From: an uncultured delta proteobacterium
GTDB taxonomy: Bacteria; Desulfobacterota; BSN033; UBA1163
Direction of reading: 5' to 3'
DNA length: 64,000 nt
Assembly (NCBI GenBank): GCA_963708295.1
Contig: CAVPSJ010000004.1
Coordinates: forward strand, 1,107,154-1,171,153
Numbering within the stretch: position 1 is the first letter of the stretch; the number at the start of each line of letters is the position of its first letter. The translations under genes were made by a program, and so were the position numbers. The notes beneath the pieces are model-generated. The model ran no database searches, was not told where the DNA came from, and was given only the letters and a program-made list of their open reading frames with translations. This document shows, one piece after another, positions 1 to 64,000 of this stretch.

Positions 1-1
1 G

Positions 2-229
2 CTTGCCCCTGGAGACACACTGGTATTCTATACGGACGGCATTGTGGAGGCGACGAACGAACAAGGGGAAATGTTCGGCTTTGAGCGACTCCTGGACTTG
101 GTTCAAGAAGCGCGGTCTATCAACGCGGACCGGCTCCTGAAGGAGATTTTGGAGAGGGTCAGCGCCTTCGTGGGAGCCGCTCCTCAACATGATGACCTAA
201 CGGCAATCGCGGTGAGTGTTTCAGGATAA
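2..229 (+). CDS. PP2C/SpoIIE (RsbU-like) serine phosphatase, C-terminal part (5' end outside window)
   Basis: Frame from nt 2 reads LAPGDTLVFYTDGIVEA...GEMFGFERL...QHDDLTAIAV, which contains the SpoIIE motifs TDG and DDxT. Confidence 0.9.
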   Translation, partial: LAPGDTLVFYTDGIVEATNEQGEMFGFERLLDLVQEARSINADRLLKEILERVSAFVGAAPQHDDLTAIAVSVSG

Positions 230-268
230 GACTTACTATCTTTTAAAGCCGTTCCAACACGGTTTGCT

Positions 269-1870
269 TTGGGGAGCACAGCAACATTGAGCGCCATACT
301 TTCGAGCTTCGCAATTTCCTTCCTCTTAGCTATTCTCTCCGCATTTTTGCTCCTGCTGGCCTTCCCCACATTTGACCTGGGTTGGCTGGCGTGGCTCGGG
401 CTTGTTCCCCTTTTTGTTGCGATCTCTGGTCGCAGCGCAAAGTCGGCATTCTTCCTTTCCTATTTATGCGGTATCGTTTTCGTATCAGGGGTTTACCGCT
501 GGGTCCTTGAGGCTCCTGGATATCACCTCTATCACCATGCCATCCTGGCGATCTACTTAGGGTCGTATTTCGGATTCTTCGGGGGCATCGTCAACTTGAT
601 ATCGAGAAGGTTGGGGGCCGCCTGGGCACACCTGGCCATGCCCTTCGTGTGGGTGTCTATGGAGTTTGTCAGGTCCAATTTGTCCTTCCTTGCGCTCCCC
701 TTTCCAATACTCGCCCATTCTCAGTATCCCTATCTCAAGGTCATCCAGATCACTTCGCTCACAGGAACGTATGGTCTTGGTTTTTTGATCGTTCTTTTCA
801 ATTCAGCCCTTGCCGCGCTCGTCCTGCGTTCGATCTACCGATCCGTCTCCCAAGGGGAAGCATCCGAGGCCCCTTCGCGGCGAGGAGCCTTCGCTTTGGT
901 ACTTCTGACGGTAACACTTTTAGCCGTGGTTTTATTTTATGGGCATTTCGTGCTTCCTCAAGGACCGATGTCCGGAAAATCGCTCACAGTATCCGTGGTG
1001 CAGGGAAATATCGGTCGTGAAAAAAAAGGGGATCCCAGGAAGCATGCAGCGTTCATCATGCAAAAATACGCTGACCTGACAGAAAGGGTTTCCATAGACA
1101 GGCCAGAGCTCATCGTCTGGCCTGAGGCGGCAACACCAGGGTTTGTTTTGACAAACATAGGCCTTCTCAATCAAATGGTCATGATCGCAAGAAGAGCAAA
1201 CACCCATGTTCTTATCGGAAGCTCCGAATATCCAAAATTCTCTACAGAGAAGTTGAATCCGCAGAAGCTCGGCAACACCGCTCTTTTCTTTTCTCCTACG
1301 GGTAGGGTTTTGGGTCAGTACCTGAAGATTCAGCTGATTCCTTTTGCGGAGTACGTCCCCTATCAGGGGATCATTCCGTGGCCCCAATTCATCGTCCCTG
1401 AGAGCAAGAGGGGTTTTGAGGTCCCGGGCCGGGAATATACACTTTTTGACTTGGGTGGAACGAAATTCGGAGCCGTCATATGTTCGGAATGTACTTTCCC
1501 TGATCTTTTCAGGAGATTTGTGAAGAAGGGCGCCGCTTTCATGGTCAACATAACCAATGAAGGCTGGTTTGGTGAAACGGCACTTCACCAGAAAGTGGCA
1601 GCAAGCGTGCTCAGGGCGGTGGAGAATCGGGTATTCCTGGTCCGTGCAACGAACACAGGCATCTCGTGCTTCATCGATCCTTATGGAAGGATAACCGGGA
1701 GGGTCCAAAAGGATGGAAGAGACACACTTGTCGAGGGATATTTGACACGGCCGGTTTATCTCTCTGAAGAGAGGACCTTCTACACCATCCACGGTGACCT
1801 CTTTGCTTATTTGAGTCTCTTGATTTCTGCCGTTATGATCGGAGCCTCCTTGCGGGGGAGGAACAGATGA
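269..1870 (+). CDS. lnt: Apolipoprotein N-acyltransferase (or paralogue)
   Basis: Multi-TM N-terminus and nitrilase domain: VQGNI, WPEAA (Glu), YLKIQLIPFAEYVP (Lys), ICSE (Cys), NITNEGWFG, RAVENR, RATNTGIS. Confidence 0.9.
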   Translation: MGSTATLSAILSSFAISFLLAILSAFLLLLAFPTFDLGWLAWLGLVPLFVAISGRSAKSAFFLSYLCGIVFVSGVYRWVLEAPGYHLYHHAILAIYLGSYFGFFGGIVNLISRRLGAAWAHLAMPFVWVSMEFVRSNLSFLALPFPILAHSQYPYLKVIQITSLTGTYGLGFLIVLFNSALAALVLRSIYRSVSQGEASEAPSRRGAFALVLLTVTLLAVVLFYGHFVLPQGPMSGKSLTVSVVQGNIGREKKGDPRKHAAFIMQKYADLTERVSIDRPELIVWPEAATPGFVLTNIGLLNQMVMIARRANTHVLIGSSEYPKFSTEKLNPQKLGNTALFFSPTGRVLGQYLKIQLIPFAEYVPYQGIIPWPQFIVPESKRGFEVPGREYTLFDLGGTKFGAVICSECTFPDLFRRFVKKGAAFMVNITNEGWFGETALHQKVAASVLRAVENRVFLVRATNTGISCFIDPYGRITGRVQKDGRDTLVEGYLTRPVYLSEERTFYTIHGDLFAYLSLLISAVMIGASLRGRNR

Positions 1871-3219
1871 AAGTCATGATCATCACCCCGGGACACCCTG
1901 GCCCTGATAGAAAGTCCCTACCGCCGGCACTGACCGCTCCCTATCTTGCGGCGCTGGCTACCCCATATGCGGAATCCATCAGGATTTATGACTTGGCCGT
2001 GGAACCTTTTGACCCGAAAGGACCTGTGCCTGATGTTGCTTTGCTCACCTCAACCATGGCGCAGTTCGATCAGGTATTCAAAATCGGTGAACTCCTGAAA
2101 GCTAAAGGGTCTAAGATCTTCCTCGGAGGACCCTACGCAACCCTGGCTTTCGATTTCGATCCCCGAATAAAGGAATTGGCTGACTGTGTTGTTTTTGGCG
2201 AAGGAGAGAAAGCGCTGCCGCAAGCGTTGGCGGACTGCCAGAACGAGAGATTGCAGCCGACTTATAATATGCCAGTAGACTCACTGAACGGAATGCCATT
2301 CAGCCGTCTCGATCTTCTGGATCATACCAAATACTATTTTTCTACGGTCGTGATTGGCACGAGGGGTTGTCTGAATAGATGCACCTATTGCACGATCAGG
2401 GATCTCTATGGTTTCAAATTCTTGAAGCGACCGGTGGAAGAAGTCATCGAAGAAATACGATACCAAACATCGAGGCCGAATATCGGGTGGCTGGATCGGA
2501 AACTGGTGGAGTTCTGGGATGATAATCCCGCGTGTGACCTCGATTGGTTTAAGCAGCTACTCGAAAAAATGATTCCCTTGAAGAAATGGTGGTTGTCCCA
2601 AATCTGTCTTAATGTGGCCGAGGACGAGGAAGCCGTGAAGCTGATGAGAGCTTCCGGCTGCAAGGGGGTCTTTGTTGGTCTGGAATCGGTGTCCGAGAAC
2701 ACGCTGAAAGGGCAGAACAAAGCGGAAGTGAACGTCGTGGATCGATACGTAGAATCCTCGAGGGTCCTATTGAAGCATGGGATTAATTTTGTCGGGGCCA
2801 TCATGTACGGCTTTGATGAGGATACGAAAGAGAGTCTTTTCAATGACACCCCCAGAGTTCTTGGGGAAATGGGGTTGACTCTTCTTCAGACCCATATGGT
2901 CACGCCCTATCCCCACTCGGACTTTTTTAAGCTTCTTGACAGAGAAAAAAGGCTGATGACGAAAGAGTGCAAATATTACAACGGATACACGCTCGTTCAT
3001 AAGCCCCAAAAAATAGGCGCAGCAGAGCTCCAGGAGAGGTTTTTTGAAACTCGAAGAAAATTCTACTCTTGGGGTTCGATTTTGAGGAGAATGAGGAGAC
3101 ACCGGTTGACAAAATACCCGGAGTTCTTGATCTGGAACGTGCTGTATCGTAAACCGAACTATCAAGCGATTCCCGGCGTGGATGCGAAGGGATGGCTCGA
3201 TTTCTTGAGGAAGTCTTGA
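1867..3219 (+). CDS. B12-binding-domain radical SAM protein
   Basis: GGPYAT and GEGE in B12-binding domain; RGCLNRCTYC (CxxxCxxC); DDN; GLES; TPYP. ATGA overlap with lnt. Confidence 0.9.
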   Translation: MKVMIITPGHPGPDRKSLPPALTAPYLAALATPYAESIRIYDLAVEPFDPKGPVPDVALLTSTMAQFDQVFKIGELLKAKGSKIFLGGPYATLAFDFDPRIKELADCVVFGEGEKALPQALADCQNERLQPTYNMPVDSLNGMPFSRLDLLDHTKYYFSTVVIGTRGCLNRCTYCTIRDLYGFKFLKRPVEEVIEEIRYQTSRPNIGWLDRKLVEFWDDNPACDLDWFKQLLEKMIPLKKWWLSQICLNVAEDEEAVKLMRASGCKGVFVGLESVSENTLKGQNKAEVNVVDRYVESSRVLLKHGINFVGAIMYGFDEDTKESLFNDTPRVLGEMGLTLLQTHMVTPYPHSDFFKLLDREKRLMTKECKYYNGYTLVHKPQKIGAAELQERFFETRRKFYSWGSILRRMRRHRLTKYPEFLIWNVLYRKPNYQAIPGVDAKGWLDFLRKS

Positions 3220-3463
3220 TCCATCAGATAGGATCGATCCCGAGGGCCAGGTGGGCTCATCGATGCGTCTGCATGGTGTAACACTGGGAAGATATGGCGA
3301 GGGTTCATCTTTTGCATATCTTTTCAAAAGCTTTGATGACGGCCACTGTTTTCCATCGGAATCGATTCTGCTTCGATATAGACTTGTTTAAACTTGGCGG
3401 TTTATTTTTAAATAATCGCAGGTTGAGGAGAAAATTTCAGTCTGGTGAACTAAAAACAAAAAG

Positions 3464-3500
3464 TTGACTTTCCCATTCAACGTAGCTACAATAGCTACAT
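3464..3500 (+). promoter_or_regulatory. Sigma70 promoter with overlapping palindromic operators for the TA operon
   Basis: TTGACT(3464)-17 bp-TACAAT(3487); tandem GTAGCTAC / ATAGCTAC sites overlap the -10. Confidence 0.7.
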
Positions 3501-3514
3501 CGGGGGAAGATTCT

Positions 3515-3799
3515 ATGGAGACGGTTGGGATTAAGGAATTAAAAAACAAACTGACCTATTATCTTAAATTAACGAAAGAAGGAAACAAAGTTATTGTGAC
3601 AGACAGAGGGACTCCTGTAGCCATCATACAAAGCATAGATCACGTTAAGAATAATGTGGGGGTTGAAGAGAGACTTGCCTCACTTGCGAAAAGAGGGATG
3701 CTCAGGCTACCCCTGAAAAAGGGGAAGTTACCTCCTTTCAAGAGTGTTAAAGCGGCTGGAAAGCCAGCCTCAGAAATCATTATAGAAGAGAGAAGATGA
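3515..3799 (+). CDS. Phd/YefM-family antitoxin
   Basis: METVGIKELKNKLTYYL...VIVTDRGTPVA; ATGA overlap with PIN toxin. Confidence 0.9.
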   Translation: METVGIKELKNKLTYYLKLTKEGNKVIVTDRGTPVAIIQSIDHVKNNVGVEERLASLAKRGMLRLPLKKGKLPPFKSVKAAGKPASEIIIEERR

Positions 3800-4236
3800 T
3801 CTATCTCGACAGCAGTGCCCTCGTAAAAAGATATGTCCAGGAAGAAGGAACTGATTTTGTTAAATCCATCCTGGCGGGTCATGGGCTCATAACAACATCG
3901 AAACTCACCTATCCCGAGATACTCTCAGCTTTAATGAGAAAGGTTCGGGGAGGTGAGATTGAGAGGAAAACGTTTAATGGAATCGTTGAAATGTTCGATA
4001 AGGACTGGGACCATGTTCTCGTGCTCGATTTCCATAACGACCTTCTGCAAATAGTTAAAGTGGTAATAGAAAAGCATCCCCTGAAGGCTGCCGACGCTAT
4101 CCACCTCTCTTCAGCTTTGTGGTTAAAACTTTCCTCGAAGGCGGATGTAACCTTTGTAGCTTCCGATTCGAACCTACTCAAAGCTGCTCAGGCTGAGAAA
4201 CTACAGATCGTCAATCCACTGGATGAGGCAAAATAG
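3796..4236 (+). CDS. vapC: VapC PIN-domain toxin
   Basis: YLDSSALVKRY...E...LKAADAIHL...FVASD PIN acidic residues. Confidence 0.92.
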   Translation: MIYLDSSALVKRYVQEEGTDFVKSILAGHGLITTSKLTYPEILSALMRKVRGGEIERKTFNGIVEMFDKDWDHVLVLDFHNDLLQIVKVVIEKHPLKAADAIHLSSALWLKLSSKADVTFVASDSNLLKAAQAEKLQIVNPLDEAK

Positions 4237-4379
4237 ATTCGCTATGCGATTTGTGATAACAAGTAAGTTGAAAAGCTTGGCCAATTTATTATAATAGAGG
4301 CCGTTCGTCAGAGACTTCGGCTCATCTATATCGTATTTGATTAGCTTTCATCTTTTGTGATGGGAGAGGAGTTCCATTT

Positions 4380-4805
4380 ATGATGGCGGATAATAAGGTT
4401 GAGCTTCATATCCCAAGCATCATGGGTTTTGAAAAGGTTGCGATGGAATGTTCCGCATCGGTGGCGAAAAAGATGGGCTTTACGGAAGACCGAATTGAAG
4501 ACTTGAAGACGGCTGTCGGGGAGGCTTGCCTGAATGCCATTGAACATGGTAACAAGATGGATACCAATACGAAAGTGGGGATTACTCTGACGGTTGAGGA
4601 AACGAAACTTCAAGTGGCTGTGAAAGACGAAGGGAAAGGAGTCGGGGAAATCCCTCTCCCCAGTATCAAGAATAAAATGGAGGGGAAAGACAAACCCCGG
4701 GGATGGGGCCTCTTTCTTATTAAAAATCTGATCAATGAGGTCACTTTCGAACCCAGTCCGGAAGGCGGAAACATTACCAAAATGGTCATCTATTTAGAAA
4801 AATAA
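4380..4805 (+). CDS. RsbW-like anti-sigma factor / Ser kinase (HATPase_c_2)
   Basis: LKTAVGEACLNAIEHG, DEGKG, RGWGLFLI. Confidence 0.9.
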   Translation: MMADNKVELHIPSIMGFEKVAMECSASVAKKMGFTEDRIEDLKTAVGEACLNAIEHGNKMDTNTKVGITLTVEETKLQVAVKDEGKGVGEIPLPSIKNKMEGKDKPRGWGLFLIKNLINEVTFEPSPEGGNITKMVIYLEK

Positions 4806-4876
4806 ATGGGAAAGGATGGTTGAAGAAACTCAGTGAGCTAAGGAGGAATTTGGGTTTCACCAGAGCATAGGAAAAT

Positions 4877-5221
4877 ATGAACAAGGACATCCAAGTATCC
4901 ATTTCCCAGAAGGACGACGTTTCGATCCTGAATATCAAAGGAGATGTCACTGCCATCACAGGAGAACCCATCGAAGCGGCTTACCAAAAGGTGACCACAG
5001 CGGGAGCCAAAAAGATCCTTCTCTATTTCGATAAGGATGGGTATATCAATAGCGGCGGGATCGCTATTCTGATCGGAATCGCATCGGAAAGCAGGAAAAA
5101 CGGCCAGACAGTGCGGATGACCGGTCTGTCCGGCCACTTTCAAAAAATTTTTAGCATGGTGGGACTGACCAAATATACTGAAATTTTCCAAACAGAAGAA
5201 TTGGCCCTCAAAGATTTTTAA
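4877..5221 (+). CDS. STAS-domain anti-sigma factor antagonist (RsbV-like)
   Basis: YINSGGIAIL phospho-Ser motif; 114 aa; follows RsbW. Confidence 0.9.
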   Translation: MNKDIQVSISQKDDVSILNIKGDVTAITGEPIEAAYQKVTTAGAKKILLYFDKDGYINSGGIAILIGIASESRKNGQTVRMTGLSGHFQKIFSMVGLTKYTEIFQTEELALKDF

Positions 5222-5290
5222 AGACCGAACCTCAAAAGGTTCCACATCTATCCTGGTCTCATAGATCATCAGGAACGGTAAACGGTATCC

Positions 5291-6775
5291 ATGAAAGATG
5301 AGGCCTTCAAAAACGTCCAAGATCATCCCAGAGAAGTGAAAAAACCCCAACAAGAGCTTGAAAAGCGAATCTTCCATCTCAAGACCCTCTACGATTTGGG
5401 CCAGGAGATAGGCTATTTAAGGGAGACTCACGAGATTGCAAAAAATCTGTTGTTGATGATGATCGGGAACTTCGGGGCCTCGTGCGGGTTTATTTTCCTT
5501 TTCGATATGAGTCGGGGCAAAATGGATACGTGCTGTCAGAGAGGTTTGCCCAAAGAAGCAGTAGATATTTTTTCCGAGAAAATAGCATTGGGCGATTTAA
5601 CGTGGTTAAACGAAATTGCTCAAATCGAGGTGCTCCATGAAAGCAGTACCGCTCAGATCCAGGGAAAAGAAAAGCTGTTTGACTTCCTTTCTTCTTTTAG
5701 CCTAAGAATCTGGGTTCCATTTAACATCGATTCCAATCTAAGGGGTGGCATCGGATTGGGAGACAAACTCTCCAGCGATCCTTATACTCCAGATGACCAG
5801 GAATTATTGCTCACCATGGCCAACCAGGGATCCGTCGCCATCGAGAATGCCAAACTCCAACAGGCCCGGATCGAAGCGCTCGAACAGTCAAAGAAGGAAC
5901 TGGAGAAGTTAAGCAAAGCCAAGAGTAAAGCGCTTGACCATCTCTCTCATGAATTGAGGACACCGCTCTCTGTGATCCAGGGAAACATCCGGATCTTGAA
6001 GCGCAAAACTCAAGCACAGACCCCTCCCCTGGTAAGGGAGGAAGTCTTTGAATCTTTAGAGAAGAACCTGAATCGTCTTTCCGACATTCAACAAGAAACC
6101 GATCAGATTATCCGGTCGTATCAGGCATTAGAGACAAAGCAGCGGCCTGTAGAACCGGACGATTCTCAACCTTTAAGTCCTGAACGGATTGACCTCTATC
6201 TTTTTGTAGAACAAATCTTGGAGAATATTAAAGAGCGGGCAATGGGTCGGGAAATTCAGTTTCACCTGGAAGGAGACCACGGTCTCGATGTGCTGATGGA
6301 CCCCAAAATCCTCGAAGATATTCTGGTGGGACTCCTAAAGAACGCCGTCGAGAACACTCCGGATGAAGGAATGATTCGAGTTATTTTAGAACAAAAAAAC
6401 CAATGGGTACAACTCAAGGTTATGGATTTCGGCATTGGAATAACCAAGGAGAATCAGAGGCGTCTTTTCGACGGATTGTTTCATACCCTTGATACGGAGC
6501 TCTATGCATCCAAAAGACCTTATGACTTTGGCGCAGGAGGAAAGGGGCTCGATCTCTTACGGGCGAAGGTTTACGGCCAGCGCTTTAAATTCGATGTTTC
6601 AGTCGGAAGTCAGCGATGCACCCGGATCCCCACCGACCAGGATCTCTGCCCAGGAAGAATTTCCGCATGCCCGCACTGTAGGAAACCGGAGGACTGTTTG
6701 TCTTCCGGTGGGAGCACCTTCTGTATTTCCTTTTCAGTCAGTTCGAATGCTGAATCGGAGCAATTGGAACCATAA
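5291..6775 (+). CDS. GAF-domain sensor histidine kinase
   Basis: GAF end (YTPDDQELL...AIENA), H-box SHELRTPL, N-box LLKNAVE, DFGIGI, GKGLDL. Confidence 0.9.
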   Translation: MKDEAFKNVQDHPREVKKPQQELEKRIFHLKTLYDLGQEIGYLRETHEIAKNLLLMMIGNFGASCGFIFLFDMSRGKMDTCCQRGLPKEAVDIFSEKIALGDLTWLNEIAQIEVLHESSTAQIQGKEKLFDFLSSFSLRIWVPFNIDSNLRGGIGLGDKLSSDPYTPDDQELLLTMANQGSVAIENAKLQQARIEALEQSKKELEKLSKAKSKALDHLSHELRTPLSVIQGNIRILKRKTQAQTPPLVREEVFESLEKNLNRLSDIQQETDQIIRSYQALETKQRPVEPDDSQPLSPERIDLYLFVEQILENIKERAMGREIQFHLEGDHGLDVLMDPKILEDILVGLLKNAVENTPDEGMIRVILEQKNQWVQLKVMDFGIGITKENQRRLFDGLFHTLDTELYASKRPYDFGAGGKGLDLLRAKVYGQRFKFDVSVGSQRCTRIPTDQDLCPGRISACPHCRKPEDCLSSGGSTFCISFSVSSNAESEQLEP

Positions 6776-6928
6776 ACCGCGTCCCAACTCCTCTTCGACT
6801 CTCCGATGTAATCTCTCCTCTCCTTGCCTTCACAAGGGTCTTGACGCCTTGATCCTACCTTCATTCCTCACTTTTTTAGCATCAATTGACTCAGTCTTAC
6901 CTAACCTATCAGACATGATCGTAAGACT

Positions 6929-7540
6929 TTATTGTTTTAATTTGAAAGAGATTATTTCCCAATCATATATTACATCCCAATAATCACTTTTTTCATATTG
7001 GCACTTCACCATGGATTTCACATCGGGCGAATACCAATACCATGCTTTCCCCTCCTTTGGCCGACCCGCTGTTTCTCCAACCGTTTCTTGTTTATACTCT
7101 AATTTAAGAGCCTTAAATTTTCCTGCTTGAATCACGATCTCTTCCCACCCCAAGACAGTGAAAGTCTCAAGATAGGTCATTTCTTGTGATCCTAAGGCGG
7201 TTTGTTTAGTTATAAATTTGTCGCTCCATGTCTTCCCGACATCCAATGGAAAATTAAAAAGTCTTTTGTTCCTTCCCTCATACTTTATTCGTTTATCTTT
7301 GGCCATGTAGTAGAGTCTATTCAGAGAGCTTTTCTCACAAATTAAAGTCAAATCCCCGCGAGCCGTTAAGTATTTCACCACATAACTATCTCCACCGGCA
7401 TCATCGATCGTTATAATCACATCATCCGTTAAAACCCACTTGTCCCCTACGTTCCAGACAGGGGCTTCAACCTTATTTTGAGCAGATACAATGGTTGGAA
7501 TGAATAAGACTAAAAAGATTAATAAAATCTTCTTTTTCAT
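6929..7540 (-). CDS. Secreted hypothetical protein
   Basis: RBS AGGAGG; signal peptide MKKKILLIFLVLFIPTIVSA; APVWNVGDKW...AGKFKALKLEY...WYSPDVK. Confidence 0.75.
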   Translation of the reverse strand: MKKKILLIFLVLFIPTIVSAQNKVEAPVWNVGDKWVLTDDVIITIDDAGGDSYVVKYLTARGDLTLICEKSSLNRLYYMAKDKRIKYEGRNKRLFNFPLDVGKTWSDKFITKQTALGSQEMTYLETFTVLGWEEIVIQAGKFKALKLEYKQETVGETAGRPKEGKAWYWYSPDVKSMVKCQYEKSDYWDVIYDWEIISFKLKQ

Positions 7541-8034
7541 ATCATCTCCTCCTTTCATACATGGATTGATGTTAGAGAAATATTATCTTCTCATTAAAAA
7601 GTCAACAGAAATTTCTCTTCAATAAAAAATGCTGTGTGGAGTTCGGTCCACTAAATTTTGTTCGTTGCCTCTATTAAATACAAATCAGTGAATTCCGTCA
7701 CAAACACCTTTTCAAAGGCTATTCTTAAATAGCTGAAAACAAACAGCTTCTTCTTTTACTATTTTTCCCTGAAAACACGTTTATCATATTTTGTTCCAAA
7801 TGCAATGTTTCCTATGGAAATCAATAAGTCTTCCTTATGGTCTTTTCCAGTACATCTTCCTTAAATCCTAAGGTGAGATAATTTTCACAATCCTATTTTA
7901 ACATTGACAAATAAAGGACTTTATGGTGGTGTAATATCGGGATGAAAGTATAAGGGGGGGTGGGTCAGCAACAATCTTCTAACTCCCTAATCCTTTTTGA
8001 AAGCTTTAACTCATTAACAGAAGGAGGGATGACA

Positions 8035-8568
8035 ATGCGACGTTTGTGGACGATTATCTTCTTTCTACTCATTTTCCTGCTCTGGAATGCTCCTGTAGGG
8101 AACGCTCAATTCCGAGAGGCAGGAGCAGAAAAACTCAGGGTTACTGTGGATGCCCCCGATTTTACCCTGAAGGAGATCGGTGGAGGAAAAATCTCTCTCA
8201 AAGAACTGCGAGGGAAGGTTATTTTGTTAAACTTCTTCGCCACGTGGTGACCAAACTGCAAGAGGGAGTCTCCCTCCTTTGCCAAACTTCATGAGGAGTT
8301 TAAGAACTCAGATTTGGCCCTCCTCAAGGTAGCAACGAAAGAGAAAGAAAAAGATATAACAAGGTATAAGAAAGAACATAATTTTTCTTCCCCCATCCTC
8401 TTTGAGGATGATGCGGCAGTGGCCACTGCCTATGGAGTCTGGAGTCGCCCCCAGACTTTTTTCATCAATCGCGAAGGTAAGATCGTCGGCAGAGCACTTA
8501 AGGAAATGGACTGGACGTCGAAGAACATGAAAGATCTCATTGAATTTCTTTTGAAGGAGAAAAAATGA
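8035..8568 (+). CDS. Exported TlpA/ResA-like thioredoxin-fold selenoprotein (UxxC)
   Basis: ORFs 7960-8250 and 8314-8568 are in frame. Reading through gives LNFFATW-TGA(8248)-PNCKRESPS...GVWSRPQTFFINREGKI. The TGA sits at the first Cys of WCxxC and a hairpin follows. Confidence 0.88.
8258..8282 (+). promoter_or_regulatory. Putative bacterial SECIS element
   Basis: GCAA-GAGGGA-GTC-TCCCTC-CTTTGC hairpin; apical GU about 18 nt 3' of the UGA. Confidence 0.65.
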
Positions 8569-9150
8569 ATCGAATTCATTTAAAGAAGATATCGTATTTG
8601 GTTTTTTTCCTGATCTTTGGATTGTTCGGAACCCGATGCGCCACTCCCACCCACAAAGAAGAAGTAAAGACATATCCAAAGGATTATGTTCATTCTTTAA
8701 AGGAGATTTATCTTGAAAAAGTGTTCAATGAGAACCGGGGCTTAAAAGTCCTGGAAGAGAACGCGACCACAGTCAATGACTACTACCGCGGAGGCGTCCA
8801 GGAGAAGGAAGAAGGGGAAAAACTAATCAAAGAAAGCAGATGGGAGGAGGCGCGGAAACATTTTGAAAAATCAAATCGGTTCTTCGGGGTCGTCCTCAAA
8901 TATCTTTCGGAAGATGAGGCTTATCGCAACATCTATGGTGAGCAAGTGGTCATTTTTTTACCCAACCTCTTGATCGCCGACAACGACCTGAAATTAGTCA
9001 CGGTTTACAAGAATCTGAAAAATGATGATAAAACGGCTCAGGCGAAAGCAGAAGGACAGCAATATCTTGTCCCAATCTCTAAGGAGTGTAAGAACCGAGT
9101 GGGCCTATCAAATCGAGAAAGGCTTTGAGTCTGAATTGCCTAAAAAGTGA
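8565..9150 (+). CDS. Putative lipoprotein (probable +1 indel near 9069)
   Basis: Hydrophobic N-terminus ending FGTRC; the shifted frame continues SQSLRSVRTEWAYQIEKGFESELPKK to TGA 9150, just before the next ATG. Confidence 0.6.
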
Positions 9151-9156
9151 GGCACC

Positions 9157-10671
9157 ATGAAAAAGGAATGGATCCTTTGTTTCATTACGGTCCTCCTGAT
9201 ACTCGGGACCACTCAGGTCAGTTTCTCAAAAGAACCAGTCAAGCTTTATTTCTTCTATTCTGAAGAGAGCGGAGGGCTGAAGGTCCAAGAAGGATTCATT
9301 ACGCCTCTTTCAAAGAAGTACCCCCTCGAGATCCAATCTTTTTCCTTAAACAAATTGGACAATTATGACCTGCTTGGCAAATTCGAAAAAGAATTGAAAC
9401 AGGAGGATAACGAACTTCCTGTCGTTATTATCGGGAATAAAATCTTGGGGGGGGAGGCTAAGATTCGAAAAGATCTGGAGGGATGGGTCAAATCCTATGC
9501 TGAAAAAGGAGGAATTGACTGGCCCTCCCTTCAAGTGACGAAGACGGACCGGTGGATCCCTCATGCCCCTACAGAGGAGGAAAAACGTTCTCAAACGATC
9601 GTGTATGGCGCTTTTTTCTATACCCATGGATGCCTTCACTGTGAAGGGGTGAAGGCAAAGTTAGGGGAGTGGGCCCCAAAGTTTCCTGATTTGCGAATAG
9701 GAACCTTCGACATGTCGAAGGAGGAGAATAAAAGGATAGGTGAGGCTCTTTTTGAAATCTATAAGGTTCCAGCCCGCCGACTGGGGGAGATTGTTCAACT
9801 CTATATCGGGGAAGACTACCTTTCGGGAGATGAGTTTCGTCATGAGGATTTTGAAAAAATGGTCTCAAAATATCAGGGGAAGGGCGCTCCTCCCCCCTGG
9901 GAGAAGGTGACCCAAGAGGCTTTGATGAAAGGGGAGGAGAAGATCATCGATCGATTCAAGAAATTTAGCCTCGGGGCTGTGTTGATCGCAGGCCTGATCG
10001 ATGGTCTCAACCCCTGCGCCTTCGCCACAATTGTCTTTCTGGTTTCCTACCTGTCTTTCTTGGGCAAACAGACTAAAGAGATTCTCACATACGGTCTCAT
10101 CTTCACTTCTGGCGTCTTTATCGCTTACATCCTAGCCGGAATGGGACTCATGGCGGGTTTCCGCCAGTTGAGCGGTTTCCCCCTGATTACCAAGGGGATC
10201 TATCTCGTCATCGGCACGTTTGCAATCGTACTTGGAATCATCAGCTTTTATGACTATATTCTATTCAGGCGGGGCCAGATTGCAAAAATGAAGCTTCAGC
10301 TTCCCATGGCGCTGAAGAAAAAGATCCACGGAATTATCCGAATACAAACCCGATCCCCCAAAGCGGGTTTTATAGGAACATTCGCTCTCGGATTCATCAT
10401 CGCAGCTACGGAAGTGGTCTGTACCGGGCAGGTGTACCTCCCCACCATCGGATATATCATGACAGTCCCCGAATTGAGGGTGAATGCCTTTTTGAATCTC
10501 ATCCTCTATAACATCATGTTTATTATCCCGCTGATGGGCATTTTTGTGGCGGCCTTTTTCGGAGTGACTTCGGAAAGGATGGCACTGGTGACAAAAGAGC
10601 GCACAGGAACGGTCAAACTTCTAACGGCCATTCTGTTCATTTGCCTGGGACTATTTCTTTTCATTTTTTAG
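9157..10671 (+). CDS. Thioredoxin-like domains fused to a CcdA/DsbD-type transmembrane domain
   Basis: Signal peptide; CLHC; TM domain with DGLNPCAF and EVVCTGQVY cysteines. Confidence 0.85.
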   Translation: MKKEWILCFITVLLILGTTQVSFSKEPVKLYFFYSEESGGLKVQEGFITPLSKKYPLEIQSFSLNKLDNYDLLGKFEKELKQEDNELPVVIIGNKILGGEAKIRKDLEGWVKSYAEKGGIDWPSLQVTKTDRWIPHAPTEEEKRSQTIVYGAFFYTHGCLHCEGVKAKLGEWAPKFPDLRIGTFDMSKEENKRIGEALFEIYKVPARRLGEIVQLYIGEDYLSGDEFRHEDFEKMVSKYQGKGAPPPWEKVTQEALMKGEEKIIDRFKKFSLGAVLIAGLIDGLNPCAFATIVFLVSYLSFLGKQTKEILTYGLIFTSGVFIAYILAGMGLMAGFRQLSGFPLITKGIYLVIGTFAIVLGIISFYDYILFRRGQIAKMKLQLPMALKKKIHGIIRIQTRSPKAGFIGTFALGFIIAATEVVCTGQVYLPTIGYIMTVPELRVNAFLNLILYNIMFIIPLMGIFVAAFFGVTSERMALVTKERTGTVKLLTAILFICLGLFLFIF

Positions 10672-10779
10672 TGAAACACTATCGAAGAGTTAGTCAAGAG
10701 GATTCGTGTCATCGGCCGCACCTTATATTTTCTCGTGAGATTGAAGTTCTGACTGCTGCTTGTAGAGAAAGAAAAAAAT

Positions 10780-11295
10780 ATGGTTCCGCAAATCAAGAAG
10801 ATACTTTTCGCAACCGATCTCAGCAAGAACTCTGCTTATGCCTTCTATTACGCGGTCCATATGGCAAGAAGAGACGACGCAAAGATTGTGATTTTGCATG
10901 CGGTCGAACCTCTTCCTCATATGCCGGTAACTTTTGGAGATTTCTCGCATCAGGTTTTGAAGGACCGCTGGGATGAGACCGTTAAGAAATTTAAGGAGCG
11001 AATACAGGATATTTCCGTAAAAGTAGATGCTCGAACGGGCATTTCATCGGTTGACCTGGTATCCAATATCCTGATTCGGCCGGGTAACCCTGTGGAAGAA
11101 ATCTTAAAGGTGGCAGACGAAGAGGGTTGCGACGTGATCGTTCTCGGAACCCACGGCAAGGGATTTTTGAAACAGACCTTGCTGGGGAGCGTGTCCAGTT
11201 CGGTCCTTATTCGAACCCAGAAACCAGTATTTGTGATACCGCTCCCATCTAAAAATACCAACTTTGATTTGAACGTAGGGGAGGACTTCGTATGA
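10780..11295 (+). CDS. Universal stress protein (UspA family)
   Basis: KKILFATDLS...IVLGTHGKG...LGSVSSSVL...PVFVIP. Confidence 0.93.
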   Translation: MVPQIKKILFATDLSKNSAYAFYYAVHMARRDDAKIVILHAVEPLPHMPVTFGDFSHQVLKDRWDETVKKFKERIQDISVKVDARTGISSVDLVSNILIRPGNPVEEILKVADEEGCDVIVLGTHGKGFLKQTLLGSVSSSVLIRTQKPVFVIPLPSKNTNFDLNVGEDFV

Positions 11296-11939
11296 AAAAG
11301 ATTTTGATGATGATTATCTTCGTATTTTTTCTTTTCGGCTGTGCAGGGATCCCTGTCCGACCCGCACTTCAAGAAAATATCAATATTTCTCCGGGGAAGG
11401 TTGAGGGAAATCAATTCACTGGTATTCGATACACCTTTAATGTCTCCGTTCCTGCCCATTGGAAGGTCACGACAGAATTCCCTGATTTCCTGGAAAAACT
11501 GGGTTACGACAGACCTTTTTCGACGGATAAGGAACAGACGGAACTATATGCGTATAATCCCGAAACGAAATCAAATATCAACTTCGATTTCACGCCGACA
11601 GGTCGGTATGCAAGATTCAACCAGAAAAAGATCGAAATTCTAACTTCTATGGCAACGGAAAGTATGAAAGCTGAACTAGATAAAGAGTTTGGGAAGGGTG
11701 TTGTTAAACCGGACGTGTATCCCACAGAACCGATATCCTTAAAGGGTGTCCAATATGCTGCAAAAAAATATGCAACCTATACGGCAAAAGGACAGAAACG
11801 GGAACAGGGATGGATTTATGGATTTACAGAACCCTATCAAATTTTTATCATTTACTCGATATTCGAAAAGGAGGGGGCCAGCGACCGTCAGGATCTGAAA
11901 AAGATTCTTGACTCTTTTGAGTACATAACAAAGAAATGA
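11292..11939 (+). CDS. Hypothetical lipoprotein
   Basis: Lipobox LFGC; RBS GGAGG; ATGA overlap. Confidence 0.75.
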   Translation: MKKILMMIIFVFFLFGCAGIPVRPALQENINISPGKVEGNQFTGIRYTFNVSVPAHWKVTTEFPDFLEKLGYDRPFSTDKEQTELYAYNPETKSNINFDFTPTGRYARFNQKKIEILTSMATESMKAELDKEFGKGVVKPDVYPTEPISLKGVQYAAKKYATYTAKGQKREQGWIYGFTEPYQIFIIYSIFEKEGASDRQDLKKILDSFEYITKK

Positions 11940-12100
11940 CGAGGGTCGGAGACGAGGACGATCAATTGGATAGGGTTAGCTAAACACATGGGTTTAGATA
12001 CTCCTCGCAGGGGGTTAAGTTTTTAATCCTGATGCGTAGGAGTTATCAAAAAGCAGGATCTGATTCCGGCCTGGAGTGAGCCTAAAAACCTTATCAAAAC

Positions 12101-12147
12101 GGTGCAACTTTTCTTGCATCGTCAACTTCTCTGCCAAAACGCAATTT
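12101..12147 (+). repeat. ~46-bp dispersed repeat, copy A
   Basis: GGTGCAACTTTTCTTGCATCGTCAACTTCTCTGCCAAAAC; similar copies at 13058 and 23900, and an inverted partial copy at 31957. Confidence 0.8.
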
Positions 12148-12234
12148 ACCCTAGGTGCCTTTCCATTCGAAAATTTTGTCAAGCATTTTTTAGTGTTGGC
12201 CGAATGCGGAATTTCTGGCCAATGAAGAAAGAAA

Positions 12235-12280
12235 TTGACCAATGTGCAATCATTTAGTATCATTAAAATGACATCACATT
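12235..12280 (+). promoter_or_regulatory. Sigma70 promoter with inverted-repeat operator for the second TA module
   Basis: TTGACC-17 bp-TATCAT; imperfect IR AATGTGcaaTCATTT...AAATGAcatCACATT. Confidence 0.65.
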
Positions 12281-12299
12281 GTGCATCTGGAGGACGATC

Positions 12300-12557
12300 A
12301 TGAAGACCATCACGATTCGCGGTATTGAGCCCGGGCTGGACCGGGTGATCAAGTCCCGAGCAAAGCAGAACAACCTGAGCGTGAATCAGTGGATCCTGCA
12401 GGCGCTGAAAAAAGTGACCGGTATGGGGAAAGAGCCGGTGTTCAAGAAGCACCATGATCTGGATGCCCTGGCTGGCGGATGGAGCAAGGAAGAAGCGAAA
12501 GCTTTTCAGAAAAACACTCAAATCTTCGAGAAGATCGATGAGGATGTCTGGAAATGA
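12300..12557 (+). CDS. FitA-like ribbon-helix-helix antitoxin
   Basis: MKTITIRGIEPGL...AKQNNLSVNQ...HDLDALAGGWS; ATGA overlap with PIN gene. Confidence 0.85.
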   Translation: MKTITIRGIEPGLDRVIKSRAKQNNLSVNQWILQALKKVTGMGKEPVFKKHHDLDALAGGWSKEEAKAFQKNTQIFEKIDEDVWK

Positions 12558-12954
12558 GACGGATCGCGATTGATACGAACATTTACACCTCTTTCAAGTG
12601 CAATGACCAAAGTGTTGTTGACACGTTCAGAGATTGCGACTGTATCGGGGTGGACTTAACGGTCATCGCTGAGCTCTTTTCCGGGTTTTCCCTCGGCGGT
12701 AAGGAAAAGAAGAAACCGCGCAGGAACTGGAAGCGTTCCTCAATTCTCCCCGGGTTGAAATACTCCTGCATGATCTCGAAACGGCAGATTACTATGCTTT
12801 GATTGTTAAAAGATTAAAGGCCAAAGGTCGACCCATTCCCACAAACGATATCTGGATTGCCGCCAATGCCATGAAGCATGGCTTGGCTCTCTATTCATTC
12901 GACGTCCATTTCGAAGAGATCGAAGGCCTGCTGTTGCTAACTGCCAAGAGTTAA
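12554..12954 (+). CDS. vapC: VapC PIN toxin (frameshift near 12715)
   Basis: IAIDTNIY...IAEL; the second frame from 12721 gives QELEAFL...GRPIPTNDIWIAA...YSFDVHF to TAA 12954. Confidence 0.85.
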
Positions 12955-13057
12955 ATCGGGTAGAGAATGGTTTCTCTCAATCCTGATAATGTGGTAAGAC
13001 ATCGAGGAAGACGCTATCCCGTTTGCTCTCCTGTTGTCCCACATGCTTCCGTAGAAG

Positions 13058-13102
13058 GGTGCAACCTTTTTTGATCGTCAACTTCTCTGCCAAAACCTAA
13101 TT
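13058..13102 (+). repeat. ~46-bp dispersed repeat, copy B
   Basis: GGTGCAACCTTTTTTGATCGTCAACTTCTCTGCCAAAAC, nearly identical to 12101. Confidence 0.8.
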
Positions 13103-13298
13103 CATTGATCTGAATAGCCATGGCAAAACAATATTAATGTCATGTCAACTCTTGTTGCCTCTTAATAATGGATGCGAGAACCGCCCTCAAGATAAAGAAA
13201 GGCAGAGCTGCTTCTGGCTCTGCCTTTCATCTTTAACAATACGGGCGTTGTGCACCATGCCTTTGTTCGCCGATTATCTTTCTGTGCGGTCACCCGGA

Positions 13299-13775
13299 TC
13301 AACCCGCTTCAATCACTTTTACATCCGGCCCGGCGCTCCATACCCGATATCGTACTTCAACACCTTCGGGCGCATACACCACGATGGGCAAACGGCTGTT
13401 GTAACGGATAAGGTAGGGTTCGCCGCCAAGCGTGACAAACCGGTTCACTTTCGGCGTCTCCGGATTGATCGCCATCCGTGTGCCAGCCATCGGCCCCAGC
13501 TTGCTTATATTGTAGCGCGGGAATCCCCAGCCCCTGATCGTTTTCTCCTCGATCTTGCCGCCGAAAAAGTATCTGTTCTTTTCGTCAACCTGGACGGTCT
13601 TACCGACGATCAGTTCCACCTTGAAAGCGGATTCGTCGTCCTCTTTCGGGAGCTGTAGGACATGTCGAACCGTTCCCTCCTCAGCTGGTGGAAACGCCAT
13701 CATGTAGTCAGCCGCTTGGACAGATAACATTGCAGAGAGAAACGCGAGGGCAGTGATAAGACAAACTTTTTTCAT
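13299..13775 (-). CDS. eco: Ecotin serine-protease inhibitor
   Basis: Signal peptide; FPPAEEG..RHVLQLP..KVELIVGK..GWGF..GTRMA..RYNSRLPIVVYAP..VRYRVW. Confidence 0.93.
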   Translation of the reverse strand: MKKVCLITALAFLSAMLSVQAADYMMAFPPAEEGTVRHVLQLPKEDDESAFKVELIVGKTVQVDEKNRYFFGGKIEEKTIRGWGFPRYNISKLGPMAGTRMAINPETPKVNRFVTLGGEPYLIRYNSRLPIVVYAPEGVEVRYRVWSAGPDVKVIEAG

Positions 13776-13788
13776 ATTCTCTCCTTTT

Positions 13789-13879
13789 GCCGAACGATTT
13801 GCGTAACCTGTGCGGGCAGTCACCAATGCCAAAACCTTACGCTGCTAGTCCGCGTCAGGTTGTGGCGTCGCTGTTCACT
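13789..13879 (-). mobile_element. Degenerate integron attC-like site upstream of ecotin
   Basis: Minus strand: GTGAAC..CAACCTGACGCGG..CCGCACAGGTTACGCAAATCGTTCGGC, followed directly by the ecotin RBS and ATG. Confidence 0.55.
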
Positions 13880-14114
13880 TCTGAGTTATCGTCATTCCCC
13901 CGGTCAAAACAGAGATTTTAGGTCAGGCTCTCTTTGTAACTAATCTATAAATGACAAATAACCATGCGCTGCCAAGAATTCAAGCAATGTGAGATCCGGA
14001 TAGGGCAGAAAGCCAAAACTCGATTTCAGGAGTCCTCAGAAAGGGGCTCGCGGGCTTTATCTACTCATTCTCAATAGCCAGATGACGTAGGAGTTGATGA
14101 TTATCGAAAGAAAT

Positions 14115-14146
14115 AAAAAAAGGCAGGACCTCACTGATCCTGCCTT
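14115..14146 (-). terminator. Intrinsic terminator
   Basis: AAGGCAGGA/TCCTGCCTT stem followed by a U-run on the minus strand. Confidence 0.65.
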
Positions 14147-14171
14147 CCCTCTTTGACTACGGAATAGAAGC

Positions 14172-14417
14172 TTAACTCTTGATGTTTATTGAATGGTGAG
14201 ACAGATTACGCCAAAGAATTCCATCTGCAGGATTATCTATTGCGATCGGCTTGAAAAATATGTCTTTGCCATCGATATCATCACCCAGGAGCATTCTCCC
14301 CCACCTGATGACAGATTCCTTTGTTGTTCTCGTTGGGTTCTTTCTTCTCTCCGGGAGAATCCCGATTAACTCGTAGCCTTTTTCCTTATGGAATGTGTAT
14401 AGCTCGTAAACCAACAT
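14172..14417 (-). CDS. Small hypothetical protein
   Basis: 81-aa ORF (YELY...LIGILPERRKNP.R.T.ESVIRWG) followed by a terminator. Confidence 0.65.
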   Translation of the reverse strand: MLVYELYTFHKEKGYELIGILPERRKNPTRTTKESVIRWGRMLLGDDIDGKDIFFKPIAIDNPADGILWRNLSHHSINIKS

Positions 14418-14546
14418 AAGCGAATATGAGCCTGATAGTGTTATTACCTAAATTCGCTCCTCAACTTCTTCCGCGGTGCGTTTTTAACCGTAATCAGAAC
14501 TCCCTTGTGCAGATCCTTCGAATTTTGTAGGCTTCTCAACCGCCCC

Positions 14547-14759
14547 TCAAGCCGATCGCCGAACGACCTCCTCTTTCTCCTCTGGATTCTTTTCAAAGAA
14601 GTCCTTCCATACCCGGTCCATTTCCTCTCTCATTTCCTGCATTGCACGCAAAAACGCAACGTGTCGTTTCAATGTGTTGTTCTTCATCGCTAACCTCACT
14701 TTTCCTTTGTCCTCGTCAAGACCTATCGTGATACGTCGCCCTAGCTTTTTATCAGCCAT
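14547..14759 (-). CDS. Small hypothetical protein; C-terminal half resembles an Hsp20 N-terminal helix
   Basis: MREEMDRVWKDFFE; upstream TTGACC-17-TATGAT promoter near 14814-14842. Confidence 0.4.
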   Translation of the reverse strand: MADKKLGRRITIGLDEDKGKVRLAMKNNTLKRHVAFLRAMQEMREEMDRVWKDFFEKNPEEKEEVVRRSA

Positions 14760-14932
14760 AAGGTTGGTGATTAATGAACCTTAATGAATAAAAGCGATGA
14801 ATGATGATGAACTATCATATACCTTCTAAGAAGAAAGGTCAAGAGATATTTCTGAGATGTTTACTATTAATCTTATTGATTTGCATCTTAAGTACGGCTA
14901 GTTAGCTATTTCTAGGGAAATGAAATGGAAGA

Positions 14933-15050
14933 GATTCGGGTGTCACCCGAGTTTCAAAGAGGTTCGATGAAAAAATGGCCGAGTATATAATGTTGAGACT
15001 GCAGGCGGAGGAGATTAATGACAGAATATCAAAGGTCAAGAGCCGAGTCC
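14933..15050 (+). pseudogene. C-terminal relic of a REP-associated tyrosine transposase (RAYT)-like gene
   Basis: DSGVTRVSKRFDEKM...EEINDRISKVK; DNA similar to 23965-24026 plus 24236-24255; family call is from recall only. Confidence 0.45.
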
Positions 15051-15208
15051 AATTTCGTCACCTGAATTGAGAAATGAACCTACCTATTTTCAATAGCGAA
15101 GTGATCTGGGATCTGATGATTCCCGAAGGAAATAAATAAAAAAGCAATTTCTGGTTCCTGCCTTACTTTCCTGCAATCAGGTGTTGATTTATTTCCTAAA
15201 TTTCTTCT

Positions 15209-15409
15209 CTAATCCTGGAAGAGCGATAGGGTCTGAATGGATAGCCTCTTTTCGGCACATGATTGAATTGAATTAGTCAATGAGGCTTGTTTTTTCGGCT
15301 TCATCTGTTTTTCACGGCAGATGATAAGCAGGTATCCGCACACTTCATCCACTGTTACCGCAAGTCCACAAACACCGCATTTGTAAACAGGGCCCTTCTT
15401 TACAACCAC
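15209..15409 (-). pseudogene. Degenerate small desulfoferrodoxin/rubredoxin-like Cys protein
   Basis: KKGPVYKCGVCG..VDEVCG..IICREKQMKPKK; expected second CC is damaged. Confidence 0.45.
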
Positions 15410-15425
15410 CTCCTCTCCTATTTAT

Positions 15426-17141
15426 CTATCTTGGTATCACCGGGAGGACGATATGGGAGGGATGCTGACGGTCGTGATAGATGCGGTCTTTCCCATACTT
15501 CAGCCCGTAGTGGTGGGCGCTGTCAAACATCCATGAGTCGCCGTTGGAGAAGTCAATGCGTATCCGATGCCCCTTGCGGAACAGGTTGCTCGTAGGCATT
15601 ACCTCGATCTCGTACGGGTAGATCTTGCCGGGTTCGATCGGCTCTGGGTTCTCGTGGATGTGCCACGGCCTGTAGCTCATCGATCGGGCAGGGTCCGTTC
15701 TCCGGTGAGAAGCCTTTAGCCATCCCCAGGTGAGCATCCTGGCCTTGGGCGGATAGCCTTTCAGCTGTTCGGCATCGGGGGCCTGATCGACGACCCTCAC
15801 GTAGAAGTCGGCATCCTTCTCGCTGGAAGAAGCGAAGAGCGTCATCTTGATTGGCCCGGTAACCTCCAAATCCTCTTCGAGCGGTCCGCTGGTGAAAGTC
15901 AGGATCCCGGCGGTGGGGTGGAGCATTCCGTTCACCCTGGTCGCAGTCCCGCCGCCCCTCCAGTTCATCCAGCTCTGGTTGGGATACTCAAACTCGAAAT
16001 AGCTCTCTTCCGCGGTCGGTGCCTCGCGGGAGAGCCCGCCGTCGTTCAAGGACAGCGCGGCTCCTGCCTTGCCCGGCTGCAGGTAGAAGGGAGTGTAATG
16101 GGTCCTGGCGAGCGGCCATTCGTTCTCGGCCCTGTACCCCTCGTCGCTGTTCCTGACGAAGAGCTTTACGGGTGGCTCGTTCATGATTCCCGTGTCGATG
16201 CCCTTAAGCCAGTGATCGTACCAGCGCAACAGCTCGATTCGCATCTCCTGAGATTCGAAGATGAACATCTCCTGGCCGACGTAGTCCCCGTGGCACACCA
16301 GCAGCTTCTTCGGGGCTTCGATCTCCTCGAAAGCGACGATATTGCCCCGGAGATGGAGAGCCGCCTTATGCCATATTCCTATGCTGTAGACAGGGCACCT
16401 GATCTTCTTGAAATCGGGGGTCCTCTCCTTCCAGAAGGCGTCGTAGGCGGGGTGACGCAGCACCTCGTAAACCATGTCCCACTTCATGGTATCCGGTTTC
16501 AGCGGGTCCTGTGGAAACGGGCCCGGAATGTCCATCAGTCGTTGCGCCCGCATGTTGAAGTGCCACCAGGTCACGAAGCTCATGTTCAGCAGGCCGCCGT
16601 GGAACACCACGTCTCGGTACATGTCCGCGCCGCCGTCGAAGGGAACAATGGTGGCCAAGTGGGGAGGCTGCATCGCCGCGGCGAACCACTGGACCCAGGC
16701 GTAATAGGACTCCCCGATCATCCCAACTTTGCTCGTGCACCATTCCTGCTGCGCCATCCACTCGACCAGGTCGTAATGGTCCCGCTGCTCCTCGATACTA
16801 TGGAACCTCCACATCCCTTCCGAGACGCCGGAGCCTCGGATGTCGGCGTGGACGTAGACGTACCCTCTCTCGACGAACCACTCGATCTGGTTGGTCTCGC
16901 GCTCGTGAAAAGCGGGTACGGAGGGCAGATAAACCAGGTTTTTCTGATAAGGGGAGGAAGCATAAAGGGCAGGAAACCTCCCGGGTGCATCGGGGCGAAA
17001 GACATCCACGGCAACGGTCACTCCATCCCGCATTCTTACAAGAACGTCTTTCTCAACTTTGACTCCATACTTCGGCTGGCTCAATTTATCCTCTGGAAAA
17101 TTTTTGGAAAGAAAAGATGACATGAGCGTATCCCCTTTCAT
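15426..17141 (-). CDS. CocE/NonD family hydrolase (peptidase S15)
   Basis: MRDGVTVAVDVFRP, SPY, DIRGSGVSEG, GESYY nucleophile motif, C-terminal PepX_C (FRKGHRIRIDFS). Confidence 0.93.
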   Translation of the reverse strand: MKGDTLMSSFLSKNFPEDKLSQPKYGVKVEKDVLVRMRDGVTVAVDVFRPDAPGRFPALYASSPYQKNLVYLPSVPAFHERETNQIEWFVERGYVYVHADIRGSGVSEGMWRFHSIEEQRDHYDLVEWMAQQEWCTSKVGMIGESYYAWVQWFAAAMQPPHLATIVPFDGGADMYRDVVFHGGLLNMSFVTWWHFNMRAQRLMDIPGPFPQDPLKPDTMKWDMVYEVLRHPAYDAFWKERTPDFKKIRCPVYSIGIWHKAALHLRGNIVAFEEIEAPKKLLVCHGDYVGQEMFIFESQEMRIELLRWYDHWLKGIDTGIMNEPPVKLFVRNSDEGYRAENEWPLARTHYTPFYLQPGKAGAALSLNDGGLSREAPTAEESYFEFEYPNQSWMNWRGGGTATRVNGMLHPTAGILTFTSGPLEEDLEVTGPIKMTLFASSSEKDADFYVRVVDQAPDAEQLKGYPPKARMLTWGWLKASHRRTDPARSMSYRPWHIHENPEPIEPGKIYPYEIEVMPTSNLFRKGHRIRIDFSNGDSWMFDSAHHYGLKYGKDRIYHDRQHPSHIVLPVIPR

Positions 17142-17235
17142 TCTTTCATCATGGGGCGGTCACAACGGCGCCGGAAATTGGATTCCGGCCCCCGCAACTC
17201 ATTTCCCGATGGTTACCCGTTTCGGGCAAATTTCT

Positions 17236-17967
17236 CTACTCTTTTTGGCTATGTTGCTTTCCGAGATACGCGGCTGTTACCAACTCGCTGTTAGCAAGTT
17301 GTTCGCAATCTCCCTGAAGGGCGATCCTGCCATTTTGCATGACGTATCCCCGGTCAGCCACCTCCAGAGCCACACGGACGTTCTGCTCAACGAGCAGAAT
17401 CGTCAGACCCTGCTGACGGAGGGTTTCAACGGTCTTGAAGATCTCCTTAATGATCATTGGTGCAAGGCCGAGGGACGGCTCGTCCGTCAGAAGAAGTTTC
17501 GGTCGTCCCATCAACGCCCGGCCGATGGCAAGCATCTGCTGTTCGCCGCCCGAGAGAGTACCTGCAAGCTGGGTTTTCCGCTCCCGGAGCCTCGGGAAGA
17601 GTGTAAAAGTCTTCTCCATCTCGCTTTCAATCTCCGGACGGGCGACGCGGCCGACGTAGGAATAACTGCCCAGTTTCAGATTCTCCAGCACCGTCAGAGT
17701 CTGGAAGATCTGCTTGCCTTCAGGGACATGGCAGACCCCGCGTCGAACCATTTGATGGGGGGGAAATCCCGTAACATCGGACCCGAAGAGAGACACCTTG
17801 CCTCGCGTCGGGAAAACCACCCCGGATATACAGCCGAGAAGGGTTGACTTGCCTGCGCCGTTGGCCCCGAGGAGACAAACGACCCCGCCTTCATTCACCT
17901 GGATGGCGATGTCGCGCAGCACCTCCGTCCGTCCGTAGCTCGCGTGGAGGGCCTCCACCTTAAGCAT
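17236..17967 (-). CDS. livF: Branched-chain amino-acid-type ABC ATPase (LivF-like)
   Basis: GANGAGKST, LSGGEQQMLAIGRALM, DEPSLGLAP, VEQN. Confidence 0.93.
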   Translation of the reverse strand: MLKVEALHASYGRTEVLRDIAIQVNEGGVVCLLGANGAGKSTLLGCISGVVFPTRGKVSLFGSDVTGFPPHQMVRRGVCHVPEGKQIFQTLTVLENLKLGSYSYVGRVARPEIESEMEKTFTLFPRLRERKTQLAGTLSGGEQQMLAIGRALMGRPKLLLTDEPSLGLAPMIIKEIFKTVETLRQQGLTILLVEQNVRVALEVADRGYVMQNGRIALQGDCEQLANSELVTAAYLGKQHSQKE

Positions 17968-18739
17968 CGCCGGCCTCCCCCAGGTAAGCGGAGATTACGG
18001 TCTGGAGGTTCCTGACTTCGTGGGCGCTTCCCTCCGCCAGCTTCTCTCCGTAATTGAGGACCACGATCTCATCGCTGACACTCATCACCAGATCCATATT
18101 ATGTTCAACGAGCAGGATGGAGAGACCTTCGGCCGTGAGCTTCCTCAGCAACGCCCCCAGCCTCGCTCGTTCGGCATCGTTGAGACCTGCGGCGGGTTCG
18201 TCCAGAAGCAGCAGCTTCGGCTTCGCTGCTAAAGCGCGTGCCATCTCAAGAAGCCTTTGCTCGCCCACCGGGAGGGCACCTGCCGGCATGCTGGCCCGAT
18301 GTCCAAGACCGACGAAGTCGACCTGTGATTTGGCCATTTCCATGATCTGCCTTTCCTTCGCGCGCGCTCCGGGCAGACGCATGGCTGCCTGCAGCGTGCC
18401 GAGATGGGCCCACCGGTGGCAGCCGGCCATAACATTTTCCAGCACGGTCATCTCCTGAAAAATACGGAGCAGCTGGAAGGTACGGCCGATGTTGAGGCGG
18501 GCCGTTTGATGGAGGGGGAGGCCCGTAATCAGCTTTCCCTCAAAAAGGATCTCCCCCGAGGTGACAGGCAGTGCGCCCGTGATAAGATTGATACACGTGG
18601 TTTTGCCCGCCCCGTTCGGTCCGATCAACCCCTTCAACTGGCCCGGCATAACAGTGAAGCTCAGGTTCTGAACAGCAGGGAGACCGCCGAAATTTTTGCT
18701 CACACGGTCGACTTCGAGAATGGGTGTCCCCTGGCTCAT
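17960..18739 (-). CDS. livG: ABC ATPase (LivG-like)
   Basis: GPNGAGKTT, RTFQ, DEPAAGL, VEHNM, AYLG; RBS AGGAG before ATG 18739. Confidence 0.92.
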   Translation of the reverse strand: MSQGTPILEVDRVSKNFGGLPAVQNLSFTVMPGQLKGLIGPNGAGKTTCINLITGALPVTSGEILFEGKLITGLPLHQTARLNIGRTFQLLRIFQEMTVLENVMAGCHRWAHLGTLQAAMRLPGARAKERQIMEMAKSQVDFVGLGHRASMPAGALPVGEQRLLEMARALAAKPKLLLLDEPAAGLNDAERARLGALLRKLTAEGLSILLVEHNMDLVMSVSDEIVVLNYGEKLAEGSAHEVRNLQTVISAYLGEAGDA

Positions 18740-19763
18740 TTCTGATCTCCTGCTCTCTCTTGACGGAGGGTTGGATTTGAACCTTCGGGCTTCAATGGGC
18801 TCGTTTCCTGGGATAACTCGTTCCCGAATACCCTCCCCCAACCGTTTTTAATCAGTCCGACGATGCCCTGAGGGACGAAAAGCAGAACGCACCGTCAGGA
18901 TGAGCCCGTCAACCAATAGTCGATAGTTCTTCATGAACTCGGTGAACTGAGGAAGCAGCTTGATGAAGGTTCCTCCTACCGACACCGCCGAGCACGCTTC
19001 CCTTTCCTCCCAGGAAGACCATCACCATGAACTCGAGTGAGGTCCCAACCCCAAATTGAGCGGGGGTGACGGACCCTGTGTAGTAGGCGAGGAGGCTTCC
19101 AGCGACGGAAGCGTAAATGGCGCTGATGACGAAGACCTTGACCTTCTCCCATGCGACATCGATGCCGAGGCTCTGTGCGCCTGTTTCGTCCCCCTGGATT
19201 GCCCTGAGGACCCGCCCTGCCTGTGAATTTGAAAGGCCGGCTGCGAAGAGGATCCCGAGAAAGACAACCCCCCATACCAGGTAGTAATTGGCCACATCTC
19301 CTTCAAAAACGATCGGGCCAATCGAGAACGGCGGCTGGCCCTGGATACCGGTAAATCCTCCGGTCCATGCGCCGCCTACGATCAGGATCGCATTGATGAG
19401 CATGACAAAAATCAGCGTGGCAACGGCCAGATGGAACTGGGTGAGGGTCTTGAGCAAAGGGAAACCGAGGATAAGAGCGATGAGGCCTGTGACAATGGCG
19501 GCGACGATCAATGCCGGGAAGGGTGTGAAGCCAAACCGGATGGTCAGGATGGTGCTGACGTAGGCACCGATGGCATAGAAGCCGCCGTGACCGAGAGAAA
19601 GCTGGCCTGCGTGGCCGACGAGCATGCTGAGACCTGTGACCACAAGGGAGACGACGCCGGCCAGCACCAGGAAACCCAGGGTGTACTCATCCCTGATGAA
19701 GATGGGGATGACTCCGACGAAGGCGATGCCGATCAGGGCGCCGATGAGATGGCTTCGCTTCAC
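18736..19763 (-). CDS. livM: ABC permease (LivM-like), with indels near the 3' end
   Basis: GQLSLGHGGFYAIGAY, TGGFTG, GRVLRAI, SLEFMVMVFLGG; PQGIVG found in a shifted frame; end coordinate approximate. Confidence 0.85.
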
Positions 19764-20641
19764 CTTGCCGATCCCCTAATGATGCCCTTCGGCATGGCAC
19801 ACAGCACCACGAGCAGAATGAGGAGCGCGATCACATCCTTGTACATGGAAGGGAAGATACCGGCAGCCATGCTTTCGGAGAGACCCACGGCAAGTCCACC
19901 GACAACGGCACCCAGATTGCTATCGATGCCTCCCACGATCGCCGCGACGATCCCTTTGATGGTCAGGAGAACACCGCTGATGAAGTTCATAAAAACGATG
20001 GGAGCGATCAGGACTCCTGCCAGAGCGCCGATGGAAGCGCCGAAGACAAAGGAAAGCTGGACGACCCGGATCGGGTTGATGCCGACGAGAGAAGCGGCAA
20101 GCCGGTTCTCTGCGGATGCGCGCATGGCCAGTCCTAACATCGTCCTGTCAAGAAAGAGCCAGAAAAGGACGGACAAGGCAGCGCTGATACCGAGGATCCA
20201 GATCGTCTGAGGAAGAATCGCCGCCCCCAGAACTTGAATGGGATCGGAGCCCGAGAGATGGGGCAACAAATAGGAGTCCTGCCCCCACAGGACGACGGCA
20301 AGACCCTGAATGGTCATGGAAAGCCCGATAGTGATCATAATGATCATCATCCGGGGAAACGTGCGAACCCTCCGTATGACCAGCCGCTCTACGATCAAAC
20401 CGACGATGGCCACGAGGACGATGGCAGCCAGGACCGATAGAAACATGGGCAGAGCCAGGCCAATCAGGGCGATGGCGACCATCCCCCCGAGCATGGAAAA
20501 TTCCCCCTGGGCGATGTTCATGATTCTTGTGGTGCGGAAGACGAGGGAGAAACTGAAGGCGATCAGGGCATAAATAGCACCCAGCGTCAGTCCCGAGATC
20601 AGGAACTGAAGGATCTGTACGAACATTTGAAATTTTTCCAC
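19760..20641 (-). CDS. livH: ABC permease (LivH-like)
   Basis: GAIYALIA, NIAQGEF, GLAMRASAEN, AAIVGG, PKGI. Confidence 0.92.
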   Translation of the reverse strand: MEKFQMFVQILQFLISGLTLGAIYALIAFSFSLVFRTTRIMNIAQGEFSMLGGMVAIALIGLALPMFLSVLAAIVLVAIVGLIVERLVIRRVRTFPRMMIIMITIGLSMTIQGLAVVLWGQDSYLLPHLSGSDPIQVLGAAILPQTIWILGISAALSVLFWLFLDRTMLGLAMRASAENRLAASLVGINPIRVVQLSFVFGASIGALAGVLIAPIVFMNFISGVLLTIKGIVAAIVGGIDSNLGAVVGGLAVGLSESMAAGIFPSMYKDVIALLILLVVLCAMPKGIIRGSAR

Positions 20642-20689
20642 CCATAGAAGCCGGCGCGCTGCCAGCCTCTGCGGGTTCCATTCAGAAGT

Positions 20690-21865
20690 TTACTTGGCAA
20701 CGACCTGCCACTTGCCCCCAAGACCCATCAGGATGATCACGGAATTCTTGTCCACCCCGTTGTGATCGTTTGGAGTCATGACGTAACTGGCCTGGAGGCC
20801 GCTCATCTTGATATTTTCAATATAATTACGCACCTTCTCAGGATTGGTTCCGACGACCTTCATTGCCTCGACAGCCATCGCGGTCAGATCCCATGCGACC
20901 GCCTCCAGGTTTTCGGGAGGGGCATTGAATTTCGTCATATACATTTGCCGGAATTCGAGGCCGGGGGCCTTGACGGGATCGCTGTCGGGCACGCTGTCGA
21001 GCACCTGGAGCTTGCCGCCGAGCGTGAAGAGCAGGTTCTCTTTGGGAACGTCTCCGATCAGCTTAAAGAATCTGCTGCTTGCCGCCCCGCCGCTCGGCAT
21101 ATAAGGAATGTCCATTCCAAGCTGGCGCATGTTCTTATAGACAAGAACAGCGGCGTCGCCCGAGCACCAAGACAACAGGGCCTGGGGTTTGGCGGCCTTG
21201 AGCTTGGAGAGTTGAGGGGTAATGTCCTTGTCCTGAGTGTTGAAACGCTCCTCGCCCACCAGCTGTATGCCATATTTGGGGGCCAGAGATTTCAAGGTGG
21301 CGGACGCCCTGTCGCCCACGTCATCCATGGTCTGAAGGCTTGCGATCTGGGTCCAGCCACGCTGTTTGACGAAATTCATATAGACTTCATTGCCCATCTC
21401 AACACCGACAACCAGGTTGAAGAGGTACTTGTCGCCCGGGTTGATGGTTATCGCTCCAGAAGCGATATCCGGAATTTTCATCTGTTGAATAACGGGCTTA
21501 ATGGGCATGATCGTCCAGGCGCCTGTCGGACCAAGGATTACCGAAACCTTGTCCTGTTTCGCGAGCTTCTTGACGAGCAGCCCAGCCGTTTCCGCCTGCG
21601 ACTGGTCATCATAAGAGATGTGCTCAATGCGCTGGCCTTTGATGCCTCCTTTTGAATTCAGCCGTTCAATCTCAAGGGCAATTGCCCTTTGCTGCATGCT
21701 TCCAACGTTTGCGAAAGAACCGGTCAGCGAAAAAATCGTTCCAATTTTATAGGTTTCTTTAGCCGTCTGAGCCATGGTAGACGATATACAAAGGGACAGG
21801 GAAAGCAAAAGAACGGGAGCCGCCGTGAGTAACGCTGCGAAGTGCCATTTGCTTTTCATAGCCAT
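20690..21865 (-). CDS. ABC substrate-binding protein (Liv/PBP1 type)
   Basis: Signal peptide; SLTG, NSKGGIKG, YDDQS, DITPQLSKLKAA. Confidence 0.9.
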   Translation of the reverse strand: MAMKSKWHFAALLTAAPVLLLSLSLCISSTMAQTAKETYKIGTIFSLTGSFANVGSMQQRAIALEIERLNSKGGIKGQRIEHISYDDQSQAETAGLLVKKLAKQDKVSVILGPTGAWTIMPIKPVIQQMKIPDIASGAITINPGDKYLFNLVVGVEMGNEVYMNFVKQRGWTQIASLQTMDDVGDRASATLKSLAPKYGIQLVGEERFNTQDKDITPQLSKLKAAKPQALLSWCSGDAAVLVYKNMRQLGMDIPYMPSGGAASSRFFKLIGDVPKENLLFTLGGKLQVLDSVPDSDPVKAPGLEFRQMYMTKFNAPPENLEAVAWDLTAMAVEAMKVVGTNPEKVRNYIENIKMSGLQASYVMTPNDHNGVDKNSVIILMGLGGKWQVVAK

Positions 21866-21915
21866 TCCTTTTTCCTCCTATTAGTGAAATTAGGAACTTG
21901 CCTTGAGACGGGTTG

Positions 21916-21945
21916 ACTATATAAGAAAAGGCAATGGTCTGTCAA
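21916..21945 (-). promoter_or_regulatory. Sigma70 promoter of the ABC/CocE operon
   Basis: TTGACA-18 bp-TATAGT on the minus strand. Confidence 0.55.
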
Positions 21946-22122
21946 GAGAGAAATCGGCCGAGAAATATGGGAGTGTGCGCCTTGAACAGGGCGAGGCTGA
22001 GAACATGAAAAAAATATCGCGAAGAAAGCCTCAAAAATCTAATCAGATCCTTTCTAGATCAAAGATTCTTGGCTGACCGTCTTAGCATGACGTGACGACA
22101 AAGCCTTAAACGAGGGGGAAGA

Positions 22123-22794
22123 TTAACGCTCGATCGCTTTCAGAAAGTTTTCGGTATTACTCACCCAGCCCAAAGCCACTTTGATGTTGTGGATCGTTCC
22201 GTCCTGGATATAAGACGGACCATTGTTGGCAGTGGCGTCTGAAATGAGGACGGGGAAGTAACTAAGGTTCGCAGCGTCTCTCACGGAGGCTTCAACGCAG
22301 ATGTTTGTAGCGCATCCTGTAAAAAATAGATATTTTAAGTTGTAGGTTTTGAGGACCGTGTCCAGATTGGTCCCAAAAAACGCACTGAATCGCGGTTTCT
22401 CAATAAGGAAGTCACCTTCATTCGGTTTCAGAAGGTCGATAATCTCACTTCCCCACGTGCCTCGGATGAGGTATTTATCTTTCCATTTTGGATCCTCGCG
22501 GTAGGCCCTTACACTCTTGTACCAGAAGGAGGACTCCGGTCCCACCTCGCGCAGATCCGGGGAAAGGACATGGGCAATATAGATCACCTTGACTTTCCTC
22601 TCCCGGGCCTTGTCGCAAATCCTCCTGATCGGCTCGATCACTTTTTGAATGGACGCGATGTCGAACCCCCGCGCCTCAAACATCCCTCCCTTGCTAACAA
22701 AGGCATTTTGCATATCGACCACGATGACGGCCGACCTTGCCGGATCGATCTCTATGGGTTCTGGTTCAGCAATCATCTTTGATAGGGTAATCAT
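22123..22794 (-). CDS. Isochorismatase-family cysteine hydrolase, RutB-like
   Basis: AEPEPI..VVDMQNAF.SKGG, EKPRFSAF, ATNICVE (Asp-Lys-Cys triad). Confidence 0.88.
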   Translation of the reverse strand: MITLSKMIAEPEPIEIDPARSAVIVVDMQNAFVSKGGMFEARGFDIASIQKVIEPIRRICDKARERKVKVIYIAHVLSPDLREVGPESSFWYKSVRAYREDPKWKDKYLIRGTWGSEIIDLLKPNEGDFLIEKPRFSAFFGTNLDTVLKTYNLKYLFFTGCATNICVEASVRDAANLSYFPVLISDATANNGPSYIQDGTIHNIKVALGWVSNTENFLKAIER

Positions 22795-22913
22795 TCTTGA
22801 CCTCCCTTTTCTATTTTTCAACTAATCGCTTTGCTGTTTCGCAACTTTTTCTTTGAATACTTTCGTACTGCTTGTTGAATTTTACTCATCTAGTCAAATC
22901 ACTACTACTACTA

Positions 22914-22942
22914 AATGTATACTTTTGGGGCATGCCTGTCAA
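22914..22942 (-). promoter_or_regulatory. Sigma70 promoter
   Basis: TTGACA-17 bp-TACATT on the minus strand. Confidence 0.55.
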
Positions 22943-23118
22943 ATCTTGAGGGAGTCAATGGTCAAGATTTGGGGGTATCAGGATCCAGAGGCTGAACATC
23001 GCTTGCCGATACCCAGCCCTCACTCACAAACACGGAAAGCGCAAGGTATGATCTTTAAACCGCTATCAGCGGGCTGAGCCCAATTTTTTCATGCCTGTTT
23101 GCAATTTGACGGATCACC

Positions 23119-23658
23119 TTACCGCTTGAAGTCATCCTCTCGTTTGGGTCCCTCTGCTTGCTCCCCTCTGAATAGTTTACAGCCGACATCCACCCAACGC
23201 TCACTTAGGCTCCCTTTCGCGGGTGCTATCCACGTTTGCCCATATGGATGGAAAGACACTCTGAGCGCTTTCCAATGAACATCCAAATCCTCAACAGAGT
23301 AGATTCTATACTGTCGCGTCTCAGGATTAATTTGGATAATGCTTCGCTGATTAGCTGAGGAAGGCTTATGCGTCTGAAGGCCGGCCCCCGTAAAAGTCTG
23401 GACTATCGCCATTGCAAATGTACCGTCCGTAAGTGGCTCAACATCTGTAGCGTAACGCCATTCGGACATTTTCGCTCTTTCTCCGATCACGATGGTAGTA
23501 TCCAATACCCACTTTAACCATGTAGGATTACCAGCCCATTTATGCAATTCGCGGGGCTCCGCTTCAAAGGGCTTGAAGTTTTTATACCAGGCCGCCCAAC
23601 TATTGCAGGTTGGAGCCAACGCAATCACCAGAGCCAACAAAACCACTAACTTTTTCAT
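23119..23658 (-). CDS. Secreted hypothetical protein
   Basis: RBS GAGGAG; signal peptide MKKLVVLLALVIALAP; TTGACA-17-TACACT upstream near 23810-23838. Confidence 0.6.
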   Translation of the reverse strand: MKKLVVLLALVIALAPTCNSWAAWYKNFKPFEAEPRELHKWAGNPTWLKWVLDTTIVIGERAKMSEWRYATDVEPLTDGTFAMAIVQTFTGAGLQTHKPSSANQRSIIQINPETRQYRIYSVEDLDVHWKALRVSFHPYGQTWIAPAKGSLSERWVDVGCKLFRGEQAEGPKREDDFKR

Positions 23659-23899
23659 CTCAGTTCTCCTCAAAGATCATGTGTGGTTGCTTCCAAAAAA
23701 ACAAAACCTCATCTTCTTTTCAGAAATCAAGTCTAAATTCATCTCCAGGTCAAATTTCCACCCAATGTTTAGTGCTTACATGCCAATTGGAAGGCTTCAA
23801 CCTCATGGGAGTGTATTAAATTAGGAATTGTGTGTCAATGAAAATTGGAGGGAGGAATGACCAATCACCCGTCTCCCGCCATACCAATCACGTCAAAAG

Positions 23900-23946
23900 G
23901 CTGCAACTTTTGTTGCATCGTCAACTTCTTTGTCAAAACGTAATTT
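23900..23946 (+). repeat. ~46-bp dispersed repeat, copy C
   Basis: GCTGCAACTTTTGTTGCATCGTCAACTTCTTTGTCAAAACGTAATTT. Confidence 0.8.
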
Positions 23947-24026
23947 ATGGATTAGGAAAAGACAGCCAGGAATATAACTTTGAGGAAGTAGCTGGAGGAG
24001 ATTGATGACGGAGTATCACACGTCAA

Positions 24027-24234
24027 CAGGCTGTTGAAAAACGCCCATCTGCGGCGTTCCCCTCATCCTTCGTCGTTGCAGCGTACATCCAAGTACGCCT
24101 CTGGCCGACTCACCAACTCGTCGGCGTGGCAAGATGTCGCTCCTTATTCGTCGCGACGCCACTCTCAGGGTTTCGGTCGCCTTGCATCTGGGCGTTTTTG
24201 ATCAGCCTGAAAAAAATGAAGTTTCAACAGGCTT
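24027..24234 (+). mobile_element. MITE-like element, copy 1, carrying a 59-bp nested insert
   Basis: CAGGCTGTTGAAAAACGCCCATCTGCGGCG...TTTCAACAGGCT; near-identical to 28876-29026 apart from the insert at 24102-24160. Confidence 0.8.
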
Positions 24235-24364
24235 TCGAGGGCTGACCTCAATTTCCTCCCCAGGTTTTGGGCCTTCACGCCTGAACTCGAATATAGCCAT
24301 TTAGAGGGCGGGCATTTTTAACCTTACCTCATCCTTTCGATTAGAATCCATCATTTGATGATTC

Positions 24365-25009
24365 TTATAAGGATGGCCATTTGCCAACGGATAATACCGG
24401 ATAACCGGCTTTTTCCAAATCTTTAACAATCGCCTCATACTTTTCCGTTGCAATCCGGATAGCTGCAACCCTGTTTCCCTCTACGAAAAAAGAGGGAGAT
24501 ACAATACTAATAACATTTAGTTTGTGGTCTCTTATCACTTTAAGCACTCCAAACATTGCACCAGGCTTATCTTCAAGGGCGAGAGTGAGGCGGGTGCCTT
24601 TCTGTTTGAGACCAAATAAGTCAACAAGATGGCTCAGTGCATCCGTTTCTGTAAAAACTCCATAGAGTCTTCCCTCCTCCAAAACAGGAAGACACCTGAT
24701 CTCATGGTCATGCAGTAGTTGGACTGCTTCTTCGATGATTGTGTCCGGCGTAATCCAGATGAGTCTTTCTTTTGGGGTCATGAAGGCTGAAACATTTATT
24801 TTTCTCGTGCTGTCGGGAGGGGCTGCCTCCGTAAGATCTCGCTCCGTAACGATTCCAACCACGTTTCTATTCTCATCCACAACGACCAGATGCCGATTAC
24901 CCTTCTCATGAATAAGCTGCCGGGCCTCAAGAAGCGATGCATCAGGACGAATAGTTACCGGATCCCTCTGTATTCTTTCTCTCATAAAGCCTTTATAGCT
25001 AATTGTCAT
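24365..25009 (-). CDS. CBS-pair + ACT domain protein (AcuB-like)
   Basis: PVTIRPD..GIVTERDL..LPVL..GVFTETD; LEDKPGAM ACT domain. Confidence 0.88.
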   Translation of the reverse strand: MTISYKGFMRERIQRDPVTIRPDASLLEARQLIHEKGNRHLVVVDENRNVVGIVTERDLTEAAPPDSTRKINVSAFMTPKERLIWITPDTIIEEAVQLLHDHEIRCLPVLEEGRLYGVFTETDALSHLVDLFGLKQKGTRLTLALEDKPGAMFGVLKVIRDHKLNVISIVSPSFFVEGNRVAAIRIATEKYEAIVKDLEKAGYPVLSVGKWPSL

Positions 25010-25203
25010 TTATATTCCTCCTTTCTATTTTACGGAACTTTTAAATTGAAACACTACAATCATTGCGGAATAGCGGTTAAACCTCGACGTCATCCGCCAA
25101 TCGGCTTTTTCCTTGGCGTCTCGAGAGAAATGGGCCAGGCTGTGATTCTCATTAGGTTGCGTACTTTCGCCGGGGGTACCCTCATGCACCTGGCAATTTC
25201 CCC

Positions 25204-25737
25204 CTATCCCTTCTGGACACCGCTCCACCATTCCTTGATCAAGGGAACACATTCCCGCCCGGTAGCGGCGCTGTAGATAAGGTCGCCCTCGGGCGTGCAA
25301 AGTCTCGAGAATTCGACCGGGTGCTCCCTGGCAAGCCATGCGACAAAGGTTTGTACTCGCTGTTTGATTCTGCGAGAAGTCTCTTCTTCGACCGTTGCAA
25401 CGAACTTCTGAATTTTGCCTTCTTTTAAGGAAATGGTGCAAGATGTGTAGAAGACCTCATCGATTCCCATTGCCTCAAGCCTGTCATTTCGTGCGATCAG
25501 CTGGCAGGTGAGTCCGTCGCGGTGCGGCAACAAGTTGATAAACCGAAGCTCCGTGTTGGCAGCGGCATCATATTCGAAGGCCTGCCGGATAGTTTCTTTT
25601 CCGATGAGGGTTGAATGGTCCATGATTTGATACTGAGCATCATCGTTGAACAGGTCCAGGAGATCACTCATCCTGTACCGATCCGGCAGGGCCTGAAGTC
25701 TCTGCATCAGACTCAGAACATATCCTTGATCGTTCAT
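25204..25737 (-). CDS. SnoaL/NTF2-like protein
   Basis: LDLFNDDAQY..GKETIR..EGKI; RBS AAGGAGG. Confidence 0.7.
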   Translation of the reverse strand: MNDQGYVLSLMQRLQALPDRYRMSDLLDLFNDDAQYQIMDHSTLIGKETIRQAFEYDAAANTELRFINLLPHRDGLTCQLIARNDRLEAMGIDEVFYTSCTISLKEGKIQKFVATVEEETSRRIKQRVQTFVAWLAREHPVEFSRLCTPEGDLIYSAATGRECVPLIKEWWSGVQKG

Positions 25738-26006
25738 AGGTTTCCTCCTTTCTTACCGAGAGAATGGTACCTCTTCCTCCGTGCTCCGGGGCTCGATTCT
25801 GTAAAGTCTTCCTCCGCCAACCATCCCGTTTGGATAGAAACATTTCGTTTGGGTTATTGGATCGATAATACTAAAAATGGCCATTTTGTCAATGTCAGAA
25901 ATAGATTGTAAAAATTATTTTTTAACGATCATGATGGTAAAATTTGGCGACTACAAAGAGTGAGGATCAGTCTGTATTAGGGGTTGATGATTTCCATTGA
26001 AAGAAA

Positions 26007-26052
26007 GTATAACGGGCTACTAAGCCGCGTCGGCTTGAGCGGCGAGTTAGAT
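26007..26052 (-). mobile_element. Integron attC site (minimal, 46 bp)
   Basis: Minus strand ATCTAAC-TCGCC-GCTCAAGCCGACGCGGCTTAGT-AGCCC-GTTATAC shows the R''/L''/L'/R' layout. Confidence 0.8.
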
Positions 26053-26067
26053 TCATCTCTGCCGTAT

Positions 26068-26409
26068 TTAGTTTGAGATGTCTGGTGCCTCTTCCCAATT
26101 TACCGTTCGGAAAAAGTTCTCGCAGTTGCCGAATTTAGTATTTCGATAGGTTTGCATTCCGGAAACAACACCATCAAAAAGCCAAACAAGGACATAATGG
26201 TCGTCCTCAAACCCGGAGTAGTCGGTAGAACAATATTGCCAGGCTTCATTCTTGCCCTTGAATTGTCGGTTTTGTGGCTCACCCATTACCTGCCGAAGCT
26301 CAGCCACCGACATTCCAGGTCTAACCGTCGCAGATTTTCTTACGACTGCGCTTTGGGACGCACATGCCTGCAAGATGAGCATCAACGCTACAATGACCAT
26401 ATATCTCAT
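26068..26409 (-). CDS. SmpA/BamE-like lipoprotein (cassette gene)
   Basis: Lipobox LQAC; VRPGMSVAELRQVMGEP..EAWQY; preceded by core site GTTAGAT (26431-26425). Confidence 0.75.
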   Translation of the reverse strand: MRYMVIVALMLILQACASQSAVVRKSATVRPGMSVAELRQVMGEPQNRQFKGKNEAWQYCSTDYSGFEDDHYVLVWLFDGVVSGMQTYRNTKFGNCENFFRTVNWEEAPDISN

Positions 26410-26667
26410 GCGATCCCCTCCTGAATCTAACTATTCTTTTTCTATTCTTTCTCTAAAACGATCAACCAGATCTCTTCTTCTTCCCCCAAAAAGGGCCATT
26501 GGGTGCCATTTTTTACAGAAAAGACCATTCTGGACAATATTATACAGAATTTGCGTAATTCAAGAATGAATTATCTTGCTCGTAAATCCATTATCAATTT
26601 CTACTTATATTTTACACCATTTTCAAGAATTAGGGAAGAGAAAGTTTCAGGAAGTACTCTTCGGAAA

Positions 26668-26695
26668 CAAAAAAACAGGGCCATTTCTGACCCTG
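26668..26695 (-). terminator. Intrinsic terminator after the cupin gene
   Basis: CAGGGTCA..GCCCTG stem and T7 on the minus strand. Confidence 0.55.
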
Positions 26696-26745
26696 CTTAG
26701 CTCCTTGCATTTAATCTTAATTTCAACAACGATGTCTATTGATTT

Positions 26746-27114
26746 CTATTTTTTCCCAGCCCCTTTTGCATAATCCACCATACCTTGAAAATCAACGATA
26801 ACCACAGGCTCATTTCCGACAACCCAAGCATCATGTCCAGACCCCAGCAGTGCTACATCTCCTGCTTTACAATCCTTTACTGTCCCATCATCCATCTTAA
26901 TCCTTAATGTTCCAGACACATGATACTGAAAATGAGGAGCTTCGCAACTTTCTGTTTTTGCTAAAGGTTTCACAGATTCAGACCATTTCCACCCAGGTTT
27001 CAAAGTTGCCCGTCCTATCGTTTTTCCTTCAATATTAATAATTTCCAATTTTCCCTTATCAAACGTCCTTACCTCATCCGGTTTATCAAAACTCTTCGCT
27101 TCCATTTTTGCCAT
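26746..27114 (-). CDS. Cupin-domain protein
   Basis: KSFDKPDEVRTF..PGWKWSESVKP..SCEAPH..GHDAWVVGNEP. Confidence 0.88.
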   Translation of the reverse strand: MAKMEAKSFDKPDEVRTFDKGKLEIINIEGKTIGRATLKPGWKWSESVKPLAKTESCEAPHFQYHVSGTLRIKMDDGTVKDCKAGDVALLGSGHDAWVVGNEPVVIVDFQGMVDYAKGAGKK

Positions 27115-27547
27115 GTTAATCACCTCCTCAACCGATTTGATAGGTCTCTATATATTTAGTTTATTCCAATAATAGGCGTTCGTAAACACAGTGAACTACT
27201 TATTTCTAGGGTAAAAGCACTGTATTTTAATGCCAGTCTATTCTTTTGACAATTTGAGCTGTTTTACCGATTACGACTTGAAAGCTTGTATTAATGGAGG
27301 AAATTCAAAAATCACGACTACAGGAAGAAGTCTTCGACACCAGAGGAGGTTTAAACCCATGGAACGGGTTCGCCAAATACTTCGTCGTGAGAATGGTTGA
27401 TGGCAAGGGGAGATGAGGGACACCCCTGAAATTTAGATGTCCATATAGGTTTCCATCGTTCCCATTTTAGGTGTTCTGTGTGGGGAATGATTAATTTGAG
27501 AATTAAAAAGGAGTTACGAATGTCTCTCAACCAATTGAAATTATAAA

Positions 27548-27623
27548 TGGTGGTCCCAACGGGATTCGAACCCGTGTTACCGACGTGAGAGGCCAGTGTC
27601 CTAGGCCACTAGACGATGGGACC
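27548..27623 (-). tRNA. tRNA-Glu (anticodon CTC)
   Basis: GGTCCCATCGTCTAGTGGCCTAGGACACTGGCCT-CTC-ACGTCGGTAACACGGGTTCGAATCCCGTTGGGACCACCA; 76 nt, encoded CCA. Confidence 0.97.
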
Positions 27624-27640
27624 ACGCTTTAATTCAATTC

Positions 27641-27885
27641 CAAATGTCAAATGCCAAATTTCAAATAAATTCCGCTGCTTGCGGCAGGGAGGAATTATCC
27701 AACGTCCAACAACCAAACCATCTTTCATGTCTTGTCCAAATTAACGCACAACTCATCAAAAATCAAGCAATATTTCATTGCCTTCTAACATTCCCAATTC
27801 TTCTTGTCTTATAAATTTTTACGATTTATACTAGGGAATAATAAAGGTTGCTCTCGAATTTGACATTTGAACTTTGACATTTGAG
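27641..27885. repeat. Two inverted tracts of 7-bp tandem repeats
   Basis: (CAAATGT)-like x~4 at 27641-27666 and (ATTTGAC)-like x4 at 27858-27885. Confidence 0.7.
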
Positions 27886-27902
27886 ATTAAGATTCTAACG
27901 CT

Positions 27903-28875
27903 ATGATCCCCATTCGAGATGCCGTTCGTTCGAAGAACTTTCCGGCGGTCAACGTCATCCTCATCGGCCTGAATGTCGTTGCCTTCTTATGGGAACTCGC
28001 TCAGGGCCCCCAGCTGAAAGATGCCTTTTATCTTTATGGAATCGTACCCCTCCGATACTCCAATCCGGAAATTTCCGCTCATTTCACAGGTTTCGAGCAG
28101 TACCTCCCTTTTCTGACCTCCATGTTTCTCCACGGAGGATTCCTCCATATCATCATGAACATGTGGTTTCTTTACATCTTCGGAGATAACATCGAAGACA
28201 GGCTCGGTCACATTCGATATCTCATCTTCTATCTCTTCTGTGGTGTGGCCGCCGGGCTGATCCATCTTTTCACGAATTGGAATTCGAATATTCCTACCAT
28301 CGGGGCAAGCGGAGCCATTTCAGGCGTCATGGGAGCTTATCTCCTCCTCTATCCCCGTTCCAAGATCCTGACATTGATTTTCATCTTCTTCTTCATTCAA
28401 TTCGTCGAAATTCCGGCCTTTATCTTTCTCGGAATCTGGCTCCTCCTGCAATTGCTTTCTGCGGGTTTCACACCGAGCAATGTCGGAGGCGTTGCCTTCT
28501 GGGCTCATATTGGCGGGTTTGTCGCCGGCCTTGTTTTTATAAAAATATTTGATGCCGTCCCAAGGACAGGTCTAAGCGGTAAGCTCTCTCAACACACCGG
28601 GCGGCAGAGGACCCCTCGTATTCAACCGCTTGCGCCTCTCTCCATTCCGGATGAGTTGGATCTTCACGGGATCATCAAGATCACGTCGAGAGAGGCCCGT
28701 TTCGGGACAAGAAAGATGATCTCCGTTCCTCAAGGACTGAGAAAGAGGCCTCTTATGGTTACGATTCCGCCTGGCGTAGAGGAAGGGACCCGCCTGCGTT
28801 TAAAGGGATTGGGGAAACAGGGTGAAGACGGGACGCGGGGAGATCTTCTTACTGGACGTCCACCTGATTGATTAG
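27903..28875 (+). CDS. Rhomboid intramembrane protease with C-terminal DnaJ_C-like domain
   Basis: HGGFLHIIMNM, GASGAISG (Ser), WAHIGG (His); tail ITSREARFGTRK..VTIPPGVEEGTRLRLKGLG..GDL; true stop is probably TAG 28875. Confidence 0.88.
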
Positions 28876-29026
28876 CAGGCTGCTGAAAAACGCCCATCTG
28901 CGGCGTTGCCCTCATCCTTCGTCGTTGCGGCGTACATCCAAGTACGCCTCACTCCTCAGGATTTCGGGCGCCTTGCATCTGGGCATTTTTGAGCAGCCTG
29001 AGAAAAATGACTTTTTCAGCAACCTG
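28876..29026 (+). mobile_element. MITE-like element, copy 2, flanked by TTAG direct repeats
   Basis: TIRs CAGGCTGCTGAAAAA / TTTTTCAGCAACCTG; TTAG at 28872-75 and 29027-30. Confidence 0.85.
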
Positions 29027-30346
29027 TTAGCCCGATTGCGGATAAGTTTTGGGAATCCTCTGAGCCTCTTTCCTTTTTCCAGGTACGGCTCTGATCTTCC
29101 TGGGGGCTGCCCACCAGATGCTCAGGCAGGAAAAAGAAGCACCCACCATCAAAATGAAAAAAACAGGCACATAGCTTCCTAGGGTATCATACAGAAAACC
29201 CGCAAACCATGCTCCGAAGGCCCCTCCCATGGCGACGAGCATCATGAGCCATCCAAAAATTCCGCCATAGGCTCTTCCTTCAAAAAGGTCGGCCGTGATA
29301 AGAGGAGGAAGGGCTGCGGTCGAAGCGTATCCCATCCCGAAAAAGACGGGGAAAAAGTACGTCAAAACAGGCGAGGGGAAGGCATCGAATAGGATCAGAG
29401 TGGTCAGTCCAAGCAGGTAACAGGCAGCGCCCATCGTATAAGTCATCTCTCTTCCAATCCTGTCCGAGACGGTTCCCCAGAGAATTTTACTTCCGAGACT
29501 GACCATTCCAACAATGCCGACAATATAGGAAGCGAAAAGGGCCTCCAGCCCATGATCTACAAAGAAAGCCACCTGATGTGCAAATACCGATTGGGTCACA
29601 AGACTGCTTAAAAGGGAGGAAAGGGCGAGGAGCCAGAATTGCCTCGTGGTGAGAGCCTCTCGTACGGTCCAGGACCGTGAAGCCCATTCTTGATTGACCA
29701 TCAAAGAGTTTTTCACAAAGGTCGGCTGACTTCCGATTCCAGTGTGAGTGAAAACCTTTCGGGGAGGTCTCTTCAAGAAGACAATGGCCATCGAAATAAC
29801 CACCAGAGGAATAGAAACAGCCATGACTCGATAAGCCATCCGCCATCCTGTCCGCGTAATGAGGTATTGGATCAAGGGAACGCAGACCAGAATTCCGATT
29901 CCTATTCCGGAAGAGATAATCCCCATGGGCAATCCCTTCTTCTCCTTGAACCACTGCTGCACCAGGACGACATTGGGAACCCACCCCGCAGTCCCTAACC
30001 CTAAGGCCGTCACGACACTGAAGAAGATATAGAAGTGCCACGCGGTCTGCGTGGTGCTGCACAGGGCGAGCCCCGCCCCCAAAAGGATCGATCCTAAGAT
30101 GATTATCTTTCGGGGACCGGCAGAGTAAACGAGGTTTCCTATGTAGGGGCCAATCGTACCGCTGACGATGATGAAAACGGAAAAGGCCCCTGCACCCATT
30201 GACCGACTCCAGCCGAATTCCTCCAAGAGGGCGACGAAAAAGACAGAAAAGGAATACCAGACTCCGTAGACAAGGCCCAGGGTTACGAAACTGAACCCCA
30301 CAGCGAACCAGGCAGAGTGTGAAGACATGTTCTCCCTCATGGACAC
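29027..30346 (-). CDS. MFS transporter
   Basis: About 12 TM segments; FSVFF..EFGWSRS, WFKEKKG, WGTVSDRIGR, AGFLYD. Confidence 0.92.
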   Translation of the reverse strand: MSMRENMSSHSAWFAVGFSFVTLGLVYGVWYSFSVFFVALLEEFGWSRSMGAGAFSVFIIVSGTIGPYIGNLVYSAGPRKIIILGSILLGAGLALCSTTQTAWHFYIFFSVVTALGLGTAGWVPNVVLVQQWFKEKKGLPMGIISSGIGIGILVCVPLIQYLITRTGWRMAYRVMAVSIPLVVISMAIVFLKRPPRKVFTHTGIGSQPTFVKNSLMVNQEWASRSWTVREALTTRQFWLLALSSLLSSLVTQSVFAHQVAFFVDHGLEALFASYIVGIVGMVSLGSKILWGTVSDRIGREMTYTMGAACYLLGLTTLILFDAFPSPVLTYFFPVFFGMGYASTAALPPLITADLFEGRAYGGIFGWLMMLVAMGGAFGAWFAGFLYDTLGSYVPVFFILMVGASFSCLSIWWAAPRKIRAVPGKRKEAQRIPKTYPQSG

Positions 30347-30759
30347 TTCTCTTTCTTAAGAAATTATAGGGGGGAAAGCAAGCTAAAAGTCAGGTTGAGA
30401 ATTGGACCTGACTCCAATATTTGCTTATCGGGAAAGGGCTGTGGCCGTGGGTGCGAGGATCATTCTGGAAAAGAGTTGAACGAAGATTTGGAAAAAGAGG
30501 GGTTCGGTAAGCATTCAAAGGTTTTTGCCGGAAAATAACCCTTGCAGGATGGGAAAGAACGTCCCAAGAAAGCTCGTCCTGATGTTAATGGCTTATATCA
30601 TAGAGAAATAGGGTAATTGACCGGGGAAAGGCTCATGAAAAATGGAGACAAATGGAGTAAAATGCAGATAAACACGTGAAAAATTTTCTTTACAGGAAAA
30701 TTGCTTTGTGCTAGTTTAAAATCGTGGCGGGAAGGGGACTCAACGCGGGAGGATCCGCC

Positions 30760-30936
30760 ATGGAAACAAAAGAGGGAGATACGGTGAGAAGCATTTTAAA
30801 TGGCGTCGAGTATAAGGTTAAGAAAATCGTAGAGAAGATGGCCGTTCTTGAATCGCAAGACGGGAAAAGTAAAATTGTCACAGAGGTTGATACCCTGAAA
30901 CTATTCTACCGGGATAAGGAGGACGTTAAGGCATGA
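30760..30936 (+). CDS. Small hypothetical protein
   Basis: RBS GGAGG; TTTACA-17-TAGTTT upstream; 58 aa. Confidence 0.55.
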   Translation: METKEGDTVRSILNGVEYKVKKIVEKMAVLESQDGKSKIVTEVDTLKLFYRDKEDVKA

Positions 30937-31041
30937 CAACAAGACATGATCAATCCCCTTCCCGCCACATCTTTTGCTTGCCCTGCATCGTCCCTCAGGC
31001 TTTATCCTCCAGTCGTTCTTCGATCCCGTGCTTTGTATCCT

Positions 31042-31427
31042 CTATCCGGAGAGGCTATTCAAGAAAATTCTTAGTTTTTCCATGTCCCCCGGTGAGATCT
31101 CAACAAACTTCACTCCGGTCCGATAATCTCCCCAGTTCCTCCCAGATGAATATCCACCCAAACCACCCGGACCAGTGTTTCGACGGTATTAAATTCAGTC
31201 CCGAAAGAAAAAAATAATTTCAACGACAGATACTGGCCAACCTCCATTTTTTCCGGCAGGTAGACGAGCAACCCCCCTTCACTGACATTGATGGCCTCAC
31301 CATGGGTGACAACCTAATTACTTTGAGCATATTCAACTGGTAAATCCACATTGAAGCGGGGATGTTTCCTCTTTTCAAAATTGACAGTTCCGTAACGGGG
31401 TTTGGTTCCTTCTTCCTCTTTTTTCAC
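31042..31427 (-). pseudogene. PilZ-domain protein with an in-frame TAG and one frameshift (absent from ORF track)
   Basis: EKRKHPRF (RxxxR) ... AINVSEGG (NxSxxG) ... RVVWV ... RTGVKF; RBS GGAGGG. Confidence 0.8.
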
Positions 31428-31772
31428 ATCATCTCCCTCCTGGTAAATTATTTTTCAAAAGTCCCCCTAACGAATCCACAAAAGAATGTTGAATAGTTGT
31501 GGAATCGGATTCTCTTCCGCTTGAAGGGAGCGGTCTCCACCATTTTGCTCAAAAAGTAGGCACAGATAAGTTCTTAAATAGATTTATAAATATTAAATAC
31601 TTGAAGATGCATTCCCAACGGAAAACCGTTATGGGGACCATAAGCCTTTCCCCAAAATATAATATGACCGCGGCGACAACACTTTAAGGAAACCCCCGCG
31701 TATATCCAATTCATTTTATTGAAAGTCCGGCTTTTCGCCTCCAGGTCTTTTTATCGTCCCGGACGTTCTAGG

Positions 31773-31789
31773 AGCAAAGGTCATACCAA
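31773..31789 (-). promoter_or_regulatory. Sigma54 promoter
   Basis: TTGGTATGACCTTTGCT on the minus strand (GG-N10-GC). Confidence 0.65.
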
Positions 31790-31869
31790 AACGAATGAAT
31801 AAGAAAATGTATTTGTTAACTTTTTGTAGTTACAGCGTTTCTCCAGGCTGACGGGGGATGGGAACCCAC

Positions 31870-31985
31870 TGTCAAAAGAGTGCAACGAAAGTTGACATCG
31901 TATTCGAACTATTCAAATAAGCTATTTAAATTCATCAATTAGCTCTCCAAACGAAAAAGTTGACAGTGCAAAAAAAGTTGCACCC
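31870..31985 (-). promoter_or_regulatory. Putative bEBP enhancer (UAS) sites; includes repeat copy D
   Basis: AAGTTGACAGTGCAAAAAAAGTTGCACC (31957-31984) and TGTCAAAAGAGTGCAACGAAAGTTGACA, 80-200 bp upstream of the sigma54 site. Confidence 0.55.
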
Positions 31986-32101
31986 TTTTATGCGCGAGAA
32001 AACTTCTGAAGCCCCTTAATCTGCCTCTTGGGGACCTTGCGTGAAGGGTAGAATGTGATATATTAAGAAGTTGAATAAAACAGGAGAAAGGAACCGCCTC
32101 C

Positions 32102-33838
32102 ATGGCCCAACCTCAGTTGTCACCTCCATCGGATTTTATAAGAGAAATCATTGATGAACACCTGCGGACCGACAGGTTTCAGGGACGTGTCGCCACCCGA
32201 TTTCCGCCCGAACCGAACGGATATCTCCATATCGGACATGCCAAGTCCGTCTGCCTCAATTTCGGGATCGCCGCGCAGTACGGCGGGACCTGCAATTTAC
32301 GGATGGATGATACGGACCCGAGCCGGTGAATCCCTCGAGTATGTCGAATCGATCATCAACGATGTCCACTGGCTGGGGTTCGATTGGGAAGATCGTCTAT
32401 TTTACGCCTCTGACTATTTTGAGCAGCTCTATCAGTTTGCCCTTCAGCTGATCAAGACCGGCAAGGCCTATGTCTGCAGTTTAAGCGCGGACGAAATCAG
32501 GGAATACCGGGGCACCTTAACCGAGCCGGGGAAAGAGAGCCCTTACCGCAACCGCTCCGTGGAAGAGAACCTGGACCTGTTCGCCCGGATGCGGGCCGGC
32601 GAATTCGAGGACGGGGCTCATGTCCTTCGGGCGAAGATCGATATGGCCTCCCCGAACATCCTCATGCGGGATCCGGTCATCTACCGCATCAAGCGAGCGA
32701 CTCATTACCGGACGGGAGACGAAGTGGTGCATCTATCCGATGTACGACTTTGCCCATTGCCTTTCGGATTCCATCGAAAAGATCACCCATTCGATCTGCA
32801 CCCTGGAGTTTGAAAACAACCGGCCCCTCTATGATTGGATTCTGGATCAGTTGAAGCTGGAATCCCACCCTCAGCAGATCGAATTTGCCCGTCTCAATCT
32901 CAGCTATACGATCTTAAGCAAGCGGAGACTGATCGAACTGGTGGAACAAGGAGCTGGTGAGCGGGATGGGACGATCCCGCGCATGCCCACCATCGCGGGG
33001 ATGCGAAGGCGAGGCTATACCCCGGAGGCGATCCGGAACTTTCTGCGAAAGGATCGGGGTCGCCAAGAATGAAAATCTTGTTGATATGCTCCTTGCTCGA
33101 GCATTGCGTCCGTGAGGATTTGAACGAAAGGGCGCCGCGCGTCATGGCCGTTTTGCGGCCCCTTCGGGTGGTCATCGACAACTATCCCGAAGACACAGGT
33201 GGAGGAGTTCGAATGCCCCAACCATCCCCAGAATCCCGGCATGGGATCACGGAGGGTCCCTTTCTCCAGAGTGCTCTACATCGAGCAGGAGGATTTTCTG
33301 GAAAATCCTCCAAAGAAGTTCTTCAGGCTGGCTCCCGGCAAAGAAGTGCGTCTCCGGTTTGGATACTTCATTAAATGTGTGAACGTGGTGAAAGATCCGA
33401 AGACAGGAAAAGTGACCGAAGTTCACTGCACGTATGATCCCGAGACGCGAAGCGGATTTGCTCCCGACGGCCGGAAGGTCGATGCCACCCTCCACTGGGT
33501 ATCGGCCGGTCATTCGCTTCCTGCCGAGGTACGATTGTACGATCGCTTCTTTCACATTTCTGATCCCACCGGCGACGGGGATGATTTTACGAAACACTTG
33601 AATCCGAGATCTCTGGAAATTCTTACCTCATGCCGTGTGGAGCCCGGCCTTGCGGGCGCGGCGTCCGGGAAACAGATACCAATTCGAAAGACTCGGCTAC
33701 TTCTGTACGGATATCAAGGACTCGTCCGCTAGAAAGCTTGTCTTCAACCGGATTGTCACCCTTCGGGATGCCTGGGCTAAGATTTCGGAGAAAGAGAAGA
33801 GAGTGAAGGACCCCGCCTTCGGAGGAATCAATGACTGA
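32102..33838 (+). CDS. glnS: Glutamine--tRNA ligase (several probable sequencing indels)
   Basis: [63 protein letters not shown] spread over successive frames. Confidence 0.95.
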
Positions 33839-34824
33839 AGAGATTTTGCCCAACCTGTACAGAATCGAAATTCCTCTTCCCCGGAGTCCCTTGAAAGCCC
33901 TCAACTCCTACGTCATCCGGGATACGGAACGAAATTTGATCATCGATACGGGATGGAATCAGGACGAGTGCCTGACCGCCATGCGGGCGGGTCTGAAGGA
34001 ACTCGGCGTGGATGCGAGAAGAACGGACTTTTTTATTACTCATCTCCATGCGGACCATTTTGGCCTGCTCTCGCAACTCGTCACGGAGACCTCAAAGATC
34101 TATTTCAACCAGCCAGATGCCGATCGGTTTAGAGAAGGGTTCCAGCCGGATCGATTTTGCTCGCTTCGCCCGTCTGAACGGTTATCCCGAGAATGAGCTT
34201 CAGGAAAGCCTGGATAGCCATCCGGCCTTTAAATTCAGGCTCAAAGAGGACCTGGTCTTTCATATCCTGAAAGAAGGGGATATCCTTGCCGTCGGAGATT
34301 ATCGGTTCAGATGTATTGAAACCCCCGGCCATACTTCCGGACATATGTGCCTTTACGAACCCCGCCGGAAGACCCTCGTGGCGGGAGACCATATTCTTAA
34401 CGACATCACTCCCAACATCCAGTTGTGGTCTGATGACAGGAACCCTCTGGAGGAGTATTTTGCAAGTTTGGACAAGGTCAGCGAGCTCGACATTGAGCTT
34501 GTATTGCCCGGCCATCGGAGCATTTTCACGAACTGCAAAGAGAGAATTCAGGAATTGAAGCATCACCATCAGAAGAGGCTTGATGAAATTATTTCCATTT
34601 TGGAAAAAGGCGACAAGGATGCTTTCCAGGTAGCCTCGGAGATGAGCTGGGATATTCTTTGCGACTCCTGGGATCTCTTTCCTGTTTCCCAAAAATGGTT
34701 TGCCACGGGGGAGGCGATCGCTCACCTAAAATATCTTAAGGAAAAGGGAATCATAAGAAGCGAAATGCGGAAGCAGAGGATTGTTTTTTCTCTGAACGGA
34801 GATCATGCAATGTATCTCGAATGA
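33831..34824 (+). CDS. MBL-fold metallo-hydrolase (frameshift near 34140)
   Basis: [29 protein letters not shown]. Confidence 0.88.
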
Positions 34825-34988
34825 GGGAGCTCCGGACAGCTGCTCAGCCCGGTGGCGAATCGCCTGTGATCCCACGACCGCTGGCGAGCGTGATGCGAGC
34901 AGAGGGAAATTTCATTGAATGTGATACGGTAGTTAAATCCCGCCTTCAAGAGGCTCGCTGGGGCAGCCGGAGCGACTGCCGGTCCTCC
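34824..34988. other. GC-rich, highly self-complementary intergenic element (possible ncRNA)
   Basis: Outer stem GCTCCG..GCTGCTCAGC / GCTGGGGCAGC-CGGAGC encloses several hairpins. Confidence 0.4.
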
Positions 34989-35116
34989 ACGCACAATTCG
35001 ATACGAGGAGGAAAAGTTAAGATTGGACGATTAGGCAATGAAGAAGCGAATTCGTTTACGTGTTCAATGATAACTTGGTGCATTGCTAACTTTTCATGAG
35101 TGGAGCTGCGGTAAGG

Positions 35117-35392
35117 TCAGGTTGTTATCAAAACATCTTTCGCAAAAGATTTCCGGATCCTGGCCTTTTTGAGGGGACTTTCCTGAAAGGAAAAATAATC
35201 AGCAGCGTTTTTATTGGGTTTGGATTTTGACTTCTCTTTATAAAGATTTTCGAGTCTTGTTTCCTGCCGTTCGGTTAACATTTGTTTTTGATCGAAGTCC
35301 CCCGATGCAGTTCTGATAAATTCGTCTTCATTCTTGGTTAATTTATACTGGCTCAATCCCGAGATGACCCATTCAAGCCTTTCTTTATTCAT
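35117..35392 (-). CDS. Hypothetical protein
   Basis: RBS AAGGAG; last gene of the RRM cluster. Confidence 0.65.
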   Translation of the reverse strand: MNKERLEWVISGLSQYKLTKNEDEFIRTASGDFDQKQMLTERQETRLENLYKEKSKSKPNKNAADYFSFQESPLKKARIRKSFAKDVLITT

Positions 35393-35436
35393 AATGACTC
35401 CTTTCCATCCTGATGACTGTCTTTAAGTTCTTATGG

Positions 35437-35703
35437 CTATCTCCCGCGGAAGCCGCGCTTGACGATCGCCTCTTTGACCAGCAAGTTTTTCCCCATGAAA
35501 TCCGTTCGGTTCAGCATAGAGACAGCTCTCCGGGCTTCCCATTGTGTTGACATCTCAACGAATGCAATCCCTCGCGGTTGGCCAGTCTGCCTGTCCGCTA
35601 CAATCTTGACAGACATGACGTCTCCAGCCTTGGAGAACAGCACTTTGAGTTCAGGCTCGCTGGCCTGGAAGGGGAGGTTGGCTATGTAAACCTTTTTATT
35701 CAT
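35437..35703 (-). CDS. RRM RNA-binding protein
   Basis: RNP2 VYIANL, RNP1 RGIAFVEM. Confidence 0.92.
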   Translation of the reverse strand: MNKKVYIANLPFQASEPELKVLFSKAGDVMSVKIVADRQTGQPRGIAFVEMSTQWEARRAVSMLNRTDFMGKNLLVKEAIVKRGFRGR

Positions 35704-35725
35704 ATCGTTCGCTCCTCAGAAATCT

Positions 35726-35893
35726 TTATTTACCGAAACACTCGGTACACAGCAGTTTTTTGTCATCCGGTGGGGGAACGGGGGTAACCACTTCCTTTCC
35801 GCAACCCGAACACAGAACCTTGTAGGATTTTGGATGCCTCAAATGGCTCGGTTTTGAAGCATGGAACCTGCCGTGTCTTCTTCGCTGTATCAT
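35726..35893 (-). CDS. CxxC-x17-CxxC zinc-ribbon protein (55 aa, absent from ORF track)
   Basis: MIQRRRHG...VLCSGC-GKEVVTPVPPPDDKKLL-CTECFGK. Confidence 0.75.
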   Translation of the reverse strand: MIQRRRHGRFHASKPSHLRHPKSYKVLCSGCGKEVVTPVPPPDDKKLLCTECFGK

Positions 35894-35923
35894 TGGTTCA
35901 ACCTCTTTTCTGCGGAATCCGAA

Positions 35924-36226
35924 TTAATAACGGTTCCCGCGACCGCTATAATCCATTCGTCCACCCCCGGTCCTTCCCTGATCGGCACGGGGCCGGGCCT
36001 CATTCACACTGATCTCTTTGCCCAGGAGGTCCTTCCCGTTAAGGCTCTTTATGGCCGTTTGAGCCTGAGACTGCGTGGGCATCTCCACAAAACCAAAACC
36101 CCGGGACTGGCCATTGTACTTGTCTTTGATCACTCTCGCCGAAGTTACCTCGCCGAAGGATTCAAAAGCCTCCCGAATCGTTATATCGGTTGCCTCATAG
36201 GATAAGTTTCCCACATAAATATTCAA
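35924..36226 (-). CDS. RRM RNA-binding protein
   Basis: NIYVGNL, RGFGFVEM, VNEARPR, Gly/Arg tail; TTG start. Confidence 0.93.
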   Translation of the reverse strand: MNIYVGNLSYEATDITIREAFESFGEVTSARVIKDKYNGQSRGFGFVEMPTQSQAQTAIKSLNGKDLLGKEISVNEARPRADQGRTGGGRMDYSGRGNRY

Positions 36227-36506
36227 TTCTTCATTCTCCTTTTCTTGAGACTACCCCGTTAGAAACCCTGATGCTTTCAGCAGGGTTTATTACGGGATCA
36301 GACGGAATAATTCTTGTTCCAGTCACGTGAAAAATTGTCATGAGTCCACGTTTTCCATTTCGAAGAGACAATTTCGTGGCGGACGATGATCTCCTTTTCT
36401 TTTTCCCTTCCGCCTTCAACTTTGATTTCTTTCACGCCCCCCTTTCCTTGCTCCTTGTCCAATGTAATTAGCATCTTAACCTCCGTCTCGGCTTTTGTGT
36501 TGACAC

Positions 36507-36547
36507 AAAAAAGCCCGCAAAGAAGTCGTTTAGAGTTCTTGCGGGCA
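36507..36547 (-). terminator. Terminator-like hairpin in the leader of the RRM cluster
   Basis: GCCCGCAAGAA-11nt-TTCTTTGCGGGC-TTTTTT on the minus strand. Confidence 0.6.
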
Positions 36548-36726
36548 TAAGCTATAAGCCTAAAAGGCTCTGTGCAACTTGGATTTGGTTAAATTATAAC
36601 CTAATTTATGTTTAAGAGCAAGAAAATATGTCCGATCGATCTCTTTCGCCTTGATAAAGGAATTCCAGCAGAAATTCTTTTCCAGATGGAGTTGCCGGAA
36701 AAGATGATATATTTTAAAGATTCTCT

Positions 36727-38220
36727 ATGGAATATTTGAGTACAAGAGGCTCTCCGCTCGCCATACCCTCGAAAAAGGCCATGATCAAAGGCATTGCCGA
36801 AGATAATGGGCTCTACGTCCCTTTCCATTTTCCGCAGCTGGGTGACGGAGTTTTAAAGGGTTTCGAGCAGGAGTCCTATGTTTCGAGGGCGACGAAGATC
36901 CTCCGCGCCTTTCTCACTGACTTTCATCCGGATGAACTGGCTGCTGCATGCGATAAAGCCTACCCTGACAATTTTGGTACGCCTGCGGTGGCCCCTGTTC
37001 AATTCCTTGGAGATGACGTTGGGGTCTTGGAGCTCTGGCATGGCCCGACGTTAGCCTTTAAAGACATGGCCCTTCAGCTGATGCCCTGGTTGCTCAAGAC
37101 GGCCATTCTGTCTGAAAAAGACCCGTATCACATGGTGATTCTGGTCGCTACTTCCGGGGATACCGGAAAGGCCGCCCTAGAAGGGTTTGCGGATGTCGAA
37201 GGAGTCTCTATTTTTGTCTTTTACCCCCACGAAGGGATCAGTGAGATTCAGCGCCTTCAAATGGTCACCCAGCGAGGATCGAATGTCGGAGTCTGCGGGG
37301 TACGAGGCAATTTCGATGATGCTCAGTCAGGGGTTAAACAGATCTTTTCCGAACCGGAGATCAATGCCAGACTTGAACGGTCTCATTTTCGGTTTTCGTC
37401 AGCCAATTCGATCAATTGGGGGCGACTCGCTCCGCAGATCGTCTATTACTTTTCGGCTTACGAAGATATGATCGCTGCAAAAAAGATCAAGCGCGGGCAG
37501 CCGATTCATATCTGCGTTCCCACTGGAAATTTCGGAAATATTCTCGCCGCCTACTATGCCTTTAGGTGCGGGCTGCCCGTTTCGAAGTTGATCTGTGCTT
37601 CCAATATCAACAAGGTCCTTGCGGATTTCATTCGCTCCGGGATTTATGACAGAAGAAGGGAATTCTACAAGACCGAATCTCCTTCGATGGACATCTTGAT
37701 CTCCTCGAATCTGGAGAGATTGCTTTTCGAACTGGCGGATCGAAAGGCCGGATCGATCCTGGATTGGATGAATCAATTGGCAACCCAGGGATGGTATCAA
37801 ATCTCACACGACGCGTTAGAGCAGCTTCAGTCGCTCTTTTACGGTGGCTTTGCTGACCGCTTGGATACGTCGAAATCAATCAAAGAGGCCTTTGAAAAGT
37901 ACGGGTACCTCATGGACCCCCATTCAGCAGTAGGCTACAGTGTCTTGCAAAAGTTTAGGGAGGAAACCGGAGATAAGACCCCCACCGTCCTCGCATCCAC
38001 AGCAAGCCCCTTTAAATTCAATCGTGCCGTGCTCGAGGCGATCGGGAGGAATACCTCCGATAAAGACGAGTTTTCCCTTCTTCAAGAGCTCTCCTCGATT
38101 ATCGGACATGCCGTGCCGGCAAAATTGGCTGAGCTGAAGTTTCTCCCGGAGATCCATCAAGGGGTGTGTGAAAAGGAAGGGATGGTGAAGGTTATCCTTG
38201 AATTCTTGGGTATTGATTGA
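36727..38220 (+). CDS. thrC: Threonine synthase
   Basis: YLSTRG, ELWHGPTLAFKDMALQ, ATSGDTG, NSINWGR, PTGNFGN, SPSMDI, TASPFKF. Confidence 0.96.
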   Translation: MEYLSTRGSPLAIPSKKAMIKGIAEDNGLYVPFHFPQLGDGVLKGFEQESYVSRATKILRAFLTDFHPDELAAACDKAYPDNFGTPAVAPVQFLGDDVGVLELWHGPTLAFKDMALQLMPWLLKTAILSEKDPYHMVILVATSGDTGKAALEGFADVEGVSIFVFYPHEGISEIQRLQMVTQRGSNVGVCGVRGNFDDAQSGVKQIFSEPEINARLERSHFRFSSANSINWGRLAPQIVYYFSAYEDMIAAKKIKRGQPIHICVPTGNFGNILAAYYAFRCGLPVSKLICASNINKVLADFIRSGIYDRRREFYKTESPSMDILISSNLERLLFELADRKAGSILDWMNQLATQGWYQISHDALEQLQSLFYGGFADRLDTSKSIKEAFEKYGYLMDPHSAVGYSVLQKFREETGDKTPTVLASTASPFKFNRAVLEAIGRNTSDKDEFSLLQELSSIIGHAVPAKLAELKFLPEIHQGVCEKEGMVKVILEFLGID

Positions 38221-38394
38221 GACATCGGACTTGAGAATGACTAACAATAAATCTATTCGGTAGGCAGCGATTCTGCGAATTGGGGGAGAATCAGGTGGCA
38301 TGAGGGGAGAAAGGAAGAAAAGAAGAAGGGGTGGGGTTGGAGGGGTTTGAGATGCGGTTGCTGGATCATGAAGAAAAAATGGGGTGTCCGTCCT

Positions 38395-39330
38395 TCACGG
38401 ATTTTCTTCCAGATAGGGAATCATGAATTGCTGCAGGTCATTCGCTATTTCCGCATTTCCAAAACGTTTTTTCGCGGCATCAACGAACTTTTCCATATCC
38501 TCTTCCGTGTAACGTGGGCTGATGTGGACGAGCACTGCGTGCCGCGCGCCCGCTCTGGCAGCCACTCGTGCTGCATCATCGGCCGTCATGTGTCCTTTTG
38601 CCTCGGCTTCCTCGTGATGCTCGGGTAAGAACATCCCGTCGAGGAAGGCCAAATCCACATCCTGGCACAGTCGATAAAGAATTTTGTTGGGCCGTGTATC
38701 AACGGCGTAGCAAATCTTCCGTCCTGGCCTTGGGGGCCCGAGCACAAGGCTGGGAGATAGGGTCTCTCCCCGGTCAGTGGTAACGGCTTCCCCGCGCTGT
38801 AATTTTCCCCACAGCGGACCATAGGGTATCCCCAAAGCCTTGGCTGCGTCTGGTTTGAACTTTCCCGGACGGGGATGTTCTTCAAGTCGATACCCAAGGC
38901 ATAGGGTGGTATGTTTTAAGGGCCCCCATAGGATGCGGATCAGGTCGTCTTCATAAGCTACCTCCGGACATCCTTCATTCCATTCAACAAAAAACAGGGG
39001 GTAATTAAGAAAAAAAGCGAGAGATTCGTGAACCTGCCGGATGAAACGTTCGATCCCGGGCGGCCCGAGGATCGTGAGTGGACCCACTTCCGGCACCTGA
39101 GCACGCATCATCAGAAGTCCCGGCAGCCCGAGGCAGTGATCTCCATGAAGGTGACTGACGGCCACAACCCGGAGAGACTTGATCCCGAGCTTTGCCTTCT
39201 TCAAATTGATCTGGCACCCTTCGCCGGCATCGAAGAGGTAAAGCTGCCCTTGAAGCCTTACCACTACGGAGGTAAGGAACCGTCCGGGCATGGGCATCAT
39301 GCCCCCTGATCCAAGAAGCACACACTCCAT
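38395..39330 (-). CDS. rnz: Ribonuclease Z
   Basis: LGSGGMMP, FDAGEG, SHLHGDHCLG, exosite GIPYGPLWGKLQRG, DTRP, HISPRY. Confidence 0.95.
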   Translation of the reverse strand: MECVLLGSGGMMPMPGRFLTSVVVRLQGQLYLFDAGEGCQINLKKAKLGIKSLRVVAVSHLHGDHCLGLPGLLMMRAQVPEVGPLTILGPPGIERFIRQVHESLAFFLNYPLFFVEWNEGCPEVAYEDDLIRILWGPLKHTTLCLGYRLEEHPRPGKFKPDAAKALGIPYGPLWGKLQRGEAVTTDRGETLSPSLVLGPPRPGRKICYAVDTRPNKILYRLCQDVDLAFLDGMFLPEHHEEAEAKGHMTADDAARVAARAGARHAVLVHISPRYTEEDMEKFVDAAKKRFGNAEIANDLQQFMIPYLEENP

Positions 39331-39406
39331 GTTTGTGTCTATTTCGTCACTGGCAAAGAGTGACCAAAATCAAAGCTTCAAATTTAATGAGGTTCACAAA
39401 ATCCAC

Positions 39407-39625
39407 CTATTGGGAGAATTTGTCAATCTCCTCATCCGAAAAGCCCACGGCCTTCAGCCTCTCTCTCTGCAGTTGTTTTTCTTCTTCTTTGGCTCTTCGT
39501 GCTCGCCCGCTCTCTGCGATTGTTTCGACGAAGCGGCCCGGTTTCTGTCTATATAAAGCTAAAAGAGTTATCCCGATCCCGAAAGTAACCCCGAGCAAAA
39601 ATGTCTCCAGAACGGTTGACTTCAT
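39407..39625 (-). CDS. Small membrane-anchored hypothetical protein
   Basis: One TM helix and a charged tail; RBS GGAGG. Confidence 0.5.
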   Translation of the reverse strand: MKSTVLETFLLGVTFGIGITLLALYRQKPGRFVETIAESGRARRAKEEEKQLQRERLKAVGFSDEEIDKFSQ

Positions 39626-39999
39626 TTCTGCCCCTCCTTCCACCCGAATAATTCTTCACCTTTCAAACGTCGGCCAATCTCCATAGGGATGATCTCCTCT
39701 TTATCGTTAAAAGTGAAAGGCAACTATCCACTTGCTTGGTACATCTTTGTGCCAGCTGGTATAACTTCTTGCTACCACAATTCCCGCCTACAAACAAGAG
39801 TCTTTGCCAGGATGCACCAGGCAGGGGCAATGGGGAAGATGGTATCAGCCATTTGTTCTGGCGCGACGACATAGAGAGTACCTGCGCTCAAGGGGGTTCT
39901 GATTGCTGGGAACTCCAACAAATATTATTTAGAAGAATTTTATCCAGGGCATTGCTAAAACTCCTTTCTTGTGTTATAAAATAAAAAAAGTGACAGAGG

Positions 40000-40158
40000 T
40001 TTTTCGAAACCCGCTGTCTTATCAGAAGAGCCAAAAAGGGTAAAACCTTCGAGGCAGAGATGATAAGAGGCCAAGGAGCAAAGGCTTTTTGGAGAAAGCG
40101 GGGTTCGAAAAAAAAGGAAGCCCGCAGAGAGTGAGTTTCCCTCTTTGGCGGGTTTTTT
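40000..40158 (+). promoter_or_regulatory. Structured 5' leader with terminator/antiterminator upstream of csp
   Basis: Three-way junction 40000-40112, then hairpin 40121-40152 and T6; TTGCTA-17-TATAAA promoter near 39952-39980. Confidence 0.6.
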
Positions 40159-40188
40159 ATTTTAACTCAAGTTCAAAGGGAGGTTATC

Positions 40189-40389
40189 ATGTCAAAAGGA
40201 CGAGTAAAGTGGTTCAACGATCAGAAAGGTTTTGGATTTATTGAAGTGGAAGGAAGTAAAGATGTGTTTGTTCACCACTCGGCAATCACGGGGGAGGGGT
40301 TCAAATCCCTGAAGGAGGGAGACGAGGTTGAATTCGAAACCGCCCAAGGCCCCAAAGGCCCGAATGCCACTGACGTCAGAGTAGTTTGA
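40189..40389 (+). CDS. Cold-shock protein (CspA family)
   Basis: [32 protein letters not shown]. Confidence 0.96.
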
Positions 40390-40420
40390 CTCAGTAGAGT
40401 GGATATTATCTGAGCGCTCA

Positions 40421-40457
40421 CAGAGAAGCCGGCATAAAAGCTGGCTTCTCTTTCTTT
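40421..40457 (+). terminator. Intrinsic terminator of csp
   Basis: AGAGAAGCCGGC-ATAAAA-GCTGGCTTCTCT then TT. Confidence 0.75.
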
Positions 40458-40632
40458 ACGAACGAAAAAATTGGCGGGACGTAAATCCTGGCATTTTAAC
40501 TTGTTGCTTTACAATCCTCCCTTCTTATCCCTATTTCCTTTTAAGTACCGCCGAACTTTCGCTGCCATTTGAGGATGTATCGACAAGGATGGTTTCAGGT
40601 AAATACGGAGAGAGTGGGTCCATTGGCACGAG

Positions 40633-41047
40633 TTACGAAAAGGTCCTTTTACTGCCTGAACCATCTGCATTAAACCCTTTTTCCGAAAGGATGGCTCTGA
40701 CCAGTATGGAGATCTCACTACTTCCAGTCGAGTCCTTCGAAAGAGAAATAATTGGCCCTGTTTCGGGTTGCCGCCTCTTGATATTCTGGCGAATCATGAC
40801 TTGTTAAGATGATGATAATGATGTCCGGGTGACCCGTTTTTATCTTTCTGGTTAATTCAAGGCCGTTTTCCCCGGGTAATCTGATGTCCATAAAGATTAG
40901 ATTTGGAGGATGAGAATCAATTTTCTGCAATGCCTCTATCCCATCCTTCGCTTCAATAATGTCCATCGAAGGAAATTGGTTCTGTAAGTTATCTTTAACC
41001 AATTGCCTAAATGAGAGGTTGTCTTCAACGAGCATTGTCGTAAACAT
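40633..41047 (-). CDS. Single-domain response regulator (frameshift near 40740)
   Basis: LVEDN, FMDIRLPGENG, ILTS; shifted frame gives SKDS.. to TAA 40633. Confidence 0.85.
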
Positions 41048-41117
41048 AATATTTCAGTTTCCTGCCGGTCAATTGCTATTCCATTCTGTGTCGTCCCCCA
41101 ACCCTCAGAGGATTCCC

Positions 41118-41295
41118 TCACCTTTTCCTGTTTCTCGTGTTTGGCACTCTGCCCCATTCTGATCAATTCTCGGTTCTCCAAAATCACCTGGTCAACAATC
41201 TCCCCGCAGATAACACATTTCCATCCCCAAAAGTATTCATAAGGGCCGTAAAATTTGTCATAAGTCATGACACTATTGCAGCGAAGGCACTTCAT
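41118..41295 (-). CDS. Small CxxC..CxxC zinc-binding hypothetical protein
   Basis: MKCLRC...WKCVICGEIVDQVILENR; end approximate (probable indel). Confidence 0.65.
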
Positions 41296-41552
41296 AAGAG
41301 TATCCTCCTCCCTACGTATTCGACAAGTATATGAGGAGTGATTTAGGAATTAAATAAGGCGAAGACTGTATTTTAGGGTGAAAAAGGCTGTATTTTTGAG
41401 AGAAGTCACAGAATGGAATAAGTCTGTAAAAAGGGCATAGACTACAATTCTTTGAGGCCAAAAATTACTCAGCGGAGTGCAACCAGGAAATACGTAAACC
41501 TACCCCCGTAAGCGGAATGCCCGGCACAATTTCTTTCTGGACAGCCTTAACC

Positions 41553-41765
41553 TCAATAATCCGTGGTCAAAATCACGTCGGTCGCATTGATGACTGCATA
41601 AACTTCCTTGCCTTCTTTAAGGCCGAGGTTCTCGACAGCAGCCTTCGTGACGACGGAAACAATCTCGTATCCATGTGGTAACCCGACAATCACTTCCGAG
41701 CTGACTACTCCGTGATTGACCTTCTTCACATTTCCTTTTAAGACATTTCGTGAACTTAATTTCAT
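41553..41765 (-). CDS. mop: Molbindin / TOBE-domain (Mop) protein
   Basis: MKLSSRNVLKGNV..IVSVVT..LGLKEGKEVYAVI.ATDV. Confidence 0.88.
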   Translation of the reverse strand: MKLSSRNVLKGNVKKVNHGVVSSEVIVGLPHGYEIVSVVTKAAVENLGLKEGKEVYAVINATDVILTTDY

Positions 41766-42105
41766 TTTCTTTCACCTCCCGGTCAGTGACAGGTTCTTCC
41801 TGGAGCTTGTTTGTTCCGATGGGAACCGCGCCGCAGGCTCTCATAAAAATGATCCCAAGAATAGCACCCGAAGTAAACCCCGTTAGAAACTCTCGAAACC
41901 GAGCGGTCCATTATTTCTAACGGGTAAATAAGGTAGCCCCGCATTTAAGAGTGAAAGATACTGTATTTTGAACCCAATGAACTTGAGTAAGTTGCAATAG
42001 CCTTTGATCCCAAATAAGAAAGGCCACAGAAGCTTCGGAAGCACTTTTGTGGCCTTCTTCGATGCCAAACGATACCTTCTTACAACCTACGCACCTGCAG
42101 ACGGA

Positions 42106-42636
42106 CTATTCAACCTTCTCAGACAAAATCAAGGTCTCTCGTTTAAGAGGAGAGGGGACGTAGACCAGGTTGATTTCTATCTTTCCCAGGGCTTTTCCCG
42201 TGACAGCCATCTTTGGGATCGTGACGTCTAAATTCCCTTCGGTCATGCCTTCAGGCTGAAGAGCCTTCCAAAACGGATAAACCTTATCAATTTTCTCATC
42301 AGGTTTAAAAGGGATTGGCTTCCCAGCTTCATCCAGGTACTCGAAGGTGACCACCTGGATATCTAGGATATCTTTCGATTTATTGGTGATCTTGATGTTA
42401 GCCCTTAGGATCGGCGTCTCCACGATCTCTTTAGAAGCTGTGTCTACAACCGTGAGGACTTTAAGGTCGCTAAGTTCCACAAAAAAATTCTGGCCTTTAA
42501 GCTCGGACTTCTGGGGAGCCAAGTTCTTTGTGATTTGCTCCTGTTTGGGAGCCTCCGCCTTTTTCTCCGCAGCACAACCAAACAATCCAATGGCCAGAAT
42601 TAAACCTATTAACATGAAGATCTTTGTGAAATGCAT
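42106..42636 (-). CDS. Hypothetical lipoprotein
   Basis: Lipobox LFGC; RBS AAGGAG; hairpin at 42017-42060. Confidence 0.75.
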   Translation of the reverse strand: MHFTKIFMLIGLILAIGLFGCAAEKKAEAPKQEQITKNLAPQKSELKGQNFFVELSDLKVLTVVDTASKEIVETPILRANIKITNKSKDILDIQVVTFEYLDEAGKPIPFKPDEKIDKVYPFWKALQPEGMTEGNLDVTIPKMAVTGKALGKIEINLVYVPSPLKRETLILSEKVE

Positions 42637-42711
42637 ACACTGTCTCCTTTCTTAGTTACATACCCGATACGTTGGGTGTTGTGGGAGGGGGGAAGGTGAG
42701 TGAACCCTCTC

Positions 42712-42861
42712 CTATCCCGACCTTCGCCCCTGAATAAGTCGGACCACTAACACGATGACGGCGATGACCAGCAGCATATGAATGATCTCCGCCCCGTGTC
42801 ACCACCGATAAATCCCAACAGCCACAAAATTAAGAGAATCACACAATATGGTCCAAAGCAT
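42712..42861 (-). CDS. lmo0937-family small membrane protein (two compensating indels)
   Basis: MLWTI-VILLILWLLGFIGG..IIHMLLVIAVIVLVVRLIQGRR. Confidence 0.75.
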
Positions 42862-42948
42862 GTTCGACTCCTTTCTGACGACAGAATTCGTCCATCCATT
42901 TGAATCTACTTTGGAGACCCTTAATAGACAAGGGTCATGCAAATAGTA

Positions 42949-42966
42949 TTGCAAATGGCCTGCCAA
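42949..42966 (-). promoter_or_regulatory. Sigma54 promoter
   Basis: TTGGCAGGCCATTTGCAA on the minus strand, close to TGGCAC-N5-TTGC. Confidence 0.75.
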
Positions 42967-43104
42967 CAAGCCGGAAAAAATAAGAGGTTTGGAATTATCC
43001 TTTAATAACATGGGATTAGATCAACAGGAGAGAAGAGGAGAGAAGCATGAAATGATTCGTTTGGCCTCAATATGTGGTGGAACCTCAATATATTGAGGGA
43101 TACT

Positions 43105-43337
43105 TTCATCGGGGTAAGCACGATAAGAGGTTCACGGATCGTTTCCACGATACTCTCAGCGTATTTTTGAGCTTTCTCAGAGGTTTCCTCACCTCGCTTA
43201 CACTCGGCGATTTGAGCCTGCAATATTTCGTTAGCCTCCTGTAAGCGCCGCTCCGTGGCATCCAGCCTCGTCCGAAGCGCTTCCATCTCAAGGAAAAGTT
43301 GCTGCTCTGTTTTGGATATTGTTTCTATAATTATCAC
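43105..43337 (-). pseudogene. Truncated coiled-coil/PAS sensor fragment
   Basis: Coiled coil, then YAESIVETIREPLIVL (start of a PAS domain), then loss of similarity. Confidence 0.55.
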
Positions 43338-43705
43338 TCCTCGTCGGATCGCTCTCAGATCCTTAATCTTCGTTCTTCACTCTCAATGACAGTATACGAA
43401 ATTTTAAAGAAATTGCACCTCGAAAAAACGCCCTATTTTCTCATTGACTTACCCATCCGCAATCTAATAAAATTTTATTAGAAGTAAGGAATGCACCGGA
43501 CTTTCGAACTCATCGATTTTCTTCTGGCAATGGGGAAGTCCATGCGCCGTTTGAAGAAATATCTCGTTGGTCCGGGAGAAACTAAAAGACAGTCGTGTCA
43601 ATTTCAAAGTAGGATAATTTCCGAGACAGAATACTGTCATTTTCTGTTGCCTTTCGATCGGGCGAATTAGAACGGCTGAAATCATTAAGATCGAGGAGAA
43701 CCAAC

Positions 43706-44624
43706 ATGCGCGTGACTCGTGTTTTATGTCTTTTCTTGGTCATCTCATTTTTTCTATTCTCCCAGTGGTGTGAAATTCCATACGCTGATGACTCGTTGCA
43801 TACAGGACATGAATCTCTTATCGATAAATACCATAAGATTGAAAAAGAACTGGAAAAAAGTTCTTTGACTATTCCTTTCTACTTAGAATCCTCCGTGAGT
43901 AAAAATGCCTCCCATGTCGATATCTACGGCACTATTAAATATCCTTTCGATATTGTAGAAAATGAGCTTCAGTTGCCCACTAACTGGTGCGATATCGTTT
44001 TGCCTCATAGTAATGTAAGAGCATGTACTTATAAGAAGGTGAATGATACATGGCTGCTCAACTCTTTATAATGTCAAGAAATTCCAGGACCCTCTTAAGG
44101 ACGCCTATCAAATGAATTTCGAATACCGCGTCATTGCGCAACAGCCCGGATTTTTTGCTATTTCACTTGCCGCACGTGAGGGGCCCTTTAGGACAAAGGA
44201 TCACCAGTTCGGACTTGAGGCGATACCATTAGACCAAGACAGGACATTTATTCATTTAAGGTATTCTTATCGTTACAGCTCCTTGGGATATTTCCTTATG
44301 AAAAGCTACTTCGCATTATTCGGTGGCGGTAGGATCGGTTTCAGTGTAATCGGTACGGATAGCGACGGTAATCCTGTTTATGTGGGTGGTCTAAGGGGCG
44401 CAGTCGAAAGTAATGTGCTGCGCTATTATCTTACGATTCTTGCATACATGGATACACTTAAGATTCCTGTTGAGCAACGATTTGAGAAACGAATGAGTCA
44501 ATGGTATGATTTGACAGCTCGATACAAAAGACAGCTTTTCGAAATGGAAAAGGAAGAATATCTCACCTACAAGAGACAGGACCAAGAAAGTCAGCTAATC
44601 CTTCAAGGGGCTTTGAACAGATAG
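43706..44624 (+). CDS. Exported hypothetical protein (frameshift near 44060)
   Basis: Signal-like N-terminus; ORFs 43706-44071 and 44043-44624 join with one indel. Confidence 0.65.
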
Positions 44625-44800
44625 CGGTAATTGTCGATACAAATCCCTTTAAAGATTACTGATGCATATTATTGTGTTTTATTTCAACATTTTTGATAGA
44701 TGACCAAGCCCGGACCGTTTGAGATCTGAAAAACAGGTCCGTGCGAGTTTAGGGCGAGAAATGAAAATGTTTCGGTGATAACCTCTCGAAGGGAACAATC

Positions 44801-45922
44801 ATGGCCGGCATAGAGATCATTACTGTGGAAGGAGGATCGGAATTAAAGGACTTCATTGACCTGCCATGGAGGATCTATGCTGAGTACCCCAACTGGGTTC
44901 CCCCCCTTAAGAAGGAGGTTCGCCGGATGCTGGACCCCCGCAGACACCCTTTCTGGGAGTTTTCCGAGCGCATCCTCTTTCTGGCCCGACGCGGTTCGGA
45001 GACGGTGGGAAGGATCGCGGGCATCATAGATCGTCATTATAACCAGTTCCACGGCGAAAAGATGGGCATTTGGGGATTTTTCGAATGCGCTGACGATCCG
45101 GAGGCCGCGGCGGCCCTCTTCTCTTCCGTGGAGACGTGGGTTCACCAGAAGGGGATGACCTTCATGAGAGGCCCGCTCAACCCGTCCACCAATTACGAGG
45201 TGGGGTTGCTCATTGAGGGATTCGATTATCCGCCTGCCTTGATGATGGCTTACAACCCGCCGTACTACCCAGGGTTGGTCGAATCGTGCGGTTTCACCAA
45301 AGAGAAGGACCTGCTGGCCTTCCTGATAGATGGCGATTACCGGCTTCCCGAGTGGATGGATCGTCTTGCTGAACGGATCACCCAAAAAAGAGGTATCCAC
45401 ATCAGGCTCTCTCGTCCAAAGGATGCGGACTCTGAGTTTGCTCTGATCAAGGAGATATACAATGCATCCTGGTCCGGTAACTGGGGTTTCGTCCCCCTGA
45501 GCGATAATGAGATGCGGGACATTCAAAAGAACGTGATGAAATTCGTGGATCCGGACTTGGTTTTCTTCATCTATTATGAGAATGAACCCGCAGCGTTCTG
45601 CGTGATCTTTCCTGACATCAACCCTTTGCTCAAGCGTCTCAACGGGCGGATCGGTCTGATGGGTTTGCTGAAGTTCCTCATGTATCGGCGGGAGATCAAC
45701 GGATTGCGGTTGTTGATGTTCGGGATCAAGGAGAAGTACCGACAACTGGGACTCCCCATGTTAGCCTTCCACCACATCTATGAGGTTGTGAGGAAAAAAG
45801 AGAAATATCATTATCTGGAGCTGGGCTGGACCCTGGAGGACAACGAGTCGATCAACTCATTGATAGAGGAAGCCGGCGCAAAAAAATACAAGAAATATCG
45901 CATATTCAGAAAGTCTTTATAA
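44801..45922 (+). CDS. YghO-like GNAT N-acyltransferase (bacterial ceramide synthase bCerS-like)
   Basis: FIDLPWRIY..WVPPL..HPF..GRIAG..GFFE..RGPLNPSTN..YNPPYY..NWGFVP..PDIN..WTLEDN..YRIF. Confidence 0.8.
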   Translation: MAGIEIITVEGGSELKDFIDLPWRIYAEYPNWVPPLKKEVRRMLDPRRHPFWEFSERILFLARRGSETVGRIAGIIDRHYNQFHGEKMGIWGFFECADDPEAAAALFSSVETWVHQKGMTFMRGPLNPSTNYEVGLLIEGFDYPPALMMAYNPPYYPGLVESCGFTKEKDLLAFLIDGDYRLPEWMDRLAERITQKRGIHIRLSRPKDADSEFALIKEIYNASWSGNWGFVPLSDNEMRDIQKNVMKFVDPDLVFFIYYENEPAAFCVIFPDINPLLKRLNGRIGLMGLLKFLMYRREINGLRLLMFGIKEKYRQLGLPMLAFHHIYEVVRKKEKYHYLELGWTLEDNESINSLIEEAGAKKYKKYRIFRKSL

Positions 45923-45965
45923 TTTTAAAAGATTGAACGTATCGCGTTGAAGCAGAGGTCTGGAC

Positions 45966-48900
45966 ATGTTGGCTGAGCATCGGGTTTCTATCATCGCTTT
46001 CGTCTGGCGGCCTGAGGAGATCATCCCATCGGTGATCCAAATGGCTCATCGAACAGGGAGCAGAGCCATCTTCGATTTTTCCATGATGGGGGTGGAAGGG
46101 TTACGTTCTTTCTTACGAAAGGCTGACCCTGCCGGCCACGTTAGGGATATCAAGATTTCTGTCCCTGCCTTGATGGATCCATCTTTGGGGCGGTTACTGA
46201 AGGAAACAGGGGTCCACGACATCTGGGTAGAATGCCACCCCCAGTTTTTTCAAGGAGATCCTTCCATCTTTCTACAGAGATTGAGGGAATTGTCGGAAGA
46301 CCACTGTTGCTTTCCAATCATCGGAGACTTGGATCTCCTGGCAGCGATTTTGAAGGATAGCTCGGGAATCGGGCGCATCGTCCTGAAAGGATGCGAGGCC
46401 TCCGGATTCGTGAGCGGTGAGACGACCCTGGCTCTCTATTCGGTGGCCAAGGAAATGCTGCGCACACCCTCGAAGTCTCTCGACATCCTCATCTGGGGAG
46501 GCGTCTCCACCCCTGAGGCGGCAGCGGCATTCCTGTCCACAGGGGCCGCCGGGATCGTCTTCGAGAGCGTCCATTGGCTGACAGACCTGGTTGCCATTGA
46601 TGATGTTCAACGCCAGCGGCTCTCCAAGCTCCGCCTGGATTCTACCGATCTGGTTGGCCTGGACCTGCAGGTTCCTTGTCGCCTTTTCAACAAGGGAAAC
46701 TCTCTTGCGTTCAAGGAGATCAAGACGTTCGAGGACTCGCTGTGCGGAGCAGAGATCACGGAGGAAAGCCGCCGTTCCTTCGTAAGCCAGGTGCATGCCA
46801 GGGCCCTCCACCCTCTGGAGAGCCATTTCAGCAAGGACGAGGTCATCCCTCTGGGTGTGGAGGCTGCCTTTGCTCGCGTCGTTCGTTGAGCGTTTTGGGG
46901 CCGGAACCGAGGAGGCCGTGAAAGCCTTCATGGACGAGATTCGAAACTTATGCCACCTGGCTGAGGCGAAAAAGGATTGCTTTTTGGACAGCCCTGTAGC
47001 CAGAGAGATGGGAACCCAATATCCCTTTATCCAGGGGGCCATGTCCTGGATCACAGATGTCCCGGAGTTTGCCTCAAGGGTTGCCGATGCCGGTGGATTG
47101 CCCACCATCGCCCTTGGCCTGATGGACGCGGAGGCCCTTGACCGGAGGCTGGGACGCCTGCCGGAGATCATGGGAGGGCGCCCTTATGCAGTGAATGTCG
47201 TCTCTCTGGCAGAGAACCCTTTCAGGGAGACGCATCTGGCCTGGATAAAGAAACACAGACCCCGTTTTGTGGTGATCGCCGGAGGCGATCTCTCCCCCTT
47301 AAGAGAATTGATAGAATGCGGCATAGAGGTCATGTATATCGCTCCTGATGAGGCCCTGTTGAGGCTCGCCCTTGAAGCGGGCGTCCGATACGTGGTCTGC
47401 GAGGGGTATGAGGCCGGCGGCCACGTGGGGCAACATAGCACACTCACCCTTGCTCAAATGGTGTTGGATCTCAAACGGCGCAAGCCATCCCTGTTCCAAA
47501 ACTGTCGCGTGATCCTTGCAGGGGGAATCTTCAATCGGGAGACCGCATTCATGGCCGCCATGCTCGGCGCGGACGCCATCCAGATGGGCACCGCCTATCT
47601 GGCCACCCGGGAGATCGTTGAAACGGGCGCCTTGACGGCGCTCTATCAGCGGATGATCCTGGAATCGCCTCCGGGGGGAACAGTCGTTTCAGGCCAAGGC
47701 ACCGGACTTCGGGTGCGATCCTTGAGGACCCCGAGAGTGGCGGCTATTTTGTCCCTGGAGAGGGAGTTTGCAGCGGGCCACCAGGACGAGCCCTCCTTCC
47801 GGGCGAGAATGGAGGAGATGGCCGCGGGGAGCCTTTTCGCTGCGGCCCGAGGCATGGACAGGCCGGGCGGGGTGCCTCTGGATGAGCGGGTCTGTCTGGA
47901 ACGCGGGCAATTCATGAGCGGGGCCTGCGCCGGCCTCATCCGTGAGGTCCAGAAGCTGCAGTCCTTTCACCGCGAGCTGGCCGAAGGCCCTCTTTTGCTG
48001 CATCAGCCCGTTGTGGGGTCGATCGAGAAAATCCCGGAACCTCCACCCAACGCGTCGCTATCCATGGAAACTCCATCCTCCGGGGTTGGCCATGGACTGA
48101 AGCGAGTGGCCCCCCATAGAGACGATCGTGAAAGGGTTGCCATCACCGGGATGAGCATACTCAATGCCCTGGGGAAGAGTCCGGAGGAGGTCTGGGCTGC
48201 AAGCCTGGCCATGAAGAGCGGGATTACATTGGTTCCGCCTTCCCGGTGGGATCACGAGCGTTTTTATGATCCCCGGCCGCACATTCCGGACAAGACCTAC
48301 TGCAAGGTGGGCGCCTTCCTGGACTTTCATGTCTCCCGCAATGAACTCGGGATTCCTCCCCATGATTTCCGGACCATGACCGAGGCCACAAGGATCACCA
48401 TGTGGCTGGCGGACAGGGCCATCCGGGCATCCGGCATCCTGGAGTCAGACATCCCGCGCGAGCGAATCGGAGTCCTCATCTCCCAGAACTCGGGGGAGGC
48501 GGCGGGGACCCTCACCGATATGATCATCAGGGAGTACGTTCACGATATCCTTGGCGCCATCAAAAGGGCCGTTCACCTCACGCCGGATCAGGAGAGCGCC
48601 ATCGAACGAGAGGTGAAGTCCGGACGCATGGCCCCGGACGACACCACACTCCTGGGCAGACTCAACTGCGCAGCGGCCGGCTTCATCTGCAACCGGTATG
48701 GGTTCATGGGGCCCAGCTATTCTGTCTCCGCAGCCTGCGCGACCTCACTGGTCGCACTTCACAGCGCCATCCAGATGATCCGAAACGGCATCATCGATGC
48801 CGCCATCGTCGGAGGGGGCGAGGACAATCTCACCCACTTGCATTTTCTGGAATTCTCCGCCCTGGGCGCACTTTACGGGCTGTCCGGACAGGAAAGACCC

Positions 48901-51900
48901 GCTCACGAGACCTCCCGCCCCTTCGATGCTGAAAGAGACGGGATGGTCCTCGGCGAAGGCGGGGGAATGATCGTCATCGAGCGGGAAAGCCTGGCCCGCG
49001 CAAGAGGGGCGCGTGTCCACGCCGTCGTCACCGGCATGGGAGCGAGCAACAACCATCTGGGCATGGTGGAGTCCTCCAGTGTCACCCAAGAGATGGCCAT
49101 CCGCGCCTCTTTCCGAGGGATACCCTATGGGCCCGATGCAGTGGACCTGGTGGAATGCCATGCCACGAGCACCCGGCAAGGAGACGTGGAGGAGGTCCGT
49201 GCCCTGAAGGCCGTCTTCAATTCCTCCAAGCGCACCGTGATCACCTCATTCAAATCCCAGATCGGACACACACTGGGCGCCTCGGGCATTAATAGCCTCA
49301 TTCGAGGAGTCATGGCCATGAAGGCGGGGGTTTTTCCTCCCACCCTCAATTATATGCATCCAGACCCGGAAATCGACCTGGAAGGATCGGGTCTCCTCAT
49401 CGCCCCGGAGCCGCTTGATTGGAAGGGCAGGGACGGCCAGCCAAGAAGGCTTCAGGTCAACGCCTTCGGGTTCGGAGGTTCCAACTACGTTGTGCAGGTG
49501 GAGCAGGCCATGGATGAAGTGGATACGATCCTGGTCTCACCGGGCAGAGAACCCGGTCTCGATCGAGAGAAGGGGGGTGGCCCTCCCACGCTCCAGGGCG
49601 TCTCTTTCTTCCGGACTGAGATGGACGGCCGTAACTGCCGGATGGCCGTCGTGGCGCAATCCGAAGAGGAGGCGCTCACGGTCATCGAGAGGTCGGCCTC
49701 CCTTGCCGAAGCCGGAATCGTCTCACCCAAGGCATTGAGGTCCCTGGCGCAGCAGGGGATTTTCATGAGCCGCGAGGATCTGCCGGCCCTGCCGCTCGCC
49801 TTTGTATTTCCCGGACAGGGGTCACAGTATGGAGGAATGGGGCGGGATCTCTACGAGTCCTTTCCCGTCATCAAGGAGTGGATGGATCGGGCTGCAGCTG
49901 CAGCGGACTTCGACCTCCTTCACTTATTGTTCCACGATCGAGAGGAGAACCTTCAGAAGACCCGGTGGCAGCAACCTGCCATGTTCGCCATGGAACACGC
50001 CATGGCTCGATACCTCACCACCCTGGGTATCCACCCTGTGGCCATGGCCGGCCATAGTTTGGGCGAACTGACCGCCTTGTGCCTGGCCGGTGTCTATTCC
50101 CCGGAGGACGGGTTTCGAATCGTGAACAAGAGGGCCCTCTGCATGGACAAGGCCGCTGCCATGCACGTGGACCCCGGCGTCATGGCGGCCGTGGACGCCC
50201 CCCTGGATCTGCTGAAAGAGATGATCCAGGGACGGGAGGATGTCCACATCGGCAATATCAATTCACCGAACCAGATCGTCCTGAGCGGCAACACCGAGGC
50301 GGTCAAGGATCTCTGCAAAAGACTGAAGGAAATGGGCTACCGGGCCACCCTCTTGCGGGTCAGCATGGCCTTCCACTCTCCTATCATGAAGGTCATCCAT
50401 GATGAGCTCGAGGCGTACATTGCCTCCATTCCATTTCATTCCCCGCAGATTCCCGTCATCTCCAACACGACCATGGCACCGTATCCATCAGATCCCGGTG
50501 AGATCAGGCGAATCCTGATGGCCCACCTGGAATCTACCGTCCATTGGATGAATAATGTCCAGACCCTTTGGAATGACTACGGAGTCCGGCTCTTCGTGGA
50601 GGTGGGACCCGGCGAAACATTAAGCAATCTCATCGCAGACACGCTTCCTGAATCGGCATGTATCCAGACGTGCCTTCCCTCCGCAGAGGGCCTGACCTAC
50701 AAGACCGCTCTTGCTCAGCTCTTCGTTCAAGGTCATCTGAAGGTTGAAGGAGAACCGAGGTTTGTTTCCCTCTCTGCATTCAGAAAAACTCCCGAATCTC
50801 ACCGAATCGCCCCAGCACCCGCGTTACGACCGTCGGAACTTGGGCTTGCAGGCTCCAACCCGGTGGAGAGGATCATTCAAAGGGAAATCAACCGATTCGT
50901 GATAGAGACCTTCGGCCGCTTCCTTAAGCCCAACATCCTGGAAGCCATCCGCCAAGAGCTTAACCCAACATTCCAAGAAGGCGATCTATCATCCGTTATC
51001 AAATCCATGCTTGTGGGTTCCGGGCCTCCCGAAGGCCAGAAGCAGGTCTCTCCCGGGAAACCGGCATCCCCGCCTCTCGATTCCACCCCTGCCATTCCGG
51101 AACAGGCCTCACCTGCCCCCGGTGAGGCGCCTGAGGACCAAGATCTTATGGAGAGGCTTATTCGAATCATCATGGATGCTACAGGATTCAATAGGGACGA
51201 GATCCAACCCGATATGGATCTCAGAAGGGACCTCTCCATCCGATCCAGCCGCCTCCCCATCATCATGGATGCTGCGGAACGCCAATTCGGGATCACGATC
51301 GAATTGGAGGATTTTATAAATGTCCGTACCGTGAAGGACATCGCCCAGAGGATCTCCAAGATAATCGCCAGGCAGGGAGGTACCAGCCTGCAGCCGGCCA
51401 CCAAGGCTGTTGACCCCGACCCGGTGCGGGATGAAATCCTGAAGTCCTCAGAGGATGAGGCGAGCTTAAAGCGGCTCGTATTCAACCACGCCACGGTAGA
51501 GTTGGCGGCCTCTATTCCCATGGAATTGAGCCCAGGCGAGTCAGTCCTCCTTCTCTCGCCTGACAGGGATGACGGGATTGCCAGAAGTGCAGGGGACATC
51601 CTCCGACTGGATTACGGGGTTGACACGTTTCCAATGCTATTCATGCAAGGGAACTTCGGTCCTGGCGAAGAGGGCCACGACATTCGAACCGATGAAGGGG
51701 CCTCCAGGGCTGTAGATAGAATAGCGGGCCTGTCGCCCCTTTCCGGGATGGTCATCACCCTCTGTCAAGGCGGGTCGGGAAGGTTAAGAAGCATGGCGGA
51801 TGTTTCGCGGCTTCTCAGGGGGCTCTTTCTCCTCCTGAAGGCATTTCTTCAATCACCGGCTAAGAAATTCGTGGTGCTGATCCATTCCAGGGAGGATACC

Positions 51901-53931
51901 GAAACTCCCGGTCGGCTGCTGGCGGAAGGGATGCTCGGACTTTTTCTGAGCGCAGCGCAGGAACACCCATCGGTCCAGTTTCGCACATTGGAAATCGACA
52001 GGGATACCGACCTTCGCGTTGCGCTGCGCGGTGCTCTGGACAGAGGATGCACCGTGGTGGAGATCATTCATCGTGATGGAAGGGTCTTCACTTCGGAGGG
52101 GCACTTAGCCCCGTCGGTCTTCGGGGATTCGTCAAGTCTGAATCTGAGCCCTGGAGACGTTGTCGTCATGTCCGGGGGCGCAACCGGGATCAGCGCCCAC
52201 CTGGCCCGCTGCCTTGTGCCTTTCACGCCCCGCCTGGTCTTTCTGGGGAGGACCCCTCTCGATCCAGGCATCCATCCCGCAAAGCCGCGCCCCGAACATT
52301 CGTCTTCTGAGGCGTTCACTTTCGACCCCAGGGCATCGGAGATCGCTCGGACCCTGGCGGATTTGCACTCCTCAGGGATCGAGGCAACGTACCATACCTG
52401 CGATGTGACTGACCCCGAGGCGGTCCGCGCGATCATGGGCGAGGTGGCAAGCCGTTATGGCAAGATCGACGGGATCATTCACGGCGCCGGAGTCCTCAGG
52501 GACGGTCCCTTAAGCCAAATGACCCCGGATGATTTCTCCATGGTCACGGACGTCAAATTCCTCGGGGCTTGGAATCTATTCTCGGCTGCGGAGGGGGCCG
52601 GTTTGAGGTTTTTCGTGGGCCTCTCCTCGGCGGCCGCGATCCAGGGGAATCCTGGCCAGGCCAACTACGCTGCAGCCAACCGGATGATGTCTGCGTTACT
52701 CAGAACCCTCCGCCGGAAAAACGGCGCCATCCGGTTCAAGGCTTTGATGCTTCCCCCTGTCGAGGGGGCGGGCATGGCCGAGGATCCGGAGGTCCGGGAG
52801 CTGATGAAGCGGAAGGGCGCGGCGTACATCCATGTAAATGAGCTTGCAGGGCTTTTCTGCCGGGAGCTCTTTGTAGCCCCGGCCGACGACGATTGGGTGA
52901 TGTTCATGAGGAGACTGCCATCCGTGAGGACGTCACTGCTCAATGATACAATCCGTCCTTCGCCCAGTGGAGAACTGGATGGAGGCACCGTGTCCTTCAG
53001 CCCCGAGGACTTCCCCATGATAGAAAGGATCTCTTGCCTGGACATCCGCCGGGAAGAACTGGAGGCCTTCAGATCCTTCTCCCTGGAGAAGGATCTTTGG
53101 ATCGCGGATCACAGACCTTTCAAGTTCGTCAAGCATCCTCTGGTCTCAGCCGCCATGGTTCTGGAGACATTCATGGAAGCCGCCCGGATCCTGTATCCCC
53201 ACCTGCAGGTGCGAGGAGTTCGCCAGGTGCGGCTCATGGACATGATCCAATGTCCTCCCGGGGTTCCACGGCCTTCCAGGATCTCCTGCCGCCGAGCCGG
53301 CAACGGCCTTCGGGAGGTATGGTGCGAGGTCTCTCTCGCAACACAGGAGATCTCCCCCGCCGGGAGATTGACCGACCGCTTCACCCCGCACTGCAAGGGC
53401 CAGGTGATCCTTGATGGCGGGGATGGCGGGGGAGGATATCTCGGGGAGGGGTTCCCGGATTTTCCTGTCCGGCTGGACGAACTGCGGACGAGGCCCATGG
53501 ATCATAAAAAGGTGCTTAAATGGTACAAAGACCGCAGCGGCCTCGAAGGCAGGTATCGCGTGATGGAGTTCCTTGACGGTGCAGGTCCAGGGGTGGTACG
53601 GGGCCGAACCACCTACCGGGAGACAAGTGATTTCGCAAATCTGCGGAACGCCCGGTACCAATACTCTCCCTACCTTTTCGAGGCCCTTTTGCAGTTGGTC
53701 GGCTTCCACATCGCTGCAACGGACCCATCGGAGCGGCGATCGATGATTCCCATGGAGATCGGGGAGATGAGGTTTTTGCGAAAATGCCGGGTAGGGGAAC
53801 AGATAACGCTGGAGGCCCGCATGCGGGCGCAGGACGACGAAGGCCTCGCCTGGGACGCCAGAGGGATTGACGATCAAGGCCGCACCATCATGCAGGTTTA
53901 TGATATGCGGATGCACTGGGTTTCGGACTGA
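45966..53931 (+). CDS. Single-module type I PKS/FAS: ER'(FabK-like)-ER-KS-AT-ACP-KR-DH (one indel near 46875)
   Basis: GCEASG and EAGGHVG TIM barrels; KS SAACATS/ECHATST/KSQIGH; AT GQGSQ/GHSLGE/AFHS; ACP DLSIRSS; KR GGATGI/HGAG/NYAAAN; DH DHRP..P. Confidence 0.92.
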
Positions 53932-53967
53932 GCCTTCAGGGCTCGGAAAGAACGCAGATCGGGAAAG

Positions 53968-54747
53968 ATGGGAGTGGATGTGGCAAAGGATTGCCAAGGA
54001 TTAACCGTTCATGCCGTGAGTTTCGTTCATCGAAGGGGACCCGTCTTCTATGCATCTTTACCATGTGGCCATGTGCCACCGAAACCCTCAAAGGATGTGG
54101 GACGAACGGGGCAGGGGACAAGCACCGCCTCGTCTCCACCCTGTGGGATCACCTTGTGGCGATGGAAAGTCCTCTTTGGAAACGCTGTCAATCCTCCAAC
54201 AGAGCTGCTTTCCCAATTCAGGTGGTCCGCGGCCTGCTTGGCAGGCCCCATCTCCTGTTGGGAGAATATCGGGGTCCGGCCATCTCCTTCAGCGAGGGTG
54301 GAGGAAAAGTCTGGGCTGCTCTCTGTGGAGATGAGTCTGATATCGGCATCGATGTGGCAGGGACCGATGAATTCCAAAGAGAATACCCCTTTCACCGGGT
54401 CTTCCATCCACAAGAGCTTCAACATGCCTTGAGGTTGGCGGGCGGAGATTTGGAAAAGGCATCAGCCCTGCTCTGGTCTATCAAGGAAGCCGTTGTCAAG
54501 GCCCTGGGATGTGCATTCCATCTCGTGGATCCGCGGCAAATCACCGTCTATCCGTCGGTAGGGGGGCGGTAGGGGGAGACGGCGGGTATACCTTTCCGGT
54601 GGGCTTATCAGGGAAGGCCCTGGTGCGGTTTCCCATAGCTGCCGGCCGGTCCCTATGGGTACGTTCGCTTCCTCAGGGAAGATGTGGCTTTCCATCGCCC
54701 TCTTGAATCGGCAGACATCGATGAGGCGATGGGCGGAGGCGTTTTAA
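53968..54747 (+). CDS. 4'-phosphopantetheinyl transferase (Sfp type; several indels)
   Basis: GRP, ISFS, IGIDV, WSIKEAVVKALG; ends approximate. Confidence 0.85.
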
Positions 54748-54781
54748 TACCAGTTGCCCTATAGAGGCAAAATGTCGATCC

Positions 54782-55735
54782 ATGACGAAAGAAGCTGAAC
54801 ACGCAATCGAAGTCGAGAAACTGACGAAGCGTTACGGGGATTTGCTGGCGGTCAACGACATATCGTTCAACGTCAGGAAAGGCGAGGTTTTCGCCCTGCT
54901 GGGCCCGAACGGCGCCGGCAAGACCACTACCGTCGAGATCATCGATACGATCCGCACGCCCACGTCGGGAAAAGTGACCCTTCTCGGGATGGACGTCACG
55001 AAGAAGAAGCACGACATCGTCCCCCGCATCGGCGTCCTCCCGCAGGGGTTCAGCTCGTTCGACAGGATAACGGTCAGGGAGACCCTGCAGTACTACTCGC
55101 GGCTTTTCTGCTGCAGGAACACCGATATCGACGGGCTGATAGAGCTCGTGAACCTCAAGGACAAGACCAAAGAGCAGTACAAGAACCTCTCCGGGGGCTT
55201 GAAGCAGCGCCTCGGAATCGCGATTGCGCTCGTGAACGACCCCGAGGTCGTGTTCCTCGACGAGCCGACGACAGGGCTCGACCCCCGCGCAAGGCGCGAG
55301 GTGTGGGAAGTCCTGCTGGGCCTGAAGAAGAAGGGGAAGACGGTATTTCTCACCACGCACTACATGGAGGAAGCGGAGCTTCTTGCAGACACGGTCGCCA
55401 TCATCTCGAAGGGGAAGATCATCGCGATGGGCTCTCCCGGGGAGCTCATAGAAAGCAACGCGAATTACCTGGTCCTCACGCTACAGTCCGTCGATGAAAA
55501 AGTCTTTGAAATCGTCCGGAAGATGGGCTTCGAGCCGGTCCATGACAACCACAAAAACATCAAGGTCAGGGTGGAGCACACGGACGACGTCCAGAAGATA
55601 CTGAACGCCATCAAGGACGCCGGGGCGTCGTTCCTCAGCCTGGACGTTCGCAAGCCCAACCTCGAAGAGGTCTTCCTGAAGCTCACCGGCGAGGCGCTCC
55701 GCGAAGGTCCCGCCGGGGGAAGGGGGGCGGAATGA
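54782..55735 (+). CDS. ABC-2 exporter ATPase
   Basis: GPNGAGKTT, LSGGLKQR, DEPTTGLDP, THYMEEAE, NLEEVFL. Confidence 0.94.
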   Translation: MTKEAEHAIEVEKLTKRYGDLLAVNDISFNVRKGEVFALLGPNGAGKTTTVEIIDTIRTPTSGKVTLLGMDVTKKKHDIVPRIGVLPQGFSSFDRITVRETLQYYSRLFCCRNTDIDGLIELVNLKDKTKEQYKNLSGGLKQRLGIAIALVNDPEVVFLDEPTTGLDPRARREVWEVLLGLKKKGKTVFLTTHYMEEAELLADTVAIISKGKIIAMGSPGELIESNANYLVLTLQSVDEKVFEIVRKMGFEPVHDNHKNIKVRVEHTDDVQKILNAIKDAGASFLSLDVRKPNLEEVFLKLTGEALREGPAGGRGAE

Positions 55736-56851
55736 ACCTGCGCGTCGTCGGCGCAAATCTCGTCGTGAGCATCAAGAGCTTCTACCGCGAGAAGACCGCC
55801 ATGTTCTTCACGATTGCGTTCCCGATAATCCTGATACTCGTGTTCGGCACCATTTTCATGAACCAGGACAACGTGAGCTTCAACCTTTACGTGCAGGACC
55901 TCGACCAGACGAAATCCTCCGCAGCAGCTCGTCAAGACCCTCGAGCTCAACGGGAAGTTCAAGATAACCAAGGTCGACCCTGCCATCAACGCCACGCAGT
56001 ACGCCAAGGACAACAAGGTGAACCTTGTCCTCATTATTCCCAAAGGCTATGAAAGATCCCTCAAGCAGAGGATGAGTGTTCAACGACCCCAACGCATCCG
56101 TTACCCTCACGTACATATACGACCCCAGCTCTTCTTCGGTGTCCACGAAGATGCAAATCCTGAACTCGGTGTTCGCCGGGATAAACCAGGAGATGTCCGG
56201 GAAGCCGCCGTTCATCAAGATCGGCCGAGACATCGATACTCACCAGGAAGTACCGGTTCATCGAGTTCTTCATCCCCGGCATCATCGCGATGGCGGTGAT
56301 GACAGCGAGCCTGTTCGGCACGGTGAACTTGAACACGGAGCTGCGGCAGAAGGGTGTCATCAGGAAGCTATCCACCACGCCCATCACCCGTACCGACTGG
56401 ATACTGTCGAACATCCTGTACCAGTTCATACTCGCGGTCATATCCACGATTGCGATGCTGCTGGTGAGCTACGCCGTGTTTAACGTCAGCCTGCAGATAA
56501 ACGCCTGGCTCCCTGTGTTCATTGTGCTTGACGTCTTCGCGTTCGTCGGAATCGGGATGATACTCACCCGCTTCGCGAAGGAGGCGCAGAGCGCCGCCGC
56601 CGCGGCAAACGCCATCAGTTTCCCGATGATGTTCCTCTCGGGGAGCTTCTTCCCCATCGAGATGATGCCGGGCTTCCTGCAGACGTTCGCCAGGATACTG
56701 CCTCTGTACTACGTGAACGAGGGGCTCCGGGCATCCATGGTATTTGTCGACCACATGGACCGCGCTGAGTTACTCCGCGATCATAGGGGTTTTCGCGGCC
56801 GTGGTCTTCATCCTGGGCATCATCGCCACCAAATGGGAAGAGGGCAAGTGA
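55732..56851 (+). CDS. ABC-2 exporter permease (several indels)
   Basis: REKTAMFFTIAFP; FFIPGIIAM; FPMMFLSGSFFP..LPLYY; corrected frame ends TKWEEGK-TGA 56851. Confidence 0.85.
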
Positions 56852-58612
56852 TCGCAAAGTGCCCCCTTCGCGCCATCACTCAGGCACCCTATCCCCGTGC
56901 CATGACCGCCTTGGTTGCAGCGACGCTCGCTGTCCTCATCGATCCCATTTTCAGGTTCAGTGATTACCGAGCTCTGCTGCATTTGCTCCCGGTCGCCGGC
57001 ACCATGAAGTTCTCGGGCGCCCTCACGCTGGTCTTCCTGCAGGTGGTCGCCCTCTTCTATCTCATCCTTCTCCTCCCCAGAATTCTCCGCACGGTGGCCC
57101 TCCTTCTTTCTGTTTTCGTTATCGTCGTCCAATTCTCCTTTCGGCTGACGCTATCCCAGTTCATGACCGGCACCGACCTGTTTCTCGCCCTGACCGTCGG
57201 CGTGGGCACTCTCGGAGAAGCCGTCTTAAGCTTCCTCAACCCGCTCATCTTCTTGTATGCTCTCCCCTACGCACTCGTTCTCTCCACACTGATCCTCGTC
57301 CCCCTCAGGTCCACCTTCCGAAAGTCCCTCGCCCTCAGCCTCCTGCCGGCGTTCTACCTCCTCGCTTCCAATTACGCCCTCTTCCTTCACGTGCCGGAAC
57401 GCAATTTCCATCTGAATCCTTTGACCTCCTTCGTCCGTTCAACACTTCATTACGAGTTCGAAACCCTCCGCGAATATCATGGACCCCGAGACGACCTGCC
57501 GACCTTTCACCCCTCCCAACGGCCACTCGACAGCATCATCTATGTCATCGACGAGTCGGTCCGTGGCAGCAATCTCAGCCTGAACGGCTACCCGCGCCCC
57601 ACCACACCGTTCCTTCAATCCCTCGAAACCCAGGGGCGCCTCAAGAATCTCGGCATTTGTGTTGCGGCCAGCTCCTTTTCCCACATCAGCAATGCCTATC
57701 TCGTTACCGGTCACAACGCATTTCCCGACGACGCCTTTCGAACCGCCAGGAACCCAACCCTCTTTGATTACGCAAAGAAAATGGGCTACGAGACGATCTA
57801 CATTGACATCGATCAAGGCTACCTTTCTCCGCTCATGAAAGCGGCCGGGAAGGGTCCCGTGAGATCCTTGGACCGGTGGATGACCGAGCAGTCGTTCAAG
57901 GAGCGCCACATCGATCTTGAAACCACGAAGGATTTGGGCGTAGCCCGCTTTCTCAGTGGTCTTCTGAATGAAAGAGGCGGCTATTTCGTTCTCGTCAACA
58001 AGAAGGGTCTCCATTTCCACTATCGCAATAGATACCCGGACGATCCGGCCTTTACGATTTGGAGGCCGGTTATGGAAGCATCGGAACCCATTGACCCCAG
58101 CGCGACCGGACGTGAGAAGCTCGTCAATACCTATGACAACGGGATTCGCTTTCAGGTGGATGAATTCTTCCGGGTGTTCGTTTCCGATACGACGAATCAG
58201 AATTATGTCATCCTGTACACATCGGACCATGGCCAGACGTTGGCCGAGCATGGGCAAGTGTATACCCATGCGAAGCCTGACAAGGTGATCGTCGATGTAC
58301 CCGAGTTCCTCGTGGTCGGGTGAGCGATATGGCAAGAAGGGGCTCTTAGCCGGCATTCGCCCCGGCATCCGGGTTTCCCATCTGAACAATTTCGCGACCC
58401 TCCTCGATCTGATGGGCGTACCGATGTCTTTGCGGGTTCGTCCTTACGACAAATCGATTTTCTCTTTGACAGCCGAGGACAACAGAGTGCGTACCTATAT
58501 GAGCGGCTCTCTTCATGGATTCGGCGATTACGTGGTGAAGAGGATACCTACACCACCGGATGAGGGCTGGGGCGTTTCGAGACCTGTCGGCAAGGGTCCC
58601 AAGTCTGAATGA
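56848..58612 (+). CDS. EptA-like phosphoethanolamine transferase (sulfatase superfamily; frameshift near 58320)
   Basis: About 5 TM segments, then VIDESVR..LNGYPRPTTP, GLHFHY, YDNGI, YTSDHG, YTH. Confidence 0.85.
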
Positions 58613-59964
58613 TGAAAATAAAACTTATCGCACCGCGTGAACCACGTGAAGACACTTTATCCAGCCCTTTCAAGCTGCAGAGGGTCAATCTTCCTCTTCT
58701 GGCGGCGCTTACCCCGCCTGGCCACACGGTGACCATTGTCGATGAAGCTTTTGCTCCCGATGACATGAATCAGGATGTGGATTTGGTGGGGATCACCGTC
58801 ATGACTGACCTTGCGCTCAGAGCCTATCATATCGCTGACACCTATCGTCAGAAGGGTGTGAAGGTGGTGATGGGAGGAATACACCCCACGGTATTGCCTG
58901 ACGAAGCTTTAGAGCATGCAGACGCTGTCGTCGTGGGAGAAGCGGAGGGTATCTGGCCACGACTTGTATCGGATGCCGCCTCGGGACAGATGCAAAGGCT
59001 CTATCGGGCCGCTAAAATGACAGATCTCAAAGGCCTACCGAAACCACGGCGAGATCTCTTCCCCGGAACCAAATGTAATGGTTATACTCCTATCCCGATC
59101 GGCGTCGAGACATCCCGAGGGTGTCCGTACGATTGCGAATTCTGTTCCATTGGCCAGACCTTGGGGCATCACTATCGAGTCAGGCCGGTTCAGGAGGTGA
59201 TTGCCGAGATAGAGTCTATTGATTCCCCTCACCTCTTCTTCGTCGATGACGCCCTTGGACTGAACCGGAATGCAGCCAAAAAGCTTTTTACTGAAATGAT
59301 ACCTCTTCGGCGGCTATGGCTGGGGCAGGGAACAGTGTCGTTAGCTGAGGATCTGGAGCTGCTAAGATTGATGAGACGTTCGGGGTGCATGGGGCTTTTG
59401 ATCGGATTCGAATCGGTACAGAAAGAAACACAGAATGAGGTGAAGAAAATAAAGAACCTGAGGATCGATTTTTATGAGGCCATGCGTCGATTCCATGGCG
59501 AAGGTTTCGGTATACTGGGCGCGTTTGTTTTTGGCTTTGATTACGAAAACAAGGATGTGTTCGAGCAGACCCTTGAGTTTATAATGAGAGGTCGTCTGGA
59601 TTGTGTCGAGCTGAGGATTCTCACTCCTTTTCCGGGAACTCGGTTATATCAGCGTCTCTTAAGCGAAGGCAGGTTGTTTGTGCGTGACTGGTGGCTCCGT
59701 GGATATCCTCCGGATACCCTCCTTTTTCAACCCAAGGGCATGACTGCTGACGAGCTCATTAGTGGTTTCGCCCGCTTGAACAGACAAACCTATTCTTTCG
59801 GCGCAATGATAAAACGATTCTTTGGCATGAGTCCATGGAAACGGACTCTGCTCGGTTGCCAAGTGTACGCCGGGATCAATCTATCTACCCGTAAACGTTA
59901 TTTCAAAGGCCTGAGGAATCCACAACCCTTTGCAGGGGCTTCCAACTCAATAGGAAAGCAATAG
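58609..59964 (+). CDS. B12-binding-domain radical SAM protein
   Basis: LAALTP, GGIHPT, GEAE, TSRGCPYDCEFC, FVDD, GFES, TPFPGT; coupled to the upstream stop. Confidence 0.92.
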   Translation: MMKIKLIAPREPREDTLSSPFKLQRVNLPLLAALTPPGHTVTIVDEAFAPDDMNQDVDLVGITVMTDLALRAYHIADTYRQKGVKVVMGGIHPTVLPDEALEHADAVVVGEAEGIWPRLVSDAASGQMQRLYRAAKMTDLKGLPKPRRDLFPGTKCNGYTPIPIGVETSRGCPYDCEFCSIGQTLGHHYRVRPVQEVIAEIESIDSPHLFFVDDALGLNRNAAKKLFTEMIPLRRLWLGQGTVSLAEDLELLRLMRRSGCMGLLIGFESVQKETQNEVKKIKNLRIDFYEAMRRFHGEGFGILGAFVFGFDYENKDVFEQTLEFIMRGRLDCVELRILTPFPGTRLYQRLLSEGRLFVRDWWLRGYPPDTLLFQPKGMTADELISGFARLNRQTYSFGAMIKRFFGMSPWKRTLLGCQVYAGINLSTRKRYFKGLRNPQPFAGASNSIGKQ

Positions 59965-60019
59965 ATATCACCTGTAAAAAAGCAGTAGAGATATTACGGT
60001 AGTCCATTCCAAAAAATGG

Positions 60020-60673
60020 TTAGGATGAAAGCCAAAGCACGTCCCCGAACAGATTAGGATCATGGGAACGGGAGGAAAAGATGGCAAATTCTGTCTTTTC
60101 TTTGCTCAATAGGGTGGGATCGCCGTGACCAGGGTATATCTCTGTATCATCAGGCAAGACAAAGATCTTACTGGTTATGGATTCGATTATTTGCTTCAAA
60201 TCAGCCGGCGACTCTGTCTTACCCGGGCCTCCGGGGAAGATAGTATCTCCCGAAATAAGATATTTTCCTATTAAAAAGCACACACTGCCGGGTGTGTGAC
60301 CAGGCGTATGAAGGACTTTCAGACTGATGTTTCCAAAGGATACCTTTTCACCGTCATCCAGGAGAATTTCTGGTCGTAGAGGCAGACCGTTGGCGTCCAG
60401 ACGATGGGTGCCAATGGGAATCCTTAGCTTGGACTTTAGCTCGGATAGTGCGCCGACATGATCCGTATGGCTATGAGTGATTAGCATGTATCTGGGATGA
60501 GTCCCTTTCAACTGTCTTAGAATTTCAGCTGCTTCTGCGGGAGCGTCCACCAACACACTATCTCCGGTTAGGGGACAGGTGATGATGTAGCAATTCGTGT
60601 AGCAATGCGTATCGAAGGGTCCCAATGTACGCCTATCGATCTGAACGTACTTATTTTTTGCCACACGTGCCAC
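60020..60673 (-). CDS. Glyoxalase II-like MBL-fold hydrolase
   Basis: THSHTDH, HTPGHTPG, SGDTIF, YPGHG. Confidence 0.9.
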   Translation of the reverse strand: MARVAKNKYVQIDRRTLGPFDTHCYTNCYIITCPLTGDSVLVDAPAEAAEILRQLKGTHPRYMLITHSHTDHVGALSELKSKLRIPIGTHRLDANGLPLRPEILLDDGEKVSFGNISLKVLHTPGHTPGSVCFLIGKYLISGDTIFPGGPGKTESPADLKQIIESITSKIFVLPDDTEIYPGHGDPTLLSKEKTEFAIFSSRSHDPNLFGDVLWLSS

Positions 60674-61028
60674 GTTTATTCCCTCTGGGGATGATAAATT
60701 GTCTATTTCAGTATATCCCCTGAACCCATTCAGTATATCGATATCACATTAAGGAGAGAGGTTCAAGGCTGTCTGTATTGTATGGAGCTCATCCTTTTCA
60801 AACATTGGTCATCTCTCAAAGGATCAGGAGGAGATATTACTCTAAATTCCATATCGTTTCTCTCAAGATCTTTCTTCCGATTGACATTACTCGTTGATCC
60901 TCGATGAATATTCGAGGCCTTTCAGTTGTTCACTGATGTAGAATCTTGGACAAAATCTGGTTTTTGTTAAATTGACCGTTGACTGGTACAGGAAAGAAAA
61001 CGGGTTATAATTGGAAACGAGGTGCTCC

Positions 61029-62210
61029 ATGGATATCTTTGAAAAGTGCGTAAAAGCGACGGAGTATGAATCTGGATTGAAGGAAAGTGGTTCCTATTTC
61101 TTTTTTCGGAAGCTCGAATCCCCGCAGGATTCTGAGGTGGTGGTCAACGGGAAGAGAGTGATCATGATCGGTTCTAACAATTATCTTGGACTCACCAACC
61201 ACCCCCGGGTAAAGGAAGCAGCGCTCAAGGCCATTGAAAAATACGGTAGCGGCTGTGCGGGTTCACGATTTCTAAATGGGAATCTTGAGATCCACGAAGA
61301 ACTGGAAAAGAAGCTGGCCAGGTTCTTTCGGAAGGAAGCTGCTCTCGTCTTTGCAACCGGCTACCAGACCAATTTGGGAGTGATCCCTGCTCTTGTGGGC
61401 CGGAACGATGTCGCTATTATCGATAGGTACGATCATGCAAGCATCATTGACGGCTGTCGCCTCTCCTTCGGTGAGGTCAAGAAATACCGGCATAACGACA
61501 TGGATGATCTGGAGCACGTCCTCGAGGGGTGTAAAGGGAAGGGTAAATTGATCATCGTCGATGGCGTTTTCAGCATGGAAGGCGATATTGCTGATCTCCC
61601 TGCTATTGTGAGGCTAGCCAAGGCCTATGGGGCGAGGATCATGGTAGACGACGCCCACGGGATCGGCGTTCTTGGAAATGGAGGACGGGGAACGGCGGAG
61701 CATTTTGGCCTTGAAAACGAAGTAGATCTTATCATGGGAACCTACAGCAAATCCCTTGCCGCGATCGGCGGCTTTATCGCAGGTCCGTCAGAGGTGATCA
61801 ATTGGATCAAGCACCTGGGTCGCTCGATGATCTTCAGCGCCAGTCTCCCACCCTCCCTGGTGGCATCGGTGAGCGCCGCTTTGGACATCATCGAAGAACA
61901 GCCCGAATTAAGAGCCCGGCTTTGGAGAAATACGCACAAGATGCTGAGAGGATACAAAACGCTCGGGTATGATACAGGAACGAGCGAAACTCCGATCATT
62001 CCCATCCTTATTAAAGACACCATGAAAACTTACCAGATGTGCAAGCTCCTCTTCGAAAATGGTGTCTTTGTCAATTCGGTCATTAGCCCTGCAGTCCCCC
62101 CAGGACGAGAACTCCTCAGGACAAGTTACATGGCGACCCACACGGAGGAACAGTTGGATAAGGTCTTGGCTGCCTTCGAGAAGGTGGGAAGACAACTGGG
62201 AGTGATCTGA
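61029..62210 (+). CDS. spt: Serine palmitoyltransferase-like alpha-oxoamine synthase
   Basis: GSNNYLGL, GCAGSRFLNG, HASIIDG, FSMEGD, DDAHG, GTYSKSLA (PLP Lys), IFSASLPP, RTSYMATH; these match SPT better than KBL or BioF. Confidence 0.8.
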   Translation: MDIFEKCVKATEYESGLKESGSYFFFRKLESPQDSEVVVNGKRVIMIGSNNYLGLTNHPRVKEAALKAIEKYGSGCAGSRFLNGNLEIHEELEKKLARFFRKEAALVFATGYQTNLGVIPALVGRNDVAIIDRYDHASIIDGCRLSFGEVKKYRHNDMDDLEHVLEGCKGKGKLIIVDGVFSMEGDIADLPAIVRLAKAYGARIMVDDAHGIGVLGNGGRGTAEHFGLENEVDLIMGTYSKSLAAIGGFIAGPSEVINWIKHLGRSMIFSASLPPSLVASVSAALDIIEEQPELRARLWRNTHKMLRGYKTLGYDTGTSETPIIPILIKDTMKTYQMCKLLFENGVFVNSVISPAVPPGRELLRTSYMATHTEEQLDKVLAAFEKVGRQLGVI

Positions 62211-62289
62211 CGGAAACCGAGGGCATGACGAAACAAGACCTGCACCTTCAGGAGGTAAAAAGCGAACAAGATCTCGATCCGGGCCTTCG

Positions 62290-62530
62290 TGCACATAAAC
62301 AAACACAGGGGCTGAAGACCCATGTGGAAATCCAGAGTAAACCTACAAATCCCAAGATCCCCAATCTGACGGTTCTCGATTAGATCCGTGAAACTTCCTA
62401 TTATCTTTGGATCCAATGTCGGAGCCACATTTCTGAGATAGGCACGGATATGATTGAGCACTTTTTGGTTGTTGTAAAGGTAAGTTCCAACCAGTCCCAA
62501 TACCAGCATGATAAAAGGAATCAAGTTAAT
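62290..62530 (-). pseudogene. YihY/BrkB-family membrane protein fragment
   Basis: LIPFIMLVLGLVG..HIRAYL..PTLDPKI..; shifted frame GILGFVGLLWISTWVFS; no plausible start or full length. Confidence 0.45.
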
Positions 62531-62649
62531 GAGGATATTAACATGATCTTATGTTAGCGGACATCCTGTTTTTTCTCCTCCTTATTTTGTCTGTAAATGG
62601 TCGTCTATATATTGGATTAGATCGAAGACATAGTCCATGTAATTGTCTC

Positions 62650-64000
62650 CCCGCTCTTTATCGATCTGGTTTACGAAAAAGTGTCCCCTTCCATTCTTGG
62701 AATTCATCCCGTCCGGGATGACAATGATCATCTTTTGAATTTCTTGGGGTCACAGGCATCAAATGTCCAGGGCTGCCCGAACGTACGTGTTGGCGAGACC
62801 CGAAATCGACATATTGTACCCGCCAAGGAGATAAAGAACAGGATAGTAGGTCGATCTGCTTCCCTTGTATCCCGGCGGAAGGTAATATCCCAAACTTCAT
62901 TCTCCTTTTCAATGAAGGACTATAAAAGTAGGTTACTCCCATCTTGCTCGGGTGCCGGAACATTTCAGAGTCCGTTCCAGTATCCTCCGCCAGGGAAGTG
63001 GTCTGAGACAAAGGCAAACAGGGTTGTAAAACGGTTGGCCACAACGATAGCCCCTTTGACTCCCTTTTTGGACTGGCTAAAACTCTTGCTGATATTCTCC
63101 TGATCGAATCCAACGTGGCCCCCTTCATATTTCACATAGACCCTTTTTTGATCAAAATGGGAGACCTGGGGAAAACTATCTGGAAAACCATTTTCGATCT
63201 GCACCTTGAGCCGTCGATCCTCTAAAACTTTAACAAAGTGATCGGTATGAATATCGAACTGAAACTCATCTTCATTCCCGGCATCGAGATAGAAATTCAA
63301 ACCCTCAAGAGTAGATAAATCCATGTCTTCAACGTAGGCCAATGGATCCTGAGCCATATAATTGAGATGGTTGGGATTGAAAAGAAAACATTTTATCTCC
63401 CTCTCCGAAGTCTCCCCAACCGGGAGACCCCATCAATCCCCACATCTAAAAATTCATCAGGATCAACCATCCCGTTTCCATTGAGATCCGTAAAAGGTTC
63501 ATGGAACTGCCTGGGGATGGGTTCTCCAGGATCTCTTTTCCCATTTCCGTTGAGATCAACAGCCAGAAGTACCTCCACCCAGTCACTGGGGTAAGGGTCT
63601 CCATAGGTGATGACTGGTAAACTCCCATCCGGATTATATTCTCCGTCTTTAAAATTGAGAAGGGTCGTTGGCTTCCTGGCATTTTCAGCAGTGATTCCCG
63701 GGGGATAATAGGTAGAGAGAGGATTATAATAGATAGGGTTCCCAAAACTGATGGCCATATTCTTAACCATGTTTATTCCCTGTATCCCGGTTCGGATAGA
63801 AATTGGGGTTGTCATAATTTCCGAGCATATCCACTTCGATGAACTAGGAGGTAGGCCATATCCAGGGGGCCTCCGAGGCAGGCCATGGTTTTGAAGGTAT
63901 CCGGGTGACTCACCCCGATATTCATCGCCCCATAGCCACCCATAGAAACCCCTGCGATCGCCCTAAACTGAGGGCTACCTTTTCCTACCTTTGTCGGAGT
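62650..64000 (-). CDS. Putative esterase-family alpha/beta hydrolase, 3' part, multiply frameshifted or truncated
   Basis: RAIAGVSMGGYGAMNIG (GxSxG) near 63960-63915; DLNGNG x2; YLDAG.EDEF; GGH; second-domain start YFYSPSL..YPVLYLLGG. Confidence 0.65.

Follow-up and report, generated by a model that had tools for sequence, protein, structure and literature searches.

A candidate ceramide-type lipid cassette joining a YghO-family acyltransferase to its own giant synthase in an uncultured delta proteobacterium

The window analysed here, a stretch of 64 kb (64,000 nucleotides) from an uncultured delta proteobacterium, carries a gene cassette whose core appears to consist of a YghO-type acyltransferase, a synthase, a phosphopantetheinyl transferase (PPTase), an ABC-2 exporter and a B12 radical SAM enzyme (rSAM). 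We judge, with a little better than even confidence, that the cassette is a ceramide-type lipid system in which the chain made by the synthase would be passed by the bCerS paralogue to a sphingoid base. The original prediction of a PKS-fed ceramide pathway is upheld in its gene families, in their co-occurrence and in the presence of a CerR-like gene in the genome, but needs qualifying on the phosphoethanolamine (PEtN) head group, which is not a core feature, and in its wording on novelty. The family of the acyltransferase, the clade of the alpha-oxoamine synthase (AOS) and the co-occurrence of the genes, on which it was to stand or fall in silico, all came out in its favour.

The co-oriented run is real, with every listed gene located at its coordinates on the + strand. 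The run opens with a gene for an exported protein of unassigned family (43706..44624, +), 314 aa when intact (L009) and split here by a frame change near 44059, as shown by tblastn, where the L009 homologue aligns first with 43685-44059 in frame 2 and then with 44061-44618 in frame 0. Its N-terminus looks signal-peptide-like by eye, Pfam and NCBIfam searches gave no match, and the Atlas lead, SRPBCC, was weak (score 0.85). A homologue with 40-44% identity lies between PLD and CerR-like genes in locus L028.

The next gene (44801-45922, +; 373 aa, intact) encodes the protein earlier called a GNAT and bCerS candidate. It has no Pfam or NCBIfam match of its own, and it is homologous to E. coli K-12 YghO over the full length (32% identity, E 8e-69 by BLASTP), in agreement with that call; it shares 43% identity with a canonical YghO paralogue on contig C7 of the same genome. 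The legend of Figure 9 in PMC9386255, as far as that legend goes, groups yghO (ECD_02850) with CC_1154, an N-acyltransferase needed for dihydroceramide. In E. coli strains with an intact locus, yghO adjoins FAAL-epimerase-ACP-spt. In the family tree the PKS-linked members, the window GNAT among them, form a single clade (0.995 support for the group at 73% or more) nested within the Spt-linked YghO family. A PKS lies directly downstream of this PKS-linked subtype in 55/55 loci, these being the loci with enough downstream sequence among 58 PKS-type loci in total. Around canonical family members (<50% identity), 41/63 loci have an Spt-like gene within 4 kb and 33/63 a CerR-like one within 5 kb, and a PKS was found in 0/70.

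The adjoining gene (45966..53931, +; one frame change near 46875) encodes a one-module FAS/PKS, and the 307-aa ORF at 45966-46889 is its N-terminal part and not a separate gene. Pfam searches of the window ORF and of the intact 2673-aa L009 homologue gave the order NMO-like region, NMO-type ER, KS, AT, one ACP, KR, DH (ER-ER-KS-AT-ACP-KR-DH), and no thioesterase domain was found in either. In L009 and L028 the PKS reads as a single ORF, 2673 and 2659 aa long respectively, and we take it to be a dedicated, fully reducing, iterative synthase. An Sfp-type 4'-phosphopantetheinyl transferase follows (53965..54714, start approximate, +; ACPS domain, E 6e-12) with three frame changes, the intact 258-aa L081 homologue mapping to window frames 1, 0, 2 and 1 in turn.

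The Spt-type AOS (61011..62210, +; 399 aa, intact) starts 1047 bases past the rSAM stop, in line with the distance of about 1 kb first reported. Its best NCBIfam model is SerpalmtaseCFB (563 bits, cut-off 640), as compared with 416 for KBL and 396 for BioF, and it reaches none of the curated cut-offs of the Spt models. In a tree with three E. coli proteins as the only references it groups with E. coli Spt (99/97), apart from BioF and Kbl, so that the SPT-type call holds against the KBL/BioF check proposed for it. The AOS is the only AOS-family match in the genome, in which bioB is present, bioA is not above cut-off and no bioF was found; since it is the sole AOS, it may also have a second role. 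As originally noted, no CerR-like gene lies within the window, and the recommended genome search found one on contig C7, where a CerR-like epimerase, the second YghO paralogue and a PAP2_3 gene are grouped together.

The cassette and Spt are 91-97% nucleotide-identical between genomes with rpoB just 67-83% identical, which indicates that the cassette spreads horizontally, apparently also between phyla. The window AOS has 95.9% nucleotide identity to that of L081, and in genome G001 (rpoB 67%) the GNAT is followed some 17 kb downstream by an Spt with 93% identity, a spacing that matches the window.

The co-occurrence across genomes by which the prediction was to be checked is seen not only in the GNAT-PKS pair but also in Spt: an Spt-like gene (at least 53% identity) is present in 32/50 cassette genomes, the base rate in the phylum sample being 37/201. 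In nine further genomes of the 50 an AOS domain lies in an open reading frame 1113-1218 aa long. No YghO homologue other than the PKS-type GNAT was found in 25/50 cassette genomes, of which 14 have an Spt-like gene. A product of another kind, namely an N-acyl amine lipid that is not sphingoid, such as an acylated polyamine or N-acyl amino acid, with Spt linked by chance or by shared regulation, is in our view quite improbable. It would fit the 9/50 cassette genomes that showed no Spt-like gene and no long AOS frame, for which MAG incompleteness may account, as well as most cassette loci, where there is no Spt inside 10 kb; moreover, the substrate range of the YghO family has been tested in Caulobacter only, and some cassette variants carry a FemAB-like aminoacyl-transferase-type gene. 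However, YghO and Spt strongly co-occur in the phylum sample of 201 genomes (both in 33, YghO only in 8, Spt only in 4, neither in 156), and the horizontal-transfer signature is common to Spt and the cassette. AOS genes are also built into two independent cassette variants: the order in L028 is PLD, unknown, CerR-like, AOS, PAP2_3, GNAT, unknown, PKS, while in L087 a FAAL-ACP-AOS fusion is placed between the PPTase and ABC genes. In both, the cassette is accompanied by PAP2_3 genes that also match the PAP2_C model, which we take to be typical of sphingomyelin-synthase-like enzymes.

A ceramide-type product leaves two steps at which the synthase chain could enter, and its use by bCerS and not by Spt is our inference. 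The alternative, that the synthase feeds Spt as in PfSgaAB, with the chain and serine or another amino acid giving an unusual long-chain base to which the YghO-type enzyme adds an ordinary acyl group, seems unlikely, although less so than a non-sphingoid product. There is precedent in the sphinganines made by an iterative PKS and SPT, as told in the accessible part of PMC12134224, and rhodobacterial SPTs prefer acyl-ACP over acyl-CoA according to the accessible part of PMC9386255. Spt also moves with the window's cassette variant and lies directly after the rSAM in L089. The fixed neighbour of the synthase is nevertheless the GNAT, in all 55 loci, with the AOS far less regular: CerR-like and Spt-like genes stand directly upstream in 6/58 PKS-type loci, and an Spt of at least 56% identity occurs within 10 kb in 6/43 rSAM-anchored loci. 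The FAAL-ACP-AOS fusion further brings its own acyl activation and carrier, which would be redundant if the synthase ACP served the AOS.

The exporter consists of an ATPase of DrrA/NodI type (54782..55735, +; ABC_tran 1.6e-31; intact; TIGR01188 drrA 278 bits, below the cut-off of 312) and an ABC-2 permease (55732..56851, +; ABC2_membrane matches), 371 aa when intact (370 aa in the L087 homologue). Next comes an EptA/MCR-like membrane protein of the phosphoethanolamine-transferase family (56833..58612, +; one frame change near 58317; 593 aa when intact, as in L098). Like EptA and MCR it has an N-terminal membrane domain and a sulfatase-fold domain (Pfam Sulfatase); in phmmer searches it matched full-length MCR-1 (E 3e-17, 456 residues aligned) and NmEptA (E 4e-12). 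Positions E, H, DH and H, presumably metal ligands in MCR-1, are conserved in the alignment. Unlike MCR-1, it has a serine in place of the threonine nucleophile, and it is far under every curated cut-off (NF028537, 76.8 bits vs 500). The gene is an optional insert, present in 10/43 rSAM-anchored loci and omitted by contig joints (~56878-58602) in 4/4 metagenome runs, so the PEtN head group originally proposed is not part of the core. Since the insert sits in a lipid cassette, its acceptor is likely the lipid of the cassette rather than lipid A.

The B12-binding radical SAM enzyme (58609..59964, +; B12-binding and Radical_SAM Pfam matches; 451 aa, intact) has HpnJ as its best NCBIfam match (99 bits, cut-off 578) and AprD4 as its best PDB match (E 4e-14); its place after the ABC-2 permease is kept in related loci, consistent with core membership. 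On the opposite strand, between the rSAM and the AOS, lies a metallo-beta-lactamase-fold gene (60020-60673, -; Lactamase_B 5.7e-22; 217 aa) with homologues of 84-90% identity in L081 and L082 only among the 43 rSAM-anchored loci; its link with Spt appears confined to the closest relatives.

The window copy contains about ten frame changes over five genes: one each in the upstream gene, the PKS and the EptA-like gene, three in the PPTase and four in the ABC-2 permease (single-base, near 55924, 56076, 56217 and 56759, located by three-frame reading and by indels against the Illumina-type MAG loci L081 and L082). They gave rise to a false 677-aa ABC-2::sulfatase fusion in the ORF list. Because five genes are out of frame while a second cassette copy on contig C5 of the same assembly is intact, the window copy may be non-functional. 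It is possible, though we lean against it, that it is a decaying duplicate with real mutations and the C5 copy the working one: about ten frame changes in ~15 kb contrast with none in the same genes of C5, rpoB and rpoC are intact in the genome, and ORF coverage is 0.74-0.75 in the last two 64-kb windows of contig C4 vs a genome mean of 0.82. We consider consensus errors the more probable cause, roughly by two to one. Seven of the ten changes are single extra bases, six of these compared with short-read MAG loci (those of the PPTase include changes of another kind), and the extra base is absent from related short-read contigs at 4/5 sites covered. Two copies 91-98% identical in a long-contig metagenome assembly would favour such errors, and the window copy has neither a nonsense substitution nor a large deletion that we could see. 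There are few PKS substitutions unique to it, most of them synonymous (16, vs 8 non-synonymous; 11 and 3 in the C5 copy), a pattern unlike neutral decay. Whichever way the changes arose, the function of the cassette would be readable from its functional relatives.

Among known systems, the dihydroceramide pathway of Caulobacter crescentus and E. coli B/UPEC comprises AasR, AcpR, Spt, CerR (epimerase-type) and bCerS (CC_1154, YghO). The bCerS/YghO homologue and the Spt of the window resemble it, as does the epimerase-family gene beside the second YghO paralogue on C7. The L087-type fusion seems to hold the AasR-AcpR-Spt logic within one protein, so that the long-chain base there could derive from free fatty acid. 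Unlike that pathway, the bCerS paralogue here is tied to a 2670-aa synthase that comes with a PPTase, ABC-2 exporter and B12 rSAM of its own, the window has no separate AcpR or AasR, and the block moves between phyla. The combination had also been thought undescribed. A 2025 paper describes a PKS-to-sphingolipid route, PfSgaAB(C) of Pseudomonas fluorescens MYb115, an iterative type I PKS with SPT and KDSR, for which the accessible part of PMC12134224 gives a proven sphingolipid product. Both link a one-module iterative PKS to an SPT-type AOS, but the architecture differs: as described in that part, SgaAB is a two-gene PKS and AOS with a KDSR homologue and lacks a bCerS-type acyltransferase, rSAM and ABC-2 exporter, while, comparing by description, the window synthase has N-terminal PfaD-type ER domains and is paired invariably with the GNAT and not with the AOS. 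Pfa-type 'secondary lipid' synthases likewise join an NMO/PfaD-type enoyl reductase to KS-AT-ACP-KR-DH, and their sporadic spread, including Deltaproteobacteria and Planctomycetes, was shaped by horizontal transfer (Shulse and Allen 2011, PMC3098273, accessible part). The window synthase differs in being a single polypeptide that holds one KS and one ACP, without KS-CLF or tandem ACPs, and none of the types described in the same part of that survey has this architecture or a YghO, AOS or rSAM partner.

Taking the bCerS route as the preferred reading, we infer the chemical steps from the gene families as follows. The PPTase would activate the single ACP of the synthase, which would build a special saturated acyl chain, and, the synthase having no thioesterase, the adjoining bCerS paralogue would unload this chain onto the amino group of a sphingoid base supplied by the Spt-type AOS that travels with the window's cassette variant. 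The keto group would be reduced by the CerR-like enzyme encoded on C7, the rSAM would tailor the chain without oxygen, the ABC-2 pump would export the lipid from the inner leaflet, and in the window's variant the optional EptA-like enzyme would then add phosphoethanolamine. Because a bCerS relative is joined to its own giant synthase, exporter and tailoring enzymes, the product of the cassette is probably an unusual sphingolipid, made in habitats free of oxygen.

The co-oriented gene run claimed by the original prediction is present on the plus strand, from the GNAT gene through the B12 radical SAM (rSAM) gene, with the alpha-oxoamine synthase (AOS) gene further on. It opens with a putatively exported protein of unassigned family (43706-44624), followed by the GNAT acyltransferase (373 aa; 44801-45922), a one-module synthase with NMO/PfaD-type ER, KS, AT, one ACP, KR and DH (45966-53931), an Sfp-type PPTase (about 53965-54714), an ABC ATPase (54782-55735), an ABC-2 permease (55732-56851), an EptA/MCR-like protein (56833-58612) and the B12-binding rSAM enzyme (58609-59964). 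Between the rSAM gene and that of the AOS (61011-62210, plus strand) stands a minus-strand gene of metallo-beta-lactamase fold (60020-60673). An Atlas search with the upstream 314-aa protein returned hypothetical clusters alone, plus a weak SRPBCC lead at 0.85.

The acyltransferase has no match in Pfam or NCBIfam and none below E 0.4 in the PDB (phmmer). It aligns over its full length with YghO of E. coli K-12 (32% identity, 374 columns, E 8e-69; BLASTP), our reference standing in for Caulobacter CC_1154. The legend to Figure 9 of PMC9386255 groups yghO (ECD_02850) with CC_1154, an N-acyltransferase required for Caulobacter dihydroceramide, and the yghO gene of an intact E. coli strain adjoins FAAL-epimerase-ACP-spt. 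Among family members below 50% identity to the GNAT, which we call canonical, an Spt-like gene lies within 4 kb in 41/63 loci and a CerR-like gene within 5 kb in 33/63, while a PKS neighbour occurs in 0/70. Members with at least 73% identity have the PKS immediately downstream in all 55 loci with enough sequence, and CerR and Spt stand directly upstream of the PKS-linked GNATs in 6/58 loci. A FastTree phylogeny with YghO as its root covered 100 family members and retained every third member of the group with at least 73% identity (support 0.995). All 22 PKS-tagged tips fall inside one clade of 27 (support 0.815), whose five untagged tips are loci cut shortly past the gene. This clade is nested inside the Spt-linked YghO family. 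Across 201 genomes sampled from the phylum, an Spt-like gene was found in 37, a YghO-family gene in 41 and both in 33; hence 33/41 YghO-positive genomes possess an Spt-like gene, against 4/160 YghO-negative ones. The full-length homology and the nesting bear out the suggestion that the GNAT is of bCerS type: judged by sequence it belongs to the bCerS/YghO family, with ceramide N-acylation as its predicted activity. In a compared genome, G005, matches to Spt (56%) and YghO (41%) share a single 792-aa open frame (C38:10431-12746, minus strand), which may encode a natural Spt-bCerS fusion protein.

The AOS was placed with IQ-TREE among 27 rows, in which the labelled references were three E. coli proteins (Spt, BioF and Kbl). 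It falls within a clade of 14 rows that includes E. coli Spt (99/97), while BioF and Kbl are among the other 12 rows and group with paralogues of 37-47% identity; on these three references, the AOS thus sides with Spt, as the original prediction supposed, and not with KBL or BioF. Also in this clade are the AOS proteins of the Geobacter-type cassette and of a Gemmatimonadota Spt-YghO-epimerase trio, and the Spt enzyme of E. coli BL21 is described in PMC9386255 as having SPT activity. The best NCBIfam model is the Bacteroidota-type Spt, NF047600, whose cut-off is not reached (563.3 vs 640); the scores are also below cut-off for the other Spt models NF047599 (421.6 vs 500) and NF047603 (350.4 vs 670), and for the KBL (416.5 vs 460) and BioF (396.5 vs 426) models. 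The AOS is accordingly a member of the Spt clade and a predicted serine palmitoyltransferase, without reaching a curated Spt cut-off.

It is also the sole AOS found in this genome, and its position differs from the canonical CerR-Spt-bCerS arrangement. The six genomes sampled from the same family all have a canonical Spt (80-82% identity) immediately next to YghO, and the PKS-type GNAT was found in none of the six. The search of the genome for CerR located a CerR-like epimerase on another contig, C7, beside a second YghO paralogue that is 43% identical to the GNAT of the window; the two genes are 106 bases apart without an Spt between them, and a PAP2_3 gene also flanks the paralogue. The genome also has bioB (395 bits, above cut-off), and the search of it gave no bioF-type AOS besides Spt and no bioA reaching its cut-off; its biotin pathway may lack steps or follow a non-canonical route.

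Three independent arrangements of genes tie the cassette to predicted sphingoid-base synthesis. The first, a Geobacter/Desulfuromonadales-type order of PLD, unknown, CerR-like, AOS, PAP2_3, GNAT, unknown and PKS, is found in 6/58 loci. In the second, represented by locus L087, a 1131-aa FAAL-ACP-AOS fusion stands between the PPTase and ABC genes, with PAP2_3 3' of the rSAM gene; an AOS occupies this place in 4/43 rSAM-anchored loci. The third is the variant of the window, in which five loci, L081, L082, L089, L113 and L116, have an Spt (82-94% identity) 0-5 kb 3' of the rSAM gene. Together with the invariant GNAT-PKS pair, these five loci uphold the expectation that the genes co-occur in other genomes. 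Spt-like genes with at least 53% identity were detected in 32/50 cassette genomes, and nine more have an AOS domain in an open frame of 1113-1218 aa (domains examined for L087 alone). The PKS-type GNAT is the sole YghO homologue found in 25 of the 50, and 14 of these 25 have an Spt-like gene. A non-sphingoid N-acyl lipid would be another conceivable product of such a GNAT; set against the three arrangements, we consider it quite improbable. In L081, the closest relative, an MlaE permease and an ABC ATPase (with a weak GGDEF match) are inserted between the rSAM gene and the MBL-Spt pair (L081:11823-13981), and a second B12 radical SAM gene lies 3' of Spt (L081:17750-19132).

How the synthase releases its chain was considered on an intact homologue in locus L009, a single 2673-aa ORF with an extra N-terminal region ahead of the NMO domain. 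Pfam identifies in it one PP-binding domain, one KS and a PfaD-like NMO domain, and no thioesterase. As the synthase has no release domain, the GNAT is its sole invariant neighbour and one variant brings its own FAAL-ACP for the base, we infer, as for all chemistry discussed here, that the bCerS paralogue would unload the synthase chain onto a sphingoid base, a role in chain release that we hold to be somewhat probable. The synthase might instead feed Spt, as in the published PKS-SPT route of Pseudomonas fluorescens MYb115 (PfSgaAB; PMC12134224). PfSgaAB-type systems are two-gene units in which a monomodular PKS is directly paired with an AOS, accompanied by a KDSR-type SDR, whereas here the AOS lies seven genes and 7 kb from the PKS end with an opposite-strand gene between, the cassette contains no KDSR-type SDR, and it is the GNAT with which the synthase is constantly paired. 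We regard this alternative as unlikely. The synthase resembles the PUFA-type Pfa synthases in its PfaD-like NMO domain, but those are multi-subunit enzymes with tandem ACPs and a KS-CLF, unlike the one ACP and one KS found here. Types C, I, J, K and S, as outlined by Shulse and Allen, were likewise set aside for their different architecture.

Beyond release by the bCerS paralogue, the remaining genes suggest how the lipid may be modified. The rSAM protein has a B12-binding domain (PF02310, 1.3e-11) followed by the radical SAM core (PF04055, 1.2e-14), the domain order of a putative class B enzyme. Its scores are below all equivalog cut-offs (HpnJ, 99 vs 578; BchE, 91 vs 481; 'ladderane' lipid rSAM, 74 vs 360), and AprD4 is its best solved relative; it would carry out tailoring without oxygen. 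Candidate head-group genes between the exporter and the rSAM gene may be interchangeable, with the EptA-like gene here and PAP2, FemAB-like or FAAL-ACP-AOS genes elsewhere. The EptA-like transferase of the original prediction does exist and can be aligned with full-length MCR-1 over both domains (E 3e-17), although its NCBIfam scores are far below the cut-offs. The E, H, DH and H residues, which we take to be metal positions, are conserved, and a Ser stands at the aligned MCR-1 Thr, presumably the nucleophile; the gene is frame-shifted here. It is, however, an optional part of the cassette, being present in 10/43 loci, and contig joints bypass it (about 56878 to 58602) in 4/4 runs. In other variants its place is taken by a FemAB-like gene or by one of 281-295 aa. 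Some also carry an optional 383-407-aa gene between the PPTase and ABC ATPase genes (L081:6698-7849, L098:4972-6195), which is absent from the window copy; its weak FemAB_like, Acetyltransf_6 and ATE_C matches are of aminoacyl-tRNA-transferase type, and its product may attach an amino acid to the lipid.

The cassette has spread by horizontal transfer. G+C content is 0.57-0.61 over 46-58 kb vs 0.44-0.48 in the flanks, and GNATs with 73-97% identity occur in MAGs titled Thermodesulfobacteriota, Nitrospirota, Planctomycetota, Acidobacteriota, Verrucomicrobiota and Deferrimicrobiaceae. The rpoB nucleotide identity of this genome to the compared genomes G005, G003, G002, G001 and G004 is 83, 77, 73, 67 and 68%, respectively; that of the cassette is 94-95% to G005, 97% to G001 and 91% to G004, and that of the Spt region is 95.9% to G005. 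The flanks are 68-88% identical to G005 and spread over many contigs. In G001 the GNAT shares a contig with an Spt of 93% identity, which lies about 17 kb 3' of it, as in the window. We give an even chance to the reading of the cassette as a self-mobile 'designer ceramide' module in anaerobes of at least six phyla, in which a bCerS paralogue would unload a private iterative megasynthase, the rSAM enzyme would tailor without oxygen and head-group genes would be interchangeable.

Five genes of the window copy are out of frame as sequenced. Mapping with intact homologues places four breaks in the ABC-2 permease, three in the PPTase and one each in the upstream gene, the PKS and the EptA-like gene, and single extra bases relative to short-read MAG loci are located near 44059, 46875, 55924, 56076, 56217 and 56759. 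Programmed frameshifting or four-base decoding was rejected, since seven insertion contexts have no common motif and no homopolymers and the genome has another copy that is intact. This second copy is on the reverse strand at the start of contig C5 (C5:1-17861) and is 91-98% identical in nucleotides. Its GNAT, 281-aa gene, 2680-aa PKS, PPTase, FemAB-like gene (402 aa), ATPase and permease are open, and only the rSAM gene is interrupted, cut by the contig end. It is a different variant, with no EptA-like gene, the 281-aa gene after the GNAT and the FemAB-like gene after the PPTase. The rpoB and rpoC genes are intact. The frame changes may be a real, recent inactivation, but the PKS substitutions unique to the window copy (16 synonymous and 8 non-synonymous) or to the C5 copy (11 and 3) are few and mostly synonymous, not those of long neutral decay, and we therefore consider consensus errors the likelier cause, the locus being repeated and variable between strains. 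Contigs of the four runs (wetland, peat and freshwater) have no extra base at 56076, 56218/56220, 56759 and 58317, that is 4/5 sites covered, and loose ends at 55923; they come from related populations, and functional relatives would show the same pattern under either reading.

Several features of the surroundings are recorded here. A gene for a lipoprotein-like product of 176 aa stands immediately ahead of the cassette (42106-42636, minus strand). It also precedes the C5 copy (91% nucleotide identity) and recurs in at least five places in G005 (80-86%), which makes it a member of a multi-copy family or of a repeat. Synteny with relatives stops about 60 bases past the Spt stop codon; in the final 1.7 kb of the contig (62260-64000) all ORFs are implausible, and the stretch has no counterpart 3' of Spt in L081, L082, L116, L113 and L089. 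No ORF of at least 130 aa occurs in 25737-27903, 30346-32151 and 39330-42106. ORF coverage is 0.74-0.75 in the last two 64-kb windows of the contig vs a genome mean of 0.82. Both features could reflect more broken genes, repeats or non-coding DNA near this end of the contig.

Bacterial sphingolipids were long considered rare. Spt-like genes have since been reported from dozens of phyla including anaerobes, among them Desulfobacterota (PMC11334938). The view that this gene combination had not been described holds in so far as our literature searches returned no paper on the cassette (the unrelated matches were mostly to Bacillus bceRS) and PMC13291983 does not mention it, although the supplements of PMC11334938, PMC12134224 and Stankeviciute 2022 may list homologues; PKS-derived sphingolipids as such have already been published for PfSgaAB, with a different gene set (PMC12134224). 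No cultured carriers were found, and 78/78 PKS-type loci are MAGs by title.

If the proposed scheme is true, the cassette would represent a third logic for bacterial sphingolipids, in which a ceramide synthase is coupled with a dedicated megasynthase, an exporter and an enzyme for tailoring without oxygen, the whole passing between phyla as one package. It would include the first GNAT-type ceramide synthase known to unload a PKS, and offer a testable release mechanism for a thioesterase-less PKS. It would also name candidate genes for the unusual amide-linked chains of environmental ceramides, and a genetic source for unusual ceramides in anoxic wetlands, peat and sediments. Membrane-lipid chemistry would moreover be acquirable as a block by horizontal transfer. 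In the present genome, two different cassette variants coexist and the only Spt stands beside the cassette.
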